Source: Euglena gracilis (lineage: Eukaryota). Taken from it: a stretch of 64,000 nt of DNA. Positions 1-64,000 of this stretch are shown here, piece after piece. The DNA is taken from the NCBI GenBank assembly GCA_039621445.1, contig CP154954.1, positions 11,133,229 to 11,197,228 of the forward strand. The letters run 5' to 3'. The notes under the pieces were generated by a model. That model made no database searches. It was given only the letters and a program-made list of their open reading frames with translations, and was not told where the DNA came from. How positions within the stretch are numbered: the first letter of the stretch is position 1; every line of letters begins with the position of its first letter. Both the position numbers and the translations under genes were made by a program.

Positions 1-2240
1 GGCCAGCGTACTGCTGCGGGGCTGTTGGGCCAGGGTGGCGGCCATGATGGCTGCACCCAGGCGTTGGCAGGCCTTTTTGGGCCCAGAACACCGCGGTAAC
101 GCGTGTTTTCCCAGACGTTGAAAACGCCCTCCTCGAACTCCTGAACGCATGCCAGAATCGGCATACGCTGTTCGAGGATGGCCTCCGGGTGACACATCAG
201 CGGGAGGAATACCTCCCGGTCGAGGGTACCGCCAAACTGTCGCCGCAAATGTTCCTCCATGCTGATATCAGCCAGGTGCCAGTTGGGGCGCAGGTGGCCG
301 AGAATCCGACGACGAGGACCCTCGATGGCGTCACCGTAATTCGGTGGCAGGCTTTCCATACCAGGCCTATCGTCCTGGGGGTCACGGAGATGTATATACA
401 CCTCCATGACATGGGTGGTCCAGGCTCGCCACCAGAACTGCTGCAGCATAAAAATACGCTGCTTTTGGACGCGGCGACTTTTGCCCTGGACATCCGGGGC
501 GTCGCGGCACACATGCATATAAGCATGCGGCGTCCCATCTGCAGGCCCGGGTTTTCCCGAGGCGGTGGAGGACTTCCGCGCACGCCTAATCCCCAGAAGT
601 CGACAGGAAATTACTGCCGGCAGTACTTACAGCAGAGGTCTTACCTCTGCGGGTAAGCCAGGGAAACGCGCTTAACGCGGAAGGTGGAGTCGTAATGGCT
701 CACCAGCCACACCTGGAGGTTGTTGCACCACAACACCTCGATCAGGCGTTCGATGTCGGGGTGTAGTGGGTAGAATTCCTACTGCACGCCGAGGGGTCCG
801 ACTGTATGAATACAGTCGTAGATTGCCTTCAGCCTTCGGGCCAACACACGCTGGTCCCGAAATCTCAACTGGTGCAGGTAACTGCGACCAGTGGAGTCGC
901 TGAAGAGACCCCAGTTCTGGCAGGGGTATCCCAGCCAAAACCAGAGCTCCCAGAAACCTGGCTGGGTTTCCAGCAAGGGTCTGCGACCTTCACCTTCGAA
1001 GGCGTACAGATCTATCCCGTAATGGAATAGTCTGACTCGGTTCTCGCTGTGGCGTAATACCACATCGATGACTGCTTGTGGAGGGGTGACGGGGCGGTTT
1101 CCTGCAATATGGTAACCATGCTGCATTCGCCAGCCTTCGTCCTCCAGCTCCTCCTTGAACCTGAGCATATGCTCAAAGTCCGAGAGGACTTCTGCTGGTT
1201 CCTCTTCCTCCTCACGTGCTGTTCCCTTACCTTTACCCTCACCCTTCCCTTTGCCGGCCACGTCTTTGCCTTCTCCCTTGCCTTTGCCCTCAGCCCTGCC
1301 TGTGTCCTTTCCCGTCTGGGGAATACCAGAGGGTCGGGCGCTCGGTGCCGCCGGAGTCGGTTCGGTTCCTTCCCATTCCATCTCTGGGGAGGGACCTGGC
1401 CGACCCGCTGCACGTCGCGGTGACGGCGTGGCTGGGGGTTGGCTAGGAGTCTGGCGTGGGCTTGGCTTCGGCGCAGGTGGTCGCGGCTCCTTCCATACCG
1501 GAGGGAGCGGCGGTGGTGGTATTGCGGCAACAGGACGGCTCATCGCCACCTGTGCCTCTGCCGGTGGTTTTCCAGCCGGGGTATCCTGGCTGGCTTCCAC
1601 CTGCATCGCCACACCGCCTTCCGCGTCCCGTGGGCTGGGTCGCCTGGGCTGTGGGGTAAGGTTCTCCGTAGTCCTGTCGCGCTGCAGGGTGGCAGGTAAT
1701 ACTGCCACACCTGCCGGGGGCTAGCCGGGTAATACCGGGGTTGCCACCCGCAGCTGCGGCTGGTACGGATGGCATGGGGTGTATCCACGGCCTGAAGGGC
1801 AGCCAGAGAGGAGTAATACCTCGACCGGTGCTCTTCAGACACGAATACTGGCTCCTGCAGGAAGTGCCGAGCAAGCTCATCCTGCTCGGTTTCCGGAGGT
1901 GCCATGTGATAGTAGGGAGTCTCCTGCCGACGGATGATATCCGCAGTCTGGACAGGAGCTGCACTGGGCGGTCGGGCTGCCACACGGTGGGGAGGTTCAT
2001 CCTCCACCACTATGGGCTCCGCCTGCCGCCGTGGCTCAACGCCAGGGACAGGGGCGACCGGTGATGCCTGTGGAATCCAGTGCATGAACATGTGTTGGAC
2101 GTATGCCTCAGGGGGCACGTCCGACTGTCCGGCTGGGAGCATGCGTGCGCCGCGCGGGTAATCCGCGTGCGTCCCGTACTGCGAGACAAATTGCTCCGCA
2201 GGCGGCTCGCGCGGCGGCATTCGCTGCGGCGAGGGCGGGC

Positions 2241-5200
2241 TGTGGGAGGGCGGCTGGCACCAGCAAAAATTAGGAAGAGCAAAGCCTAATTCACACAAAA
2301 AATTGCCATTTCACTTTGTAGGTGGCAAAAAGCTGAATACCTTGTTCAAATCGTCTTGGAAGACTTTGTTTTGATGCCTTGCATTGGGTTTTACTGGTGG
2401 AAGTTCCGGCGGAAGGATTACAAAAAAGTGGTATTTTGAAGCGCTGAAGCCAGAAAATCCAAGTGAATTCCCAGGAAAGAGACATCTCAGAAAACTCAAG
2501 GTATTCTGGTTTGCCAAGGCATGTTGTTCAAGTATCAGTGAAAGAACCATCGAAGAAAGACATTTAGAAGTGAAATGCAGCTGGGGCTGCCAGCAGCAGG
2601 AGGAGGAATCCAAGGAGGAGGAGGAGATCAACAACCTCCAGAACCTGCAGTAAGCTGTGGTATGTACTGCTGATGGACACCCTGCTCATGCTGCAGATTG
2701 TAATTTGCAGCTGGGTGTTGGATGGTTGAAAACATTTGGAACAGATTCTGTGACAGTTTTCTGCAGTTTGTGCTTTTGTTTGGGTTGGGAGTCCGTTGCT
2801 GGAAAGTTCGGGCCACGTAGCCCCTTTTGCCACACCATTTATGGGTTGGGAGGCACTTTCCAAAAGCAAATTTGGGCCCAGCAGCCCCAGGACACACCAG
2901 GCAAAATGCGCATGTCATTTCCAGAAGTTCTGTACTGCTGTGATGGGTTGGGAGGCAAATGCTTTAGCATTTTTGGGCCCAGCAGCCCCTTATGCCACAC
3001 CACACACTGTGCAACTCAGTTTCAATTGTCCATTTGTGTTGTAAATCCTTTGGGCAGTCAATGGTACCTGATTCGGCTCGGATCAATGCACACAATTTTG
3101 GGCAGAAGAAAGTTCAACATGTCAATGTCAGAAAAAGATTTGCAGAATCCATTGTCAGAATTTCAATGTCAATTTTGGATTTTTGAAAATGTTGGTTCCT
3201 GGCCCTGCCATTTTGTGGGTGCCGCTTCAAGGGGGCCCTGCCCTGGCATTCACATTTGGCAACCCGAGCCGGCCTGGGCTTCTGGGGGGCCTTCTGGGAT
3301 AACTTGTGGTTTCTGGGGGGAAACCACAGGTTCCTCAGATGGCGTCCCAAATGGGCCCAGGAGTGGGCAAGGGGGGGTCATGGAGGGTTGTGTTGTATTG
3401 GCTGGGATTGCTGGCAGCAGCTGCTTTACGCTTTAATTGGTTTTGTTGTACATTATCTCCTCGACAGCGCCCCCCCCCACCTGAAAAAAAAAACCACCCC
3501 CAGACCAAAAATCCCCAGATCAATGCCAGCCGCCTAACTTCGTAGGTTGTCGGCATTGGCCTGGGAGGGGTGTGTGGGAGGGCGGCTGGCTACAGCAAAA
3601 ATTAGGAAGAGCAAAGCCTAATTCACACAAAAATTGCCATTTTACTTTGTAGGTGGCAATAAGCTGAATACCTTGTTCAAAACGTCTTGGAAGACTTTGT
3701 TTTGATGCCTTGCATTGGGTTTTACTGGTGGAAGTTCCGGCGGAAGGATTACAAAAAAGTGGTATTTTGAAGCGCTGAAGCCAGAAAATCCAAGTGAATT
3801 CCCAGGAAAGAGACATCTCAGAAAACTCAAGGTATTCTGGTTTGCCAAGGCATGTTGTTCAAGTATCAGTGAAAGAACCATCGAAGAAAGACACTTAGAA
3901 GTGAAATGCAGCTGGGGCTGCCAGCAGCAGGAGGAGGAATCCAAGGAGGAGGAGGAGATCAACAACCTCCAGAACCTGCAGTAAGCTGTGGTATGTACTG
4001 CTGATGGACACCCTGCTCATGCTGCAGATTGTAATTTGCAGCTGGGTGTTGGATGGTTGAAAACATTTGGAACAGATTCTGTGACAGTTTTCTGCAGTTT
4101 GTGCTTTTGTTTGGGTTGGGAGTCCGTTGCTGGAAAGTTCGGGCCACGTAGCCCCTTTTGCCACACCATTTATGGGTTGGGAGGCACTTTCCAAAAGCAA
4201 ATTTGGGCCCAGCAGCCCCAGGACACACCAGGCAAAATGCGCATGTCATTTCCAGAAGTTCTGTACTGCTGTGATGGGTTGGGAGGCAAATGCTTTAGCA
4301 TTTTTGGGCCCAGCAGCCCCTTATGCCACACCACACACTGTGCAACTCAGTTTCAATTGTCCATTTGTGTTGTAAATCCTTTGGGCAGTCAATGGTACCT
4401 GATTCGGCTCGGATCAATGCACACAATTTTGGGCAGAAGAAAGTTCAACATGTCAATGTCAGAAAAAGATTTGCAGAATCCATTGTCAGAATTTCAATGT
4501 CAATTTTGGATTTTTGAAAATGTTGGTTCCTGGCCCTGCCATTTTGTGGGTGCCGCTTCAAGGGGGCCCTGCCCTGGCATTCACATTTGGCAACCCGAGC
4601 CGGCCTGGGCTTCTGGGGGGTCTTCTGGGATAACTTGTGGTTTCTGGGGGGAAACCACAGGTTCCTCAGATGGCGTCCCAAATGGGCCCAGGAGTGGGCA
4701 AGGGGGGGTCATGGAGGGTTGTGTTGTATTGGCTGGGATTGCTGGCAGCAGCTGCTTTACGCTTTAATTGGTTTTGTTGTACATTATCTCCTCGACAGCG
4801 CCACCCCCCCCCCCACCTGAAAAAAATTACCCCCCGACTGAAAAAACCCACCCCCAAACCACCCTCCGAACCCCAACTCCCCAAGGATCAATGCCAGCCG
4901 CCTAACTTCGTAGGTTGTCGGCATTGGCCTGGGAGGGGTGTGTGGGAGGGCGGCTGGCTACAGCAAAAATTAGGAAGAGCAAAGCCTAATTCACACAAAA
5001 AAATTGCCATTTTACTTTGTAGGTGGCAATAAGCTGAATACCTTGTTCAAAACGTCTTGGAAGACTTTGTTTTGATGCCTTGCATTGGGTTTTACTGGTG
5101 GAAGTTCCGGCGGAAGGAATACAAAAAAGTGGTATTTTGAAGCGCTGAAGCCAGAAAATCCAAGTGAATTCCCAGGAAAGAGACATCTCAGAAAACTCAA

Positions 5201-5955
5201 GGTATTCTGGATTTTGGATTCTGGATTTTGGGCAGAAGAAAGTTCAACATGTCAATGTCAAAAAAAAAGATTTGCAGAATCAATTGTCAGAATTTCAATG
5301 TCAGTTTTGGATTTTGAAAATGTTGGTGCCTGGCCCTGCCATTTTGTGGGTGCCGCTTCAAGGGGGCCCTGCCCTGGCATTCACAATTGGCAACCCGAGC
5401 CAGCCTGGGCTTCTGGGGGGCCTTCTGGGATAACTTGTGGTTTCTGGGGGGAAACCACAGGTTCCTCAGATGGCGTCCCAAATGGGCCCAGGAGTGGGCA
5501 AGGGGGGGTCATGGAGGATTGTGTTGTATTGGCTGGGATTGCTGGCAGCAGCTGCTTTACGCTTTAATCGGTTTTGTTGTACATTACACAGTCGACAGCG
5601 CCCCCCCCCCTAAAAAAAAAACCACCCCCAGACCAAAATCCCCAGATCAATGCCAGCCGCCCAACTTCGTGGGTTGTCGGCATTGGCCTGGGAGGGGTGT
5701 GTGGGAGGGCGGCTGGCACCAGCAAAAATTAGGAAGAGCAAAGCCTAATTCACACAAAAAATTGCCATTTCACTTTGTAGGTGGCAAAAAGCTGAATACC
5801 TTGTTCAAATCGTCTTGGAACACTTTGTTTTGATGCCTTGCATTGGGTTTTACTGGTGGAAGTTCCGGCGGAAGGATTACAAAAAAGTGGTATTTTGAAG
5901 CGCTGAAGCCAGAAAATCCAAGTGAATTCCCAGAAAAAAGACATCTCAGAAAACT
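2241..5955 (+). mobile_element. Tandem TRIM-like non-autonomous LTR element (LTR-int-LTR-int-LTR-short int-LTR), copy in the duplicated segment
   Basis: Four ~256-bp LTRs (2241-2496, 3573-3827, 4941-5197, 5700-5955) start TGTGGG and end AAAACT. PPT GGGAGGGG precedes LTR2-4. TSD GGGC (2237-2240/5956-5959). The empty site is present in element B near 46505. Confidence 0.92.
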
Positions 5956-6775
5956 GGGCGAGCAAAAATTTTCGTCATCCCAGGTGGGACATGCACAGCC
6001 TCACCTACCGGTGGGGGCGTGTGCTCACGCATATGCACGGTGTGGGATCCCACCGGCGTCTGCGTTTGCAGCATGGGCGGCACATACATGCCCAGGTCCA
6101 TCATTGTCTCGCCAGGCTCGAATCTGGAATCGGATGCCGACGAGAAATACCGTCTCCCCGTCATCAGGACTTGACCACAGGGACACCACTGAGCCACAGG
6201 CGTGTTGGCTACCACCAACAACGGAGCACAGTATGCATCCCAAAGGGCTTGCATAAAGGGCTCCGTTGGGGGTGTGCGCACATACGCATCGCCCGCTCCA
6301 ACGTCTCCATAGTGCGGAAGATCATCTCTCCCGTATACGGGGGCAGGCGCGATCTGCGCTGCGCTGGTGGCTGACGTGCCGGCTGCTGGACGGCAGATGG
6401 ATATGGTACCGCATATGCGGACCGGCTGCTGGTAGCCGCGGCGAATACCAGGGCTGAAACCCTCTCAGCATATGGGGCACCCGGAATCGGGGCCTCAGTT
6501 TACTGAGGGTACTGGGGGTATGGCTCGCCAGAAGGCTGCGGCCATGGTGGACCTGGTCCAGGTCCGCGCCCAGGCAGCAGGATGCTACCCGAACGACGAC
6601 GACAACTAAGGGTGACCTTGTTGTCAGTCGCTTTGAGTGCTGGTGCACTGAAAAAGGAAGGCTTCTATCTTAATCAAAAACTCTGCGAGAAAGATAGAGA
6701 AAGAAGGAAGTGCAGGGGGGGTATAAACGCGAAACATTCACGTAAAACACACGCATTCTCCAAAACGAAATCGTT

Positions 6776-8431
6776 TCAGAAAGTGTTTATGTTATTGCGC
6801 TTGTTCCACAGCTTCCAATCCTGCTGGATATATCCAACAAAACTGGATGCTGGCTCCCAAGTGTCCTCCTCTGGTCCATACCCTTTCCAGCGAGCTTTCC
6901 AGTAGTGCACACCCCTGTCGACCTTGTGGTCTATTATCCTATCGACCACAAAGTCGTCCGTTTCAGGTAATCTGGAACGGGGCTTGAAATACAGGCAGGG
7001 GATAGCTTTTCCGTCTGGGGGGCTTAGGTACGGTTTGAAGTCGTCCATATGTGTTGAAGTTTTGTAAAAACTATTTCCGTTTGTTGGAATGAATTTCTGT
7101 GATACGTGATTGGACTGCAGAGCGGAGTGATTCCACTTCTGCAAACCACGTTTCACAGCTGACGCTACTTCGGGCGGGTTTCTCCGAAGGGACATCCCCT
7201 ATGGCCGGAGGGTCCCGTCCGAAAACAATTTTGTACGGCGAGTGTGGTAATACCAACCCTGGCAAGGTATTGATGTAAAATAAACACCAATGAAGAACGG
7301 ATAACCAATTCTTACCCGAGTTGGCCAGTGAAAGGCGAAGCATATTGACAACGGATTTCACGGCTGCCTCGGCTCTACCATTGCCTTTCGGGCGGTATAT
7401 AATGGAAAAATGCTGCTCAATGCCGAGTAAACCGCACAAAGTTGTGAAAAACCGCGAAGAGATCAAGTGATCTTGATCACTCACAATTTCGTTCGGTAAA
7501 CCCATTAAGCAGATACATTTCTCCGGGAATATGGATGCCAGAATTTGGGCTGTCAACCCTGCTTTCCGGCATGGAATGGCTACAATGTACCCACTCAGCC
7601 GACAGACGACAACAAAAATTGTAAATTTTGTCATCTGATCCTTTGCAAGGTTCAAGTTCGAGAAAGTCCATGCAGAGGGACGTAAAAGTGTCTGGTGGTA
7701 CGGGGAAAAAGTCCATCGTACCAGGGGGGGTACCTCAGCGCGGTTTCACAGCCTGGCAAAATTGGCACCGTTGCGAAATTCGCAAACAGCGCGAATATAA
7801 ATCTTTTTCACTCAGGGTTGTGCCATATCTGCGACCCACTAGTGAAAGAAGTTTGGGGGCCCCAGGGTGACGAATGTTGTGATACCTCAAAATCACATCA
7901 TCAACCAGGTCTTGGGGTATACAATATTTATAACCGGAAACATTCCGGAAAATAAGCCGCAATGGTGATAGAGAGTAATTCTCTATGGATTCACCATTAC
8001 GAAGTCTATTCACAATGGTACTATATATAGGGTCACGCGAATATTCCCATTCGCGGAGAAATAGGGGGGTAGGAGTTTCCGTACGCGTAATGCGACGGGG
8101 TGCGGCAGTGCGTCCACGCCGGCGCCTTCCACGCAATGGTGAAATGGCGATGCTGCGATATACCCGGGAAACGGGTAGTGAACCGAGCATGTTGTCCGCA
8201 GCGTCGGATCGACGTGCGAACTGGTCAGCCTCATGGCTGCCATGAAAAGTCGCATCACCCTCATCCGGGTTCCCAGGATAATACCAGGGGGCTCGGCTGA
8301 GAGGATCCGCAACGTTTTGCGTGTGACCTGGGGTATAGATAACCACCAGGTTAAACTGGCTCAAGAACTCATGCCATCGGCATCTTCTGCCAACTGATGA
8401 CATGGCCTTGTTTAGGTCCTCTGTATACCAG
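6776..8431 (-). pseudogene. pol: Gypsy pol 3' part (RNase H end, integrase, chromodomain), duplicate copy
   Basis: HNIRH...CQFC zinc motif, MDF/SDQD/RAE catalytic triad, chromodomain FVVDRIIDHK...YWKARWKGYGPEEDTWEP; frameshifted. Confidence 0.88.
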
Positions 8432-8444
8432 NNNNNNNNNNNNN
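8432..8444. other. Assembly gap (13 N)
   Basis: Run of 13 N. Confidence 0.99.
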
Positions 8445-10844
8445 CCAAAACTCGCAAAATGGGTTTTTCACCTATCTGCGGTGGCTTATGGGGTATAAGA
8501 TATTATAGCCTACTGGGGAAAATGGGGCTGGCAGGTTTCCTTGCCAAGCAAACCCATCCACCCAGTTTGGGTGTGCCCAAGGCACTTGGTTTGGGTCCAT
8601 GGGCATTCCAGGAAAACCCATGGGGGGGTGTGGAAGGAGGGGGCCTCTGACCAGTCAAACCTGGGCAGGGCGCATGGCCAGTCAATCCTGACCACGCAAA
8701 AGGAAATCCTACTCTACAAAACCAACTGCCGGCGACAGCATTTGTCCGGGGGGAGAGTAGAGAGGAGTGGGTGGGTTGGCTTAGGCCAGAAAAGTGCTGT
8801 CTGGCAGCCTTAAGGCCTCAAACGGGCCGAGAACAAAACAAAGGGAAAGAAACGAGGCCGTCGGCCCTGTGCGCTGCGTGTCGCACGCCCGCGAGAGGGG
8901 AGAGGGGAGAGGGGTGTGCATGCATGCGCACGGAATCCTGCACATGGCAGCATCCCGGTGGGAACTTACTAGCGGCGAATACCGCAAAGGGTCTTCGAAG
9001 GGGTTGTTCGGGCGAATACCCAAAAAGGGTGTCAGGCGAATACCTGACGAGGGTGCTGAAAGACGCCGCATTGGCGCTCACAGACACCTCACCTGCCTTT
9101 ATCGGCTGGACGTTCGCGCACCTCACGCCAGTAGTCGTGTTGGGGGTCCCCTAATGGGTCCTCAACCAACTCCAGTTGGCGTGGGGAACGCGGCACTGAT
9201 TCACTCCGGATGGTGTTGAGCTCCGGATCGTTGGCATCAAAGGAAGGGGTCTCCCAGTCCTTGATCCAATTATCCGGCAGCTTCTCCCTGGTACGTTCAG
9301 CATGATGCTGAAGATACCGTTGGAGCTGCTCCCAGAAAATTCTGGGCAGCATCACCGGCCAGATGATGTAATTCATCCGGGGGTGATTCGCAGGCACCTG
9401 CGGGGGCATCCCCGGGGTCTGCTTGAAGTTGATGTCATACATCCACCTCGCTGTCCGAGCTCTTGCGGTATGGGGCCGTAATACAGCCGCCAACCAACCT
9501 CTGAAGTCCACCAAATCGTGTTCTTCAGGATTCCACAGTGGCAAGGCGTATTCACCATGTTGACGCTTTGAGAACAGGGTGTAATCCTGTGTGTCCCAGT
9601 CCCGATCGGCCAAGAGGTAAGGCATTCTTACCTTGGCGTGTTCCTCGACGGCTAGGCGCATTGCCCCAGCGTCGATCTGGAACTCCCGGGCCATTCCCGT
9701 GTGGCGGTAGCTTTCTATCAGTCGGAAGTCGGAGTGTTTCAGGCGGCCTTCCACCTGTTCGTACTCCTTCTTCCACTTCTCCATTGGCTCCCAGTGGTGG
9801 GGGACAATGGTGGTGACTGCTCCATCAGCAGTCTGCACGAACTTGGCCCCTATACAGTTGATGCACAAGACAGGGATATCCCTGTCGTGAGCATTCTCAC
9901 TGTAGGAGTAGTTCAAGCTGTGCTTCAAGGCGGTCAGGCACTCGCCACATACGAGCGCCACACAGTTCGGCACATATGCCCTGTGATGGAACCACGAGGA
10001 TTGCACCTGCCGCTTGCACACATGCACAAGCGGTTGGTTGTGCCGCACATGGTGGCACACGGTGCACGTCCAGGCAAAGGACGTGCCGTGCTGGAAATCC
10101 AACACGCAGTCCTCACCAAAGTACTGTGCCAGTACTCTGGGTGAGCGCCTATTCCAGAATGTCCAGGTATGTTCCGGGACATAGTGGAAAGGTTCTCCTC
10201 GGACGAAGAGGGGCTGAATCCATCGATTCAGTGACCCTTTCTGGTGCCTAATAGCAGCCAGTTTCTTCGTCCCTCTCTTCCACGGTGCCTAGTCTGGTCA
10301 GGATATCCTGAGTCCAGAGCTGGGCATCCGCAGACACAGGAAGTGAAGCAGGTTCATCCTGCTCCTCATCCGTCGATCCGGCGGAAGACTGGGCCTGTCG
10401 ACCACGAGCCTTACCTTTCGGTTTGCTCTGGCCGTACCCGGACGATGCAACGGCCGAATAGTCGTGCATTGTCGTAGGGCCTTTCGGCTGTCCGCCAGTC
10501 TGACCTCCAGCGCCACCTTTCGGTGGTGGTTTCCCATCACCGCCTTTGGCAGGGGGCTTACAGGGTGCAGCACCCAGTTTGCCTCCTTTCGGCTTCGCAC
10601 TCCCGGAATCAGGAGGCGATGCCTGCGGCTTACTCCTGGTATCAGGAGCCGATGGTGCCGGAGTAGACGCTTGCCGTCTGGGCGAAGCGGGCATGATGGC
10701 CGCTGCGTCACGCGTGACGCCCCGAGGAGTGGGCACTCGTTCCTGGGGTTGTTCAGTCTGCCGCCGCCGAGCAGGTTCATCCCGTCCGACGGGGCGTGGC
10801 ACTGTGGTCGTTACCGGAATCGGTGCTTCCACAGGTGCTGATAC

Positions 10845-12516
10845 TGTGGGCGGCGCCAGGTTTAAAATTTAAAAACCCAAAATTGAATTAGGAGGCGCCT
10901 ATCCTAATTACAAAATTTCTGTTTTTGCAGCTGCAACTGTCCTGAACTCTTTGACTCAAGGAAGGCCTGAGCGCCAGATGAAGATTTCAAGTCTTGGTTT
11001 GTGCCATGCTGAAGGAAAGTGAGTGCTGCTGGAAAGGAAAAGTTTTCAAGTTTGACCACCAGTGGGTACAAGGAGACACTCAGAAAACACAAAGAGTTCA
11101 ATTGTTGCTCAAGGCCTGGAGGCCAAAAGTCAGCCAGTTTGGCCAGAAGAAATGGACATTTCAGAAAGTGTCAAGTCAGTGATTGTCAATGATGAAAAAA
11201 TCTGGGAAGATCAATGCTGCAGAAAACTGGGCTGGAAATCTGAGCTGTATGCAGTAAAATTTCAGTATGTTGTTGAAATCATTGACAGATTGGGATTGAA
11301 GACCCCCAACATTGATGCATTCAGTTTGGAAGAAAGCAAGAGATTCAAATGCTGGTGGGGACCTGGGTCACAATTTGTGGAAGATTCCTTCACAGTGAAG
11401 TGGACACATTCCATTGTTGGATTGTTGTGGGCAAATCCCCCCTTCAGCCTCATTGCAAATGTCATCCGCAAGCTGAAGAAGGATCATGGTCATGCGGTGT
11501 TGGTTGTCCCAAAGTGGGTTACTGCCCCCTGGTGGGAAGATCTTCAAGACATTGTTGTCAGAATGCTGGAGTATCCTTGTGCCACGCCGTTGTTTTTGAG
11601 TTGGTTGGGGCAGGGTTCACAGTCCCCCCCACAAAATGGCCAGTACAAGTGGCATTTGTCTGTGGAACGATAAGTCAATGTTTCAAATTGGCAAAAGTTC
11701 CCAATTCAATTTCAAGTTCAGCAAAAAGGAGAGTGAGGAGGCAAAAGATGAAAGGAGGGTCCTCCCCACAAGTGCCCCTTAGGCTCCAGGTCGGCACAGG
11801 GGACAGCCCAAATTTCAGTGATTCAAGTGGTGAAGTCTCTTTGCAATGATTGTGTGTTCAATCTGAGCCCCCTCCTTGCAAAGTGGGCTTTGAGTTTGTG
11901 CTGGCCAGTGGCCCAGGCCCAGGGCCCAGGTCGGAGAACCGCTACAAGGGGGCCTACCCACAGGCCCTGGGACTCCCCCTGGCAGCCCCCCACTGGCCCC
12001 CTCATCCCAGGAGTGCCCTGGGGAAGGTTGGGAGGGGGACCAACCTTTCCCAGGGTGCCCCAAGGGCTCTGGGGTGGGCTGGTGGCCCTGTGGCCCCCCT
12101 ACTTGTGCTGGACATTTTTGGACTAAATCCCTGTCAGCTGTATTATATCCCTGACTCAGCGTTCAAAAATTTAAAAAAAACAAATTTCAGCCGCCCCCCC
12201 CAAAAAAGGCCAATTTTGGCGCCGCAAAAAATTGCCGAAGGCAGTGGGCACGAAGTGTCCAGAGAGGGGTGTGTGGGCGGCGCCAGGTTTAAAATTTAAA
12301 AACCCAAAATTGAATTGGGAGGCGCCTATCCTAATTACAAAATTTCTGTTTTTGCAGCTGAAACTGTCCTGAACTCTTTGACTCAAGGAAGGCCTGAGCG
12401 CCAGATGAAGATTTCAAGTCTTGGATTGTGCTATGCTGAAGGAAAGTGGGTGCTGCTGGAAAGGAAAAGTTTTCAAGTTTGACCCCCAGTGGGTACAAGG
12501 AGACACTCAGAAAACA
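10845..12516 (+). mobile_element. Miniature LTR element (1672 bp) carrying only an adenine MTase ORF
   Basis: 245-bp LTRs 10845-11089 and 12272-12516 (TG...CA); PPT AGAGAGGGG 12261-12269; TSD ATAC 10841-10844/12517-12520; empty site in B near 43310. Confidence 0.94.
11152..11849 (+). CDS. DNA N6-adenine methyltransferase (Dam/DIRS-type), with one apparent frameshift in a T run at ~11596
   Basis: NIDAFS...DSFTVKW...LLWANPPFSLIANVIRKLKKDHGHAVLVVPKWVTAPWW with intact NPPF at 11434-11445. The C-terminus FELVGAGFTVPP continues in another frame to 11849. Confidence 0.82.
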
Positions 12517-15500
12517 ATACACCCGGAAACTCTCCCATTGTCCGTGGGACGGCAGGGATCCTGCGGGGTGTCGGTGGTCGTGGGGGTATTTCTTCCACTT
12601 CCATTTTGACATCCGGTCGAGGAGGTTGATCCTCCACAACCGCTGGCGCAGGTGCTACGGCAGGTTGATCCTCCGTTGTAGCCGTTGCGACAGATGTCTC
12701 TGTCGGTTGGGGTTCATCCCCTGAAGATGGTTGCGCTGCTGCCGGAGGTGGGGTGCCGGGACACCGATATCCGGCGTCTCCACAACCTCAGTGGCAGAGC
12801 TTGATACTACGCCTCCACCTCGTGGCGTCAGTGCAGAAGCCACGGCAGTAATGCCAGTGACGACGGCGCCGAGCACACGGCCTCCTAATGAGGTGCGTGC
12901 TGTGGGGCTGGCAGGTTCTTCGAGGGTATCCTCGATGACCATACCAGTCACCTCAGCTTCAGGCTCAGCCTCCGGGAGAGGCGTTGCAGCCACAGGTATA
13001 TCCCCTGTGGGTGCTTCGTCTGGCCGAGGCTGTGCCGGGGCAGGCAGAGAAGCGTAGAGGATAGCCTCCACGTTCTCGCCTTCCTCCTGAGGGAGTTCCT
13101 CGTCTCCACCTGCCGGTGGACAGACGGGAGCCGCCGCCGCGGGGGCCGGGGAGACTGATCGTTCCCCTGCCGCCCGTGGGACAGAGACGAAGGATACAGC
13201 CGTCCCTGTCGGAGACAGCGGCGCTGCCTCCAGGATAGTGACGGAGGTGCTGCGGTCGCGATCCTCTCGCCGCGTAATCGCGGTGGTGGAAGCGACTGAA
13301 GCCTCACGTCTCCTTCGCGCCAGAGGTTCATCCTCCGGGGCGATGAAGGCGCGCAGATCCTCGGGCGAACGCGGATCGTCGGGGTGCCATCGGCATCCCT
13401 GAGCATCCGCCAGCCTGTAAAAGGCCAGCGTACTGCTGCGGGGCTGTTGGGCCAGGGTGGCGGCCATGATGGCTGCACCCAGGCGTTGGCAGGCCTTTTT
13501 GGGCCCAGAACACCGCGGTAACGCGTGTTTTCCCAGACGTTGAAAACGCCCTCCTCGAACTCCTGAACGCATGCCAGAATCGGCATACGCTGTTCGAGGA
13601 TGGCCTCCGGGTGACACATCAGCGGGAGGAATACCTCCCGGTCGAGGGTACCGCCAAACTGTCGCCGCAAATGTTCCTCCATGCTGATATCAGCCAGGTG
13701 CCAGTTGGGGCGCAGGTGGCCGAGAATCCGACGACGAGGACCCTCGATGGCGTCACCGTAATTCGGTGGCAGGCTTTCCATACCAGGCCTATCGTCCTGG
13801 GGGTCACGGAGATGTATATACACCTCCATGACATGGGTGGTCCAGGCTCGCCACCAGAACTGCTGCAGCATAAAAATACGCTGCTTTTGGACGCGGCGAC
13901 TTTTGCCCTGGACATCCGGGGCGTCGCGGCACACATGCATATAAGCATGCGGCGTCCCATCTGCAGGCCCGGGTTTTCCCGAGGCGGTGGAGGACTTCCG
14001 CGCACGCCTAATCCCCAGAAGTCGACAGGAAATTACTGCCGGCAGTACTTACAGCAGAGGTCTTACCTCTGCGGGTAAGCCAGGGAAACGCGCTTAACGC
14101 GGAAGGTGGAGTCGTAATGGCTCACCAGCCACACCTGGAGGTTGTTGCACCACAACACCTCGATCAGGCGTTCGATGTCGGGGTGTAGTGGGTAGAATTC
14201 CTACTGCACGCCGAGGGGTCCGACTGTATGAATACAGTCGTAGATTGCCTTCAGCCTTCGGGCCAACACACGCTGGTCCCGAAATCTCAACTGGTGCAGG
14301 TAACTGCGACCAGTGGAGTCGCTGAAGAGACCCCAGTTCTGGCAGGGGTATCCCAGCCAAAACCAGAGCTCCCAGAAACCTGGCTGGGTTTCCAGCAAGG
14401 GTCTGCGACCTTCACCTTCGAAGGCGTACAGATCTATCCCGTAATGGAATAGTCTGACTCGGTTCTCGCTGTGGCGTAATACCACATCGATGACTGCTTG
14501 TGGAGGGGTGACGGGGCGGTTTCCTGCAATATGGTAACCATGCTGCATTCGCCAGCCTTCGTCCTCCAGCTCCTCCTTGAACCTGAGCATATGCTCAAAG
14601 TCCGAGAGGACTTCTGCTGGTTCCTCTTCCTCCTCACGTGCTGTTCCCTTACCTTTACCCTCACCCTTCCCTTTGCCGGCCACGTCTTTGCCTTCTCCCT
14701 TGCCTTTGCCCTCAGCCCTGCCTGTGTCCTTTCCCGTCTGGGGAATACCAGAGGGTCGGGCGCTCGGTGCCGCCGGAGTCGGTTCGGTTCCTTCCCATTC
14801 CATCTCTGGGGAGGGACCTGGCCGACCCGCTGCACGTCGCGGTGACGGCGTGGCTGGGGGTTGGCTAGGAGTCTGGCGTGGGCTTGGCTTCGGCGCAGGT
14901 GGTCGCGGCTCCTTCCATACCGGAGGGATCGGCGGTGGTATTGCGGCAACAGGACGGCTCATCGCCACCTGTGCCTCTGCCGGTGGTTTTCCAGCCGGGG
15001 TATCCTGGCTGGCTTCCACCTGCATCGCCACACCGCCTTCCGCGTCCCGTGGGCTGGGTCGCCTGGGCTGTGGGGTAAGGTTCTCCGTAGTCCTGTCGCG
15101 CTGCAGGGTGGCAGGTAATACTGCCACACCTGCCGGGGGCTAGCCGGGTAATACCGGGGTTGCCACCCGCAGCTGCGGCTGGTACGGATGGCATGGGGTG
15201 TATCCACGGCCTGAAGGGCAGCCAGAGAGGAGTAATACCTCGACCGGTGCTCTTCAGACACGAATACTGGCTCCTGCAGGAAGTGCCGAGCAAGCTCATC
15301 CTGCTCGGTTTCCGGAGGTGCCATGTGATAGTAGGGAGTCTCCTGCCGACGGATGATATCCGCAGTCTGGACAGGAGCTGCACTGGGCGGTCGGGCTGCC
15401 ACACGGTGGGGAGGTTCATCCTCCACCACTATGGGCTCCGCCTGCCGCCGTGGCTCAACGCCAGGGACAGGGGCGACCGGTGATGCCTGTGGAATCCAGT

Positions 15501-15659
15501 GCATGAACATGTGTTGGACGTATGCCTCAGGGGGCACGTCCGACTGTCCGGCTGGGAGCATGCGTGCGCCGCGCGGGTAATCCGCGTGCGTCCCGTACTG
15601 CGAGACAAATTGCTCCGCAGGCGGCTCGCGCGGCGGCATTCGCTGCGGCGAGGGCGGGC

Positions 15660-18600
15660 TGTGGGAGGGCGGCTGGCACCAGCAAAAATTAGGAAGAGCA
15701 AAGCCTAATTCACACAAAAAATTGCCATTTCACTTTGTAGGTGGCAAAAAGCTGAATACCTTGTTCAAATCGTCTTGGAAGACTTTGTTTTGATGCCTTG
15801 CATTGGGTTTTACTGGTGGAAGTTCCGGCGGAAGGATTACAAAAAAGTGGTATTTTGAAGCGCTGAAGCCAGAAAATCCAAGTGAATTCCCAGGAAAGAG
15901 ACATCTCAGAAAACTCAAGGTATTCTGGTTTGCCAAGGCATGTTGTTCAAGTATCAGTGAAAGAACCATCGAAGAAAGACATTTAGAAGTGAAATGCAGC
16001 TGGGGCTGCCAGCAGCAGGAGGAGGAATCCAAGGAGGAGGAGGAGGAGATCAACAACCTCCAGAACCTGCAGTAAGCTGTGGTATGTACTGCTGATGGAC
16101 ACCCTGCTCATGCTGCAGATTGTAATTTGCAGCTGGGTGTTGGATGGTTGAAAACATTTGGAACAGATTCTGTGACAGTTTTCTGCAGTTTGTGCTTTTG
16201 TTTGGGTTGGGAGTCCGTTGCTGGAAAGTTCGGGCCACGTAGCCCCTTTTGCCACACCATTTATGGGTTGGGAGGCACTTTCCAAAAGCAAATTTGGGCC
16301 CAGCAGCCCCAGGACACACCAGGCAAAATGCGCATGTCATTTCCAGAAGTTCTGTACTGCTGTGATGGGTTGGGAGGCAAATGCTTTAGCATTTTTGGGC
16401 CCAGCAGCCCCTTATGCCACACCACACACTGTGCAACTCAGTTTCAATTGTCCATTTGTGTTGTAAATCCTTTGGGCAGTCAATGGTACCTGATTCGGCT
16501 CGGATCAATGCACACAATTTTGGGCAGAAGAAAGTTCAACATGTCAATGTCAGAAAAAGATTTGCAGAATCCATTGTCAGAATTTCAATGTCAATTTTGG
16601 ATTTTTGAAAATGTTGGTTCCTGGCCCTGCCATTTTGTGGGTGCCGCTTCAAGGGGGCCCTGCCCTGGCATTCACATTTGGCAACCCGAGCCGGCCTGGG
16701 CTTCTGGGGGGCCTTCTGGGATAACTTGTGGTTTCTGGGGGGAAACCACAGGTTCCTCAGATGGCGTCCCAAATGGGCCCAGGAGTGGGCAAGGGGGGGT
16801 CATGGAGGGTTGTGTTGTATTGGCTGGGATTGCTGGCAGCAGCTGCTTTACGCTTTAATTGGTTTTGTTGTACATTATCTCCTCGACAGCGCCCCCCCCA
16901 CCTGAAAAAAAAAAAACCACCCCCAGACCAAAAATCCCCAGATCAATGCCAGCCGCCTAACTTCGTAGGTTGTCGGCATTGGCCTGGGAGGGGTGTGTGG
17001 GAGGGCGGCTGGCTACAGCAAAAATTAGGAAGAGCAAAGCCTAATTCACACAAAAAATTGCCATTTTACTTTGTAGGTGGCAATAAGCTGAATACCTTGT
17101 TCAAAACGTCTTGGAAGACTTTGTTTTGATGCCTTGCATTGGGTTTTACTGGTGGAAGTTCCGGCGGAAGGATTACAAAAAAGTGGTATTTTGAAGCGCT
17201 GAAGCCAGAAAATCCAAGTGAATTCCCAGGAAAGAGACATCTCAGAAAACTCAAGGTATTCTGGTTTGCCAAGGCATGTTGTTCAAGTATCAGTGAAAGA
17301 ACCATCGAAGAAAGACACTTAGAAGTGAAATGCAGCTGGGGCTGCCAGCAGCAGGAGGAGGAATCCAAGGAGGAGGAGGAGATCAACAACCTCCAGAACC
17401 TGCAGTAAGCTGTGGTATGTACTGCTGATGGACACCCTGCTCATGCTGCAGATTGTAATTTGCAGCTGGGTGTTGGATGGTTGAAAACATTTGGAACAGA
17501 TTCTGTGACAGTTTTCTGCAGTTTGTGCTTTTGTTTGGGTTGGGAGTCCGTTGCTGGAAAGTTCGGGCCACGTAGCCCCTTTTGCCACACCATTTATGGG
17601 TTGGGAGGCACTTTCCAAAAGCAAATTTGGGCCCAGCAGCCCCAGGACACACCAGGCAAAATGCGCATGTCATTTCCAGAAGTTCTGTACTGCTGTGATG
17701 GGTTGGGAGGCAAATGCTTTAGCATTTTTGGGCCCAGCAGCCCCTTATGCCACACCACACACTGTGCAACTCAGTTTCAATTGTCCATTTGTGTTGTAAA
17801 TCCTTTGGGCAGTCAATGGTACCTGATTCGGCTCGGATCAATGCACACAATTTTGGGCAGAAGAAAGTTCAACATGTCAATGTCAGAAAAAGATTTGCAG
17901 AATCCATTGTCAGAATTTCAATGTCAATTTTGGATTTTTGAAAATGTTGGTTCCTGGCCCTGCCATTTTGTGGGTGCCGCTTCAAGGGGGCCCTGCCCTG
18001 GCATTCACATTTGGCAACCCGAGCCGGCCTGGGCTTCTGGGGGGTCTTCTGGGATAACTTGTGGTTTCTGGGGGGAAACCACAGGTTCCTCAGATGGCGT
18101 CCCAAATGGGCCCAGGAGTGGGCAAGGGGGGGTCATGGAGGGTTGTGTTGTATTGGCTGGGATTGCTGGCAGCAGCTGCTTTACGCTTTAATTGGTTTTG
18201 TTGTACATTATCTCCTCGACAGCGCCCCCCCCCCACCTGAAAAAAAAAAACCACCCCCAGACCAAAAATCCCCAGATCAATGCCAGCCGCCTAACTTCGT
18301 AGGTTGTCGGCATTGGCCTGGGAGGGGTGTGTGGGAGGGCGGCTGGCTACAGCAAAAATTAGGAAGAGCAAAGCCTAATTCACACAAAAAATTGCCATTT
18401 TACTTTGTAGGTGGCAATAAGCTGAATACCTTGTTCAAAACGTCTTGGAAGACTTTGTTTTGATGCCTTGCATTGGGTTTTACTGGTGGAAGTTCCGGCG
18501 GAAGGAATACAAAAAAGTGGTATTTTGAAGCGCTGAAGCCAGAAAATCCAAGTGAATTCCCAGGAAAGAGACATCTCAGAAAACTCAAGGTATTCTGGAT

Positions 18601-19343
18601 TTTGGATTCTGGATTTTGGGCAGAAGAAAGTTCAACATGTCAATGTCAAAAAAAAAGATTTGCAGAATCAATTGTCAGAATTTCAATGTCAGTTTTGGAT
18701 TTTGAAAATGTTGGTGCCTGGCCCTGCCATTTTGTGGGTGCCGCTTCAAGGGGGCCCTGCCCTGGCATTCACAATTGGCAACCCGAGCCAGCCTGGGCTT
18801 CTGGGGGGCCTTCTGGGATAACTTGTGGTTTCTGGGGGGAAACCACAGGTTCCTCAGATGGCGTCCCAAATGGGCCCAGGAGTGGGCAAGGGGGGGTCAT
18901 GGAGGATTGTGTTGTATTGGCTGGGATTGCTGGCAGCAGCTGCTTTACGCTTTAATCGGTTTTGTTGTACATTACACAGTCGACAGCGCCCCCCCCCCTA
19001 AAAAAAAAACCACCCCCAGACCAAAATCCCCAGATCAATGCCAGCCGCCCAACTTCGTGGGTTGTCGGCATTGGCCTGGGAGGGGTGTGTGGGAGGGCGG
19101 CTGGCACCAGCAAAAATTAGGAAGAGCAAAGCCTAATTCACACAAAAAATTGCCATTTCACTTTGTAGGTGGCAAAAAGCTGAATACCTTGTTCAAATCG
19201 TCTTGGAACACTTTGTTTTGATGCCTTGCATTGGGTTTTACTGGTGGAAGTTCCGGCGGAAGGATTACAAAAAAGTGGTATTTTGAAGCGCTGAAGCCAG
19301 AAAATCCAAGTGAATTCCCAGAAAAAAGACATCTCAGAAAACT
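15660..19343 (+). mobile_element. Tandem TRIM-like non-autonomous LTR element (4 LTRs) inserted in ORF3 of element A
   Basis: Same structure as 2241-5955. TSD GGGC at 15656-15659 and 19344-19347. No recognisable protein in the internal region. Confidence 0.92.
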
Positions 19344-20163
19344 GGGCGAGCAAAAATTTTCGTCATCCCAGGTGGGACATGCACAGCCTCACCTACCGGT
19401 GGGGGCGTGTGCTCACGCATATGCACGGTGTGGGATCCCACCGGCGTCTGCGTTTGCAGCATGGGCGGCACATACATGCCCAGGTCCATCATTGTCTCGC
19501 CAGGCTCGAATCTGGAATCGGATGCCGACGAGAAATACCGTCTCCCCGTCATCAGGACTTGACCACAGGGACACCACTGAGCCACAGGCGTGTTGGCTAC
19601 CACCAACAACGGAGCACAGTATGCATCCCAAAGGGCTTGCATAAAGGGCTCCGTTGGGGGTGTGCGCACATACGCATCGCCCGCTCCAACGTCTCCATAG
19701 TGCGGAAGATCATCTCTCCCGTATACGGGGGCAGGCGCGATCTGCGCTGCGCTGGTGGCTGACGTGCCGGCTGCTGGACGGCAGATGGATATGGTACCGC
19801 ATATGCGGACCGGCTGCTGGTAGCCGCGGCGAATACCAGGGCTGAAACCCTCTCAGCATATGGGGCACCCGGAATCGGGGCCTCAGTTTACTGAGGGTAC
19901 TGGGGGTATGGCTCGCCAGAAGGCTGCGGCCATGGTGGACCTGGTCCAGGTCCGCGCCCAGGCAGCAGGATGCTACCCGAACGACGACGACAACTAAGGG
20001 TGACCTTGTTGTCAGTCGCTTTGAGTGCTGGTGCACTGAAAAAGGAAGGCTTCTATCTTAATCAAAAACTCTGCGAGAAAGATAGAGAAAGAAGGAAGTG
20101 CAGGGGGGGTATAAACGCGAAACATTCACGTAAAACACACGCATTCTCCAAAACGAAATCGTT

Positions 20164-23100
20164 TCAGAAAGTGTTTATGTTATTGCGCTTGTTCCACAGC
20201 TTCCAATCCTGCTGGATATATCCAACAAAACTGGATGCTGGCTCCCAAGTGTCCTCCTCTGGTCCATACCCTTTCCAGCGAGCTTTCCAGTAGTGCACAC
20301 CCCTGTCGACCTTGTGGTCTATTATCCTATCGACCACAAAGTCGTCCGTTTCAGGTAATCTGGAACGGGGCTTGAAATACAGGCAGGGGATAGCTTTTCC
20401 GTCTGGGGGGCTTAGGTACGGTTTGAAGTCGTCCATATGTGTTGAAGTTTTGTAAAAACTATTTCCGTTTGTTGGAATGAATTTCTGTGATACGTGATTG
20501 GACTGCAGAGCGGAGTGATTCCACTTCTGCAAACCACGTTTCACAGCTGACGCTACTTCGGGCGGGTTTCTCCGAAGGGACATCCCCTATGGCCGGAGGG
20601 TCCCGTCCGAAAACAATTTTGTACGGCGAGTGTGGTAATACCAACCCTGGCAAGGTATTGATGTAAAATAAACACCAATGAAGAACGGATAACCAATTCT
20701 TACCCGAGTTGGCCAGTGAAAGGCGAAGCATATTGACAACGGATTTCACGGCTGCCTCGGCTCTACCATTGCCTTTCGGGCGGTATATAATGGAAAAATG
20801 CTGCTCAATGCCGAGTAAACCGCACAAAGTTGTGAAAAACCGCGAAGAGATCAAGTGATCTTGATCACTCACAATTTCGTTCGGTAAACCCATTAAGCAG
20901 ATACATTTCTCCGGGAATATGGATGCCAGAATTTGGGCTGTCAACCCTGCTTTCCGGCATGGAATGGCTACAATGTACCCACTCAGCCGACAGACGACAA
21001 CAAAAATTGTAAATTTTGTCATCTGATCCTTTGCAAGGTTCAAGTTCGAGAAAGTCCATGCAGAGGGACGTAAAAGTGTCTGGTGGTACGGGGAAAAAGT
21101 CCATCGTACCAGGGGGGGTACCTCAGCGCGGTTTCACAGCCTGGCAAAATTGGCACCGTTGCGAAATTCGCAAACAGCGCGAATATAAATCTTTTTCACT
21201 CAGGGTTGTGCCATATCTGCGACCCACTAGTGAAAGAAGTTTGGGGGCCCCAGGGTGACGAATGTTGTGATACCTCAAAATCACATCATCAACCAGGTCT
21301 TGGGGTATACAATATTTATAACCGGAAACATTCCGGAAAATAAGCCGCAATGGTGATAGAGAGTAATTCTCTATGGATTCACCATTACGAAGTCTATTCA
21401 CAATGGTACTATATATAGGGTCACGCGAATATTCCCATTCGCGGAGAAATAGGGGGGTAGGAGTTTCCGTACGCGTAATGCGACGGGGTGCGGCAGTGCG
21501 TCCACGCCGGCGCCTTCCACGCAATGGTGAAATGGCGATGCTGCGATATACCCGGGAAACGGGTAGTGAACCGAGCATGTTGTCCGCAGCGTCGGATCGA
21601 CGTGCGAACTGGTCAGCCTCATGGCTGCCATGAAAAGTCGCATCACCCTCATCCGGGTTCCCAGGATAATACCAGGGGGCTCGGCTGAGAGGATCCGCAA
21701 CGTTTTGCGTGTGACCTGGGGTATAGATAACCACCAGGTTAAACTGGCTCAAGAACTCATGCCATCGGCATCTTCTGCCAACTGATGACATGGCCTTGTT
21801 TAGGTCCTCTGTATACCAGTGTTGAAGGCTCTCATGATCCGTCAACACGAGTATCTGGACAAAGCTGCTGGCTATCCAGCTGCGGAATGTCTGGAGAATA
21901 AGCACAATGGTATATGTCTCCTTTTCGCGAATGCTCCATTTAACCTGTCCTTTCCCGTTGTCGCCCTGTAGCTTCCTGCTGAAGAAAGACACAGGTCGGA
22001 GTTCATTCGCCGCATTATGCAGGCTAAGAACCCCGCCAACAGCGTAATCGCTGCTGTCGACTTCCAGGACATATTGTTTATATGGATCCGCGATATCGAG
22101 AACCACGTTCTCGAGCAGCAAGTCCTTGATTTTATTCAAGGCCTCGCGCATTTGGTCATCCCAAATGACTTTTGCGTTATCGGGTGTCCGATTTTTGAGT
22201 TGTCGGGTTAGGGGTACCGCGATTTTTTGCGAAATCTTTCATGTAAACCGCGTAATGTTGGGCTAATCCCAAAAATCCCTTTAAATGCGTTAAGGTCTTA
22301 ATGACATCAGGAGTCCATTTCTTAATGGCCTCCATCTTACTGGGTGCCGCTTTACGCTGCCCGTTGCTCAGGATATGCCCGCAAAACTTAATAATTTTGC
22401 AAAACAGGTGCATTTTGGAACCCTTCACAAAAAGCGCATGCTTTTTGAACGCAGATAATACCACCCGCACATCGTGATAGTGCGGTTCGAGGATAGCCTC
22501 GCCCGATTTCGCGGATGGCGGTTGGGTTCCCACCAGTACATCATCGATGTACACCAGAGCAAACGGTAAATCGCGCAAAACCCACTCTATCATGCGTTGA
22601 AACATGGCTGGGCCCATTCCTTACACCCATGGGAGTACCGTCCATTGGTACACACCCTTGGATGTCACGAATGCCGTGTACGGTTGCGAATCAGGATGCA
22701 AACGCATCTGATGGAAACCGTCTTCCAGATCAAAGATTGAGCACAACCGGTTATCCGATTGTCTGGTGATCAAATCTTTGATCAGCGGTAACGGGAAGGG
22801 GTCATCCTTCGTTTGGGAGTTCAGGTACCGGTAATCCAGCACTAGTCTCTACTTCTTTTGACCAGACTGGTCAGCGGGTTTGGGCACCACAAAAACCTGT
22901 GATGTCCATTCGCTCTTGGAAGGGATAATCCACTTCCGCTGGATGGGTTTCTCAATCATCTCGTTGAGAGCTTGTTCGCGTTCACCCGAACAACGGAAGA
23001 ATTTACGGTGCATGGGTTTAGCGCCATCCTTGAGCTCGATTTTGCAAACACCGAACGGGCCGCGAATCGCGGGGTCGATGTCGCTGGCGTATACTGGGTT

Positions 23101-25273
23101 ATCCAGTACACCATGAAATTCGCGAGTAATTCGCGAACAATAGTCAGCAGACTTGGGGAGTTGGTCCGCACTCTCAATGACCGCAGAAATCTGCGTTGAG
23201 GGTGTGGCATCCCCCTTGGTACCAAGGTATCTTGGCACACGCACATCGGATATTCCGAATGCGTCAAAGAAACAAACGCCAAAAATTATTTCTTTAACCG
23301 GTGGTAATAATATACTGGACGTCCTCAATCCCGTTGCGCAAGGTAACTTTATATCGCCCGCTACTACCTAACCTCTCCAAAATTTCGCATGGGCCGAGCC
23401 AAAGAGGATCTAGCTTGGAGGATTGCATGCGGGTGCGGTTATTCCGTACCCACACGTGGTCACCTGGACTATACACAGGCACAAAAATCCTCGAATAGTG
23501 GTACATCAGCGGGTAAATCCCACCAGTGGAAACACACATGGGATAGTTGGTGAAACCAATCCGCATTCGGATTGACGGGTATGAGGAGAGCTCCTCGCGC
23601 TTCATCGCGGAGGATTTTCTCCACCACATCCGGGAAAAAGTTCGGGAGAGGGTGCATCCAGAGCACCGTATCACCCCAAAATTTCAGAAATGCGTTGGAA
23701 TGTCGCGACCAATATCGTGACAAGCGCGCATGCGCTTTTGATGAAAACACATCAATTTCTAATGACAAATCGAAGGAATCAGCCACAACCGCGATTTTGG
23801 AGAACGATCCCTCCAAAATTCGGTATTGACCAAAATTTAATGCGTTCCATACGCGCATCGCGTATGTGTCGACCTGGTTCGCGGGGTGAAGAGCAGTAAC
23901 GCAATTCAGGGATCCGCAAACATAAGTCAAGGGTGTTTTATCCACTCTCCCTAGGGGCATTCCTCAATGTTGATGGGTTGGATGGGTGTATACCCAGTCC
24001 ATATCATGCGAGATGGAGGTGGGGGAGGTGTGTGACACGGATTTCGCTGTCCCAAACAACAAGGCAATACCTCGTTGTTGGAGCACTTGATGTACGGTCG
24101 CGCATTGCGAACCGCAACCAAGTGTATGGTTGCGCGAAATCGGGATTATTGTTGGTGTTTGGACTAGGCATCCACAATCGAAATCTGGCTGGGCGGAAAT
24201 TCTCCCTCAGTGCACACATTGGAAGGGAGTGTCGGAGTAGTGGTCCTGGTCGCGCACGTTGGTCTGGTGGGGGTGTGTGTAAAAGTCGGGATGCGCTGTT
24301 GTAGCTGCTGGGGGGTGTACAGATGTATCTGAAAGCGATACATCTGGTGGAAAACGGGGTATTGGTGCAGCTGGGCGACTACTCGACACCGTACGTACTT
24401 CAGGCCTTTGGGCTTTCGTCTTGTAACCCAGTGGAACGAAAGGGGTACCGCTACTCGCTTGCCCTGCCTCATGGGGAACGGAAGTTGGTGTGTCAATGGG
24501 CAGGGGGTGAACTTTCTCGGTACACCCGGTGTGGAAAACGTTGGTTGGTGTGGTTGGTAACGGGGTAAATTTTTTTGAAATCGGTGTGGAAATATTGGTG
24601 GTCGTCGCGGTTGACGCCACGGGTGCTGAAGGTTTGGGGGGCAATGAAGAGAATGGTGATGTGCGCCAACCGTGGGAGTGGCAATCCACTACCAGCCGGT
24701 GCTGACGTAAAAAGGGGTATCCAAGAATTACGCCAGAACCATGGATTCCGGATTCGTATCCCCAGGTATCCGGAAAATTTTGCGTTTGGGGGGGGTGTGA
24801 GTGGTGCTTGGGGATGAGGGGTAGGACAATGTCCAAAAAGCATCCCAAGTCACCGCCGCACATGGGGGTGTTGTCAGCCGTCGTAATTTTGATCAGCTTC
24901 TTGGCTTTCACCAAGAGGGGGGTTGGTATCAACCCGAACCGAAAAAGTAGTGCAATGCGACAACCAGTATCAATGAGAATTTTGACTTTTGCACTACAAT
25001 TTTGGAATTTGATTTCCGCTTGGACCAAAAGTTCAATGGGGGGTAAGCAAAGTGAAGGGTCTGGCGAAAATACGTTTTCTTCCAGCTTTCCCATGATCCC
25101 TTTCCTACTTTGCACAACATTCCGAGCGGAAAGCTGGAGTGGGGGGTGGGGGACCCGAAAATTTTCCGGGTACCGACCAGAAAGGCAGATGGGCAGGGGG
25201 GGCGGGGTTGATCAGGTCCTACCTCCATCTGTTCATCAGCCCAGAGGTCCGTTCCCTCGGACCTCGGGCTCCC
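20164..25273 (-). pseudogene. pol: Pol of element A: aspartic protease, MTase-like domain, RT, RNase H, integrase, chromodomain
   Basis: LIDTGC and ILGYPF (protease); LDYRYLN, FDLEDGFHQ, YIDD (RT); EVDSSDYAVGGVL, REKE, LTDH, ADPLSR (RNase H); HHCC and DDE (integrase); chromodomain; several stops and frameshifts. Confidence 0.93.
23240..23835 (-). other. DNA N6-adenine methyltransferase-like domain inside Pol of A
   Basis: EIDVFSS..HARLSRYWS...NAF...W..TVLWMHPLP...VVEKI.....GALLIP.....WF follows the DIRS-type Dam MTase motif order, with NPPF replaced by HPLP. Confidence 0.75.
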
Positions 25274-28200
25274 CTACTCCAGGTCCGAACCGGCCGAATA
25301 GCCGCTATGGGCCTTTTAGAGGTGTAGAAGGATTTCAACGTGCGCACCGCCATGCGGGCATCGTCGAAATCGGTATCCGTGGTCTCATCCCCCTCCCTGC
25401 CCGAAGCCGGGGTGTCATCCTCCAAACAAGATATCTTGAAACCGACTTTATGGCGGTTGGAGGAGTGACCCTTGTCACCGCGATTCATACCGCGATGACG
25501 TTGGCCAGGGCGTGGAGAACGAGAACGCAGACATTTGGATGAGTGGTGATCACTCGATCCACAAAGCGAACACCGAGATTTGTGTCGCGATTCTGGGTAA
25601 CGGGGGGATCGGTTTCCCGATTTCCCGTCAACCGTCGCGGTGACCGGATATCCCGTCGACGATGACCGGTGTATCGAGGTTTTCCCGACGAGGATCGCGA
25701 AGAAGATGATCCGCTTCGCAAAACACGATCGCGATGTCTCGCGATGAGAATCACACTTCTTGGACAGGGCACCGGGTGACCTACCCCGAGGGGTACCGTG
25801 TTTCCGCTGATCGCAGAACAGGATCCGGGGGCTAATACCACCGGAACGGGCACCCGATGACCGTGAATTGCCCAATTGGCGTGAAAATGCGGAGGAACCC
25901 GAACCCCGTGATGTGGTCGAGCCTCGCGGACTCTGAATACGCTTACACACTTCAGGATTAGGACATTCCCGAGACATATGTCCCGCTTTGTTGCAGAAAA
26001 AGCACACTTTATCCGTGGCTTGGTCCGAAGAACGCGGATATCGCGTTTTCGATCCCGTGTTTGGTGAGGTGGGTGAATCCGGTGATTTTTGCAATGCGTT
26101 CACCGAACCAGCCGGTAATCCAGCGGTTGGGTGTGCGTTATACGCGGATTGAATCTGACCAAGAAGCTGTGATAGCTTCAACTGCTTGGAAACATAATTC
26201 CAGCGTTGGTCAAGAGTCATTGGATGACTCGCCAACTCCTCACGGTGGATATCCTTGATGAGACTAGGCGTGAAATGCATGAGAACAGCATCAAACTGTT
26301 CGTGCACTTGCTTTTCACTGAGTTCATCCACTTCAGCGGCAAGTCCTAACCATTTGGCATACCAAAGGTCAATGGACTTCCACTTGCGGTCGGGTGGGGC
26401 GCATTGCCGCCACTTGGTCTCTAGGGTAATCCTAGCGACCAAACTTGAACTGGTGGAAGCGTATTGCTCCACCAGGTCATCAAGGGAAACGCGGTAGCGA
26501 ATCACGAGTTGTCGCGCGCGTTCCTTCTCATCCCTAGGGAGGCAATCGATGAATTCCATCTTGATCACCTCCGGGTTTGTGTCCTGGGTTGGCCCTTTTA
26601 ATGCCCAGTAGTACTGCAAGTCCCGGAAAAACTGTCTCCATGTGGTTGGATCACCGTCCCATTGGGGTTTCACCTTATTCGCGATTGCGATGGTGCCCTT
26701 GAAGTCTTTCTGAGAAACCCAATGACCCTCGGTGGTATTCCGTGGTTTTGGGCCTGGGTACGCTCGAGCACCAAGCGTATCCTTTCCGGAATCTTGGCGG
26801 AATTCGCGAAATTTCTGGTGAAGGTGAATCCTGGTACCAGAAATCCGGTCGCAAACCCTGTTGGGCACCCGTAATACGGGGACTCTCCGGTGTGGGGGTA
26901 TGTCGCGCATGCAACATGTGACCCACTCCCGGTGTACGGGTTTGGCTCATTCCACGCACAAGCATGGAATGATGGATTTCTTGGTGGGACTTGGCGGAAT
27001 CGCCGTGTTTTCCGAAAATTCGGTTCCCGTAATGGGAAATTCATCCGAAAACTGGGTTTGGGTTGTGGGCAAGGCCAATGGTGGCACAATTCGCGGAATC
27101 GCGGATTGTGACACTCGGGACACGGGTTGTGGTCGTGCATGTGCACCTAGAGTCGGGTTATGAAAACACGACTCTGAAACATTTGGCGCGTCTTCGGCAA
27201 TGCATACTGCCGAATTGCGGTGTGAAACCCGCTGTTGGTTGGACACATTATCCAAACCCACAGACAAGTCATGCACAGTTTGCTCCAAGTGCTCAACGAG
27301 TTGGAGTTGACCGCAAATACGGTCAACTTCATCCTCCAAAGCGCGAATACGCTTGCGGTAACGGGAAAAGTCATCCGAGTGCGGAAACCTTTCGGAAATT
27401 TCGGTAACATCTTGGACAAGGTTCCCGTGAGAATTATCCAATAATTGGAGTTGTCCCATTAATGCTTTTACAGCATTTGAGAGAATCTGCAGTTACCTTG
27501 GTTGGTGTGGTGGTGGGTGCAACCGGTGCAGCGTTATCCGACAACGCGGTTGTGGTACCCACGGGAAAATTTGCGGATTGCAGCTTATCCAAAAACGCGG
27601 AAATTCGCTCATCCAACCTGGTAATTTCACTTTGCGTGGATCGGGCATTCCGATTAACCGATTATTCAAGCAGTAATAGGCTGTTGCAGAAACTTGCAAT
27701 GTTTCCTGATTGTCAGTGAGCATTTTGTCATAAAATGCCTTGAAATCGGGGTTCTCGGTAATCCAGGAATTGGAACCTGCAGGTAGAGACTGCATTTCTT
27801 TTTTTTTAGCAGACACCGATGCATACCGGGTCTGGAGTTTTCCAGTAGCAGTTTGAATACCGCTAATGTCCGGAACTCGGTGGGAAAGTGCGCAATAGCT
27901 TTGTTGCAAACCCCTAATGGCCGAGTTAATCCCGCCAATGTCGGATTGCAACTGCAACTGCAGGGAATCCTGCCGTTGTGCTACTTCTGCGACTTTCGCG
28001 CTCAGATTGGCTAATCCAACCCGATTTGCGTCACAATAGCAGGTTTTCTGATCCAAGCGGGAAAGTCGCTCCTCCAACTGCCGCACATACGTGTGGGGAG
28101 CAAAATTCTCGTTGGATTGTGACTGGAATTGCCGAAATTTTTCTGTTTCTTCATCGCACAACTGCATAATGCGGTGTTGCGATTCATGGAAAGTTGCGGA

Positions 28201-29251
28201 CAATGTGGTGAAATGGTCCATAGACACAAATCCACCACTGTTTGATGTTGCAGACAAGGAATGTCGTGCATGCAACTGTTGTTGCAAATGCACGAGATTG
28301 TTGCAAATGAACAGGACTCCATTTGTCCGGATAACTGTTGTAGTGAGTCACGCAAGTGCAGAAACTTGGAATCATTCCGCGTTTCCGCTTCATGCATACA
28401 TTCACTAATTTGCCGGAAGTTTTGCGGGAGTTGTTGGCATATTTTGTCAAAGGTTTCCCGAAAGCTTGCAAGGTCAATACCCGCACTTTCGAAATTCCTC
28501 TGGCAATATTTGCCAACTTCCTGCAAGTAATTCCAGCAGTATTCCAGCTTGGTGAAGACAAGTTTTTTTCCATGTCGTCATCAAACTGGAGCACTTTGTT
28601 GAGTGCGGTTGCACAATCTGCAACGCATTGTTGCACGTGGTTGAACTGCCTCACAAGGGGGTGATCCCCTGGAAGCTGAGCAACGATATCCTGCACGTCC
28701 TCAGCAGTGAGGAGCTCACCAGTGCCCTTCCCATAGCCATCCATGTGTTGGGACGTACCGGAGAATTCCGGTACCACTAGGCGAGTTTCCGGTTGCCAAG
28801 GTAGTGCGGGATAGCACCCAAGATCGGGTGGTGGTGGCAAAGCTCTGTAAGGGCTTGCCGGTGGAAGAACGGGTGGTGGTTGAAAGAAACACGGGCTTTC
28901 TAGCCCACCATCACCCGAGAAGCCCGGTGGCTGAATCACCACGGGTCTCTCCGGTGTGTGCAGCTGCACCATTGCCGCAGACAGAGGCGAATACCCGCTT
29001 TGTGACAAGGTGAGTGCGGAAGAGGCCGCATTAGCCTCTGAAGCCAATGATGTGGGGGGCTCATTGCCGACCACTGTCAATGATGACAAATGTTGCAATC
29101 TGGACAATTGAACCAATTGTGCCTCATCGGCGTGGGAACTGGAAGCAGTTTCACATAAAAGCTTCCAATCCCCATTTTCCTGGTCAATGTCTTGCAATTG
29201 TGCCTGTAATAAGGCATAGTTGAATTGATGGTTGGGGCCTGTTCTTTGCAT
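25274..29251 (-). pseudogene. gag: Gag of element A (long coiled-coil N-terminus, capsid-like region, two CCHC knuckles), frameshifted
   Basis: PQWDGDPTTWRQFFRD capsid-type motif; CFFCNKAGHMSREC and CSLCGSSDHHSSKC; split across ORFs 28184-29305, 27493-28293, 26947-27459, 25219-26910. Confidence 0.85.
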
Positions 29252-29523
29252 CTTACTGATGACAAAAACAGCAAAAACGCACAAAACTAAACAGTTGTGC
29301 GGCACCAGAGGGGCTGTAACGGGTAATACCGTACAGAACCTTCCGGAGCCTGCTCGTCTGCTTAGACGTTGACTAGAAGCCGGAGCTGACGCTGCGACCG
29401 TGTAATAACGGAGCAGGGGCCCTCCGCTGCGGGTCAGCGTAGGATAGAATCAAACTGCAACCAAGTGTAATAACTGGTAGCCTTTTGTTTTTCTGTATGG
29501 GCTGTATGTGTAGGATCGTGACC

Positions 29524-29536
29524 TCCTCTGCTACCA
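29524..29536 (-). promoter_or_regulatory. Primer-binding site complementary to the initiator tRNA-Met 3' end
   Basis: Minus strand TGGTAGCAGAGGA is the reverse complement of ...UCCUCUGCUACCA, the 3' end of a typical eukaryotic tRNA-iMet. Confidence 0.85.
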
Positions 29537-29853
29537 CGTGTAAGTCTGATTCCCAATTCTCCTTTCCCAATTCCCAAAAAGCCTTCGCTTTCGCCTTGGC
29601 GCACCTACTTGGGAACTGAAAATCAGAGTAACAGAAAATTCCTTTTTCCCACTTCCCAAGAAGCAATGCACGAAGCAATGCAGGGAGGACGGACTGGATA
29701 TCCAAGTCCGGTCCGGAGAAAAGGAAGGACAAAGGGAAAAACAGAATACCACCTGTGGAGAGAGAAGGGGCACCCATTAGGAGATCCTAATAGGATCTGC
29801 TTCCATCCTAACTTCCTCAACGGAAGGGGACAGAAGCATATGCCTGGTACACA
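29537..29853 (-). repeat. 5' LTR of element A (~317 bp)
   Basis: Homologous to 40514-40828. Begins TGTGTACC on the minus strand, abuts the PBS, and interrupts the integrase of element C. Confidence 0.9.
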
Positions 29854-31732
29854 CCTCGACACCGTTGGGTAAAGCGACTTTATAGCGCCGACTTGTACCC
29901 AACCGATCAAGGATCTCACATGGTCCCATCCAGAGGGGGTCCAACTTCGTGGATTGCATGCGAGTTCTACCGTTCCGAACCCACACGCGGTCACCTGGGT
30001 TGTATACCGGTGATTTGTAATCTTGTAAGAATTGTGTTTTTGTTTTTGTAAGTGTATAGCGACTACGTGCTTTTGCACATCCGTGCACAATAATTCTACT
30101 TCAGAGAACAATGTTTCGCAGCTCACGCTAGAACGAGCGGGTCGTTCTGACTCGATGTCGCCCATGGCTGGGGGGTCTCGTCCGAAGACGATTTTGTACG
30201 GTGAGTATTGTAATATCAGACGCGGTAAAGTGTCGATATAAAATAAACACCAGGGTAGTACTTGTAGCCAGGCATTGTGCGATTTGGCCAGAGAAAGTCG
30301 TAGCATGTTGACTACAGCTTTCACTGCCGCTTCAGCGCGACCATTTCCTTTTGGACGATAAATAAGAGAAAAATGCTGCTCGGTTCCTAGTAAATCACAA
30401 AGAATTGTAAAAAATCAAGAAGTAATCAAATGGTCTTGATCACTCACGATATCATTCGGTAAACCCATGAGGCAAATGCATCTTTCTAGAAACGTTTGTG
30501 CCAAAATTTGTGCTGTCAACCCTGCTTTCTGGCATGGAATGGCTACAATGTACCCACTCAGCCGACAGACGACAACAAGAACGTAATCGCAAATTTTGTC
30601 ATCTGTTCCTTTGCAAGGTTGAAGTTCCAGAAAATCCATGCAGAGGGAAGTAAAAATGTCATTTGGTACGGGGAAGAAATCCAACGTACCAGGGGGGGGT
30701 ACCTCTGCCCGGTTTCACAGCTTGACAAATTTGGCACCGTTGCGAATTTTGTAAACAGCGCTTGTACAAATTTTTTTCGGTCAGGGTTGTACAGTATCTG
30801 CGACCCACCAAAGAAAGAAGTTTGGGGGCCCCAGGGTGACCTTGGTTGTGATAACATAAAAGTTCGTCATCAACCAAGTCACAGGGTATGCAGTATTTAT
30901 ATCCAGTATCATTTCGGAAAATCAAACGTAAAGGTGATAAGGTATAATTCTCAAACAATTCGCCATTACGTAATCTTTTTACGACATTATTGTATAAAAT
31001 CATCCTTGGAATAATCCCATTCACGAAAAAAGAGACGAGTTGGATATTCTGATCGCGCAACTCGGCGGGGGCCCGGCATTCTGCCGCGTTTTCGTTTTCC
31101 CCGTACGGGGGCTATCGGCATCCGCCGCCAAGTCCGCGAAACAGGAAAGTTGTCAAGCAGGTTGTCAGCGGCGTCTGCGCGCCTTGCGTATTCGTCGGCT
31201 TCGCGACTTCCGTGGAACGTGGCATAACCCTTGTCAGGGTTACCAGGGTAATACCAGAGTGCACGTGAAAGTGGGTCTGCGACTTTTTGAGTATGACCTG
31301 GTGTGTAAACTACCACCAGGTTGAATTGACTCAAAAATCCGTGCCAACGGCATCTTCGGCCAACTGAGGACATGGCTTTGTTCAAGTCTTCGTTGTACCA
31401 GTGTTGGAGAGCCTCATGGTCTGTCAACACTAGTATTTGTACGAGTGAACTGGCGACCCAACTTCGGAATTTTTGTAGGATAAGGACAGTGGCGTACGTC
31501 TCCTTTTCTCGTATGCTCCATTTGTACCTTGTAGATTTCTGCTGAAGAATGCTACAGGGCGCAGTTCATTGGACGAGTTATGTTGACTCAACACACCGCC
31601 GACGGCATAGTCGCTCCTGTCGACCTCCAGTACGTATGGTTTGTATGGGTCGGCAATGTCAAGTACAACGTTGTCCAACATCAGTTGTTTAATTGTCGTT
31701 AGCGATTCTGGCATTGTATCATCCCATTGTAT
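29854..31732 (-). pseudogene. pol: Pol of element C, 3' part (RNase H, integrase with GPY/F-like module), cut by insertion of A
   Basis: EVDRSDYAVGGVL, LTDH, HNQGH..CQIC, MDF/SDQD, YNPGDRVWVR...KLDPLWMGPCEI. Confidence 0.9.
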
Positions 31733-34700
31733 CGTTGGGGGGATTGGAGGACCCTCGCCGCCCGGGGGGGCTGCTTTTTTCGCTGGGGCCACAAATTCCT
31801 TTTGCTGGCCCTGGTGGGCTCAGGCCAGGGCCTTTGGTAAGTTGGGCCCCGTTTTCAAATAAACCAACGGGCGGTAATGGGGGTGAGGTGTGCCCCCCCG
31901 ACCCGGGGTCCCCGGTTGCCCCGCGTAGGATCTTTTTTTCTTTCCATTGTTGGTTTTTCCCCATGTTTTCAACTTTGAACTTTCAGGATGAAATTCAACA
32001 ATGACAAACCAACCCACCTACTTAGGATCAAACAGCAGAGCACAACAAACCTGGGACTTGAGAGGGTGGGCAAGTACCTTTGAGTTCAGGTGTTGAGTGG
32101 GACAAAGAATGTGGAAATGAATGCCTTGGCTTCCTTTTGATGTTTGAATTGTTCTTATTGGCTCCTCAATTCCCAATTGAACAATTTGCTTTTCTGATTC
32201 TCAAATCGACTTCTCAAATTCTTCCAGGAATTTGCTGGGGTTCCAATTCCACTCGCGTGGCGGTTTACTTGGTTTTTGTTATTCCTACTGGGGGTTTTTG
32301 GGAATTTTCTGGGAAATTGTTGGCTGCCGATGCCAGCGGAAGCCGACACCCCCTCCCTTGCGACGTTAGTCGGACCCGTTTTCTGCCTCCCTCCCCCCCG
32401 AGCAAAAACGGGGAGAGTGAAATTGTTTTTTTTTTTTGGGGGGGAGAAAAATCTGTGTTTTTTTTGAAACGGGTCCTGTCGCTTTTTTTTTGTTTGAAAA
32501 TCTGTGGTACGAATCAACCTGACCCCAGCCATAATATCAGTCACCTTGGGGGTCTCTTAAAAATCAGTTCTACAGTGGGTTACCCCCCACCCCTTTCCTC
32601 CGACAGCATCGGGAACGGGTCTTTGAACACAAAATCTGAAAAACGATTCCAAACGAAACAAACTCTGGGCACTCCACCCCAAGGCCTAAGTCCCACGCTA
32701 CCCCCTTGGTGAAAATCCTTTTTGGCAGCTTTCATTGTGTGAGACTTCATTTGTCGATTCTTTTTTTAAAAAAATCAGGGACTTTGGCCAACAGTGCCTC
32801 AGAAAATGACTTGTGTGGGGAAAGAAAAGGAGAAACCCAGGCATTCCTTTCCAATTCGGGACAGAAAAGGTAAGGAAAAGGCTGAAGGTGAATGGGTGCA
32901 ATGGTGAGAGGGTAAGACGGTTATATACGGTGGGAATAGTGTACAATGGGTGTGCGGGTTCGTGTGCGTGTGTGGTTGTGTGTTTTGTGTGTCTGCACGC
33001 TCACTTCCTTGTCATGCATTCCAACCGAAAATGACTGGGCCGATTTTTTTTTTGAACACAAAGAGAACAGGGCTTCGCAATGGCCCTCAGCCACTATGTC
33101 ACAGGGCTTTAGTGCCCACGTGGCTGGTTTTTTTTTTCATTGGCCCACAACAGGGCCTATGGACGGAGGAGGGGTCATCTTCGGTCCAGGGTGCACCCCC
33201 CCCCCGAGTTTGGATGCCTCCAAGCTGTGTTCCATGAAAACCTTTGACCAATATCCAATAGTCCAAACCGAATCAAAAAACTGAGTTTTAAAACTCCAAC
33301 TCGTTTTGTCTTCCACCAGAAAAATTATCAAAACCCAGGTTTATCCAACTCTTTGAATAAAAATCCCCCAGCAACAAAAATCCTCAAAAAATCAAAAATC
33401 TGAGTCCAACCCACAAGTCCAGGGCCTACAAAAGCCCTCAACAAGATCCAAAATTCCAACTGCCATGTACAACAAACAACGTCCAACCGAGACCAACCAA
33501 CCCAACAGAAACAACATCAAGCGGCATACCGTTGCATAGGGGCCAGGCCATTCCAGCACAACCCTGGGCACAACCAATTCACAGCCGAAACCAGCCAATT
33601 CGGCTTGCCAATTAAAATTCACTGCCCCCCCCCAATCACACGGGGCAATGGGGGTCAAATGGTCAAATGACATGGCAAACTCAAAAATACTGAAAATTCA
33701 AATCCAATTTTCTCAGAAATCGATTTTTCGCTGCCCCCCCCCCCAGTCACATGGGGCCATGGGGGTCAATCTGGCTTCAGCCTCCAAACAAAAAAATAAC
33801 AAACCTGGGCCGTAATATCCAAACCGGCTGCAATCTCACACATGTCAAAGGACAGGCTTCACAATGTCCCCCCCCCACCGTCAACCAATGCGAGGAGGGC
33901 CACGGGTTAAACATTCCTGGCTGCAAAACCGGAATCCCCATTCGACGAAAAAAAATGAGAAAAATGGAAATTTCATCAATTCCCGCCATATCTGGGGTAT
34001 GACCAAAACAATCACGGTCACAATATGATGCATTCCTGTCCCCACCCAAACGTCTCACAGGGTATCCAATTCTGAGTCAAAAAATTCCAACCGTAAAGCC
34101 AAAACTGATTTTGTTCCACCACACCAACAAAAAACAGGGCTAAACACAGCCCCCCCCCCAGCTGCACGAGGAGGGGAGAAAAAATGGCTCCAAACCACAA
34201 GCAAAATCCTGAGACCCAAAAACATGAAGAATCTGATTCAGCGCTGTGGGAGCAGCCAACCTGGGCCTGGACCTGGGCTTTGGCCGTGCATCGGGCCACT
34301 GCCCACTGCAGGCTCTTGAGGTTATTAAGCTTCTCTCCCCAGCACTTCAGTAAATAAATGTACCCACCATTCTGCAACTCCACAAACAATCCACAATTGC
34401 AATCATGACAATCGTAATCATGTGCTTCAATTGCTTGGGTCTCATTAATGTCATTGAAATCTGTTCTCAATCTCATTGAACTGTTTATCATCCCCGTCAA
34501 TGAAGTCAATTCTTTGCAAACTGTCGAAATCTTTGAATTCAAAAAATTCAGTCAAAATCCTTGTTGACTTGACTGTTTTAGATCTCCATGTCAATGTAAT
34601 CATCATTGTTCCAGTCAACAAACTTGAACTTGTTGAACAAATCATCAACCTTGAAATTCTCAAATTCTTTTGCGTTGATTCTCTTCGGAGCTTCTGTTTG

Positions 34701-35632
34701 CTTGAACCTGCATGACAAGGCAACACACACGCACAAATTCACCACTGGCAACACACAAGGCAGATTTCTGAATTTTCTCACTGAACCGAGCCTGAAAATG
34801 CTACTGAACTCTGAACCAAGAAACGGCACTGAAAATCTGATCTTGATCCATCAAATGGGTTACACGAAAACTGCTCCAACAACCCTCAAACTGTAAAAAT
34901 TACCCTCAGGAGTTTTGCATTGTGAGGCGTCCCCCACTTCTGAGTTTTTCTCACTCAAGCAAACTCCACAGCCAAAAAATTGCCGCAGAAAGTGCAACTC
35001 ACAGATCAACAGATTTTTCACTGAAAAACTGAACTGAATGCCACTGATGGGCCCAAAAATGAATTTTCCTCAGAAGTGTCTTTTTCTCCTGGGTTTATCC
35101 ACCTTGGTTCCCAAGTCTGAAAAACTGAAAACTGTTTCCTGAGCCCTTAGATGGGTGGCCACAGGGGTGTTTATTCCTGGCCTGGGTGTAGCCCCACCCT
35201 TGGAACCCCTCTTTGCGCGCTTTCCCAAAAAGTTTTGGTTCGAGTGGTCCATCAGAGGTCTCCCCTACCTCAGGATTTGGCAAAAACCCAGATAAAACTT
35301 CCACAGGACTGCTGCGCTGCCACACTCGAAACCCACAATGAAACTGGACTGAAAAATCCCCAAAACTGTGCCGATTCTCCAAGATGTGTCCTTGTCCGGG
35401 GTAAAGTTTCTCTCTGGAAAAACTGTCCGGTGACAAAAGGGACCAGAAAAAACACACAAAAAATTCCAACTTGAAATGTCTGATTTGTCCCCGTCGGGGA
35501 TGGTGACAACGCCGTGCCCCACCCCAAAATGACATTTGGGACAACCGAAAACTGAAAACTCTGAAATTGAAAAACATTGATCTGGCTGCCTGAACACTAG
35601 GAGAAAAATCCCAAGCATCGTGGCTGGGCGTC

Positions 35633-35877
35633 TCCATTTAAACCCCCCCCCCCAAATAACACCCCCCCCCAAATAACACACCCCCCCCCCAAATAACACA
35701 CACCCCCTCGGGGGCCGATTTCGAGCGCCCAAATAACACACCCCCCCTGTTTTCCTTTGGTTTTCCATGTAAAAATAACACCCCCCCCCCAAATAACACA
35801 CCCCCCCTGGGGCCCCAGTTCGGGTGCCCAAATAACACACCGGGGGGGGGGTGTTATTTGGGGGGGGTTTAAGTGGA
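35633..35877. mobile_element. MITE/foldback-like element with TIRs and repeated AAATAACAC-C(n) units
   Basis: TCCATTTAAAC(n)AAATAACAC ... GTGTTATTTG(n)TTTAAGTGGA; seven forward AAATAACAC units plus one inverted; no clear TSD. Confidence 0.7.
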
Positions 35878-36137
35878 AAGCAACTGGGGAAAAAACATAC
35901 ACCCCAGAAACCAGATTCAAAAAATGTTTGACTTGGCTGTTTTTCCATAAGCCAAACTCTGTGAACTGAAAATCCAGAATTAAACTTCTGGCTGATTTCA
36001 CATCTGCCTCCAACACCAAATTACGATGAAAAACGTATGAAACAACAACAATCACAAAAACAGACCACTGAAACATACTTAACACCATAAAGTGCTGCGC
36101 TGTGCCAGTCAGTGGTTAGACCTGTGCTGAAAGACAA

Positions 36138-37145
36138 TCACCACCACCATTGATTCGGTGGAAACCACCCCCAGCTGTTCCAGGGATTTGTGTACCAGTC
36201 CCAACCCCACCAATCATGAAACCAACTTGGTCTCAAAAATTGAAAGTCATTCCAACTGTTTTTGGCAGGCCTCCAGAATTTTTTTGTCTGTCTGAATTTT
36301 CTTGGCTGTGCGACAAAATCTGAGGAAGATTTTTCAGGAGATACTGATGACGGTTGTAAATTTGTGACATGTCCAGAATTCAGATTCACAGGCACATAAT
36401 TTTCTGGACTTAGAAATTTTTCATTGGGCTGTAACTTTTCAGTGATTTGCAATTCAAAGATTTTCAGCCGTTCCTCCAGAATCTTTTCTTCACTCTCCAG
36501 CCGTTTTGACAGAGCCTCGCCCTTCTCGCACAGGGACTGGATGCTTTCAGAAAAACGATTTTCAATTTCTCTGCAAGTTCGTGTGTAAAGGTCATGAAAA
36601 CTATCTGCCAAATTCCTCAGACGGGTTTCAATTTCAGCCATCCGTCCCTCCAAGTGGCTAGACTCACTTTGGCTGGGCACTTCCTCCAGTTTCGTCAGCC
36701 TCTCGTTCAGAGAAAAAGTGTTTGAAAACAATTCTGTGATACCTGCCTCAACTTTTTGCCACCACTCATCCCAAGGGTCATAAAAAGTTTCAGGTTTTGT
36801 GACCTCTGAAGTTTCCACACTGTCTGATTTGACACTCAGCTGTCCGGATTCAGATTCACACGCCACACCTCTGATGTGCAAAACATTTGGACAAGCAAAA
36901 CTCTCTGGTTTAACTTCAGGTTCTCTTGGCAGTGACCTTGTTGGGCTTACCCCTGACGCTTTACAAAATTGACGTGGAGAAGATGAGTCAGGGCCATGAG
37001 AATGTCCAATGGCTGCTTCACATCTGAGTTTCCAAAACTCCCTCTGAGACGCCACATATTCAGCCTCCCTTTTTCTTAGTTCCTCTGTTTGGGTATCACT
37101 GAATTCAATTCCCAACAATTTGAATTGGTCACAGTATTCTTTCAA
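36138..37145 (-). CDS. Unknown coiled-coil protein with a Trp-rich C-terminus, in the gag position of element E (possibly pseudogenised)
   Basis: 335-codon open frame directly after the PBS with E/K/L heptad-like composition. There is no ATG at the ORF start and an in-frame stop lies just upstream. Confidence 0.55.
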   Translation of the reverse strand: MKEYCDQFKLLGIEFSDTQTEELRKREAEYVASQREFWKLRCEAAIGHSHGPDSSSPRQFCKASGVSPTRSLPREPEVKPESFACPNVLHIRGVACESESGQLSVKSDSVETSEVTKPETFYDPWDEWWQKVEAGITELFSNTFSLNERLTKLEEVPSQSESSHLEGRMAEIETRLRNLADSFHDLYTRTCREIENRFSESIQSLCEKGEALSKRLESEEKILEERLKIFELQITEKLQPNEKFLSPENYVPVNLNSGHVTNLQPSSVSPEKSSSDFVAQPRKFRQTKKFWRPAKNSWNDFQFLRPSWFHDWWGWDWYTNPWNSWGWFPPNQWWW

Positions 37146-37821
37146 TTATTTGTCATCAACGGAATCTAAAAATTCTTCACTGACAGAGTCAGTGAAGCCA
37201 CCTCTGCGTACCATGTTGGGGGTCGGGGACCCTGCTCGCCCGGGGGGGGCTGCTGGGGCCGCAACCACTTTTTTCTGGCCCTGGAGGGCTCAGGCCAGGG
37301 CCTTTCTGAAATTGGGCCCCGTTTTCGAACATGCCAACCGGCGGTAATGGGGGTGAGGTGTGCCCCCCCGACCCAGGGTCTCCAGTTGCCCCGCGTAGGA
37401 TTTTTTTTCTTTCCATTGTTGGTTTTTCCCCATGTTTTCAACTTTGAACTTTCAGGATGAAATTCAACAATGACAAACCAACCCACCTACTTAGGATCAA
37501 ACAGCACAGCACAACAAACCTGGGACTTGAGAGGGTGGTTAAGTACCTTTGAGTTCAGGTGTTGAGTGGGACAAAGAATGTGGAAATGAATGCCTTGGCT
37601 TCCTTTTGATGTTTGAATTGTTCTTATTGGCTCCTCAATTCCCACTTGAACAATTTGCTTTGCTGATTCTCAAATCGACTTCTCAAATTCTTCCAGGAAT
37701 TTGCTGGGGTTCCAATTCCACTCGCGTGGCGGTTTACTTGGTTTTTGTTATTCCTACTGGGGGTTTTTGGGAATTTTCTGGGACATTTTTGGCTGCCCAC
37801 GCCAGCGGCAGCCGACAGTAT

Positions 37822-40333
37822 CTTTGTATTGTCAGGAGCGCGATTCTTGAGTTGTCGCGTCAGTGGTACCGCGATTTTCGCGAAGTCCTTCATGTTAATC
37901 GCGTAATACTGCGCTAAACCCAAGAATCCTTTTAAATGGGTGATTGTCTTGATGTTTTCAGGTGTCCAGTTCTTTATAGCTTCGAGTTTGCTCGGAGATG
38001 CTCTCCTTTGTCCGTTGTTAAGAATGTGTCCACAAAATTTTATCGTTTCGCGAAACAAATGCATTTTCGCAGCTTTGACAAAAGCAAATGTTTTTGCAAC
38101 GTTGGCAGTACGGAACGTATATCGCGGTAGTGAATATCAAGGATATCACTACCCGAATTTGTAAGTGGAGGAGGTGTGCCTATCAGCACATCATCAATGT
38201 ATACCATTGAAAACGGTAAGTTCTCGTAACATGCATTGTATCATTCTTTGGACCATGGCTGGGAAATTCTTAACACCCATTGGTAACACCGTCCATTGGT
38301 AAACTCCGGGGGATGTTACAAATGTGATGTATGGTTGTGAGTCGGGGTGTAAGTGCATCTGGTGAAAACCATCCTCTAAGTCGAAAATCAACCAAAGTGA
38401 TTTGTAATCAGGTCTTCGATAAGTAGTAACGGAAATGGATCGTCTTTTGTCTGTGAGTTCAAGTATCGGTAATCCAGCACAAGTCTCCACTTCTTCTCTC
38501 CAGAAGCATCAGGAGGCTTGGGTACCACGAAAGCTTGTGAGGTCCACTCGCTTTTGGAGGGTATGATCCATTTTCGTTCAATCAGTTTTTCGATCATTGT
38601 ATTGAGAGCTTGTTCTCTTTCGCCTGAACAGCGAAAGAATTTTCGGTGCATGGGCTGTGCACCTTCTTTAAGTTCTATTTTACAGATACCAAAAGGTCCG
38701 CCAGTTGCAGCATCTATTAAATGGGAATAGATAGGATGTTCTAAAACATCACTGAATTCGTGATTGATCTTTGTACATAGTTATTGTGATTTGGGATGTT
38801 GACCACCACTTTCTATGACTGCGGATAGTTGGTACGATTGGTCTTTCTGACCTTTATCCCGTAGGAATTTGTCAGTGTGGTCAACAGTTCCGAATGCATC
38901 AAAGAAACAAACACGAAAAATGATTTCCTTCAATGGTGGTAACACGACACCACAAAAATCTTCAAACAGGGGAGTGTCATTCGGTAAATCCCACCACTGA
39001 AAAGTGACATACGTCAGTTGTTGGAAACATTCCGCTTCGGGATTTATAGGAATGAGTAGCACACCGCGTGCTTGATCCCGAAGGATCCTGTCAACAAAAA
39101 AAGGGATAAGTTTTAGAGGTGGGTGTATCCACAGGACCACCTCACCCCAAAGCTTATCAAACGCATTTGTACGGCTTGACCAGTTGTAGGGTAAACGAGA
39201 ATGTGCTTTGGATGAGAACGCACCAATCTCCAATTGTAGGTCCATCGACTTCGCGATTTGCGAGATTTTGGAAAACCAAGTTTCCAAAGTGCGATATTGT
39301 CCAAAATTGAACGCATTCCAGATGCGGTCCGCGAAAACTGTTGCGGTTTAAGTCCTGTGGAGGGCTGAAACACAGTTTACCGAGCCACATCGGTAATGCG
39401 GAGTGTCCGAAGACACTTCATCAGGCATTGTACCAAGTGTATCAGGTGTATTGTATAAAGGACAATTGTCGTTGGCATCCTGCCACTTGTATGCGGGGAC
39501 ATTTTGGGGGGTTGGCATTCTGCCGTTCGGGGTCAGAGAGATTGGCTTTCTGCCATTGGAGATCTTCCAGCGCGATTCTCGTTATTCCGAACAGGGACGT
39601 GATTCTGCATTTGTCCAATTGTCGATGTACTCCAACACACAACGGGTAACAACCCGGTGTGTTGTGTTCTCGGTCAGCGGGCAGGGTACCCTCGGTACCG
39701 GTTCCGGTACCAAGTGTACTCTGGTTGTTGAGCAAAGCGATTAGTTTGGAAGGTTCAACAATACATCCACAGTCGAAATCAGGTTGTGTGGAAATTCTCC
39801 GGCAATGTGCGCATTGGTAGGAAGTGTCGGTCTGGTAGTGCATGTCAGCCATGTGTAGTGTGTGCATAGGGGTGTTGGAAGTTGTAGTTGCTGGGGGGTG
39901 TACAGGTGTGTCCAAAATCGACACACCTGGTGGAAAACGTGAAATTTGTGCAGCTGGGCGGTTACTCGACACCGAAATTTCTTCAGCCCTTTGGGCTTTC
40001 ACCTTGGAACCCAGTGAAACGTGGGGGGTTAAGCTACTCGCTTTCCCTACCGCATGGGAAACGTGCGGTAAAATTGTAGTGGGTAGGGGGGCAGCTTTCT
40101 CTTTACCCGTGGTGTAGGAAACGATGTTTTCGTTTGTGGAAAACGTTGTGGCCAGGCGGGGGGACATCTGGGAAGGTGTCTTGGGGGAGAAATTCGGTGC
40201 TGTGAGCTGTGTGCGTGTAGTAGTGCGCAAACCGAGGGAGGGGCAGTCCACAACAAGGCGGTTCTGACGCAAGAATGGAAAACCCAAAATTACTTCAGAC
40301 CCGCGGATACCCAATTCGTAAATCCAGGTACCC
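37822..40333 (-). pseudogene. pol: Pol of element C, 5' part (protease end, Cys motif, MTase-like domain, RT)
   Basis: ILGFPFLRQ; QCAHC...DCGC; EIGAFSS...NAF...LWIHPPLKLI (38781-39287); LDYRYLN, FDLEDGFHQ, YIDD. Joins 31732 once element E is removed (NTKI|QWDD). Confidence 0.9.
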
Positions 40334-40513
40334 ATGGTCGAACGGGATTCCGTTCACCAAGGCCTCCAAGGGGTGAAAGCCCATCAAAAAACCGACAAAA
40401 GACACAAAATCGACAAAAGTGTTCCCTTTGTGGATCACACAACCACCACTCCTCCAAATGTTACCGTTCTCGCTCTCCCCGCCCGAACCAACGTCTCCAC
40501 AATGATACAAAAC
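40334..40513 (+). pseudogene. gag: Inverted gag fragment (second zinc knuckle)
   Basis: The + strand translates TQNRQKCSLCGSHNHHSSKCYRSRSP, homologous to CSLCGSSDHHSSKC of A and B'. Confidence 0.78.
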
Positions 40514-40828
40514 AGTGTACGTCTGATTCCCAATTCCCCTTTCCCAATTCCCAAAAGCCTTCGCTTTCGCCTTGGCGCACCTACTTGGGAACTGAAAATA
40601 AGAGTAACAGAAAATCCCTTTTCGCACTTCCAAAGAAGCAAAGCACCGAGCAATGCAGGGAGGACTGACTGGATAACCAAGTCCGGTCCGATGGAAAGGA
40701 AGGAAAAGGTATAAAGAAGAATACAACCTGTGGAGAGAGAAGGGGCACCCATTAGGAGATCCTAATAGGATCTGCTTCCATCCTAACTTCCTCAACGGAA
40801 GGGGACAGAAGCATACGCCTGGTACACA
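40514..40828 (-). repeat. 3' LTR of element B
   Basis: Homologous to 29537-29853; preceded on the minus strand by a PPT. Confidence 0.9.
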
Positions 40829-41652
40829 TCCCCCTCCCAGGGCTTTGCCCGATTTCCGCTTTGGACCAGGCATTCTGGCCACAGGGATTTCGGACACAGA
40901 CCTGGTCTGTGGAAGGTGCACCCTGGCGCATCCACAGGGGCCCTTTCCGTCGCACAAGGGTCTACTCAAAAAGGGGGGGGGCGGAAAGGAGGGGACCCAA
41001 AAAGCCCAAAACGCGCAAAATTGTTTCACCTATTCTGCGGTGGCTTATGGGTATATAGTATGTTATAGCCCACTGGGGAAAATGGGGCTGGCGGGTTTCC
41101 TTGCCAAGCAAACACATCCACCCAGTTTAGGTGTGCCCAAGGCACTTGGGGTTGGGTCCATGGGCATTCCAGGAAAACCCATGGTGAGGGTATGGAAGGA
41201 GAGGGCCTCCGACCAGTCAAACCTGGGCAGGGCGAATGGCCAGTCAAACCTGACCACGTAAAAGAAAATCCTACTCTACAAAACCAACTGCCGGCGACAG
41301 CATTTGCCCCGGGGGGAAAGTAGAGAGAAGTGGGGGGTTGGTTTAGGCCAAAAAGTTGTGCTGTCTGGCAGCCTTATGGCCTCAAACGGCCGAAAAGAGA
41401 AGAAAGGGAAAGGAAAAGAGGCCGTCGGCCCTGTGCGCTGCGGTTCGCACGCCCGCGAGAGGGGAGAGGGGAGAGGGGTGTGCATGCATGCGCACGGAAT
41501 CCTGCACATGGCAGCATCCCGGTGGGAACTTACTAGCGGCGAATACCGCAAAGGGTGTTCGAAGGGGTTGTTCTGGCGAATACCCACACAGGGTGTCAGG
41601 CGAATACCTGACGAGGGTTCTGAAAGACGCGGCATTGGCGTTTACAGACACC

Positions 41653-44600
41653 TCACCTGCCTTTATCGGCTGGACGTTCACGCACCTCACGCCAGTATTC
41701 GTGTTGGGGGTCCCCTAATGGGTCCTCAACCAACTCCAGTTGGCGAGGGGAACGCGGCGGAGCTGATTCACTCCGAACGGTGTTGAGCTCCGGATCGTTG
41801 GCATCAAAGGAAGGGGTCTCCCAGTCCTTGATCCAATTATCCGGCAGCTTCTCCCTGGTACGTTCAGCATGATGCTGAAGGTACCGTTGGAGCTGCTCCC
41901 AGAAAATTCTGGGCAACAGCACCGGCCAGATGATGTAATTCATCCGGGGGTGATTCGCAGGCACCTGCGGGGGCATCCCCGGGGTCTGCTTGAAGTTGAT
42001 GTCATACATCCACCTCGCTGTCCGAGCTCTTGCGGTATGGGGCCGTAATACAGCCGCCAACCAACCTCTGAAGTACACCAAATCGTGTTCTTCAGGAGGC
42101 CACAGTGGCAAGGCGTATCCGCCATGCTGACGCTTGGAGAACAGGGGGTAAACCTGTGTCTCCCAGTCACCATCAGTCCAGAGGTAAGGCATTCTTACCT
42201 TGGCGTGTTCCTCGACGGCGAGGCGCATTGCCCCAGCGTCGATCTGGAACTCACGGGCCATTCCCGTGTGGCGGTAGCTTTCTACCTTTCGGAAGTCGGA
42301 GTGCTTCACGCGGCCTTCCACCTGTTTGTACTCCTTCTTCCACTTCTCCAGTGTCTCCCAGTGGTGGGGGACAATGGTGGTGACTGCTCCATCAGCAGTC
42401 TGCACGAACGCCACAGTTCGCCACATACGAGCGCCACACAGTTCGGCACATATGCCCTGTGATGGAACCACGAGGATTGCACCTGCCGCTTGCACACATG
42501 CACAAACGGCTGGTTGTGCCGCACATGGTGGCACACGGTGCACGTCCAGGCAATGGACGTGCCGTGCTGGTAATCCAACACGCAGTCCTCACCAAAGTAC
42601 TGTGCCAGTACTCTGGGTGAGCGCATATTCCAGAACGTCCAGGTATGTTCCGGGACATAGTGTCAAGGTTCTCCTCGGACGAAGAGGGGCTTAATCCATC
42701 GATTCAGTGACCCTTTCTGGTGCCTAATAGCAGCCAGTTTCTTCGTCCTCTCTTCCACGGTGCCTAGTCTGGTCAGGATATCCTGAGTCCAGAGCTGGGC
42801 ATCCGCAGACACAGGAAGTGAAGCAGGTTCATCCTGCTCCTCATCCGTCGATCCGGCGGAAGACTGGGCCTGTCGACCACGAGCCTTACCTTTCGGCTGG
42901 CCGTACCCGGACGATGCAACGGCCGAATAGTCGTGCATTATCGTAGGGCCTTTCGGCTGTCCGCCAGTCTGACCTCCAGCGCCACCTTTCGGTGGTGGTT
43001 TCCCATCACCGCCTTTGGCAGGGGGCTTACAGGGTGCAGCACCCGGTTTGCCTCCTTTCGGCTTCGCACTCCCAGAATCAGGAGGCGATGCCTGCGGCTT
43101 GCTCCTGGTATCAGGAGCCGGTGGTGCCGGAGTAGAAGCTTGCCGTCTGGGCGAAGCGGGCGTACTGACCGCTGGGTTGCGCATGACGCTCCGAGGGGTC
43201 GGCACATGTTCCGGGGGTTGTTCAGCCGGCCGTCGCCGAGCAGGTTCATCCTGTCCGACGAGGCGTGGCACTGTGGTCGTCACCAGAATCGGTGCTTCCA
43301 CAGGTGCTGGCACTCCCAGAAACTCTGCCATTGTCCTCGGGACGGCAGGGGCCTCGCGCGGTGTCGGTGGTCGTGGGGGTATCTCCTCCACTTCCGTTTC
43401 GACATCCGGTCTAGGAGGTTGATCCTCCACAACCGCTGGCGCAGGTGCTACGGGAGGTTGATCCTCCGCTGTAGCTGGTGCGACAGTTGGCTCTGTCGGC
43501 TGGGGTTCATCCCGTGATGGTGGTTGCACTGCTGCCGGAGATGGGGGTGAGGGAACGCCGACATCCGGCGTCTCCACGACCTCAGCGGCGGAGCTTGATG
43601 CTACGCCTCCACGTCGTGGCGTTAGTGCAGCAGCCACGGCAGTAATGCCGGTGACTACGGCGCCGAGCACACGGCCTCCTAATGAGGTGCGTGCTGTGGG
43701 ACTGGCAGGTTCTTCGAGGTTGTCCTCGACGACCATACCAGTCACCTCGGCTGGAGGCTCAGCCGTTGGAACAGGCGTAGCAGCCACAGGTATATCCCCT
43801 GTGGGTGCTCCGTCTGGTCTAGGCTGTGCCGGAGCAGGCAGAGCAGCGTAGAGGATATCCTCCACGTTCTCACCTTCCTCCTCAGGAAGTTCCTGGTCTC
43901 CACCTACCGGTGGACAGACGGAAGCCGCCGCGGGATCCGGTGAAACCGATCGTTCCCCTGCCGCTCGCGGGGCAGAGACGAAGGATACAGCCGTTCCTGT
44001 CGGAGACGGCGGCGCTGCCTCCAGGATAGTGACGGAGGGGCTGCGTTCGCGTCCCTCCCGCCGCGGAATCGCGGTGGTGAAGCGACTGAAGCCTCACGTC
44101 TCCTTCGCGCCAGAGGTTCATCCTCCGGGGCGATGAAGGCGCGCAGATCCTCGGGCGAACGAGGATCGTCGGGGTGCAATCGGCATCCCTGGTCATCCGC
44201 CAGCCTGTAAAAGGCCAGCGTGTTGGGCCAGGGTGGCGGCCATGATGGCTGCACCCAGGCGTTGGAAGGCCTGTTCGCGCCCAGGAAGCCGCGATAACTC
44301 GTGTCTTCCCAGACCTCGAAAAAGCCTTCCTCGAATTCCTGAACGCCGAACTCGAACCCAGAACACCGCGGTAACGCGTGTTTTCCCAGACGTTGAAAAC
44401 GCCCTCCTCGAACTCCTGAACGCATGCCAGAATCGGCATACGCTGTTCGAGGATGGCCTGCGGGTGACACATCAGCGGAAGGAATCCTACCCGGTCGAGG
44501 GTTCCACCAAACTGTCGCCGCAAATGTTCCTCCATGCTGATATCAGCCAGGTGCCAGTTGGGGCGCAGGTGGCCGAGATTCCGACGACGAGGACCCTCGA

Positions 44601-47133
44601 CGGCGTCACCGTAATCCGGTGGCAGGCTTTCCAAACCGGGCCTATCGTCCTGGGGGTCACGGAGATGTATATACACCTCCATGACATAGGTGGTCCAGGC
44701 TCGCCACCAGAACTGCTGCAGCATAAAAATACGCTGCTTGTGGACGCGGCGACTTTTGCCCTGGACGTCCGGGGCGTCGCGGCACACATGCATAAGCATG
44801 CGGCGTCCCATCTCCAGGCCCGGGTTATCCCGAGGCGGTAGAGGACTTCCGCGCACGCCGAATCCCCAGAAGTCGACAGGAAATTCCTGCCGGCAGTACT
44901 TACAGCAGAGGTCATACCTCTGCGGGTAAGCCAGGGAAACGCGCTTAACGCGGAAGGTGGAGCCGTAATGGCTCACCAGCCACACCTGGAGGTTGTTGCA
45001 CCACAACACCTCGATCAGGCGTTCGATGTCGGGGTGTAGTGGGTAGAAGTCCCACTGCACGCCGAGGGGTCCGACTGTATGAATACAGTCGAAGATTGCC
45101 TTTAGCCTTCGGGCCAACACACGCTGGTCCCGAAATCCCAACTGGTGCAGGTAACTGCGACCAGTGGAATCGCTGAAGAGACCCCAGTTCTGGCAGGGGT
45201 ATCCCAGCCAAAACCAGAGCTGCCAGAAACCTGGCTGGGCATCCAGCAAAGGTCTGCCACCCTCACTTTCGAAGGCGTACAGATCTATTCCGTAATGGAA
45301 TAGTCTGACTCGGTTCTCGGTGTGGCGTAATACCACATCGATGACTGCTTGTGGAGGAGTGACAGGGCGGTTTCCTGCAACATGGTAATCATGCTGCATT
45401 CGCCAGCCTTCGTCCTCCAGCTCCTCCTTGAACCTGAGCATATGCTCAAAGTCCGAGAGGACTTCTGCTGGTTCCTCTTCTTCCTCACGTGCTGTTCCCT
45501 TACCTTTACCCTCACCCTTCCCTTTGCCGGCCACGCCTTTGCCTTCTCCCTTGCCTTTGCCCTCGGCCTTGCCTGTGTCCTTTCCCGTCTGGCGAATACC
45601 AGAGGGTCGGGCGCTCGGTGCCGCAGGAGTCGGTTCGGTTCCTTCCCATTCCATCTCTGGGGAGGGACCTGGCCACTCCGCTGCACGTCGTGGTGATGGC
45701 GTGGCTGGGCGTTGGCTAGGAGTCTGGCATGGGCTTGGCTTCGACGCAGGTGGTCGCGGCTCCTTCCATACCGGAGGGATCGGCGGTGGCATTGCGGAAA
45801 CAGGACGGCTCATCGCCACCTGTGCCTCTGCCGGTGGTCGTCCAGCCGGGGTATCCTGGCTGGGTTCCACTTGCATCGCCACACCGCCTTCCGCGTCCCG
45901 TGGGCTGGGTCGCCTGGGTTGTGGGGTAATGTTCTCCGTAGTCCTGTCGCGCTTCAGGGTGGCAGGTAATACTGCCACACCTGCCGGGGGCTCACCGGGT
46001 AATACCGTGGTTGCCACCCGCAGCTGCGGCTGGTACGGATGGTATGGGGTGTATCCACGGCGCTGAAGGGCAGCCAGAGAGGAGTAATACCTCGACCGGT
46101 GCTCTTTAGACACGAATACTGGCTCCTGCAGGAAGTGCCCAGCAAGCTCATCCTGCTCGGTTTCCGGAGGTGCCATGTGATAGTAGGGAGTCTCCTGCCG
46201 ACGGGGGATATCCCCAGTTTGGACAGGAGCGGCACTGGGTGGTCGGCCTGCCACACAGTGGGGAGGTTCATCCTCCACCACTATGGGCTCCGCCTGCCGC
46301 CGTGGCTCAACGCCAGGGACAGGGGCGACCGGTGATGCCTGTGGCATCCAGTGCAAGAACATGTGTTGGACGTATGCCTCAGGGGGCACGTCCGACTGTC
46401 CGGCTGGGAGCACGCGTGCGCCGCGCGGGTAATCCGCGTGCGTCGCGTACTGCGAGACAAATTGCTCCGCTGGCGGCTCGCGCGGCGACATTCGCTGCGG
46501 CGAGGGCGGGCGAGCAAAAATTGTTGTCATCCCAGGTGGGACATGCACAGCCTCACCTACCGGTGGGGGCGTGTGCTCACGCAAATGCACGGTGTGGGAT
46601 CCCACCGGCGTCTGCGTTTGCAGCATGGGCGGCACATACACACCCAGATCCATCATGGTCTCACCGGGTTCGAATCTGGAATCGGATGCCGACGAGAAAT
46701 ACCGTCTCCCCGTCATCAGGGCTTGACCACAGGGACACCACTGAGCCACAGGCGTGTTGGCTACCACCAACAACTGAGCACAGTATGCATCCCAAAGGGC
46801 TTGCATGAACGGCTCCGTTGGGGGGTGTGCGCACGTACGCATCGCCCGCTCCAACGTCTCCGTAGTGCGGAAGATCATCTCTCCTGCATACGGGTGCAGG
46901 CGCGATCTGCGTTGCGCTGGTGGCTGAGGTGCCGGCCGCTGGACGGCAGATGGATCTGGTACCGCATATGTGGACCGGCTGCTGGTTGCCGCGGCGAATA
47001 CCGGAGCTGAAACCCTCTCAGCATGTGGGGCACCCGGAATCGGGGCCTCAGCATACTGAGGGTACTGGGGGTATGGCGCGCAGGAAGGCTGCGGCCATGG
47101 TGGACCTGGTCCAGGTCCGCGCCCAGGCAGCAT
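41653..47133 (-). pseudogene. ORF3 of element B (uninterrupted by insertions; a few frameshifts); product unknown
   Basis: ATG at 47133 opens 1083 codons and continues in ORFs 43904-44470, 42663-43865 and 41653-42543. Conserved with A and the diverged D. Confidence 0.82.
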
Positions 47134-47350
47134 GATGCTACCCGAACGACGACGACAACTAAGGGTACCCTTGTTGTCAGTCGCTTTGAGTGCTGGTGCA
47201 CTGAAAAAGGAAGGCTTTTATCTTAATCAAAACTCTGCGAGAAAAATAGAGAAATAAGGAAGTGCAGGGGGGGTATAAACGCGAAACATTCACATAAAAC
47301 ACACACATTCTCCAAAACGAAATCGTTTCAGAAAGTGTTTATGTTTATGT

Positions 47351-50300
47351 CTATTTTGTTGCGCAGAAAGTGTTTATGTTATTGCGCTTGTTCCACAGCT
47401 TCCAATCCTGCTGGATATATCCAACAAAACTGGATGCTGGCTCCCAAGTGTCCTCCTCTGGCCCATACCCTTTCCAGCGAACTTTCCAGTAGTGCACACC
47501 CCTGTCGAGCTTGTGGTCTATTATCCTATCGACCACAAAGTCGTCCGTTTCAGGTAATCTGGAACGGGGCTTGAAATACAGGCAGGGGATAGCTTTTCCG
47601 TCTGGGGGGCTTAGGTACGGTTTGAAGTCGTCCATATGTGTTGAAGTTTTGTAAAAACGATTTCCGTCTGTTGGAATGAGTTTCTGTGATACGTGATTGG
47701 ACTGCAGAGCGGAGTGATTCCACTTCTGCAAACCACGTTTCACAGCTGACGCTACTTCGGGCGGGTCTCTCCGAGGGGATATCCCCTATGGCCGGAGGGT
47801 CTCGTCCGAAAACAATTTTGTACGGTGAGTGTGGTAATACCAACCCTGGCAAGGTATTGATGTAAAATAAACACCAATGAAGAACGGATAACCAATTCTT
47901 ACCCGAGTCAGCCAGTGAAAGGCGAAGCATATTGACAACGGATTTCACGGCTGCCTCGGCTCTACCATTGCCTTTCGGGCGGTATATAATGGAAAAATGC
48001 TGCTCAATGCCGAGTAAACCGCACAAAGTTGTGAAAAATCGCGACGAGATCAAGTGATCTTGATCACTCACGATTTCGTGCGGTAAACCCATTAAGCAGA
48101 CAATTTTTCCAGGAATATGGATGCCAAAATTTGGGCTGTCAACCCTGCTTTCCGGCATGGAATGGCTACAATGTACCCACTCAGCCGACAGACGACAACA
48201 AAAACGTAATTGTAAATTTTGTCATCTGATCCTTTGCAAGGTTCAAGTTCGATAAAATCCATGCAGAGGGACGTAAAAATGTCTGGTGGTACGGGGAAAA
48301 CGTCCATCGTACCAGGGGGGGTACCTCTGCGCGGTTTTACAGCTTGACAAATTTGGCACCGTTGCGAAATTCGCAAACAGCGCGAATATAATTCTTTTTT
48401 ACTCAGGGTTGTGCATTATCTGCGACCCACTAGTGAAAGAAGTTTGGGGGCCCCAGGGTGACCATGGTTGTGATACCTCAAAATCACATCATCAACCAGG
48501 TCTTGGGGTATACAATATTTATAACCAGAAACATTCCGGAAAATAAGCCGCAATGGTGATAGAGAGTAATTCTCTATGGATTCACCATTACTACGTCTAT
48601 TCACAATGGTACTATATATAGGGTCACGCGAATAACCCATTCGCGGAAAAATAGGGGGGTATGAGTTTCCGTACGCGTAATGCGACGGGGTGCGGCAGTG
48701 CGTCCACGCCGGCGCCTTCCACGCAATGGTGAAATGGCGATGCTGCGATATACACGGGAAACGGGTAGTGAATCGAGCATATTGTCCGCAGTGTCGGATC
48801 GACGTGCGAACTGGTCAGCCTCATGGCTGCCATGAAAAGTCGCATCACCCTCATCCGGGTTCCAAGGATAATTCCAGGGGGCTCGGCTGAGAGGATCCGC
48901 AACGTTTTGCGTGTGACCTGGGGTATAGATAACCACCAGGTGAAACTGGCTCAAGAACTCATGCCAGCGGCATCTTCTGCCAACTGATGACATGGCCTTG
49001 TTTAGGTCCTCGGTATACCAGTGTTGAAGGCTCTCATGATCCGTCAACACGCGTATCTGGACCAAGCTGCTGGCTATCCAGCTGCGGAATGTCTGGAGAA
49101 TAAGCACAATGGCATATGTCTCCTTTTCGCGAATGCTCCATTTAACCTGTCCTTTCCCGTTGTCGCCCTGCAGCTTCCTGCTGAAGACAGCCACAGGTCG
49201 GAGTTCATTCGCCGCATTATGCGGGCTAAGAACCCCGCCAACTGCGTAATCGCTGCTGTCGACTTCCAGGACATACGGTTTATATGGTTCCGCGATATCG
49301 AGAACCACGTTCTCGAGCAGCAAGTTCTTGATTTTATTCAAGGCCTCGCGCATTTGGTCATCCCAAATGACTTTTGCGTTATCGGGTGTCCGATTTTTGA
49401 GTTGTCGGGTTAGGGGTATCGCGATTTTCGCGAAATCTTTCATATAAACCGCGTAATATTGGGCTAATCCCAAAAATCCCTTTAAATGCGTTAAGGTCTT
49501 AATGACCACAGGAGTCCATTTCTTAATGGCATCCATCTTACTGGGTGCGGCTTTACGCTGCCCGTTGCTCAGGATGTGTCCGCAAAACTTAATAATTTTG
49601 CGAAACAGGTGCATTTTGGAACCCTTCACAAAAAGCACATGCTTTTGGAACGCGGATAACAGCGCCCGCACATCGCGATAATGCGGTTCGAGGATATCCT
49701 CGCCCGATTTCGCGGATGGTGGTTGGGATCCCACCAGTACATCATCGATGTACACCAGAGCAAACGGTAAAACGCGCAAAACCCACTCTATCATGCGTTG
49801 AAACATGGCTGGGCCATTCTTATCACCCATGGGGAGTACCATCCATTGGTACACACCCTTGGATGTCACAAATGCCGTGTACGGTTGCGAATCAGGATGC
49901 AAATGCATCTGATGGAAACCGTCTTCCAGATCAAAGATTGACCACAACCGGTTATCCGATTGTCTGGTGATCAAATCCTCGATCAGCGGTAACGGGGAGG
50001 GGTCATCCCTCGTTTGGAAGTTCAGGTACCGGTAATCCAGCACTAGTCTCCACTTCTTCTGACCAGACTGGTCAGCAGGTTTGGGCACCACAAAATCCTG
50101 TGATGTCCATTCGCTCTTGGAAGGGATAACCCACTTCCGCTGGATGAGCTTCTCAATCATCTCTTTCAGAGCTTGCTCGCGTTCACCTGAACAACGGAAG
50201 AATTTCCGGTGCATGGGTTTAGCGCCATCCTTGAGCTCGATTTTGCAAACACCGAACGGACCGCGAATCGCGGGGTCGATGTCGCAGGCGTATACTGGGT

Positions 50301-52294
50301 TATCCAGTACACCATGAAATTCGCGAGTAATTCGCGAACAGTAGTCAGCAGACTTGGGGTGTTGGTCCGCACTCTCAACGACCGCAGAAATCTGCGTTGA
50401 GGGTGTGGCATCCCAATTGGTACCAAGGTATCTTGGCACACACACATCGGATATTCCGAGTGCGTCGAAGAAACAAATGCGAAAAATGATTTGTTTAACA
50501 GGTGGTAATAATATACCACAAAAGTCCTCGAATAGTGGTACATCAGCGGGTAAATCCCACGAATGAAAACACACAGAGGATAGTTGGTGAAACCAATCTG
50601 CATTCGGACTGACAGGTATGAGGGGAGCTCGCCGCGTTTCATCGCGGGGGATTTTCTCCACCACATCCGGGATAAGTTTTGGGGGAGGGTGCATCCAGAG
50701 GACCGTATCACCCCAAAATTTTAGAAACACGTTGGAATGTCGCGACCAATATCGTGACAAGCGCGCATGCGCTTTTGATGAAAACGCATCAATTTCCAAC
50801 GACAAATCGAAGGAATCGGCCAAAACCGCCATTTTGGAGGACGATCCCTCCAAAATACGGTATTGACCAAAATTAAATGCGTTCCATACACGCATCACGT
50901 ACGTGTCGACCTGGTTCGTGGCAATTCAGGGATCCGCAAACATAAGTCAAGGGTGTGTTATCCACACTCCCTAGGGGCATTCCCAAGGGTTGATGGGTTG
51001 GATGGGTTAATACCCAGTCCGTATCATGCGAGATGGAGGTGGGGGAGGTGTGTGACACGGATTTCGCGGTCCCAAACAACAAGGCAATACCTCGTTGTTG
51101 GAGCACTTGATGTACGGTCGCACATTGCGATCCGCAACCAAGTGTATGGTTACGCGAAATCGGGATTAGTGTTGGTGTTTGGACTAGACATCCACAATCG
51201 AAATCTGTCTGGGCAGAAATTCTCCTTCAGTGCACACATTGGAAGGTAGTGTCGGAGTAGTGGTCCTGGTCGCGCATGTTGGTCTGGTGGGTGTGTGTGT
51301 AAAAGTTGGAATGCGCTCTTGTAGCTGCTGGGGGCTGTACAGATGTATCTGAAAGCGATACATCTGGTGGAAAACGGGGTGTTGGTGCAGCTGGGCGACT
51401 ACTGGACACCGTACGTACTTCGGGCCTTTGGGCTTTCGTCTTGTAACCCAGTGGAACGAGGGGGGTACCGCTACTCGCTTGCCCTGCCTCATGGGGAACG
51501 GACGTTGGTGTGTCAATGGGCAGGGGGTGAACTTTCTCGGTACACCCGGTGTGGAAAACGTTGGTTGGTGTGGTTGGTAACGGGGTAAAAAATTTTGAAA
51601 ACGGTGTGAAAAAATTGGTGGTCGTCGCGGTTGACGCCACAGGTGCTGAAGGTTTGAAGGGCAATGAAGAGAATGGTGATGTGCGCAAACCGTGGCAGTG
51701 GCAATCCACTACCAGCCGGTGCTGACGTGAAAAGGGGTATCCCAGAATTACGTCAGAACCATGGATTCCGGATTAGGATCCCCAGGTGTCCGGAAAATTT
51801 TGTGGTTGGGGGGGGTGTGAGTGGTGCTTGGGGATGAGGGGTAGGACAATGTCGAAAAAGCATCCCAAGTCACCACCACACATGGGGGTGTTGTCAGCCG
51901 TCGTAATTTTGCTCGGATTCTTGGCTTTCACCAAGAGGGGGGTTGGTATCAACCCGAACCGAAAAAGTAGTGCAATGCGACAACCAGTGTCAATGATAAT
52001 TCTGACTTTTGCACAAAAATTTTGTATTTTGGTTTCCGCTTGGACCAAAAGTTCCATGGGGGGTAAGCAAAGTGAAGGGTCTGGCGAAAATAAGTTTTCT
52101 TACCAGCTTTCCCACCAACCCTTTCCTACTTTGCACAACATTCCGAGCAAAAAGTTGGAGTGGGGGGTGGGGGACCCGAAAATTTCCCGGGTACCGACCA
52201 GAAAGGCAGATGGGCAGGGGCGGCAGGGTTGATGAGGTCCTACATCCATCTGTTCACCAGCCCAGAGGTCCGTGCCCTCGGACCTCGGGCTCCC
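47351..52294 (-). pseudogene. pol: Pol of element B (PR, MTase-like, RT, RNase H, integrase, chromodomain)
   Basis: IIDTGC; a single 765-aa ORF (48601-50898) contains EIDAFSS...WMHPPPKLI, then RT (YIDD) and RNase H; integrase and chromodomain lie downstream. Confidence 0.94.
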
Positions 52295-55287
52295 CTACTC
52301 CAGGTCCGAACCGGCCGAATAGCCGGCTATGGGCCTTTTAGAGGTGTAAACGGATTTCAACGTGCGCACTGCCATGCGGGCACCGGCTGACCTACCCCGA
52401 GGGGTACTGTGTTTCCGCTCATCGCGGAACGGGATTCGGGAGCTAATACCACCGGAACGGGGACCCGATGACCGTGAATTGCCTGATTGGCGTGAAAATG
52501 CGGAGGAACCCGAACCCCGTGAAGATGTCGAGCCTCGCGGACTCTTAATACGCTTACGCGCTTCAGGATTAGGACATTCCCGAGACATATGTCCCGCTTT
52601 GTTGCACAAAAAGCGCACGTTATCCGTGGCTTGGTCCGAAGAACGCGGATATCGCGTTTTCGATCCGGTGGTAGGTGAAGTGGGTGAAACCGGTGATTTT
52701 TGCAATGCGTTCACCGAACCAGCCGGTAATCCACCGGTTGGGTGTGCGTTATACGCGGATTGAATCTGACCAAGAAGCTGTGATAGCTTCAACTGCTTGG
52801 AAACGTAATTCCAGCGTTGGTCAAGAGGCATTGGATGACTCGCCAACTCCTCACGGTGGATATCCTTGATGAGGCTAGGCGTGAAATGCAGGAGAACAGC
52901 ATCAAACTGTTCGCGCACTTGCTTTTCACTGAGTTCATCCACTTCAGCGGCAAGTCCTAACCATTTGGCATACCAAAGGTCAATGGACTTCCACTTGCGG
53001 TCGGGTGGGGCGCATTGCCGCCACTTGGTCTCCAGGGTAATCCTAGCGACCAAACTTGAACTGGTGGAAGCGTATTGCTCCACCAGGTCATCAAAGGAAA
53101 CGCGGTAGCTAATAACGAGTTGTCGCGCGCGTTCCTTCTCATCCCTTGGGAGGCAATCGATGAAGTCCATCTTGATCACCTCCGGGTTTGTGTCCTGGGT
53201 TGGCCCTTTCATTGCCCAGTAGTACTCCCAGTCCCGGAAAAACTGTCTCCATGTGGTTGGATCACCGTCCCATTGGGGTTTCACCTTATTCGCGATTGCG
53301 ATGGTGCCCTTGAAGTCTTTCTGAACAACCCAATGACCCTCGGTGGTATTCCGCGGTTTTGGGCCTGGGTACGCTCGAGCACCAAGCGTATCCTTTCCGG
53401 ATTCCTGTCGGAATCACGAGATTTCTGGTGAAGGTGAATCCTGGTACCGGAAATACGGTCGCAAACCCTGTTGGTCACCCGTAATACGGGGACTCTCCGG
53501 TGTGAGGGTATGTGGCGCATGCAACGTGTGGCCCACTCCCGGTGTACGGGTTTGGCTCATTCCTAGCACAAGCATGGAATGATGGATTTCATGGTGGAGA
53601 CTTGGCGGAATCGCCGTGTTTTCCGCAAATTCGGTTCCCGTAATTGGAAATTCATCCGAAAACTAGGTTTGGGTTGTGGGCAAGGCCAATGGTGGCACAT
53701 TTCGCGGAATCGCGGATTGTGACACTCGGGATACGGGTGGTGATTTGGCGCAACTTCGGCAATGCATACTGCCGAATTGCGGTGTGAAACCCGCTGTTGG
53801 TTGGACACATTATCCAAACCCACAGACAAGTCATGCACACTTTGCTCCAAATGCTCAACGAGTTGGAGTTGGTCGCAAATATGGTCAATTTCATCCTCCA
53901 AAACGCGAATACGCTTGCGGTAACGGGAAAAGTCATCCAAGTGCGGAATCCTTTCGGAAATTACGGTAACATCTTGGACAAGCTTCCCGTGAGACTTATC
54001 CAATGATTGGAGTTGTCCCATTAATGCTTTTACAGCATTTGACAGAATCTGCAAAGGTGATGTTACCTTGGTTGGTGTGGTGGTGGGTGCCACCGGTGCA
54101 GGGTTATCCGACAACGCGGTTGTGGTACCCACGGCAAATTTCCGGGTTGTGGTTTATCCAAAAACGCGGAAATTCGCTCATCCAACCTGGTGATCTCACT
54201 TAGCGTGGATCAGGCGTTCCGATTCACCGATTCCTCGGTGGGAAAGTGCGGAATTGCTTTGTTGCAAACCCACAATGGCCGAGTTAATCCCGCCAATGTC
54301 GGATTGCAACTGCAACTGCAGAGAATCCTGCCGTTGTGCTACTTCCGCTACTTTCGCGCTCAGATTGGACAATCCAACGTGATTCGCGTCACAATAGCAG
54401 GTTTTCTGATCCAAGCGGGAAAGTCGCTCCTCCAACTGCCGCACATACGTGTGGGGAGCAAAATTCTCGTTGGCTTGTGACTGGAATTGCCGAAACGTTT
54501 CCGTTTCATCGCACAACTGCATAATGCGGTGTTGCAATTCATGGAAAGTTGCGGACAATGTGGTGAAATGGTCCATAGACACAAATCCACCACTGCTGGA
54601 TGTTGCAGACGAGAAATCTCGTGCATGCAACTGTTGTTGCAAATGCAACAACGAGGAGGAACGGGACTCCATTTGTCCCGATAACTGTCGTAGTGAGTCA
54701 TGCAAGTGCAGAAACTTGGAGTCATTCCGCGTTTCCGCTTCATGCATGCATTCACTAATTTGCCGGAAGTTTTGCGGGAGTTGTTGGCACATTTTGTCAA
54801 AGGTTTCCCGAAAGTTTGCAAGGTCAATACCCGCACTTTCGAAATTCCTCTGGCAATATTTGCCAACTTCCTGCAAGTAATTCCAGCAGTATTCCAGCTT
54901 GGTTAAGACATGTTTTTGGTTGTCCTCATCAAACTGGAGCACTTTGTTGAGTGCGGTTGCACAATCTGCAACGCATTGTTGCACATGGTTGAACTGCCTC
55001 ACAAGGGGGTGATCCCCGGGAAGCCGAGCAACGATATCCTGCACATCCTCAGCAGTGAGGAGCTCCACAGTGCCCTTCCCATAGCCATCCATGTGTTGGG
55101 ACGTACCAGAGTATTCTGGTACCACTAGGCGAGTCTCCGGTTGCCAAGGTAGTGCGGGATAGCACCCAAGATCGGGTGGTGGTGGCAAAGCTCTGTAAGG
55201 GCTTGCCGGTGGACGAACGGGTGGTGGTTGAAAGAAACACGGGGTTTCCAACCCACCATCACCAGAGAAGCCCGGTGGCGGAATCAC
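52295..55287 (-). pseudogene. gag: Gag of element B (5'-truncated, internal deletions)
   Basis: PQWDGDPTTWRQFF motif; degenerate knuckle RFLCNKAGHMSREC; ends SDLE-TAG. Confidence 0.85.
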
Positions 55288-58200
55288 TCAGCCACCGGGC
55301 TTCTCTGGTGATGGTGGGCTGGAAACCCGGTGTTTCTTTCAAACACCACCCGTTCGTCCACCGGCAAGCCCTTACAGAGCTTTGCCACCACCACCCGATA
55401 TTGGGTGCTATCCCGCACTACCTTGGCAACCGGATACTCGCCTAGTAGTACCAGAATTCTCTGGTACGTTCCAACCCATGGATGGCTATGGGAAGGGCAC
55501 TGGGGAGCTCCTCACTGCTGGGGATATGCAGGATATCGTTGCTCGGCTTCCGGGGGATCACCCTCTTGTGAGGCAGTTCAACCATGTGCAACAATGTGTT
55601 GCAGATTGTGCAACCGCACTCAACAAAGTGCTCCAGTTTGATGAGGACACCCAAAAACATGTCTTCACCAAGCTGGAATACTGCTGGAATAACTTGCAGG
55701 AAGTTGGCAAATATTGCCAGAGGAATTTCGAAAGTGCGGGTATTGACCTTGCAAACTTTCGGGAAACCTTTGACAAAATACGCCAACAACTCCCGCAAAA
55801 CTTCCGGCTAATTAGTGAATGCATGCATGAAGCGGAAACGCGGAATGACTCCAAGTTTCTGCACTTGCATGTCTCACTACACCAGTTATCGGGACAAATG
55901 GAGTCCTGTTCATCCGCGTTGTTGCATTTGCAACAACAGTTGCATGCACGAAATTCCTCGTCTGCAACATCCAGCACTGGTTGATTTGTGTCTATGGACC
56001 ATTTCACCACATTGTCCGCAACTTTCCATGAATCGCAACACCGCATTATGCAGTTGTGCGATGAAACGGAAAAGTTTCGGCAATTCCAGTCACAAGCCAA
56101 CGAGAATTTTGCTCCCCACACGTATGTGCGGCAGTTGGAGGAGCGACTTTCCCGCTTGGATAAGAAAACCTGCTATTGTGACGCAAATCAGGTTGGATTA
56201 GCCAATCTGAGCGCGAAAGTCGCAGAAGTAGCACAACGGCAGGATTCCCTGCAGTTGCAGTTGCAATCCGACATTGGCGGGATTAAATCGGCCATTGCGG
56301 GTTTGCAACAAAGCTATTCCGCACTTTCCCACCGAGTTCCGGACATTAGCGGTATTCAGACTGCCATTGTGGAACTTGAGACCGGTATGCATCGGTGTCT
56401 ACCAAAGTGACGGAAATGCAGTCTTTGCCTGCAGGTAATCCGGGAACCCTGATTACCGAGAACCCTGATTTCAAGGCATTTTATGACAACATGCTCACTG
56501 ACAATCAGGAAACCTTGCAAGATTTCTCCAACACAGCCTATTACGGCTTGAGGAATCGGTGAATCGGAATGCCCGATCCACGCAAGGTGAGATTACCAGG
56601 TTGGATGAGCGAATTTCCGCGTTTTTGGATAAGCCACCACCCGGAAATTTGCACGTGGGTACCACAACCGCGTTGTCGGATAACCCTGCACCGGTTGCAC
56701 CCCCACCACACCAACCAAGGTAACATCACCTTTGCAGACTCTGTCAAATGCTGTAAAAGCACTAATGGGACAACTCCAAATATTGGATGAGTCTCACGGG
56801 AACCTTGTCCAAGATCTTACCGTAATTTCCGAAAGGATTCCGCACTTGGATGACTTTTCCCGTTACCGCAAGCGTATTCGCGCTTTGGAGGATGAAGTTG
56901 ACCGTATTTGCGGCCAACTCCAACTCGTTGAGCATTTGGAGCAAAGTGTGCATGACTTGTCTGTGGTTTTGGATAATGTGTCCAACCAACAGCGGGTTTC
57001 ACACCGCAAATCGGCAGTATGTATTGCCAAAGATGCCTCAAATGTTCCAGAGTCGCGTTTCCATAACCCGGCTCTGGGTGCACATGCACCACCACCACCC
57101 GTGTCCCGATTGTCACAACCCGCGAGTCCGCGAATTGTGCCACCATTGGCCTTGCCCACAACCCAAACCCAGTTTTCGGATGAATTTCCCATTACGGGAA
57201 CCGAATTTTCAGAAAAAAACGCCGATTCCGCCAAGTCTCCACCAAGAAATACAGCATTCCATGCTTGTGCGTGGAATGAGCCAAACCCGTACACCGGGAG
57301 TGGGTCACATGTTGCATGCGCGACATACCCCTACACCGGAGAGTCCCCGTATTACGGGTGACCAACAGGGTTTGCGACCGTATTTCCGGTACCAGGATTC
57401 ACCTTCACCAGAAATCTCGTGATTCTGACAGGAATCCGGAAAGGAGACGCTTGGTGCTCGAGCGTACCCAGGCCCAAAACCGCGGAATACCACCGAGGGT
57501 CATTGGGTTTCTCAGAAAGACTTCAAGGGCACCATCGCAATCGCGAAAAGGGTGAAACCCCAATGGGACGGTGATCCAACCACATGGAGACAGTTTTTCC
57601 GGGACTTGGAGTACTACTGGGCATTAAAAGGGCCAACCCAGGACACAAACCCGGAGGTGATCAAGATGGAATTCATCGATTGCCTCCCTAGGGATGAGAA
57701 GGAGCGCGCACGACAACTCGTGATTCGCTACCGCGTTTCCTTTGATGACGTGGTGGAGCAATACGCTTCCACCAGTTCAAGTTTGGTCGCTAGGATTACC
57801 CTAGAGACCAAGTGGCGGCAATGCGCCCCACCCGATCGCAAGTGGAAGTCCATTGACCTTTGGTATGCCAAATGGTTAGGACTTGCCGCTGAAGTGGATG
57901 AACTCAGTGAAAAGCAAATGCGCGAACAGTTTGATGCTGTTCTCCTGCACTTAACGCCTAGCCTCATCAAGGATATGCACCGTGAGGAGTTGGCGAGTCA
58001 TCCAATGACTCTTGACCAACGCTGGAACTACGTTTCCAAGCAATTGAAGCTATCACAGCTTCTTGGTCAGATTCAATCCGTGTATAACACACACCCAACC
58101 GCTGGATTACCAGCTGGTTCGGTGAACGCATTCCAAAAATAGCAGGTTTCACCCACTTCACCAAACACGGGATCGAAAACGCGATACCCGCGTTCTTCGG

Positions 58201-59511
58201 ACCAAGCCACGGATAAAGTGTGCTTTTTGTGCAACAAAGCGGGACATATGTCTCGGGAATGTCCTAATCCTGATGCGTGTAAGCGTATTCAGAGTCCGCG
58301 AGGCTCGACCTCATCACGAGGTTCGGGTTCCTCCGCATTTTCACGCCAATCTGGCACTTCACGGTCATCGGGTCCCCGTTCCGGTGGTATTAGCCCCCGG
58401 ATCCCGTTCTGCGATGAGCGGAAACATGGTAACCCCTCGGGGTAAGTCACCCGGTGCCCCGGCCAAGAAGCGTGATTCTCATCGCGAGACATCGCGATCG
58501 CGTTCGCGAATCGGATCATCTTCTTCGCGATCCTCATCGGGAAAACCCCGATACACCGGTCATGGTCGACGGGATATCCGGTCACCACGACGGTTTGACG
58601 GGAAATCGGGAAACCGATCCCCCCGTTACCCAGAATCGCGACACAAATCTCGGTGTTCGCTTTGTGGATCGAGTGATCACCACTCATCCAAATGACTGCG
58701 TTCTCGTTCTCCCCGCCCTGGCCAACGTCACCGCGGTATGAACCGCGGTGACAAGTGTCACTCCTCCAACCGCCATAAAGTCGGTTTCAAGATATCTTGT
58801 TTGGAGGATGACACCCCGGCTTCGGGCAGGGAGGGGGATGAGACCACGGATACCGATTTCGACGAGGCCCGCATGGCGGTGCGCACGTTGAAAGCCGTGT
58901 ATACCTCTAAAAGGCCCATAGCCGGCTATTCGGCCGGTTCGGACCTGGAGTAGGGGAGCCCGAGGTCCGAGAGCACGGACCTCTGGGCTGATGAACAGAT
59001 GGAGGTAGGACCTGATCAACCCTGCCCCCCCTGCCCATCTGCCTTTCTGGTCGGTACCCGGGAAATTTTCGGGTCCCCCACCCCCCACTCCAGCTTTCCG
59101 CTCGGAATGTTGTGCAAAGTAGGAAAGGGTTCATGGGAAAGCTGGCAAGAAAACGTATTTTCGCCAGACCCTTCACTTTGCTTACCCCCCATGGAACTTT
59201 TGGTCCAAGCGGAAATCAAAATCCAAAATTTTTGTGCAAAAGTCAAAATTCTCATTGACACTGGTTGTCGCATTGCACTACTTTTTCGGTTCGGGTTGAT
59301 ACCAACCCCTCTCTTGGTGAAAGCCAAGAATCCGATCACAATTACGACGGCTGACAACACCCCCATGTGCGGTGGTGACTTGGGATGCTTTTTGGACATT
59401 GTCCTACCCCTCATCCCCAAGCACCACTCACACCACCCCCAACCGCAAAATTTTCCGGATACCTGGGGATACGAATCTGGAATCCACGGTTCTGACGTAA
59501 TTCTGGGATAC
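55288..59511 (+). pseudogene. gag: Gag-protease remnant B' in inverted (head-to-head) orientation to B, cut by insertion of D
   Basis: CFLCNKAGHMSREC, CSLCGSSDHHSSK, SDLE-TAG, LIDTGC...DVILGY; reverse-complement homologue of 51737-55287. Confidence 0.9.
58951..58989 (+). promoter_or_regulatory. Putative gag-pol UAG readthrough signal (UAG-GGG plus 13-bp stem-loop)
   Basis: gag and pol frames are identical either side of the TAG. Stem AGCCC-GAGGTCCG/CGGACCTC-T-GGGCT; the same signal is at 25238-25276 and 52259-52297. Confidence 0.7.
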
Positions 59512-62500
59512 AGTGTACGTCCAAAGCTTTCCCTTTTCCCCTTTTTGGGACTTTCTGTAAAAGCGTTTCGCTTTCGCCTTGGTGCGCAGCCTACTTATTA
59601 CTTATGGTAGGGAAAAGTCTTTGGAGTAACGAAAAGTGGTTTTCCCCTTTTCTTCCTAATTCCCCAAGAAGCAAAGCACAAAGCAAAGACTCAGAAGTTT
59701 CTTCTGAGATCAAGTTCGAATGTTCCGAGGGTTTTTCCCTCTGACAAAACCAATGGTCAAACTTTGGAAGAATGACAGTGAAGAATACCACCTGTGGTGG
59801 AAGGAGAGATAAGTGCTGACGTGTCCAGGGGCAGATCCCAGAAGGGTCTGCCACGATCTTACCAGCTGTGGACTTCCACAGTGGTGCGACCGTCACAGAA
59901 CCCACTCTGCAGATATCCTACAGAGCTGGGACGTGCCTGGTACACATCCCTCTCCCAGGGCTACGCCCGATTCCTTCATGGACCAGGGTTTCCCAGTCCA
60001 GTCAGGATATCTGACGCTGCCCCAGGTGGGGTTCACTTCTCCATTCGGTGTCTCTCCTTTCCGCACAGTGGCATCCACCCAAAGCCCAAAAACGCACAAA
60101 AGGTTAGCCGCGTTTCGCGGTTACCTATTAGCCGTTTCGGCTTAGGTGGGGTGTGAAAAAGCCCACTGTGGGAAACGGGGCTTGGCAGGTTTCCTGACAA
60201 AGTGTCCCATCCACCCACTTTGGGTGTGCCAAAGGCACGCGGGGTTGGTCAAGCGATTCGCTGAAAACCCGAGGGGAGAGGTGTGGAAGGGGGGGGCAGG
60301 CTCCTATCCTGGTCATACCCGGATAGGGCTCCTAGGCGGTCATACCCGCACTAGGAAACAAAAGCCTACTTACAAAACCGACTGCCGGCGACAGCTTTGC
60401 GAGGGTGGGGGGAAAGTAGGGAGGAGAGGGGGGCTGGCTTAGGCCAGAACAGAATTTTTGCTGTCTGGCAGCCTTAAGAGGCCTTAGGGCCGAAAAGTGA
60501 CAAGTTGGCCTATTATTACGGCGTGCGCGCTGTGTGCTGTGCGTCACTTAGCGGCTTGCCAGGTTTCCCGGCTGCCAAGGTCTTCACAGCAGTAGCTCCT
60601 TCACGATGCAATAAGAAGCGATTACCTCTTGCAGACGGTTTCCGTCCGCATGGCCATGGGCAGAGGGGTGGCTGGTGGCGGGGGGGGGGAAGGGCTCTTG
60701 GATGCTTCCATCCAGAGCGCAGAATGACACAGACCCGGGTTCATCCCAGGGCTGTTGAGCGATTTCCGCTACCAGTGTATATATATAGTATATGGATGTC
60801 CAGGCTCCATGAAGGCACTTACCTTACATGAGCCTGGTAATGCCGTTTCGGCATTACATCCGTTCCAGCCGCCAATAATCATGGCGGGAGTCCAAGGGAT
60901 CTTCCCCAAGGACCATCTGGAATTGTGGTGGTGGTGGCCTGTCTACGAGCCAGGTTTCTGGCGATTCGTATTCGAAATCAGGTGCCACCCAGTCCCGAAC
61001 CCATCCTTCGGGGACTGTGTGCTTGGTTACACTCGCTCTTTCCGCGAGGAACCACTGCAGCTACTCCCAGAATTTCCTGGGCAGAGTTGCTGGCCAGATG
61101 AAGTGGTTCATCCTTGGGTGATTGGCTGACACCTGCGGGGCATTCCCCGGGTGGAAGTCAATCGGCACGTGATACGCACATTCTGCGCGGACTGTATGGG
61201 GTCGTAATACGGCCCCAAGCCAGTCTTTCCAGGTCATCCCGTGGTTTTCGGGTGGCCATTGTGGCAGACACCAGCGACCGTTTCGGTCCTGGTTTTGGAA
61301 CAGGCTGAAAAGTATCTTTTCCCTGTCTGCTGTCTCCCAGAGGTAAGGTAATCTTACCCCTGCCTCCTCAGCGGCGAGGCGTATCGCCCCACCGTCGATC
61401 TGCCACCCACGGGCCATTCCCGTGTGGCGGGAGTCGTCGAGCTTGAGGTTGGCATACTTGAAAAAGTCCTTGAACTTTTTGTTCAAGGTGGAGTATTCCT
61501 CCAGTGGCTTCTCGGCACTTGGCACGATTGTGGGTACTGCGCCTTCCGCAGTGTGCCAGAAGGTACCTCGAAGGCAGTTGACGCAGAGTATCGGTACATT
61601 CGTACCGTCTCGTTCATTGGAACTGAAATTGTGCTTGTGGGTCCAACTGTCCACGCACTTGGCGCATACCAAGGCGGCACAGTTAGGGATGTATACATCC
61701 TTATGGAAGGATTTCCGATCCACAGGGTTGCACACATGGACGAGGAGTAATCCCAGGTCAGGTGCACTGTTATACATCTTGTGGCATACAGTGCAAAGCC
61801 ACACAAAACGGTTTTCCGTTGTCTTGTCGATGAGGAATTCCTCACCGAAGTAATGGGCCAAAACACGGGGAATCTGGAATTGTAATAATTCCAGGTCACG
61901 TTCTGATCAAAGGACCATTTTCGGCCCTGACAGAACAGTGGCTCAATCCACCGGTTGGGGCATTGCTGTGTCCTCAGTTTGTGGTCGATCATCATGTACC
62001 TGGGTTTCAGGTCATGAATCTCAGGATCATCCTGATTGACCGCGTTCCAGTCGATGATAACTTCGTCTTCCGAAGGTGTCTCGGCTGTTGAGGCGCGGGA
62101 TTTTCCCTGCCCCTTTGACGAAGGTTTCGGCTGTGAGGTTTTCCCATAGCCGGATGATGTGACGTGCGTGAATCCTTGTCCCGAGGGTAATCCCCGAGAG
62201 GAGGATGCAGCACTCTGGCCGCCAGCACCACCACCGCCTTTCGGTGGGGGCTGATCACCAGATCTCGGTGCGGGCTTACAAGGTGCGGCGCCCGGCTTTG
62301 ATTTTGCCGGGGCCTTCGGGCATCCGGTTTCCGGAGCATCCGAGGGCCGCCGATCGGCGTCGCGCTTGCTTGCCCAGGTGCGTGGTGACGCTTGGGACGG
62401 GGGTCGTCTCCCCGACACCGAGCGTCGTTGACCTTCAGCAGGGGTTTCCCGGGCTGAGGGCCGTCAAACGCGTTCCCTCGCGGCTTCCGTGGGTTTCCCA

Positions 62501-64000
62501 GGGGCAGCCGTGGGGGATGGTGTGGGTGTAGGCTCGGCCGGCACGCTTCGTACTGGTTGAGCCTGTGGTGGGGGCATGGACGTCCGCTTGGCCTGCTTTT
62601 CAGGCGCCGGTGTCCGTGTGCCCGGATGCTTTGGTGCAGTGGCTATGGCTGTGCGCTGAGGTGCGGGTTCATCCCGTGCCTCGGCTGGCGCTACCGGTGC
62701 TGATACAGGTTCATCCTGTACCGACACGGTTGTTGTTGTCTCCACTGCCATTGTTGTCTGTTCGCCTTCCGTCCGTGTCGCTTCCGACACCGGTGGTGGC
62801 GCCGCCGCTGGGGGAGGTTCATCCTCCACCATGGCTGTTGTGTCACGTGTGTCTTCTGTCGGCTGGGCAGCTTCCGCCGCAGCTGTGGAAGAACTGGCCG
62901 CTGTGCCACGTGGGGTGACAACTGCGATGAGTGACCGCAAACCACCGAGTACGCGTCCGCCTAGCAAGGTGCGTCGTTCCTCACCTGAAGTGGGCTCCTC
63001 GGTTGGCTCCTCTGTTAACGGGGTTTCCCCGGGAACAGGGAGCTTGAGGCGTAATACCTCAGGCGTGTGGGGCACCGTCTCCGGCGGGTTTTCCCGCGGA
63101 GGGGTCGGTCTGCCCGTCGTACCCAGTGAGGCTGGCGACAGTGGGACAGGCGTCATTTCACCTGTCGGCGATCCTGGGCGCTGGGCAGTTTCTGCCACAG
63201 TGTCCAGCATCACGACCGATGGGCTACGGGTTTTCCGTGCAGGGGGTTCCACTGGCTGACGTTCATCCTCGGCCATAGGGACCGTTTCTTCCTCCTCCTC
63301 CGCTTCCGGAGGGTAGTCCTCTGTGTGGAGTTGTGCTGCAGTGCGCGGGTCCTTTCCGCTTCTGTAGCACCCCTGTGCGTCGGACAGGCGGTAAAAGCTT
63401 ATACTTTCACTCCTGTCAGAGTTGGGGTAAGGAGGCGGCCACGACGCTCTCACCCAGCTTCCGGGTGGAGGTTGCGGCTCGTCCTCGTTGATCAGGCAGA
63501 GGTCTTCCCACTGCGATCGAAGGTTCCATCCCATACCCTGCTCTCCTGTGTCTTCCAGGAAAGCGGGCAATGGGACCGTATACCGAGTGTGACTTACCTC
63601 GCGTGCTGCGAAGAAAGGTTCGAACTACTTCCAGTCGAGGATATCCCCGAACTAGGTGTCCAGGTGATCCCGCAGACCACTTTCTGCCTGCTCCCATTCC
63701 GGCCGCAGGTTCATCCTGCGTCGGTCTGGGTCATGAGGTCTGGCGTCCACCTCGGTGTATCCCCGAGGTAACCACTTCCTGTGGATATCCACATCAGTGG
63801 TCATCTGTTCCAGGAAATAAATGTAGACTTCCAGGACGTAGGTAATCCACGCCCTGTGCCGGTACTGTTGTAGCAGAAATATTTTCTGCCGGTGCTGTTT
63901 CAGCACCTTTCGATCTTGTGTCCCAATCTGGGGATTCCGGCACTGATGCAGGAGGAATCTCCTGGTCGGCTGGCTGCCGGCACTTTCGGCAGTCGGAGGC
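59512..64000 (-). mobile_element. Diverged related Gypsy element D: 3' LTR, PPT, 3' UTR and 3' part of ORF3 (continues beyond the window)
   Basis: LTR 59512-59946 shares termini (TGTGTACCAGG...GACGTACACT) and TTTCGCCTTGG with the A/B LTRs; PPT GGGAGAGGGA 59947-59956. Confidence 0.87.
61061..64000 (-). pseudogene. ORF3 homologue of element D
   Basis: HRQKIFLLQQYRHRAWITYVLEVYIY, SFYRLSDAQGCYRSGKDPR, CTVC...HVC...CAALVCAKC...CVNC, RHTGMARGWQIDGGAIRLAAEE and QVSANHPRMNHFIWP all align to ORF3 of A/B. Confidence 0.85.

Follow-up and report, generated by a model that had tools for sequence, protein, structure and literature searches.

Positions 10845-12516 of the window, the 64,000-nucleotide stretch of Euglena gracilis DNA analysed as a whole, hold a complete 1,672-bp LTR retroelement (hereafter the mini element) with an interior of 1,182 bp. 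The evidence supports its classification as a non-autonomous LTR element with a Dam-like gene as its only cargo. It probably represents a dead member of a non-autonomous, highly repeated family of Ty3-like type, the only gene of which encodes a stand-alone adenine methyltransferase of the DAM type (PF05869-like). The protein of this family has about 230 residues and ends in a basic C-terminal tail. Retrotransposons carrying DAM (DAM-LTRs, EpiLTRs) were described in May 2026, with E. gracilis as a named host, and a DAM-only non-autonomous LTR element stands apart from the autonomous DAM-LTRs of that account's accessible main text, in which the word 'non-autonomous' has 0 occurrences and a DAM-only LTR element goes unmentioned (bioRxiv 10.64898/2026.05.21.726589). 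Likewise, a search of the accessible literature found no description of a non-autonomous element with an adenine methyltransferase.

The structural hallmarks of an LTR retrotransposon are present in the mini element, namely TG..CA repeats, a target duplication with a corresponding empty site, and a primer-binding site (PBS) and polypurine tract (PPT) adjoining the LTRs. The features that delimit the element and its insertion are as follows.

10841-10844, unstranded: target-site duplication, left copy (ATAC), 4 bp; the empty paralogous site has a single 4-mer, GCAC
10845-11089, plus strand: 5' LTR, 245 bp, TGT...ACA, 43.7% GC, with 6 mismatches against the 3' LTR
11850-12260, plus strand: non-coding 3' internal region, 59% GC, with no likeness to the retroelement proteins tried
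12261-12269, plus strand: PPT AGAGAGGGG, 2 nt upstream of the 3' LTR
12272-12516, plus strand: 3' LTR, 245 bp, from comparison of the LTR pair
12517-12520, unstranded: target-site duplication, right copy (ATAC), matching the left copy
43310-43313, unstranded: empty paralogous target site (GCAC), a comparison site outside the element, within a different copy of the GC-rich host repeat

The two LTRs are identical at 239 of 245 positions (97.6%; K2P 0.025). The insertion lies in a GC-rich host repeat, and in the paralogous copy of this repeat the flanks of the mini element are contiguous at 43309/43312, with a single GCAC in place of ATAC-element-ATAC. The empty-site joint (10840>12517, four letters fitting both sides) was also found in one contig of sequencing run X1. 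Since the 4-bp duplication is perfect and the paralogue is empty, the 1.67-kb unit was inserted as one piece. The coordinates agree with the first-pass annotation, which had described a complete 1.67-kb element with two 245-bp LTRs, a PPT and a 4-bp target-site duplication.

Remnants of gag, PR, RT, RH, IN or a chromodomain were not detected in the mini element. A tblastn comparison used 18 queries, of which 11 were database proteins containing PR, RT or DNMT parts and 7 were ORFs from the large elements of the window; matches below E 1e-3 fell on the Dam-like region only, and a weak Dam hit was the sole Pfam match. The earlier statement that the element lacks gag, RT and integrase and that the Dam-like ORF is its only coding content is borne out by this comparison. 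The RTs near the mini element belong to unrelated insertions, and Pfam gave nothing useful on 10 further ORFs (the pair beside the insertion, the one in the tandem array and seven from other parts of the window). Rfam returned only four sub-threshold miRNA or viral-motif matches on the mini element (E up to 1) and 0 matches on the whole window at gathering scores. A retrozyme identity was ruled out, as Rfam shows no hammerhead in the mini element.

The region behind the 5' LTR points to priming from the element's own RNA, based on the following two segments.

10943-10953, plus strand: candidate self-primer TGAACTCTTTG within the LTR (LTR positions 99-109); helix extendable to GCAAC at 10933-10937
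11090-11100, plus strand: primer-binding site CAAAGAGTTCA, from the first base after the 5' LTR; helix continues at GTTGC, 11104-11108

The PBS has no tRNA-type TGG start, and the 64-kb window contains 0 tRNA genes. Instead of a tRNA end, 11090-11100 is the exact reverse complement of LTR segment 10943-10953 (11 of 11 nt at offset 0), a match of at least 11 nt at offset 0 that arose in 3 of 20,000 dinucleotide shuffles of the LTR (P ~1.5e-4). Primer and PBS pair in the MFE fold and in the centroid fold alike, and as a whole the 5' region folds no more stably than its shuffles do (z -0.48). Self-priming is known for the chromoviruses Tf1, Tj1 and Tcn1, and as in Tf1/Sushi/Tcn1-type elements the mini-element PBS abuts the LTR end, pairs with a segment of its own 5' LTR and fails to match a tRNA 3' end (PMC4600332, PMC6317226). 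Minus-strand synthesis may be self-primed in the manner of Tf1, with 10943-10953 folded onto 11090-11100 and its 3' end abutting the last LTR base.

Several lines of contig evidence bear on copy number. The 2,551-nt stretch around the mini element was matched by 3,824 contigs from X1 and 1,573 from X8, both DNA runs, and for the contigs of both runs word depths over the element reach into the thousands. Over 11389-11584, one contig from X8 agrees with the window at every letter (0 other letters) and has a word depth of 3,428.6, the run itself comprising 798 million letters. A single-copy locus at this depth would need a genome of about 0.2 Mb, an arithmetic that indicates a multi-copy family. 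A single-copy, neutrally decaying ORF had been named beforehand as refuting the first-pass reading; what was found is thousands of contigs in two DNA runs.

The mini-element family also seems to be expressed. In X16, taken as an RNA run by guess, a contig of 1,128 nt over 10930-12051 has a depth of 69.9 against 5-12 on the left flank, the reverse of the element/left-flank depth ratio in the DNA runs. X16 cover is absent over 12120-12205 and past 12292, and carries no inference on the RNA 3' end. The start of the X16 contig coincides with one further feature.

10920-10930, plus strand: candidate spliced-leader acceptor, a pyrimidine tract followed by AG (tgtttttgcag); the X16 contig starts at 10930, with the loose letters TTTTTTTTC before it

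Together with the g at 10930, TTTTTTTTC gives TATTTTTTTTCG, the 10 letters at the 3' end of the spliced leader in E. gracilis (PMC4778363); the loose letters number nine and come from one X16 contig. The leader word is absent from the window. Trans-splicing of the leader at 10929-10930, the AG within the 5' LTR, may yield a translatable mRNA. The accessible literature searched yielded no description of LTR retrotransposon RNA joined to a spliced leader.

The coding region of the window copy is divided between two frames.

11152-11595, plus strand: Dam-like ORF, first frame, from the ATG at 11152, with IDAFS, WWGPGS, WANPPF (11428-11445) and VLVVPKW
11593-11597, plus strand: five-T run, three T in open-frame relatives by contig comparison; P0001 reads PLFELVGAGF
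11598-11849, plus strand: Dam-like ORF, second frame, to the TGA stop at 11847-11849, with a conserved W, a C-G-x4-C pair and the basic tail AKRRVRRQKMK

The frame is shifted by two extra T within 11593-11597, which are present in X1 contigs and absent from those of X8 and X16. Open-frame contigs lacking the two T reach depths of 3,597.7 in X8 and 69.9 in X16, and the open-frame database protein P0001, 93% identical to the mini-element ORF, reads through to the stop. All X1 contigs have five T at 11593 (0 of a summed depth of 14,916.7 lacks the two extra T), X1 being possibly the window's own sample and contigs giving no relative amounts of the three-T and five-T forms. The frameshift is a genuine variant that is not peculiar to the window assembly, and in view of these X1 contigs it is more than the consensus error suggested earlier. 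Programmed frameshifting at the T run was rejected as well, as G-UUU-UUG is no canonical slippery heptamer and open-frame copies exist. The proposed check of ORF integrity had a divided outcome, with an open frame in P0001 and in the X8 and X16 contigs and a shifted one in the window and X1 copies. Because the five-T form occurs in every X1 contig over 11593, ORF-dead copies are abundant and the ORF is dispensable in cis.

Decay of the window copy is visible beyond the T run. As read from the sequences, P0001 and the window copy differ at 9 residues, only 1 of them within the core domain. The window-private ORF substitutions listed number 6, all missense and 0 silent (544 non-synonymous and 149 synonymous sites), which is no departure from neutrality in a comparison of one DNA copy with the listed contig variants. 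Missense-only private changes fit neutral decay of this copy, and with two extra T and six missense substitutions it no longer makes the protein. In the X16 copy, a stop at 11751 removes the last 32 codons, part of a tail that was modelled at low confidence.

Structure prediction supports a class-I fold of the adenine-methyltransferase type with the catalytic NPPF intact. The AF2 model of the Dam-like protein has pLDDT values of 87-98 in 10-residue blocks over residues 81-200, with 134 residues at 90 or above. Its best Foldseek match is PCIF1 (6irw_B, E 3.4e-6), and VIA-align likewise places PCIF1 first (6irx, Z 11.5, rmsd 3.2 over 146 residues), followed by the rRNA adenine methyltransferases KsgA, Erm and DIMT1 (Z 8-8.7), T4 Dam (7.7) and E. 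coli Dam (7.4). Lack of a methyltransferase fold, the other finding named in advance as adverse, is contradicted by this model with its PCIF1 match.

At the sequence level, the link to the Dam family is transitive. Pfam Dam (PF05869) scores 15.9 bits on the window ORF (E 0.011), below the gathering threshold of 28.1, and does not match P0001 at E 0.01; 13 of 16 close relatives are matched at E <=0.01, the best at 9e-9, and membership of the mini-element protein in PF05869 follows by transitive homology. The window ORF has both the catalytic Asn-Pro-Pro-aromatic motif (WANPPF) and the conserved Asp of the D-A-F region (IDAFS). All 16 of the 16 sequences share N148, P149, P150 and D108, and NPP[FYW] is found in 137 of the 150 best relatives. 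A profile search of PDB sequences gave 0 matches at E 1, PCIF1 included, and the best ESM Atlas scores, at 0.87, lie under the level of more than a lead.

The enzyme's substrate is the point on which the strongest rival explanation turns. It is somewhat unlikely, though far from negligible, that the protein is no writer of genomic 6mA and methylates RNA (the element's own RNA or a cap-adjacent adenosine) or RNA:DNA hybrids, or binds without catalysis. PCIF1/CAPAM, the cap-specific mRNA N6-adenosine methyltransferase (6irw, 6irx), resembles the mini-element protein in fold and in its NPPF catalytic motif and stands about 3 Z above the rest, and the rRNA enzymes rank ahead of both T4 and E. coli Dam. 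Furthermore, dam- E. coli gained no 6mA from related eukaryotic DAMs, and a hybrid substrate was raised by the authors of that work (10.64898/2026.05.21.726589). A shared fold, however, does not fix the substrate. Identity between PCIF1 and the mini-element protein is 12-15%, and PCIF1 is much larger, with extra domains and an RNA substrate. The sequence family link of the mini-element protein is to phage and bacterial DNA Dam (PF05869), and more 6mA was reported on DAM-LTR copies in three species (10.64898/2026.05.21.726589).

The stand-alone layout of the gene is shared by its nearest relatives. P0001 groups with three stand-alone forms at most 50% identical (SH-aLRT 93), and P0005, P0006 and P0008, 37-50% identical, have the same stand-alone layout as the mini element. 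A word-index protein search gave three relatives of near length and one longer, and a metagenome scan with the stand-alone DAM alignment retained 4 loci from 464 pattern matches, all 30-31% identical and none with direct repeats of at least 60 nt. Among the relatives matched over nearly the whole profile (n=83), in 80 the protein stops no more than 60 residues from the domain and 53 appear to be stand-alone, a status that reflects gene calls on 1-1.7-kb contigs without DNA context. Across a tree of 104 DAM domains, forms labelled stand-alone and polyprotein are interspersed, with 28 label changes for 62 rows of the stand-alone type, and the tree dates the stand-alone state no further back than the small P0001 clade.

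These relatives bear on the possibility that the mini element is an accidental deletion derivative of a DAM-bearing autonomous element, that is, a pure parasite whose ORFs are open only through youth and whose protein is useless to it, which is considered quite unlikely. A deletion origin is easy to imagine from P0111 and P0134, in which DAM is placed between PR and RT, and LTR divergence is only 2.5%. Dominance of the five-T form among X1 contigs at 11593, decay of the window copy by missense changes only and the premature stop of the X16 copy also suit an idle protein. Nevertheless, no trace of flanking PR, RT or DNMT sequence is left, and an ATG, a short leader, the conserved Cys pair, the basic tail and a stop all belong to the ORF itself. 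The recurrence of the layout in P0005, P0006 and P0008, together with the single core-domain change among the nine P0001 differences, argues in the same direction. The first-pass alternative of an extreme deletion derivative keeps its value as a possible origin; a recent accident is argued against because the nearest relatives, at most 50% identical, are also stand-alone.

The window also contains large DAM-bearing elements of the order gag-PR-DAM-RT-RH-IN-chromodomain, from which three domains served for comparison only.

50515-50793, minus strand: HPP-type DAM-like domain of a large element, 28% identity to the mini ORF (E 2e-8), LWMHPP
23493-23807: HPP-type DAM-like domain, further copy, 24% identity (E 2e-6), LWMHPL
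38949-39275: HPP-type DAM-like domain, further copy, 25% identity (E 1e-5), LWIHPP

The mini-element ORF has LWANPPF at the site where the large elements have an HPP-type motif, and both parts of the earlier claim, an intact WANPPF and an alignment with the HPP-type domains, were recovered. The HPP change is common to two large-element subfamilies that are about 70% identical in DNA, which indicates that the large elements have been long-lived without the Asn. The proposal that these HPP chromodomain elements receive an active NPPF enzyme in trans from the mini element and mobilise it in return is very improbable. Mini and large elements do lie side by side in the window, and the HPP change is long-standing; however, neither the LTR nor the interior of the mini element has nucleotide similarity to anything else in the 64-kb window, and no LTR or PBS is held in common. 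Element D, the only large element whose LTRs are clear, differs from the mini element in its LTR and lacks a self-primer of at least 8 nt, the DAM domains are only 24-28% identical, and no visible rule places the mini element, sited in its GC-rich repeat, in or beside large elements. The autonomous element with the same LTR that was to be sought is absent from the 64-kb window, as is any autonomous partner sharing LTR, PBS and PPT. It is scarcely credible that the ORF is a domesticated host DAM gene flanked by a pair of solo LTRs or direct repeats, since the stand-alone ORF, seemingly trans-spliced like host mRNAs, and its nuclear-type basic tail are outweighed by a perfect 4-bp duplication with an empty paralogue (a 1.67-kb unit inserted whole), by a PBS and PPT that abut the LTRs and by thousands of contigs in two runs that mark a dispersed repeat.

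Among known systems, the mini element resembles TRIM, LARD and TR-GAG elements in having LTRs, PBS, PPT and a target duplication without RT or integrase, and in its probable dependence on mobilisation in trans. TR-GAG elements keep one ORF, the structural gene gag, whereas the mini element lacks gag and has retained an accessory enzyme instead. DIRS elements rely on a tyrosine recombinase and are not known to make a target duplication; the mini element, in contrast, has TG..CA LTRs and a 4-bp duplication. The methyltransferase domain of DIRS1-like elements belongs to the same DAM family as that of the mini element, and P0004, with the order RT-RH-DAM, is DIRS-like. The TRIM label is unsuitable, as the interior of a TRIM is short and non-coding (PMC6934838) and the mini element, at 1,672 bp, encodes a protein of about 230 residues. 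Like DAM-LTRs, the mini element carries a DAM-type domain with Asn-Pro-Pro in a Ty3-like LTR context, and DAM-LTRs include chromodomain-bearing forms similar to the window's large elements. DAM-LTRs are autonomous polyproteins with RT, whereas in the 1.67-kb mini element DAM is the sole gene; having LTRs and no RT, it falls outside the preprint's definition of a DAM-LTR, which asks for DAM plus RT or other retrotransposon features in the same ORF or vicinity (10.64898/2026.05.21.726589).

For the non-autonomous family proposed here, RT, RNase H and integrase would be supplied in trans by an autonomous relative outside the window. The protein might then enter the nucleus or the particle and N6-methylate adenines on cDNA, RNA:DNA intermediates or new insertions, which is the least secure step. 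Methylated element DNA would resemble the host's 6mA-marked permissive chromatin, as in the model put forward for DAM-LTRs (10.64898/2026.05.21.726589).

DAM sequences lacking TE features amount to 46.1% in the same account, where they are ascribed to fragmentation and degenerate remnants (10.64898/2026.05.21.726589). The mini element suggests that small non-autonomous elements, of a kind that domain-based pipelines miss, carry some 'orphan' DAM genes as cargo. A bolder extension, tentative and on balance unlikely, is that stand-alone DAM mini-elements are long-lived, selected 'epigenetic satellites' that keep the marking enzyme and borrow RT and integrase, with a leader-capped mRNA whose 5' end doubles as self-primer, and that they make up a sizeable part of the 46% orphan DAM genes. 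If this were true, DAM alone would give a transmission advantage, separable from the rest of the retrotransposon. Adenine methyltransferases borne by retrotransposons are a very recent discovery; their function is putative, and heterologous assays were negative (10.64898/2026.05.21.726589). An element reduced to LTRs and one gene, multi-copy and seemingly expressed, makes the cleanest case in nature for the enzyme's importance to the element. In addition, it provides a compact construct with which to probe the substrate (DNA, RNA or hybrid), the 6mA state of the element's copies and effects on expression.

A side observation concerns the 5' LTR, in which the predicted self-primer adjoins the predicted spliced-leader acceptor. 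In Tf1 the primer is formed by the first 11 nt of the transcript, whereas the apparent RNA 5' end of the mini element is the putative leader junction, 13 nt upstream of the predicted primer. This arrangement raises the question of how the ends of LTR-element RNAs are set where the host trans-splices its transcripts.

The miniature LTR element at 10845-12516 is real; in the best reading it is a dead member of an abundant, non-autonomous, putatively self-priming Ty3-like family in a euglenid, a family that keeps only a stand-alone gene for an adenine-methyltransferase-type (DAM) domain. By repeat search and blastn, a single pair of direct repeats of 245 bp each was found (10845-11089 and 12272-12516), starting with TGT, ending with ACA and differing by six mismatches (three transitions and three transversions; K2P 0.025). 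With the polypurine tract and ATAC on both sides, these bear out the first-pass annotation of a complete element with two LTRs and a 4-bp target-site duplication. Its features are:

10841-10844 and 12517-12520: target-site duplication ATAC, on the outer side of each LTR
11090-11100: putative primer-binding site CAAAGAGTTCA, the first 11 bases after the 5' LTR
from ATG at 11152: Dam-like ORF, first frame, with IDAFS, WWGPGS, WANPPF (11428-11445) and VLVVPKW
to TGA at 11847-11849: Dam-like ORF, second frame, with a conserved Trp, a Cys pair and a basic tail
12261-12269: polypurine tract AGAGAGGGG, two bases upstream of the 3' LTR

Insertion was demonstrated without reliance on these motifs, since the flanks are contiguous at a paralogous site. 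The left flank (9942-10840) has a second copy at 42418-43309 (95% identity) and the right flank (12519-13570) at 43312-44346 (89% identity); the paralogous flanks are uninterrupted near 43309/43312, with one GCAC where the filled site reads ATAC-element-ATAC. In addition, the empty-site joint (10840 to 12517) occurs in one contig of the DNA run X1, where four letters fit either side. The GC-rich (59-64%) host sequence (9942-10840, 12519-15659 and 41006-46511) is a repeat in its own right; its minus strand carries open frames as long as 1,083 residues with no Pfam match.

That a Dam-like protein with intact WANPPF is the only coding content was confirmed by the ORF reading and by tblastn with 18 queries, comprising 11 database proteins (with protease, RT or cytosine-methyltransferase parts) and seven ORFs of the window's large elements. 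The sole match below E 1e-3 was the Dam-like stretch, and these queries revealed no other retroelement coding remnant in the mini element. Pfam matched the window ORF to Dam (PF05869) at E 0.011 and 15.9 bits, under the 28.1-bit threshold. The first frame is broken once, in a five-T run (11593-11597), as previously noted; the consensus error raised as a possible cause is at odds with the X1 contigs, which all share the five-T form. At 11593, two letters are absent from the single contig that the DNA run X8 has over this site (3,597.7 of 3,597.7 depth) and from that of X16, a run labelled RNA by guess (69.9 of 69.9), whereas every X1 contig has them (0 of 14,916.7 depth lacks them). The five-T form is a real variant, apparently an abundant one, with the proviso that X1 and the window may come from one sample. 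An open frame exists in the family, as the X8 and X16 contigs lack the two letters and P0001, a database relative from another collection (284 residues, 93% identical), reads PLFELVGAGF...SLQ unbroken. The window also departs from nearly all X1 and X8 contigs at six sites listed for the ORF, each time by a missense change. The window copy is a decaying member of the family.

Part of the 2,551-base stretch compared, the mini element with its flanks, was present in 20 of 24 listed sequencing runs, 10 of which contain at least half of its sampled words; four of the 24 were compared at contig level. On this stretch, 3,824 contigs were found in X1 and 1,573 in X8, mostly short and in all identity bands. 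One X8 contig, which matches the window without differences over 11389-11584, reaches a word depth of 3,428.6 for a run size of 798 million letters; for a single-copy sequence, such a depth would require a genome no larger than about 0.2 Mb. The family must therefore be many-copy, not single-copy. If the host genome is 2.37 Gb, the size given for E. gracilis (PMC11252322), copies would number on the order of ten thousand, word depth not being equal to copy number.

An exhaustive HMMER search with P0001 returned 1,408 cluster representatives at E ≤ 0.001 (237 at ≤ 1e-10), and NPP[FYW] occurs in 137 of the best 150 relatives. Of 83 relatives that align over almost the full profile, 80 stop no more than 60 residues from the domain and 53 look complete and stand-alone, although the profile was built from stand-alone forms and favors such matches. 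Ten of these relatives come from contigs of 1.0-6.6 kb, most of which measure 1.0-1.7 kb. A tree of 104 rows places P0001 with three stand-alone proteins that are 37-50% identical to it (P0005, P0006 and P0008; SH-aLRT 93); over the tree as a whole, architecture labels are mixed. Pfam Dam was matched in 13 of 16 aligned relatives. The AlphaFold model, from a 16-sequence alignment, has a mean pLDDT of 73.5, with 87-98 in 10-residue blocks over 81-200 and 134 residues at or above 90. Its best Foldseek match was PCIF1 (6irw_B, E 3.4e-6), and a Foldseek-independent structure search placed 6irx first (Z 11.5, rmsd 3.2, 146 residues), followed by rRNA adenine methyltransferases (Z 8.0-8.7), T4 Dam (7.7), E. 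coli Dam (7.4) and M.TaqI (7.2). Model confidence and structural matches together support the fold and motif of a putative N6-adenine methyltransferase. Five other relatives (P0010, P0031, P0036, P0050 and P0057) carry a DAM domain and a cytosine-methyltransferase-like FxGxG motif in one protein; in P0057 the DAM comes first, followed by the DNMT-like part and a DTGA protease motif. A preprint of May 2026 on DAM-LTR retrotransposons (bioRxiv 10.64898/2026.05.21.726589) calls this layout 'EpiLTR'.

In X16, a 1,128-nt contig covers 10930-12051 at depth 69.9, against 5-12 in the left flank and about 2 in the U3 part of the LTR, whereas in DNA runs the flanks (GC-rich host repeat) exceed the mini element in depth 5- to 10-fold. 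The contig begins at 10930, directly 3' of tgtttttgcag, and carries nine loose letters, TTTTTTTTC, at that end. Joined to the g at 10930, they reproduce the final ten letters of the spliced leader of E. gracilis (TATTTTTTTTCG; PMC4778363), a word absent from the 64-kb window. From this one contig and its nine letters, we read a probable leader-joined mRNA of the family, in a euglenid host. This copy has an open frame and a stop at 11751, which removes only the last 32 codons, a stretch predicted to be disordered in the AlphaFold model. In X20, a metatranscriptome labelled leaf litter, a 238-nt contig has six differences to the second frame (11595-11827), and further contigs lie on the flanking repeat.

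Regarding priming, CAAAGAGTTCA is the exact reverse complement of LTR 10943-10953, and the 3' end of the predicted primer pairs with the base immediately following the LTR, a Tf1-type self-priming geometry; the TGG needed by a tRNA primer is absent from 11090-11100. When the LTR was dinucleotide-shuffled 20,000 times, a complement of at least 11 nt at the same offset arose 3 times. Both the minimum-energy and the centroid fold contain the pairing, which extends to GCAAC/GUUGC, while the overall fold energy of the region is ordinary (z -0.48). Tf1 and Tj1 are documented to self-prime, and Tcn1 chromoviruses are predicted to do so (PMC4600332, PMC6317226). One of the six LTR differences (10934 vs 12361) lies inside the extended helix, with GCAAC in the 5' LTR and GAAAC in the 3' LTR.

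The window is a nest of repeats, and the parts of its large elements identify these as chromovirus-type DAM-LTRs:

minus strand: CCHC gag; protease-like; DAM-like; RT and RNase H; integrase zinc-binding; chromodomain
51869-52057, minus strand: an example of the protease-like stretch, similar to P0111
50515-50793, 23493-23807 and 38949-39275, minus strand: DAM-like domains with His for the catalytic Asn (HPP or HPL)

As anticipated, the mini protein aligns with these HPP-type domains (24-28% identity, E 2e-8 to 1e-5), in which its LWANPPF reads LWMHPP, LWMHPL or LWIHPP. The change is common to two large-element subfamilies only about 70% identical in DNA, and His is the derived state, because P0134, their closest database relative, keeps NPPF. 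One further HPP form, P0095, is among the best 150 relatives of P0001. The proposal that the mini element serves HPP elements in trans found no support, given the low DAM identity and the lack of a detectable self-primer complement in element D (29538-40828).

The same preprint describes DAM-bearing DIRS and LTR retrotransposons, chromodomain forms included, as well as DAM-plus-DNMT 'EpiLTRs' in E. gracilis. It reports higher 6mA on DAM-LTR copies and no 6mA gain from eukaryotic DAMs in dam- E. coli, and explains the 46.1% of DAM proteins that lack transposon features by fragmentation and degenerate remnants; 'non-autonomous' is absent from its main text. Among the papers listed by literature searches, none described a non-autonomous DAM-only element or a leader-joined LTR-element RNA. 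The mini element is a new form of two kinds already known: the DAM-LTRs and the single-ORF non-autonomous LTR elements.

Several further arrangements were observed in the window. Inside element D, a nested minus-strand element (31734-37817) has a TGG-type primer site, a 5-bp duplication (GTATC) and LTRs of about 610 bp (92.5% identity), and none of its four tested ORFs matched Pfam. Tandem arrays at 2215-5955 and 15634-19343 (period about 1.33 kb) hold open 259-residue frames (e.g., 2657-3436) with no Pfam match; the array occurs in two copies of the large repeat and is missing from a third at about 46510. An 8.4-kb duplication (1-8431 vs 13423-21819) shows 99.4% identity, and its first copy stops abruptly at 8431, beside sequence matching 41006 onward, which may reflect a rearrangement or an assembly join. 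Finally, 51737-55287 and 55288-59511 are inverted head-to-head copies of a large element's gag-side part, meeting exactly at 55287/55288 with no spacer in a palindromic junction with arms of about 4 kb.

Follow-up and report, generated by a model that had tools for sequence, protein, structure and literature searches.

Likely priming of two small LTR elements of Euglena gracilis by a 5' fragment of their own spliced-leader-capped RNA

Introduction

LTR elements are usually primed by tRNAs. In the 64,000-nt stretch of Euglena gracilis DNA analysed here (the window), the large elements have tRNA-iMet-type primer-binding sites (PBSs), as a sequence-only reading of the window had stated, and that reading was also right that neither of two small LTR elements has a TGG tRNA-type PBS; their LTRs are followed by CAAAGAGTTCA and CAAGGTATTC. 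The question raised by this locus is therefore what primes the two small elements. The answer proposed from the sequence was Tf1-like self-priming. Its core, that the primer is RNA of the element itself, is strongly supported by pairing, covariation and miscopied genomic copies that hold a copied primer (here called fossils), whereas the idea that the primer is the first ~11 nt of a transcript starting at the primer segment had to be given up. Self-priming is reported for Tf1/Tf2 of Schizosaccharomyces pombe and the Tf1/sushi group, and predicted for the plant Tcn1 clade and Ty1/copia TAR elements, in the passages of the literature drawn on here (PMC6317226, PMC5006619, PMC2864245).

Results

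Structure of the two elements

All features given below lie on the + strand. The MT (methyltransferase) mini element is a complete LTR element. Its 5' LTR (10845-11089, TGTGGG...AAAACA) and its 3' LTR (12272-12516) are direct repeats of 245 nt each, with 98% identity and TG..CA termini, and the element is flanked by a 4-bp target duplication, ATAC (10841-10844 and 12517-12520). A polypurine tract, AGAGAGGGG, can be read from the sequence at 12261-12269, ahead of the 3' LTR. The sole ORF (11152-11673) encodes a Dam-like, adenine-methyltransferase-like protein with an NPPF motif, per the ORF itself and protein comparison; this protein retrieved no Pfam match at E <= 0.01 and is 28% identical (E = 1e-9) to the domain preceding the reverse transcriptase in the large element at 48601-50925. 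One additional MT mini copy lies in the 30-kb stretch upstream of the window.

The other element, TRIM, is a tandem LTR-internal array that occurs twice in the window by way of a segmental duplication. Repeat comparison places its first LTR at 2241-2496 and the ends of the other LTR copies at 3827, 5197, 5955, 15915, 17251, 18585 and 19343. Its 260-codon open frame lacks both a start and a Pfam match, and its composition is unlike that of a protein. Both MT and TRIM have the short LTR pair, target duplication, PBS and polypurine tract of TRIMs and other non-autonomous LTR elements, with no gag-pol, and neither has a pol gene.

Pairing and covariation of primer and PBS

The PBS-position segment of each element starts at the first base past the LTR end. 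In MT, CAAAGAGTTCA (11090-11100) is the exact 11-nt reverse complement of the primer segment TGAACTCTTTG (10943-10953) inside the LTR; in TRIM, CAAGGTATTC (2497-2506) is the exact 10-nt reverse complement of GAATACCTTG (2335-2344), and reading and script agree on both. An identical TRIM PBS was found at 6/6 LTR-to-internal junctions in the window (also 3828-3837, 5198-5207, 15916-15925, 17252-17261 and 18586-18595, by sequence match). The MT and TRIM LTR families are homologous by alignment, and the primer segments, at LTR positions 99 (MT) and 95 (TRIM), occupy the same alignment columns, while the two primer/PBS pairs differ by three double (compensatory) changes. The pairings, the conserved relative position and the covariation had all been noticed from the sequence alone, and each was confirmed. 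Exact searches of the genome retrieved the MT LTR-end+PBS 22-mer 182 times and the corresponding TRIM 21-mer 131 times (control, 0 in both cases).

Five more mini-LTR families have the same layout as MT and TRIM. Across six families (MT, TRIM, A1, A2, B and D; family C is a near-copy of B and was excluded from the covariation table), 7/10 helix columns are variable, all differences are two-sided and 0/60 cells are non-Watson-Crick. Pairing is perfect in 83/83 copies read (MT 58, TRIM 6, A1 1, A2 8, B 9, D 1), although in A1, A2, B, C, D and F this is partly ascertainment, since these families were chosen for having a self-complementary PBS; their fossils are independent of that choice. The MT primer segment is retained in 58/58 family copies read, and in family F (locus L070) PBS and leader form one continuous complement of the exon plus the spliced leader (SL). 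Shuffled LTRs contained the reverse complement of the 10 nt that follow the LTR in 0-2/2000 cases per family, and control 11-mers taken from 11 or 22 nt past the LTR end yielded matches of 4-7 nt only. A chance origin of the primer/PBS match is excluded.

Trans-splicing sets the RNA 5' end

The MT LTR contains a trans-splice acceptor, a pyrimidine tract with an AG (10920-10930; AG at 10929-10930), located by RNA reads. Reads joining the SL to 10931 numbered 9 in RNA run X20 and 16 in X21, with unaligned 5' letters (T)ATTTTTTTTC before 10930; these loose letters match the SL 3' end, given as TATTTTTTTTCG in the relevant passage of PMC4778363. The exon begins with the 12 nt CTGCAACTGTCC (10931-10942; RNA reads and fossils), which puts the junction 12 nt upstream of the MT primer segment. 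A transcript start had been predicted at ~10943 and ~2335; instead, SL trans-splicing generates the 5' end of the RNA. Because the SL is joined at 10931, the MT primer segment comes to lie at nt 39-49 of the mature RNA and not at nt 1-11, so that the "first ~11 nt of the transcript" do not describe it. For TRIM, trans-splicing is placed at the acceptor AG 2320-2321 on the basis of genomic fossils, not reads; the initial 13 exon nt, GTGGCAAAAAGCT (2320-2334 together with the AG), would precede its primer segment. In 7/7 families read, the primer segment is preceded, at a distance of 10-13 nt, by a pyrimidine tract and AG.

At 95% likeness, RNA read depth is zero across U3 (10845-10930) and 12152-12547, so the RNAs sampled need not be full-length genomic MT RNAs; fixed differences set the expressed MT copies apart from the window copy, and reads may have been lost. 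Other RNA runs gave 0 (X24) and 4 (X23) reads on the MT element. Eight reads have a 30-nt loose end at 11758. We considered this as a sign of a longer MT element and rejected it, since the loose end is part of an unrelated repeat that has 414 exact copies, frequently spaced by ~13-14 kb.

Genomic fossils of the copied primer

A genome search with the MT 17-mer that spans the SL end and the exon start gave 10 occurrences (control, 2). Seven of the 10 hold the full 26-nt SL, CTGCAACTGTCC and TGAACTCTTTG, followed by the reverse complement of the LTR end; in the element's sense, these seven loci run from LTR to PBS to exon complement to SL complement, the copied RNA 5' end being 49 nt long. The junctions beyond the SL-complement block vary among these loci, and for that reason we regard the events as independent. 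One such fossil (L103) has a 4-bp target duplication, and another (L106) consists of a solo LTR, the PBS and a primer copy terminating at the first SL base, as would be expected for plus-strand strong-stop DNA extended to the primer's end. For TRIM, the SL 3' end with exon and primer was found at 5 genomic places, in 3 distinct contexts (control, 1). Families A2 and B also have primer-copy fossils, as does another family, represented in L135.

Other fossils are of different shape. L144, whose match to the TRIM LTR is limited to 129 nt, and L145, of family B, run on in sense past the primer segment. L145 is a whole element in which the SL replaces U3 at the left end and the right LTR is complete; as an apparent product of SL-capped full-length RNA, it shows that reverse transcription of such RNA takes place. 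L155 comprises SL, exon and primer and ends at the primer's last G. L107 is chimeric: in it, MT primer sequence adjoins the SL-capped 5' end of another, large element, so RNAs or cDNAs of both elements must have come together in a single reaction. SL-derived sequence is absent from the tandem tRNA-PBS array of an abundant gypsy family. One fossil, L137, is iMet-like, and an LTR with a built-in tRNA mimic was considered on its account and discarded, its 21-mer having no second copy in the genome.

Since the fossils carry the SL, which the LTR does not encode, the RNA that annealed and was copied at the PBS was the element's own trans-spliced 5' end. It is the identity of this RNA that the fossils give; covalent joining to the minus strand, and the choice between cis and trans, lie outside their reach.

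A model of self-priming

Taken together, both small elements very probably prime their own reverse transcription with a 5' fragment, predicted to be cut off, of their own SL-capped RNA. The RNA would fold back, or a second RNA would pair, so as to lay the primer segment on the PBS. An RNase H-type cut past the segment's last G (10953 in MT, 2344 in TRIM), a site deduced from the LTR boundary, would then leave that G as the 3'-OH end of the primer. The reverse transcriptase of a helper element would extend this 3'-OH, copying U5 and R backwards from 11089 or 2496. As the cut-off piece carries the leader, the leader would be excluded from strong-stop DNA. Plus-strand synthesis would usually copy just the annealed 10-11 nt of the primer; where it reached the capped end instead, fossils would result.

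We folded the RNAs of seven families as the exon alone. In these exon-only folds, the primer-PBS helix is part of the minimum-energy structure in 5/7 families, with pair probability 0.96-1.0, and is absent in A1 and B. A second helix can form beside it, between 10933-10937 and 11104-11108 in MT and between 2323-2329 and 2510-2516 in TRIM. With the SL added, the MT fold prefers pairing of SL nt 3-15 with the U5 end, and the pair probability of the primer helix falls to 0.0; for TRIM, A2 and D the values are 0.35, 0.48 and 1.0. The MT U5-end block involved, AGACACTCAGAAA (11074-11086), is complementary to SL nt 3-15, the SL compared being the 26-nt sequence read from the fossil loci and L070. 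As part of the more tentative reading given next, this complementarity of the U5 end to the leader in MT and TRIM could alternately mask and free the primer helix, and the U5-leader homology would rescue plus-strand transfer when the whole primer has been copied. L109 and L107 recombine precisely within this homology.

More tentatively, and at a probability well short of even, a whole superfamily of LTR elements might have made the spliced leader useful instead of harmful: an SL acceptor in the LTR would replace a defined transcript start, a capped piece of SL, 12 nt and 11 nt would be cut away to serve as primer, the leader would be kept out of strong-stop DNA, the U5-SL switch would operate in MT and TRIM, and tRNA-primed elements of the EpiLTR type would provide the enzymes, a single reverse transcriptase then serving both modes of priming.

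Alternative explanations

A host RNA, such as a tRNA fragment or another small RNA, could be the primer, with the match inside the LTR incidental. This would be the ordinary situation for an LTR element, and tRNA-iMet-type PBSs do occur on large elements in the same window. ARAGORN found no tRNA gene in the window. TGG is missing from the small elements' PBSs, however, and six related families have six PBSs, each matched perfectly by its own LTR, so that six host primers, each with TTTG or CTTG at its 3' end, would be required; moreover, what follows the PBS in the fossils is the element's exon start and the spliced leader, not a tRNA. On this sequence evidence we regard a host-RNA primer as close to refuted. 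It is also highly improbable, though somewhat less so, that the complementary segments are structural RNA unrelated to priming, e.g. the stem of a euglenid nonconventional intron whose removal takes out R-U5. Such an intron would account for the reads (3 + 3) that join SL-CTGCAAC (to 10937) to 11106 onward and leave out 10938-11105, two nucleotides being repeated at the joint; this joined form is not found in the genome. These six reads could stem from hairpin skipping by reverse transcriptase during library preparation. Nonconventional introns have a conserved CA at +4,+5 that pairs with TG at -7,-6 (PMC3935182), and this pair is missing at any of the three possible borders of the skip. In addition, the 3' arm starts exactly at the LTR boundary in all families, which a primer site predicts and an intron does not, and the fossils require that the PBS be used as a start of copying.

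A less remote alternative, which we nevertheless consider unlikely, is that the primer is the element's own RNA acting in trans, either as a separate short SL-capped RNA or as the 5' end of another RNA packaged alongside; we include here the variant in which the fossils come from finished plus-strand strong-stop DNA that annealed to free SL-capped RNA. Cis and trans look alike in sequence alone, L107 joins two elements, and L155 ends at the primer's last G. Tf1 priming is intramolecular, on the other hand, and the exon-only folds of MT, TRIM, A2 and D favour an intramolecular panhandle with the second short helix adjoining the PBS. Our preferred reading remains priming by a fragment of the element's own SL-capped RNA.

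Search for a helper

A ~14-kb family primed by tRNA-iMet is weakly suggested as the possible helper by the chimeric fossil and by LTR ends in common, and a candidate family (family X) has a DNMT + RT layout. A helper with the same priming site was not found by the motif, long-form, upstream and signature searches. The LTR-end motif CTCAGAAAAC had been suggested as a tag of autonomous partners, but it turned out to be the complement of SL nt 3-15, and the pattern search gave unrelated repeats only: the pattern CTCAGAAAACNCAANH retrieved 267 matches (control, 47), and the 30 loci read were unrelated repeats without a self-complementary site. Among 230 candidates for fused long forms of the MT protein, 0 reached E <= 1e-5, which is weak evidence. 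No close autonomous MT parent was found in the 30 kb upstream of the window, and a scan for the acceptor, primer and PBS signature over ~160 loci and the window retrieved no gag-pol element. L069 has no LTR pair within the 5 kb examined.

Discussion

To our knowledge, self-priming of an LTR retrotransposon has been demonstrated biochemically for Tf1 only, the other lineages being predicted from sequence. Self-priming as such is thus already known (Tf1/sushi, Tcn1, TAR); what is new is a primer that is SL-capped and internally placed. As in the Tf1/sushi elements described in the passages drawn on, MT and TRIM have no tRNA-type PBS, the 5' LTR is directly followed by a 10-12 nt site that pairs with a stretch of the transcript of that LTR, and the primer arises by cleavage of the RNA, this last step being predicted in MT and TRIM. 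Unlike in Tf1 as described there, the primer segment is preceded by a 26-nt trans-spliced leader and 12-13 exon nt, and the RNA 5' end comes from trans-splicing rather than from a promoter start at that place; MT and TRIM are also non-autonomous euglenid elements whose primer is identified from genomic fossils, not biochemistry. We would like to note that the likeness to Tf1/sushi is one of priming layout, and that kinship with that clade is not implied for elements without a pol gene.

With TRIMs and other non-autonomous LTR elements, as characterized in the sections of PMC6934838, PMC3532108 and PMC4558846 used here, MT and TRIM share tandem LTR-internal arrays, lack of gag-pol and helper dependence, as well as short LTRs, target duplication, PBS and polypurine tract. 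They differ in having a self-complementary PBS where PMC4558846, in the portion used, describes a tRNA-complementary one, and one of the two (MT) has an adenine-methyltransferase-like ORF. That ORF encodes the same kind of Dam-like domain as the DAM-LTR / EpiLTR elements of Euglena gracilis (bioRxiv 10.64898/2026.05.21.726589, in the part consulted), and candidate helper family X, with its DNMT + RT layout, is of this kind. The main text of that preprint does not contain the words PBS, primer binding, self-prim, tRNA or non-autonomous.

A partial parallel from another trans-splicing host is Cer1 of Caenorhabditis elegans, which has an SL acceptor and carries the leader on some of its RNAs. According to the passages of PMC3315495 used here, SL1 was detected only on the 2.4-kb spliced mRNA, some of which lacks it; trans-splicing at that site does not take place in the 8-kb full-length RNA, and the PBS is a match to tRNA-Pro. 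In the Euglena elements, unlike in Cer1 as reported there, SL-capped RNA enters reverse transcription and would supply the primer.

In the literature searched, spliced leader and self-priming were not combined for LTR elements, and nothing was found on how a retroelement copes with a host that swaps the 5' end of its RNA for a spliced leader. The answer suggested here to this spliced-leader problem is that the element cuts that 5' end off and uses it as a primer. With this finding, Euglenozoa and non-autonomous elements would join the known range of self-priming. In annotating the Euglena genome, it would mean that a missing tRNA PBS does not make an LTR element defective, and that leader-complement blocks adjoining LTRs are the mark of reverse-transcription by-products. 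Such miscopied products form a natural archive that tells, without an experiment, which RNA occupied the primer site.

Self-complementary primer-binding sites in the small LTR elements

The methyltransferase mini LTR element (MT) occupies 10845-12516, with TG..CA ends, a 4-bp ATAC target duplication and a purine tract preceding the 3' LTR. Its LTRs (10845-11089 and 12272-12516) are 245 nt each and 98% alike, and its sole ORF (11152-11673) encodes a Dam-like adenine-methyltransferase-like protein with an NPPF motif, which shares 28% identity (E = 1e-9) with the domain preceding the reverse transcriptase (RT) of the large element at 48601-50925. The small non-autonomous element TRIM is a tandem LTR-internal-LTR array with its first LTR at 2241-2496, and a segmental duplication of 1-~6100 at 13423-~19500 gives the window a second copy of the whole array. 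The long open frame of TRIM lacks both a start and a Pfam match and is unlike protein in composition. Head-to-tail LTR-internal arrays are formed by both elements, and an MT array on contig 15 (G000:C15:3300540-3320825) has at least 15 units at ~1430-bp spacing.

The sequence-only reading had claimed that the primer-binding site (PBS) of each element pairs with a segment of its own LTR, and this was borne out: 10943-10953 and 11090-11100 are exact reverse complements in MT, as are 2335-2344 and 2497-2506 in TRIM, and the first PBS base is in both cases the base directly after the LTR. The two LTRs are homologous, with primer segments in the same alignment columns, and the proposed covariation holds, the segments differing at three positions, each with a complementary PBS change. 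Shuffled LTRs matched the PBS in 0-2 of 2000 trials, and adjacent 11-mers, used as a control, matched the LTR over only 4-7 nt. Genome-wide, the exact junction of LTR end and PBS has 182 occurrences for MT and 131 for TRIM, versus 0 for controls. The self-complementary PBS is a real feature of both elements.

Five more mini-LTR families (A1, A2, B/C, D and F) were read elsewhere in the genome. Their LTRs open with TGTGGG-like sequence, a purine tract is present, and the PBS, starting CAAA or CAAG, is in each case the perfect complement of an LTR segment ending TTTG or CTTG. In a six-family comparison, 7 of 10 helix columns vary, all between-family differences are two-sided and 0 of 60 cells are mismatched, this perfect pairing being partly ascertainment as the additional families were chosen for having a self-complementary PBS. 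Within families, 83 of 83 copies, taken as best-scoring or exact-pattern matches, keep the pairing. The layout is shared across a superfamily.

A trans-spliced RNA 5' end

Raw RNA reads from two runs were mapped to 10700-12650 (320 and 422 reads). In 9 and 16 reads, respectively, the 5' letters (T)ATTTTTTTTC are unaligned and end at 10930; together with the G at 10930 they equal TATTTTTTTTCG, the conserved 3' end reported for the Euglena gracilis spliced leader (SL; PMC4778363). As the SL letters end at 10930, the MT exon starts at 10931, preceded by tgtttttgcAG and 12 nt upstream of the primer segment, which becomes nt 39-49 of the mature RNA. Strictly, then, the transcript start predicted at 10943 was wrong. 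In 7 of 7 families, a pyrimidine tract plus AG lies 10-13 nt upstream of the primer segment.

At 95% likeness, read depth is nil over U3 and over 12152-12547, and at fixed positions the expressed MT copies depart from the window copy; full-length MT genomic RNA is therefore not shown by the mapped reads. The fixed differences (all or most reads, 10958-12117; e.g., 10958-10959, 11036, 11180, 11197 and 11468), together with a 2-nt deletion at 11593 in 23/27 and 24/25 reads, indicate that the expressed copies are another subfamily with the ORF end in a different frame. Eight reads depart from MT at 11758 into GC-rich sequence, the first 30 nt of which occur 414 times in the genome, often paired ~13-14 kb apart; loci L116-L125 of this repeat have no MT similarity, and the reads probably reflect a different large element that lies within or next to an expressed MT copy.

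Genomic copies of the spliced leader at the PBS

The string of SL end plus exon start taken from the mapped MT reads occurs 10 times in the genome versus 2 for the control. Seven of these loci carry, in order, the full 26-nt SL, CTGCAACTGTCC, TGAACTCTTTG and the LTR 3' end in reverse complement; in element sense these miscopied elements, here called fossils, read LTR, PBS, complement of 12 exon nt and complement of SL. The LTR does not encode the SL sequence, so the block must have been copied into DNA from a trans-spliced RNA 5' end lying on the PBS, and it would be the product expected of plus-strand strong-stop synthesis continuing through the whole primer. Junctions behind the block vary by locus, and the events are therefore independent: extra bases then AAACA, PBS and leader follow in L101 and L103, recombination inside the homology between SL and the SL-complementary LTR (U5) end in L109 and L107, an internal deletion in L102, and unrelated DNA in L106. 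L103 has a 4-bp target duplication, and L106 is a solo LTR with PBS and primer copy terminating at the SL first base.

For TRIM, SL end + GTGGCAAAAAGCT + GAATACCTTG is found at 5 places in 3 contexts (control 1). A 16-mer of SL end plus GTGGCA gave 50 matches versus 15 for its control, and 12 of 30 loci read from these matches have SL followed by a mini-family exon and primer (the families are TRIM, B, A2 and another in L135, and L137 is iMet-like); L140 is one more, with decayed SL. In family F, the entire leader region downstream of the LTR is complementary, without a break, to exon plus SL. At L144 and L145 the sequence runs on in sense past the primer segment. L144 matches the TRIM LTR over only 129 nt. 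L145 (G000:C8:27544830-27547845) is a family-B element with SL replacing U3 at its left end and a complete right LTR, from which it follows that SL-capped full-length RNA serves as a reverse transcription template; it looks like the product of uncut RNA copied to its cap, the second jump never made.

The iMet-like locus L137 (G000:C4:61744041-61747056) is a single fossil with SL, GTGGCAAT and 13 nt that equal the complement of an iMet-type PBS, beyond which an LTR end follows in reverse complement. The genome holds no other match to this exon and no LTR that carries it (1 match, L137 itself), and the locus may have arisen as a tRNA mimic or by template switching.

Proposed mechanism and alternatives

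Established here are a 5' end made by trans-splicing, a pairing that covaries and sits exactly at the LTR boundary, and DNA copies of the SL-exon-primer block at the PBS. From these we propose that primer segment and PBS would pair within the RNA, that an RNase H-type cut would fall after the last G of the primer segment, and that the RT of a helper would extend from the cut end, strand transfers then following their usual course. The primer would be copied into the PBS at every replication round, which would explain the perfect covariation. Such self-priming may act in cis or in trans.

Predicted folds of exon-only RNA hold the primer-PBS helix in 5 of 7 families, and in MT, TRIM, A2 and D a further short helix is predicted that joins the exon start to bases just past the PBS. 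With SL attached, SL nt 3-15 is predicted to pair with the MT U5 end (11074-11086) in place of the primer helix, whose pair probability is 0.0 in MT, 0.35 in TRIM, 0.48 in A2 and 1.0 in D; this prediction counts against a simple picture. The LTR ends of MT (11074-11086) and TRIM (2480-2493, with one extra T) are AGACACTCAGAAA, the complement of SL nt 3-15 and the motif CTCAGAAAAC of the sequence-only reading. This U5 end may be a switch, a plus-strand-transfer rescue device, or what remains of an earlier primer copy that U5 took up.

Small RNAs of the host, tRNAs included, are very unlikely primers, given six different PBSs lacking TGG and fossils that carry the element's own exon and SL past the PBS. 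The stem might instead belong to a nonconventional intron, as 3 + 3 reads skip 10938-11105 (the primer, R-U5 and PBS) and join SL-CTGCAAC to 11106 onward with a 2-nt repeat at the joint, a form with no genomic copy. However, the borders misfit the nonconventional-intron model as published in PMC3935182, hairpin skipping in library preparation is as likely an origin of these reads, and an intron leaves the LTR boundary and the fossils unexplained.

Large elements and a candidate helper

The tRNA-iMet-type PBSs claimed for the large window elements were confirmed, and no built-in primer mimic was found in them. The nested large element has a 5-bp target duplication, versus 4 bp, as read from sequence, in MT, TRIM, A1, D and F. 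Inside the large-element region, 51737-55287 and 59511-55288 form an inverted duplication about 55288 at ~94-95% identity; 24717-28934 was noted alongside 51737-59511. The minus-strand LTR 40828-40515 is followed by TGTTTTGTATC, unlike its partner 29853-29538, which is followed by an iMet PBS.

Searches by LTR-end motif, fused MT protein and layout found no autonomous element with the self-priming layout. The chimeric fossil L107 (G000:C30:24352096-24355112) joins MT primer sequence to family X, at the SL-capped 5' end of the latter. Family X is a ~14-kb EpiLTR-type element (e.g., L159/L160 and L163/L164) with a weak C5-methylase (cytosine-methylase) match, RVT_1 (RT) and RNase H. Its exon-start 22-mer has 439 exact matches. 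An SL acceptor lies at position 93 of its 640-nt LTR, and a tRNA-iMet PBS follows the LTR; this acceptor and the SL-capped end in L107 indicate that tRNA-primed elements here are also trans-spliced. Family X and MT have the purine-tract end and first 11 LTR nt in common. We consider family X a candidate helper, a lead rather than a finding.

Relation to known self-priming

Tf1/sushi elements are known to self-prime, and members of the Tcn1 and TAR lineages are predicted to do so (PMC6317226). The proposal of Tf1-like self-priming stands as to a PBS paired with the element's own LTR and fails as to the primer being the RNA start. The present elements differ from those lineages in an SL-capped, internally placed primer, a different host lineage, non-autonomous carriers and a fossil record. 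Full-length RNA of Cer1 of C. elegans is reported as not trans-spliced (PMC3315495), whereas here SL-capped full-length RNA is a template (L145). Our literature search found no paper combining spliced leader and self-priming for LTR elements, and the main text of the DAM-LTR preprint (bioRxiv 10.64898/2026.05.21.726589) does not mention priming. Added here are read evidence for the acceptor, fossils in MT, TRIM, A2 and B, the SL-complementary U5 end and the helper lead; the proposed SL-capped self-priming is a new form of a known self-priming mechanism.

What the first reader, a model, noticed from the sequence alone, without database searches (positions are those of the whole stretch)
23316..23479. 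A 164-nt integrase segment precisely missing from its site and present inside the MTase domain of the same element
Seen: relative to B, A has a 164-nt insert without TSD encoding PVYSPGDHVWVR...KLDPLWLGPCEI...NGIEDV, the GPY/F-like integrase module. The integrases of both A (~20437) and B (~47637) lack this module and are frameshifted there, whereas C retains it. Placing the insert at TTCAACACA|TATG restores the frame exactly (54 codons + CA|T: FNT-PVY...EDV-HMDDF). Matching endpoints at donor and acceptor sites suggest precise excision and re-insertion, for example RNA-level excision or circularisation with capture during reverse transcription. The ends are not GT-AG.
Basis: partly seen in the sequence, partly recalled or inferred. 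Interest (0 to 1): 0.72.

Follow-up and report, generated by a model that had tools for sequence, protein, structure and literature searches.

The report
Integrase piece relocated inside Euglena retrotransposon
One dead copy of a Euglena gypsy-type jumping gene has had the 164 bases that encode a small integrase domain removed from their normal place and set down, letter-perfect, 2.9 kb further up in the same element; this is a rare balanced rearrangement whose mechanism is not settled.

Summary
Copy A carries a 164-nt insert (23316-23479, minus strand) that copy B lacks. It has no target duplication and no boundary ambiguity. It encodes the SH3-like C-terminal integrase domain. A, A' and B all lack these 164 nt in their integrase, at one identical junction. 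Independent public contigs show the intact family form, with the segment sitting between 20437 and 20438, to within a 2-nt CA ambiguity. Deletion and insertion are therefore coupled, not coincidental.

The element is a Euglena DAM-LTR chromovirus, a kind described in a 2026 preprint. The insert lies about 21 residues past the recognisable Dam match. It is out of frame and stops the polyprotein.

The RNA-splicing reading was tested and not supported. The donor site has no GT-AG ends and no match to the Euglena nonconventional-intron code. The code match at the new site is at chance level (31%).

All three breakpoints lie in local hairpins. Segment orientation is kept and no base is lost.

My best reading (about 0.4) is one multi-switch rearrangement during reverse transcription, with B arising by recombination with an intact element. 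DNA breakage and rejoining, or RNA cut-and-ligate, remain live rivals. Whether any other genomic copy has the insert is unknown.

The parts
23316..23479 (-). Segment S. This is the 164-nt insert in copy A, between the Dam-like domain and RT. It encodes the integrase SH3-like (GPY/F) module. It is out of frame with the upstream Dam frame, which reads FEDFC-ACV-stop.
20428..20447 (-). Deletion junction in the integrase of copy A (20437|20438; sense CTTCAACACA|TATGGACGAC). There is a 2-nt CA ambiguity.
   Evidence: the intact form in contigs is
7040..7059 (-). The same deletion junction in copy A' (7049|7050). A' runs into the N gap at 8432-8444 before it reaches the Dam site.
47627..47646 (-). 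The same deletion junction in copy B (47636|47637).
50503..50530 (-). Empty acceptor site in copy B (50516|50517; sense CGAGGACTTTTGTG|GTATATTATTACCA). It lies inside a 774-aa open frame spanning Dam, RT and RNase H, and in the 5' arm of the hairpin GUGGUA-UAUUAU-UACCAC.
29854..30010 (-). Homologue of S at its native integrase position in the diverged fragment C. It is cut by A's 5' LTR 7 nt before the position that matches the 3' end of S.
38937..38964 (-). Empty acceptor-site homologue in C (38950|38951).
23469..23963 (-). Dam-like adenine-methyltransferase domain ORF of copy A. The Pfam Dam match covers residues 62-139 of 164. The ORF ends at a stop 11 nt into S.
20164..23367 (-). Remaining pol of copy A: RT, RNase H, integrase zinc finger and core, and the chromodomain. 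It is broken by several frameshifts and a TAG.
29538..29853 (-). 5' LTR of copy A (TGTGTACC...CTTACA), followed by CG and a PBS-like TGGTAGCAGAGGAGG.
   Evidence: That this PBS matches initiator tRNA-Met is recalled, not tested.
40515..40828 (-). 3' LTR of copy B, preceded by the polypurine tract GGGAGGGGGA.

Best explanation
Write the intact element as M-R-S-K. M is gag, protease and Dam. R is the 2,878 nt from RT to the integrase core. S is the 164-nt SH3 module. K is the chromodomain and everything 3' of it. Copy A is M-S-R-K, an exchange of two adjacent blocks that uses only three breakpoints.

I take it to be the product of one aberrant round of reverse transcription.
- During minus-strand synthesis the enzyme left the template in the loop of a strong hairpin at S|K.
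- It re-landed on the CA at the end of R, skipping S.
- It copied R, then copied the still undegraded S RNA.
- It then resumed on M.

Copy B (M-R-K) then arose by ordinary homologous recombination, or by gene conversion, between an A-type and an intact element somewhere in R.

Shown: the three breakpoints, their exactness, the existence of the intact form, and shared ancestry of A and B.
Inferred: the order of template use, that it was a single event, and the origin of B.
For: - The endpoints of the loss and of the gain coincide to within 2 nt, confirmed on contigs of intact copies. By my own rough figure, two independent events would match with odds of about (3/11000)^2.
- S and R both keep the sense orientation, as expected when RNA is the only template.
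- The deletion joint has a 2-nt CA microhomology.
- All three breakpoints lie within local hairpins with perfect stems of 5 bp or more. Only 23% of positions in A or B do so, which gives 0.23^3 = 0.012. The criterion was chosen after seeing the data.
- S|K lies 1-3 nt from the centre of the perfect palindrome GTCCATATGGAC.
[quoted passage not shown] It places strand transfer at hairpins and pause sites.
- A and B share ancestry. Of the 40 listed positions where A differs from most contigs (221 more not shown), B has A's letter at 14, the majority letter at 24 and another state at 2.
- A-B identity is uneven along the element: 98.5% around the deletion and 91-95.5% across 22144-25343. That pattern is compatible with mosaic origin.
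Against: - Copy choice gives no reason for the three joints to be exactly reciprocal with no base lost or added.
- The two insertion joints show no microhomology.
- It needs three non-homologous switches in one pass, and the same review puts non-homologous recombination at least 1000-fold below homologous recombination.
- Only one locus with S at the Dam site is known.
- I could not show that an A-type copy ever transposed.
- The high identity around the deletion may simply reflect constraint on the chromodomain.
- DNA-level rearrangement is evident in the same window, namely a fold-back inverted duplication with a 5-nt spacer at 55282/55288 and tandem 1.33-kb repeats.
Confidence: 0.4

Rival explanations
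1. DNA-level cut and paste. Three double-strand breaks fell within 3 kb of one DNA copy, either the integrated copy or the unintegrated cDNA. The ends were rejoined blunt in the wrong order.
For: - A balanced exchange with exact reciprocity is what physical breakage and rejoining of fragments gives.
- The two insertion joints are blunt.
- S|K lies at a perfect 12-nt palindrome that could extrude as a cruciform.
- The same window holds a fold-back inverted duplication with a 5-nt spacer, and tandem 1.33-kb duplications. DNA-level rearrangement is therefore active in this region.
Against: - Three end-joining joints with no loss or filler at any of them are unusual.
- Orientation of S is kept, which is a 1 in 2 chance.
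- B must still be explained by recombination or conversion.
- The deletion-bearing lineage sits at two or more separate insertions (A and B have different LTR flanks), so at least the deletion predates them.
Confidence: 0.23
2. RNA-level excision and reinsertion. S is cut out of the element's RNA, as a linear piece or a circle, by a Euglena endonuclease-ligase or by the nonconventional-intron machinery. It is then ligated or reverse-spliced into the same RNA at the Dam site, and the result is fixed by reverse transcription.
For: - Loss-free joints at all three sites are natural for enzymatic cleavage and ligation.
- Sense orientation is kept.
- With a 1-nt slide, both donor joints are C|A (pyrimidine|purine), and they carry a 2-nt repeat. 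Both traits are described for nonconventional introns (PMC11282704, passages).
- Those introns leave as full-length circles and have been seen at new positions (same passages).
- S|K lies in a hairpin loop.
Against: - The donor site has no GT/GC-AG or AT-AC ends.
- It has no candidate for the genetically defined code 5'-N3CDG-/-CH'GN5-6|R within 10 nt either way (code from PMC12501133).
- The ends of S are not brought together in the predicted fold, and S alone folds no better than shuffles (z = 0.07).
- The code match at the new site occurs by chance for 31% of segments (18% in frame).
- That match would leave a TGA at the join.
Confidence: 0.13
3. Two separate events that share hot-spot endpoints. 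A structure-driven deletion of S made the B-type lineage. Later a discrete S-sized RNA or cDNA fragment from an intact element was captured at a break in the Dam region of A. The ends of that fragment were set by the same hairpins.
For: - B shows that the deletion-only state exists.
- Both S boundaries lie in hairpins that could define pause or cleavage points.
- S in A differs from the intact contig at 4 of 164 letters, about the same as its flanks.
- Capture of retrotransposon cDNA at chromosomal breaks is known in yeast. This point is recalled and was not looked up.
Against: - It requires both ends of a captured fragment to coincide with the deletion ends to the base.
- No free-standing copy of S exists elsewhere in the window. 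The only other look-alike is C's native copy.
Confidence: 0.12
4. Assembly artefact: the insert is a mis-assembly of reads from intact copies.
For: - A 13-N gap lies 15 kb away, and a 99.4% identical neighbour A' shows the region is hard to assemble.
- I could not see reads that bridge the A-type joints.
Against: - Mis-assembly does not place a 164-nt piece base-perfectly between two adjacent bases of a conserved site while removing it from its home.
- S in A differs from the intact contigs at 4 of 164 letters, like the rest of A.
Confidence: 0.03

Closest known systems
Non-homologous template switching by retroviral and LTR-retrotransposon reverse transcriptase ('deletions with insertions'; review PMC3187697, passages read)
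   Same: It occurs in a retroelement. The deletion has short microhomology. Inserted sequence comes from the same genome in the same orientation. The breakpoints lie at hairpins.
   Different: Here the inserted piece is exactly the deleted piece. It lies 2.9 kb from the deletion, with no base lost at any of the three joints. I know of no described case of such a balanced block exchange. My two literature searches were not aimed at finding one.
Nonconventional introns of euglenids and their circular RNAs (PMC12501133 abstract and Results parts 2-3; PMC11170887 and PMC11282704 passages)
   Same: The organism is the same. Excision would be precise, with slidable 2-nt boundaries and non-GT-AG ends. 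These introns are reported to appear at new positions.
   Different: The defining CDG/CH'G pairing with fixed spacers is absent at the donor site. S is conserved coding sequence, not an intron.
Intron transposition by reverse splicing or intron circles (PMC11146597; only the search listing and the start of the abstract were seen)
   Same: The formal outcome matches: a segment leaves one place in a transcript and enters another, and the result is fixed through reverse transcription.
   Different: S has no spliceosomal ends, and no RNA evidence was obtained.
DAM-LTR chromoviruses of Euglena gracilis (bioRxiv 10.64898/2026.05.21.726589; abstract and sections 7 and 8 read)
   Same: The host element has this architecture: gag, protease, Dam, RT, RNase H, integrase and chromodomain. 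The preprint stresses modular domain transfer among Euglena retroelements.
   Different: The preprint, in the parts I read, infers transfers from phylogenies. It does not describe an intra-element relocation with base-level breakpoints.
Capture of retrotransposon cDNA fragments at chromosomal double-strand breaks in yeast
   Same: A retroelement fragment is inserted without target duplication.
   Different: That process gives no linked deletion of the same fragment at its source.

Membership tests
Ty3/gypsy chromovirus of the DAM-LTR kind (host element) | RT, RNase H, integrase and a C-terminal chromodomain in one sense orientation | tested here: met
   Pfam results: RVT_1 E 7.1e-24 (B), RT_RNaseH_2 E 4e-21 and Chromo E 4.1e-11 are all above the cut-off. 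Integrase_H2C2 (21.3 bits) and rve (25.5 bits) are below the cut-off.
Ty3/gypsy chromovirus of the DAM-LTR kind (host element) | Dam-type adenine methyltransferase domain in pol | tested here: inconclusive
   PF05869 gives E 8.8e-4 (19.4 bits) in A and 0.0077 (16.4 bits) in B, against a cut-off of 28.1. There is no sequence match to solved structures. No structure was predicted.
Ty3/gypsy chromovirus of the DAM-LTR kind (host element) | LTRs with TG...CA ends, a primer-binding site and a polypurine tract | tested here: met
   The LTR reads TGTGTACC...TTACA. TGGTAGCAGAGG follows A's 5' LTR and GGGAGGGGGA precedes B's 3' LTR. No single copy in the window shows both of its LTRs.
Euglena nonconventional intron | 5'-N3CDG ... 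CH'G-N5-6 | purine exon start | tested here: not met
   No candidate lies within 10 nt either way of the donor-site boundaries. One candidate exists at the new site, but the chance rate is 31%. The code covers 61.2% of such introns (PMC12501133 abstract), so failure does not exclude the remaining 38.8%.
Euglena nonconventional intron | Base pairing that brings the two intron ends together | tested here: not met
   In the predicted fold of the intact context, each end sits in its own local hairpin.
Euglena nonconventional intron | Removal from RNA, and a circular RNA product | tested here: inconclusive
   Three runs guessed to be RNA were laid as contigs. No skip of S from the intact form and no 164-nt back-joint appears among the 15 of 35 joints shown. 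Contigs drop rare forms.
Conventional spliceosomal intron | GT/GC-AG (or AT-AC) ends | tested here: not met
   The three possible slid boundary pairs are CC..CA, AC..CC and CA..TC.
Integrase- or transposase-mediated insertion | Target-site duplication flanking an insert with TG...CA ends | tested here: not met
   The flanks are ...TTTTGTG and GTATATT..., with no duplication. The insert starts with CC, not TG.
Reverse-transcriptase template-switch rearrangement | Microhomology at joints, sense orientation kept, breakpoints at pause sites or hairpins | tested here: inconclusive
   Microhomology is 2 nt at the deletion joint and 0 nt at both insertion joints. Orientation is kept. All 3 of 3 breakpoints lie in hairpins of 5 bp or more, against a 23% background.

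The most novel reading that the evidence does not exclude
Euglena may have an RNA-level cut-and-ligate activity, possibly the still unknown machinery that removes nonconventional introns as circles. That activity could excise a domain-sized stretch from a retrotransposon RNA and re-ligate it elsewhere in the same RNA, and reverse transcription then writes the shuffled order into the genome. Copy A would be a fossil of such an event. It would be a natural example both of how new nonconventional introns could be seeded and of how domains are shuffled among Euglena retroelements.
Probability: 0.12. Interest if true: 0.85.

Novelty: new variant of a known kind. Interest (0 to 1): 0.42.

Why it matters
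Retroelement genomes are thought to be reshuffled mainly by reverse-transcriptase template switching, but base-level records of how a whole domain moves are scarce. Here the donor site, the acceptor site, the intact ancestor form and a deletion-only relative can all be read. The event is a loss-free three-breakpoint exchange. That makes it a clean test case for telling copy choice, DNA breakage and RNA ligation apart.

It sits in an organism where domain transfer between retroelements is reported to be frequent, and where an unexplained, circle-forming intron-removal system exists. For the biology of this particular copy it matters little. The copy is dead, and the insert truncates its polyprotein.

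Tried and rejected
1. No whole genome is held for this window, so no census of family copies was possible.

2. A protein search with the 129-aa frame that spans both A-type joints found nothing among proteins of 70-226 aa.

3. Two metagenome scans found nothing. One used the deletion junction as a 24-mer. The other used a degenerate 26-mer inside S.

4. Earlier-scan look-ups by the junction sequence and by words found nothing alike.

5. Nonconventional-intron reading. It was tested against the published code and rejected as unsupported. The tempting match at the new site (start -2, end +7, 173 nt, in frame) is at chance level and would make a TGA.

6. Whole-segment RNA structure. S with its A-context flanks has z = 0.53. 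S alone has z = 0.07. Neither is special.

7. Integrase-mediated insertion. This was considered because positions 3-8 of S equal the LTR terminus TGTGTA and both donor joints read CA|NNTG. It was rejected for lack of a target duplication and because the insert keeps the two bases before the TG.

8. Microhomology-guided switching at the insertion joints. The target TGTG|GTATA resembles TGTGTATA in S, but using that similarity would have removed bases that are in fact present.

9. A sharp recombination tract between A and B. The longest difference-free stretch (150 nt, 20310-20460) spans the deletion, but it lies in the conserved chromodomain region, so it is not decisive.

X19 has no cover over the integrase junction.

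11. ARAGORN found no tRNA gene in the window to check the primer-binding site.

12. A sequence search of B's Dam region against solved structures gave only chance-level hits.
Full report
What the window is

The window is a nest of related LTR retrotransposons, all on the minus strand. Self-comparison gives this layout:
- Copy A' at 1-8431. It is 99.4% identical to A 13423-21819.
- A 13-N gap at 8432-8444.
- Copy A from 8445 to its 5' LTR at 29538-29853.
- Fragment C at 29854-40514. C is about 75% identical to A and B in pol, and it carries a nested element with 616-bp LTRs at 31734-37817.
- Copy B from its 3' LTR at 40515-40828 to 55287.
- An inverted partial copy at 55288-59511.

Pfam finds a zinc knuckle, RT, RNase H, the integrase zinc finger and core, and a chromodomain, plus a weak Dam match between protease and RT. 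This is the DAM-LTR chromovirus architecture described for Euglena gracilis in a 2026 preprint (abstract and sections 7 and 8 read).

The 317-bp repeat pair first looked like C's own LTRs. It is in fact A's 5' LTR and B's 3' LTR. One copy is followed by CG plus TGGTAGCAGAGGAGG, which is PBS-like. The other is preceded by the polypurine run GGGAGGGGGA. That the PBS matches initiator tRNA-Met is my recollection and was not tested. The window has no tRNA gene.

The observation

A and B align without a break on both sides of 23316-23479, and B has nothing there. The flanking letters permit no sliding, and there is no target duplication. In sense orientation the insert runs CCTGTGTATAG...GAGGACGTCCA. 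It encodes 54 codons plus two bases of an SH3-like integrase C-terminal domain (SH3_Tf2-1, E 5.8e-6, just below the Pfam cut-off).

The insert is not in the Dam frame. The upstream ORF reads ...FEDFC, then ACV and a stop inside the insert. In B the same place lies within a 774-aa open frame...FEDFC|GILLPPVK.... The last residue aligned to the Dam profile is about 21-22 residues upstream, at profile position 104-105 of 169. The site is therefore probably in the C-terminal third of that domain, but this is not shown.

A, A' and B share one identical integrase junction, CTTCAACACA|TATGGACGAC. The upstream integrase frame and the chromodomain frame are out of register there. Putting the insert between them, by coordinates inside a script, gives one continuous frame into the chromodomain. 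Fragment C keeps the homologous stretch at that place, with 112 of 157 nt identical, and it has an uninterrupted Dam-side site. The window holds no other look-alike of the segment.

Independent confirmation

I laid Logan contigs of four coded runs on 20100-24000. The run kinds are guesses by the tool.
- Contigs go 20103-20437, then 23316-23479, then 20438-20768. Record 9 of X15 and record 15 of X16 do this, each with 4 other letters in the 164.
- In X1, 11 contigs carry the first joint and 12 carry the second.
- X19 has none, and it has no cover there.
- The tool reports that 2 letters fit on either side. This is the CA ambiguity.

Intact elements therefore exist, with the segment at exactly the predicted place.

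The Dam-side site without the insert is also seen:
- Three X1 contigs skip 23315 to 23480, and one more does so with 2 letters between.
- 25 loose ends in X1, and one each in X15 and X16, read the B-like sequence before 23480.

A's own letters are rare in X1. At 20327 about 0.4% of summed depth carries A's letter, and at 20380 about 17%. Depth of contigs is a poor measure.

The output lists only differences from the window. I therefore cannot say whether any run holds the A-type joints. This is the main gap in the evidence.

Are A and B one lineage?

One search listed 40 positions where A differs from most contigs, with 221 more not shown. At these, B has A's letter at 14, the majority letter at 24 and another state at 2. 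Shared letters include 20327 and 20380, within about 110 nt of the deletion. So the deletion arose once and is shared by descent or by transfer.

A-B identity is 98.5% in 20144-20543, 95.8-97% up to 22143, and 91-95.5% from 22144 to 25343. The longest difference-free run (150 nt) spans the junction. This fits a mosaic history, but constraint on the chromodomain could give the same picture.

Formal description

With M, R, S and K as defined in the best explanation, the intact order M-R-S-K has become M-S-R-K in A and M-R-K in B. Only three breakpoints are used, each of them twice, and no base is lost or added. There is a 2-nt ambiguity at R|K, and the M|S and S|R joints are blunt. Orientation is kept.

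Tests of the RNA-splicing reading

Euglena has conventional GT/GC-AG introns. It also has nonconventional introns with a genetically defined code, 5'-N3CDG-/-CH'GN5-6|R, with CTG-CAG also functional (PMC12501133). Related consensus motifs appear in PMC11170887 and PMC11282704.

At the donor site:
- None of the three slid boundary pairs has canonical ends.
- No code candidate lies within 10 nt either way.
- In the predicted fold each boundary sits in its own hairpin rather than pairing with the other end.
- S alone folds no better than shuffled sequence (z = 0.07).

At the new site one code-compliant candidate exists (start -2, end +7, 173 nt). Removing it would keep the frame. But such a candidate exists for 31% of arbitrary 164-nt segments of the window, and for 18% in frame. 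By my reading, the join would also create TGA.

The code covers 61.2% of nonconventional introns (abstract). The test therefore weakens this reading but does not exclude it.

Structure at the breakpoints

- S|K lies in the AUAU loop of a 28-nt hairpin, UUGAGG-A-CGUCC-AUAU-GGACG-A-CUUCAA. The DNA sequence GTCCATATGGAC is a perfect palindrome.
- R|S lies 0-2 nt into the stem CACCUG/CAGGUG.
- The acceptor site lies in the 5' arm of GUGGUA-UAUUAU-UACCAC.
- About 23% of positions in A or B fall inside perfect hairpins of 5 bp or more, and 12% for 6 bp or more. Three of three has a chance near 0.012, with a criterion chosen after looking.
- The retroviral literature places strand transfers at hairpins and pause sites, and lists deletions with insertions among intramolecular switch products (PMC3187697, passages).

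Verdict on mechanism

Exact reciprocity argues for one event acting on defined ends. Retained orientation and the hairpins lean towards an event on RNA templates during reverse transcription. I put that first, at about 0.4.

It fits best in a form where the skipped S RNA survives RNase H because it was never copied, and is then used as a template. This last step is inference.

The rivals are:
- DNA breakage and blunt rejoining (0.23).
- RNA cut-and-ligate or circle reinsertion (0.13).
- Two events sharing hot-spot ends (0.12).
- Assembly artefact (0.03).

Under the one-event readings, B is best explained as a recombinant or convertant between an A-type and an intact element.

Leads I could not turn into tests

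- Both donor joints read CA|NNTG.
- Positions 3-8 of S equal the LTR 5' terminus TGTGTA, a hexamer found only 10 times on the sense strand of the window.
- The acceptor TGTG|GTATA resembles both that motif and the SL-RNA 5' splice site GTATA quoted in PMC11170887.

Novelty and interest

The host element is a known kind. The rearrangement is a new variant of a known kind of event. It is a real and unusually clean curiosity in a dead copy, seen so far at one locus. I score interest at 0.42.

The boldest reading not excluded is an RNA-level shuffling activity tied to Euglena's circle-forming intron removal. I give it about 0.12. It would be of high interest if a census or circular-RNA data bore it out.

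Noticed in passing
window 51737-59511 (centre 55282/55288): There is a large fold-back here. The 5' part of copy B is followed by its own inverted copy. The inner arms, 54234-55282 and 55288-56336, are 96% complementary and only 5 nt apart. This is the shape expected from hairpin-primed repair of a broken end.
   Followed up: no
window 15634-19343 (and 2215-5955 in A'): The third-ORF region has a tandem expansion with a period of about 1.33 kb. It is present in A and A' and absent from B, where 46508 joins directly.
   Followed up: partly
window 29854-40514: Fragment C is a family about 75% identical to A and B. It lies between A's 5' LTR and B's 3' LTR and has no LTRs of its own. A's LTR abuts C's SH3 homologue 7 nt before the position that corresponds to the 3' end of the moved segment.
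   Followed up: partly
window 31734-37817: An element with 616-bp direct LTRs (92.9% identical) is nested inside C's RT/RNase H region.
   Followed up: no
window 8432-8444: A 13-N assembly gap hides the 5' half of A', including its Dam site, and the 3' LTR of A.
   Followed up: no
window 59935-61430: This stretch is 75-82% identical to 40817-42274 and 8507-9707. It looks like the 3' region of a further related family.
   Followed up: no
window 23474-23479 and 29848-29853 / 40823-40828 (minus strand): Positions 3-8 of the moved segment (TGTGTA) are identical to the first six bases of the LTR. Both donor breakpoints have the form CA|NNTG.
   Followed up: partly
window 20171, 21005/21006, 22614-22631: Most contigs of the family differ from copy A here by small structural changes. 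These include a 12-nt TGTTTATGTTTA present in X15 and X16 behind 20171, and loose ends at 21005/21006 and 22631. Copy A therefore carries several private indels besides the one studied.
   Followed up: no

Follow-up and report, generated by a model that had tools for sequence, protein, structure and literature searches.

LTR retrotransposons are known to carry conserved 'additional ORFs' (aORFs), which are sense-oriented and situated downstream of pol, before the 3' LTR (review PMC7264820). In bdelloid rotifers, the ORF3s of LTR retrotransposons encode a GDSL esterase or a DEDDy exonuclease and are non-envelope genes (PMC5408684). The plant Ty3/gypsy element Retand has a pol-3' LTR region of 2.9-6.6 kb that contains TRP28 ORFs and tandem repeats (PMC11963269, in part). 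From Euglena, DAM-LTR and 'EpiLTR' elements with a chromodomain, DAM and DNMT have been described in a preprint that is based on Pfam domains, and the portion of its text considered here makes no mention of ORF3 (bioRxiv 10.64898/2026.05.21.726589). Between a fifth and a third of the E. gracilis genome, which measures 2.37 Gb, consists of LTR elements (PMC11252322).

We analyzed a window of 64,000 nucleotides of Euglena gracilis DNA (GCA_039621445.1 CP154954.1:11133229-11197228), in which a very large third ORF, here ORF3, occupies the region between the chromodomain and the 3' LTR of several element copies (Table 1). To our knowledge, the biology of E. gracilis LTR elements is almost undescribed.

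The carrier element

Judged by its domains, the carrier of ORF3 is a Ty3/gypsy-type LTR retrotransposon of E. gracilis with a chromodomain and a Dam-like domain. Its chromovirus features comprise the gag zinc knuckle, RT, RNase H, an integrase match, the chromodomain, a TG..CA LTR and a PPT. The integrase match (rve, E 1.6e-05) was obtained in copy A only and at 25.5 bits lies under the Pfam cut-off of 32.6, and the match of the Dam-like domain to PF05869 is likewise weak (16.4 bits, cut-off 28.1). The latter domain has a homologue within the window, a second Dam-like ORF (28% identity, E 3e-10). A PR region was also assigned in element B, which ends at 55287, where an inverted partial copy truncates it. 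Pfam gave no DNA_methylase (DNMT) match in the ORF3 pieces of copies A, B and D or in the other scanned frames of the window, whose 91 frames of at least 170 aa were covered except for antisense and overlapping ones. On the downstream side, the 3' LTR of copy B is 92.7% identical to 29538-29853, the PPT-LTR junction is kept in copy D, and the 3' untranslated region is partly conserved there (41067-41400 against 60160-60500, 74% nt).

Table 1. Positions in the window of ORF3, its parts and the surrounding features of the carrier element
Feature	Position	Strand	Remarks
Coiled-coil ORF0, element B	53566-55287	-	
gag with zinc knuckle, element B	52295-53413	-	zf-CCHC E 0.0012 (B), 3.1e-05 (A)
Dam-like + RT + RNase H, element B	48601-50925	-	RVT_1 E 7.1e-24, RT_RNaseH_2 E 4.2e-21, Dam E 0.0077
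IN, element B	47550-48221	-	
Rest of element B	47550..55287	-	Pfam
Chromodomain, pol end	47354..47602	-	Pfam PF00385 Chromo, E 8.2e-12, 45.3 bits (cut-off 25.1)
pol stop TAG	47353-47351	-	sequence
pol-ORF3 spacer	47134..47350	-	non-coding, 217 nt in B, 35 nt shorter in A
ORF3 region, copy B	41653..47133	-	~5.5 kb sense coding sequence, chromodomain to PPT/LTR side
N-terminal ORF3 part	45487..47133	-	Pro-rich linkers, small Cys/Trp segment, KG-repeat then acidic tract; no Pfam match
Domain 1	44365..45486	-	globular, 374 aa, Trp-rich, core YPQxYxCxCxxCxE....DFWGFxxR ... HxC
Tandem duplication, B-specific	44275..44423	-	77 bp; two 72-nt copies, 82% alike, spacing 77 nt
Block 2	44156..44311	-	WPPPWPN...FYRLxDxQGC...DPR
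Basic Gly/Lys/Pro-rich block	42672..43157	-	GAAPCKP..KGG..SSGYG; also start of C-terminal domain
C-terminal domain	41653..42662	-	Cys/His clusters CxxCH..HxC..Cx4CxxC..CxxC
3' untranslated region, copy B	40840..41652	-	~813 nt non-coding, ORF3 stop (41653) to PPT
PPT, copy B	40839-40830	-	GGGAGGGGGA, directly adjoins LTR
3' LTR, copy B	40829-40516	-	~314 bp, TG...CA type, TGTGTACC...TACA
C-terminal ORF3 domain, copy A	9089..10288	-	intact in one frame, 399 aa
Remaining ORF3, copy A	10248..20052	-	broken by two insertions and frameshifts
ORF3, diverged copy D	60860..63999	-	leaves window edge

Extent and reading frames of ORF3

A preliminary description made from the sequence had placed about 5.5 kb of sense coding sequence between the chromodomain and the PPT of copies A, B and D. 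This coding sequence is present in all three, which are the only window copies extending to the region (3/3), and its blocks follow the same order in A and D as in B, but in no copy of the window is it one intact ORF, so that its present-day function is open to doubt. In copy B, ORF3 reads across three frames, the stop-free stretches being 47217-43882 (1111 aa), 44542-43904, 44093-42663 and 42588-41653. The tandem duplication, absent from A, causes a change of frame where domain 1 ends; a further frameshift lies near 44090, a stop occurs in frame at 42663-42665, and about 90 nt are missing at 42409-42418. Copy A is 93-96% identical to B at the nucleotide level, and its insertions measure 1.67 kb (10845-12516) and 3.7 kb (15634-19343), the larger one consisting of tandem repeats. 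Because A' (1-8431) duplicates a portion of A at 99.4% identity and is situated beside an N gap, it was not treated as an independent copy.

From 63999 down to 61483 copy D stays in a single frame, which three stops interrupt; a frameshift then leads into 61906-61061. Since D thus holds one frame over some 840 codons broken by three stops only, the best reading is that ancestral ORF3 would have been a single ORF of about 1,800 codons, which may have begun about 190-217 nt past the pol stop and ended some 0.8 kb before the PPT. The ATG that had been ascribed to copy B does exist, at 47133; however, the corresponding codon is CTG in A and A', which leaves the start codon of ORF3 uncertain.

Spacer and expression

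Stop codons in the spacer close the ORF3 frame (TAA 47220-47218) as well as every other frame, which excludes both read-through and a simple frameshift as ways of reaching ORF3 from pol. For this reason we infer that ORF3 would have a translation start separate from that of pol, on an RNA that is either processed or initiated internally. The spacer also contains two polypyrimidine tracts, each followed by an AG (47236-47235 and 47202-47201), that resemble splice acceptors; a subgenomic RNA made by splicing or trans-splicing may be considered, if doubtfully, as the route of expression. Transcription of at least part of ORF3 is established by sequence matches: EG_transcript_25142 of E. gracilis, with a 230-aa product, is 96% identical to the C-terminal region of copy A (E 2.2e-107), and the E. 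gracilis transcript P0001 covers the basic block.

Conservation and selection

Between B and D, ORF3 aligns in four tblastn HSPs with 33.5-46.1% amino acid identity while the linkers are unalignable, which bears out the earlier observation of blocks conserved among diverged linkers. Identity is 35.6% for domain 1 over the visible part of D, 42% for block 2 (D 63510-63340), 33.5% for the basic block (D 62391-61924) and 46% for the C-terminal domain, and this protein-level conservation persists where the DNA hardly aligns. Values of dN/dS were 0.51-0.72 for A against B, 0.21-0.37 for B against D and 0.41 for A against D; gag, RT-RH, IN and ORF0 of the pair A and B gave 0.43-0.60. The ORF3 ratios were computed on tblastn HSPs, a choice biased towards conserved stretches, and dS is saturated in the comparisons with D. 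By segment, the N-terminal part yielded 0.72 (A against B), domain 1 0.67 against A and 0.28 against D, block 2 0.37, the basic block 0.21, and the C-terminal domain 0.56 (B against A), 0.37 (B against D) and 0.41 (A against D). Codon position 3 is the least conserved in every block (C-terminal domain, B against D: 0.64/0.69/0.48). Because the ratios against D (0.21-0.41) are well removed from 1, the selection on the blocks that had been proposed is upheld, and these alignments show ORF3 to be coding and under purifying selection in two diverged families.

Protein blocks and database searches

The ORF3 protein consists of a few globular modules between long Pro/Ala/Glu/Arg-rich linkers, which are probably disordered, and it also contains Lys/Gly-rich tracts. 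Every motif quoted in the preliminary description was recovered in the translations, including the CCKYC...HVC...QQFWWRAW block within domain 1. In the C-terminal domain the Cys/His clusters are followed by RHTGMARxxQIDxGAxRLAxEE, AVLRPHT and ANHPRMN..IWP..LPRxFWE. Eleven Cys/His residues of this domain are common to A and D (C75, C78, H79, H89, C91, C109, C114, C117, H123, C142 and C145), and their spacing departs from the RING and PHD consensus.

Domain 1 has six relatives among 1.84 billion representatives. The sole distant relatives of ORF3 are the stand-alone environmental proteins P0005 (32% identity) and P0007 (25%), 332 and 470 aa in length and from short environmental contigs, which share the CxxC...HxC core and have no retroelement domain in the protein. 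C195, C198, H233 and C235 of domain 1 are invariant in both, as are the polar residues D82, N100, D120, Q189, D205, R212, R246 and R247 across 25-32% identity. The CxxC...HxC of domain 1 and the C-terminal Cys/His clusters look like putative zinc-binding sites; Pfam zinc-finger matches were sub-threshold both in D (zf-RING_5, B-box and Zn_ribbon_10, E 0.58-5.1) and in P0005 (E 0.13-0.19).

No known family was matched by ORF3 in Pfam, NCBIfam, PHROGs, PDB sequence profiles or metagenome and viral scans, and no chromatin-related domain was detected in it. AlphaFold models of domain 1 (pLDDT 49.4) and of the C-terminal domain (pLDDT 29.3) were weak, and fold searches with these models reached a best Z of 4.1, gave no Foldseek match at E <=1e-3 and found nothing in BFVD or PDB, Env and fusion glycoproteins included. 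The earlier statement that the protein cannot be assigned to a known family therefore stands for these sequence and weak-model fold searches.

Interpretation

The best overall explanation, to which we give a probability of about 0.6, is that ORF3 is a genuine element-encoded accessory gene whose product, an intracellular scaffold, carries zinc-binding-like modules. That it is a real, conserved, non-Env accessory gene, whatever its product does, is highly probable. The protein would comprise globular modules, two of them with zinc-binding-like Cys/His sites, joined by disordered linkers, and inside the cell it may serve as a zinc-dependent scaffold binding nucleic acid, chromatin or protein that aids replication of the element or its coping with host silencing. 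Action of such a zinc-binding scaffold on chromatin or nucleic acid specifically is a tentative suggestion. The nuclear or anti-silencing role once proposed for the protein may be entertained as a contextual idea, drawing on the conserved Cys/His clusters, the Lys/Gly-rich tracts and an element family that collects chromatin modules. A bolder version, which we think unlikely, would make ORF3 an undescribed retrotransposon-borne chromatin or epigenome effector with two new zinc-binding domains, forming a separate cistron whose mRNA would arise by spliced-leader trans-splicing at the two polypyrimidine-AG sites of the spacer. If that were true, the effector would complete the chromodomain and Dam-like toolkit of the Euglena element, which would be the first LTR element with trans-splicing for a subgenomic mRNA.

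An Env-like product, or another protein of the membrane or the extracellular space, is suggested by the position of ORF3, which follows pol in sense orientation, before the 3' LTR, in the classical env position, and by one conserved, mildly hydrophobic motif, GGRVLGAVVTGITAVAAAL (LGGRVLG...). However, this motif is borderline, its KD going from 1.6 in B to 1.46 in A and 1.32 in D, where it holds an Arg, and no 19-residue window of KD >=1.6 occurs in the in-frame sequence of A and D. The N-terminus (MLPGRGPGPGPPWPQ... / MLPGRGPGPGPPWPQPSC...) has no hydrophobic stretch in a crude Kyte-Doolittle scan for a signal peptide, the protein is 14% Pro with long charged linkers, and Pfam returned no env family at E up to 10. 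With neither a signal peptide nor a convincing membrane anchor, ORF3 is not regarded as Env, in agreement with the absence of Env hallmarks noted at the outset, and we hold the Env-like reading to be extremely improbable. The same low standing is given to decayed non-coding DNA with chance frames, or an unrelated nested mobile element. A GC content of about 0.60 does keep frames open, antisense frames of 225-234 aa are close to the median of 221 aa obtained from 300 dinucleotide shuffles of 41653-47217, and every copy is broken. Yet the longest frame of any shuffle (483 aa) is less than half as long as the 1111-aa frame, which is far beyond chance, and the codon-position asymmetry, dN/dS below 1 and protein conservation already described speak for a gene. 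As to nesting, Pfam detected no transposase, RT or other mobile-element domain inside ORF3, and the flanks (chromodomain upstream, 3' UTR-PPT-LTR downstream) are kept in D. The block alignments, the codon-position and dN/dS values and the shuffles already largely refute this reading.

Capture of a host gene, or a fusion of host pieces, carried by transduction as a passenger useless to the element, is rated higher. The globular blocks have a GC3 of 0.63-0.68 against 0.46-0.56 in gag, PR, RT, IN and ORF0 of the same copy, and the relatives of domain 1 are stand-alone proteins. Against a useless passenger, the order and place of ORF3 are kept in two families 54-67% apart in protein sequence at dN/dS <0.5, transduced genes are usually present in one or few copies (PMC7264820, in part), and host-derived domains would still be compatible with a function for the element; we consider this explanation improbable. 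Slightly more improbable still is that a globular block represents a highly diverged DNA- or chromatin-modifying enzyme, the counterpart of the DNMT of the Euglena 'EpiLTR', in which case the element would be one more retrotransposon with an epigenetic toolkit. Related Euglena LTR elements do join chromodomain, DAM and DNMT (bioRxiv 10.64898/2026.05.21.726589, in part), the carrier has the first of these and a Dam-like domain, and the invariant polar residues of domain 1 would suit an enzyme. However, even with E allowed up to 10, no ORF3 piece matched a methylase or any other family of enzymes, and no fold was matched, although the model is weak. The 'PCQ' of domain 1 in B, conserved in neither P0005 nor P0007, counts against an enzyme too.

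Comparison with known systems

The accessory gene favoured here resembles aORFs in position, orientation, often family-specific sequence and presence in all three informative window copies, but differs from plant aORFs in its euglenozoan protist host, its length of about 1,800 codons and its lack of Env-like features, and its carrier differs from aORF elements in having a chromodomain and a Dam-like domain (PMC7264820). Like the bdelloid ORF3s it occupies the env position without being env and fits a modular acquisition of accessory genes, although those belong to recognisable enzyme families while none was detected for the Euglena ORF3 (PMC5408684, in part). With Retand the element shares a very long pol-to-3' LTR region (about 6.3 kb) with conserved ORFs, and the tandem-repeat array of copy A recalls the Retand repeats; however, Retand is a non-chromovirus with antisense ORFs whereas ORF3 is in sense orientation, and the Euglena array is an insertion confined to copy A and its duplicate A' (PMC11963269, in part). 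The element also resembles DAM-LTR/EpiLTR, which are Ty3-like elements of the same host species with a chromodomain and Dam-like domain beside RT, but no DNMT was detected in the ORF3 element, and at the position of the NPP triplet reported as near-universal there, B has HPP in its Dam-like domain (bioRxiv 10.64898/2026.05.21.726589, in the text considered).

A selected accessory gene of 5.5 kb in at least two families would mean that a large share of the genome encodes an unknown protein family. If its protein acts on chromatin or element nucleic acids, it would extend the picture of Euglena retrotransposons with epigenetic tools of their own; if it is structural or a scaffold, ORF3 would still be among the largest LTR-element additional ORFs known, with two orphan Cys/His domains. 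ORF3 is an addition to the known class of 'additional ORFs', with a protein for which no described family was detected.

ORF3 is a coding region under selection

ORF3, the sense coding region of about 5.5 kb between the chromodomain and the polypurine tract (PPT) of a gypsy-type retrotransposon, is a real coding region and is under selection. Its longest stop-free frame is 1111 aa, against a median of 221 aa and a maximum of 483 aa in 300 dinucleotide-preserving shuffles of 41653-47217, and the antisense frames (225-234 aa) are no longer than chance predicts. Copies were compared by self-comparison of the window and by tblastn, and ORF3 was found in all three that reach the region between pol and the 3' LTR, namely A, B and D, the last being a member of a diverged family. 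Between D and B four protein HSPs were obtained, one in domain 1, a Trp-rich globular module (35.6% over 132 aa), and three elsewhere (42.1% over 57 aa, 33.5% over 176 aa and 46.1% over 245 aa). Nothing was alignable between these HSPs, in agreement with the preliminary description of conserved blocks separated by diverging linkers. Selection on the blocks had also been proposed there, and this was borne out: dN/dS near 1 was not seen, and B versus D gave 0.21-0.37. Third codon positions were the least conserved throughout the ORF3 comparisons.

Ratios of dN/dS by the Nei-Gojobori method on tblastn-guided codon alignments; the HSPs over-represent conserved sequence, and neutral changes from dead copies are included
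Comparison	Region	dN/dS	Remarks
A vs B	ORF3 N-terminal part	0.72	
A vs B	ORF3 domain 1	0.67	
A vs B	ORF3 middle linker	0.51	
A vs B	ORF3 C-terminal domain	0.56	
A vs B	RT-RH	0.43	
A vs B	gag	0.50	
A vs B	ORF0	0.55	
A vs B	IN	0.60	
B vs D	four ORF3 blocks	0.21-0.37	pS 0.61-0.74, saturated
A vs D	ORF3 C-terminal domain	0.41	

The carrier element

The order of Pfam domains, the PPT and the TG...CA ends of the LTR identify the carrier as a chromodomain Ty3/gypsy-type LTR element, all features of which lie on the minus strand. Matches in copy B were to RVT_1 (7.1e-24), RT_RNaseH_2 (4.2e-21), zf-CCHC (0.0012) and, below threshold, Dam (PF05869, 0.0077). A match to rve (1.6e-05) was obtained with copy A, and B's own IN frame had no Pfam match. 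About 813 nt lie between the end of ORF3 and the PPT in B, and the PPT-LTR junction is kept in D. The size of the carrier, estimated from copy A minus its insertions, is roughly 16-17 kb.

Coordinates of elements and features in the window
Feature	Coordinates	Strand	Remarks
Copy A	8445-29856	-	93-96% nt identity to B
A' (partial duplicate of A)	1-8431		99.4% identical to 13423-21819; ends at N gap (8432-8444, 13 N)
Copy B	41006-55287	-	coiled-coil ORF0, gag with zinc knuckle, PR region, Dam-like + RT + RNase H, IN, chromodomain
Copy D	59600-64000	-	runs off window edge
Element C	29538-40828		LTRs 29539-29856 and 40516-40829
Nested element in C			between 615-bp repeats, 31734-32348 and 37215-37817
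Putative primer-binding site of A	29500-29538	-	TGGTAGCAGAGGAGGTCACGATCC...; begins 2 nt after 5' LTR
ORF0 of A	26950-29449	-	~900 aa
ORF0 of B	53566-55287	-	upstream of gag
Dam-like domain of B	50300-50925	-	between PR and RT
Chromodomain (Chromo) of B	47354-47602	-	Pfam 8.2e-12
pol stop of B	47353-47351	-	
pol-ORF3 spacer of B		-	217 nt, ATG at 47133 next; stops in all frames
ORF3 region of B		-	opens at ATG 47133, ends 41653
Polypurine tract of B	40839-40830	-	GGGAGGGGGA; abuts LTR
LTR of B	40829-40516	-	314 bp, TG...CA ends
C-terminal domain of A	9089-10288	-	intact, 399 aa
Tandem array in A ORF3	15634-19343 (also 2215-5955)		~2.8 units of ~1.33 kb
Second Dam-like ORF, in A	11056-11670	+	LWANPPF motif intact

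Rfam and tRNA scans of the whole window gave no match; in a metatranscriptome contig a string similar to the putative primer-binding site of A is found ahead of the LTR. The coiled-coil-like ORF0 is likewise an extra ORF without explanation, the second in this element, with only weak, sub-threshold Pfam matches to exocyst coiled coils (Sec10_N, 8.8e-4; Sec3_CC, 1.8e-3). The Dam-like domain of B reads LWMHPPP (~50697), where an Asn-Pro-Pro triplet is near-universal in Euglena DAM-LTR elements (bioRxiv 10.64898/2026.05.21.726589), and for this reason the domain may be catalytically altered.

Condition of the copies

The preliminary description of a very large third ORF stands as regards the coding region, yet ORF3 is intact in none of the three copies. 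In B the frame is shifted by a 77-bp tandem duplication (44275-44346 and 44352-44423, 82% alike) that A does not have; a further frame change occurs near 44090, an in-frame stop at 42663-42665, and about 90 nt are gone at 42409-42418, taking out part of a Cys cluster. ORF3 of A is interrupted by two insertions, one of 3.7 kb made of tandem repeats (15634-19343) and one of 1.67 kb (10845-12516), and by frameshifts. D follows one frame from 63999 to 61483 with three stops, and then a single frame shift. Since each copy is broken in its own way and D runs almost colinearly in a single frame, ORF3 was ancestrally one ORF of about 1,800 codons. An ATG is indeed present at 47133 in B, as first described, but the corresponding codon is CTG in A and A', which makes the start of ORF3 uncertain.

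A' was left out as an independent copy on account of its 99.4% identity to part of A and the N gap; the 8.4-kb duplication probably arose either in the assembly or by recent segmental duplication. The tandem array lies in the N-terminal part of A's ORF3, and its units carry 260-aa frames on the plus strand with no Pfam match. The second Dam-like ORF, within the 1.67-kb insertion, is 28% identical to the Dam-like domain of B (E 3e-10), and the insertion may be a DAM-bearing fragment, DIRS-like or of another type. Copy B is truncated at 55287, where it is joined head-to-head to a second, inverted and incomplete copy of its 5' region (55288-59511; 94-95% to A 24717-28934). The 55287/55288 junction is perfectly palindromic, and may reflect either a rearrangement or an error of assembly; other copies run past this breakpoint (A at 28940-29537, and a loose end of a metatranscriptome contig).

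Element C (~74% identity in pol) has no gag, chromodomain or ORF3, and its IN runs directly into the LTR. Since it is rearranged and gag-less, its lack of ORF3 is uninformative on ancestry. Its two LTRs lie directly against the putative primer-binding site of A and the PPT of B; two LTRs are thus shared by the three internal regions. Simple insertion of element C into a tandem LTR was rejected, as no target-site duplication was seen.

Relatives, Cys/His motifs and structure

That ORF3 could not be assigned to a known family was confirmed. The ORF3 pieces of A, B and D matched no family in Pfam (E up to 10), NCBIfam or PHROGs, domain 1 had no usable match in the ESM Atlas, and the PDB sequence profile returned a single row at chance level (E 0.42). 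When domain 1 was run by exhaustive phmmer on 1.84 billion representatives, six proteins came back, none of them named and none above threshold in Pfam. Four are short fragments (46-64% identity); P0005 (332 aa, 32%) and P0007 (470 aa, 25%) are environmental proteins that stand alone. With the profile from alignment A1 a word-indexed protein search found only P0007 and P0002, and a search of this type for longer proteins, made with domain 1, found none. JGI metagenome contigs (scanned twice) and viral contigs (scanned once) encoded no related locus.

ORF3, P0005 and P0007 have in common the motifs FWxxxFxxGY, GG(I/V)(Q/R)W, YPQxYxCxCxxCxE....DFWGxxxR and HxC, with C195, C198, H233 and C235 invariant. 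In the C-terminal domain, the 3' module of ORF3, eleven Cys/His residues are kept between A and D. The patterns in both domains look like putative zinc sites, for which zinc-ribbon, RING and B-box Pfam matches were sub-threshold only. A DNMT motif (PCQ) in domain 1 was rejected as it is not conserved in the relatives, and an internal duplication relating domain 1 to the C-terminal domain was rejected at an hhalign probability of 0.3%. AlphaFold2 modelled both domain 1 (pLDDT 49.4) and the C-terminal domain (pLDDT 29.3) poorly; a VIA-align comparison with 48,161 chains found nothing credible (best Z 4.1), and Foldseek against PDB and BFVD gave no match at E 1e-3 or better. With models this weak the fold searches exclude nothing.

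Transcription

In a word-indexed search for near proteins among 5.8 billion, the C-terminal domain of A had a single match, the 230-aa product of EG_transcript_25142 from Euglena gracilis (EukProt EP00667; 96% identity, E 2.2e-107). At least the 3' third of ORF3 is therefore transcribed.

Two polypyrimidine tracts followed by AG are found in the spacer (AG at 47236-47235 and 47202-47201) and could be candidate cis- or trans-splice acceptors; spliced-leader trans-splicing occurs in Euglena. Conservation of both sites between A and B is uninformative given the 95% identity of these copies. Of the joints and loose ends listed in the sparse RNA data, none lies at a candidate acceptor. From two raw RNA runs, just 66 and 44 reads fell on the 14.9 kb covered and not one fell in 44873-47854, so that these runs are uninformative on subgenomic, spliced or spliced-leader transcripts. 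One metatranscriptome contig (2402 nt), from a library that may contain DNA, is colinear from the chromodomain across the spacer into ORF3 (45390-47638), a pattern expected of genomic RNA or of contaminating DNA. A DNA-like run contained 31,604 contig pieces of at least 92% identity spread over the element, consistent with a high-copy family. In the E. gracilis genome, 22-33% consists of LTR elements (PMC11252322).

Origin and comparison with known elements

The absence of Env hallmarks noted from the sequence was upheld. The N-terminus of ORF3 is Pro/Gly-rich without a hydrophobic stretch, and the protein as a whole contains 14% Pro, 9.6% Ala, 8.3% Arg and 7.6% Glu. Just one hydrophobic window, GGRVLGAVVTGITAVAAAL, was seen; it is borderline, its KD value being 1.6 in B and 1.46 in A, and 1.32 in D, whose version has an Arg inside it. 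The reading that ORF3 is not an Env thus holds; the nuclear or anti-silencing role put forward in the preliminary description is a hypothesis.

GC3 is 0.63-0.68 in the globular blocks of ORF3 (41656-45486), versus 0.46-0.56 in gag, PR, RT, IN and ORF0 (47553-55287), a step within one element that is compatible with a separate origin of ORF3. Taken with the stand-alone relatives, this difference hints that the ORF3 domains were acquired from cellular genes.

The literature searched yielded no prior description of ORF3, the only related find being a preprint of 2026, a Pfam-based study describing Euglena LTR elements with chromodomain and DAM, sometimes DNMT (bioRxiv 10.64898/2026.05.21.726589); ORF3 is not mentioned in the consulted parts of its main text. 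Plants are well known to have LTR elements with additional ORFs (aORFs) between pol and the 3' LTR (PMC7264820), non-env ORF3s have been reported from bdelloid rotifers (PMC5408684), and in Retand elements the stretch from pol to the 3' LTR is long and holds orphan ORFs together with repeat arrays (PMC11963269). As a kind, aORFs are thus already known; the ORF3 described here is an orphan aORF of unusual size, and its carrier is a protist chromovirus.
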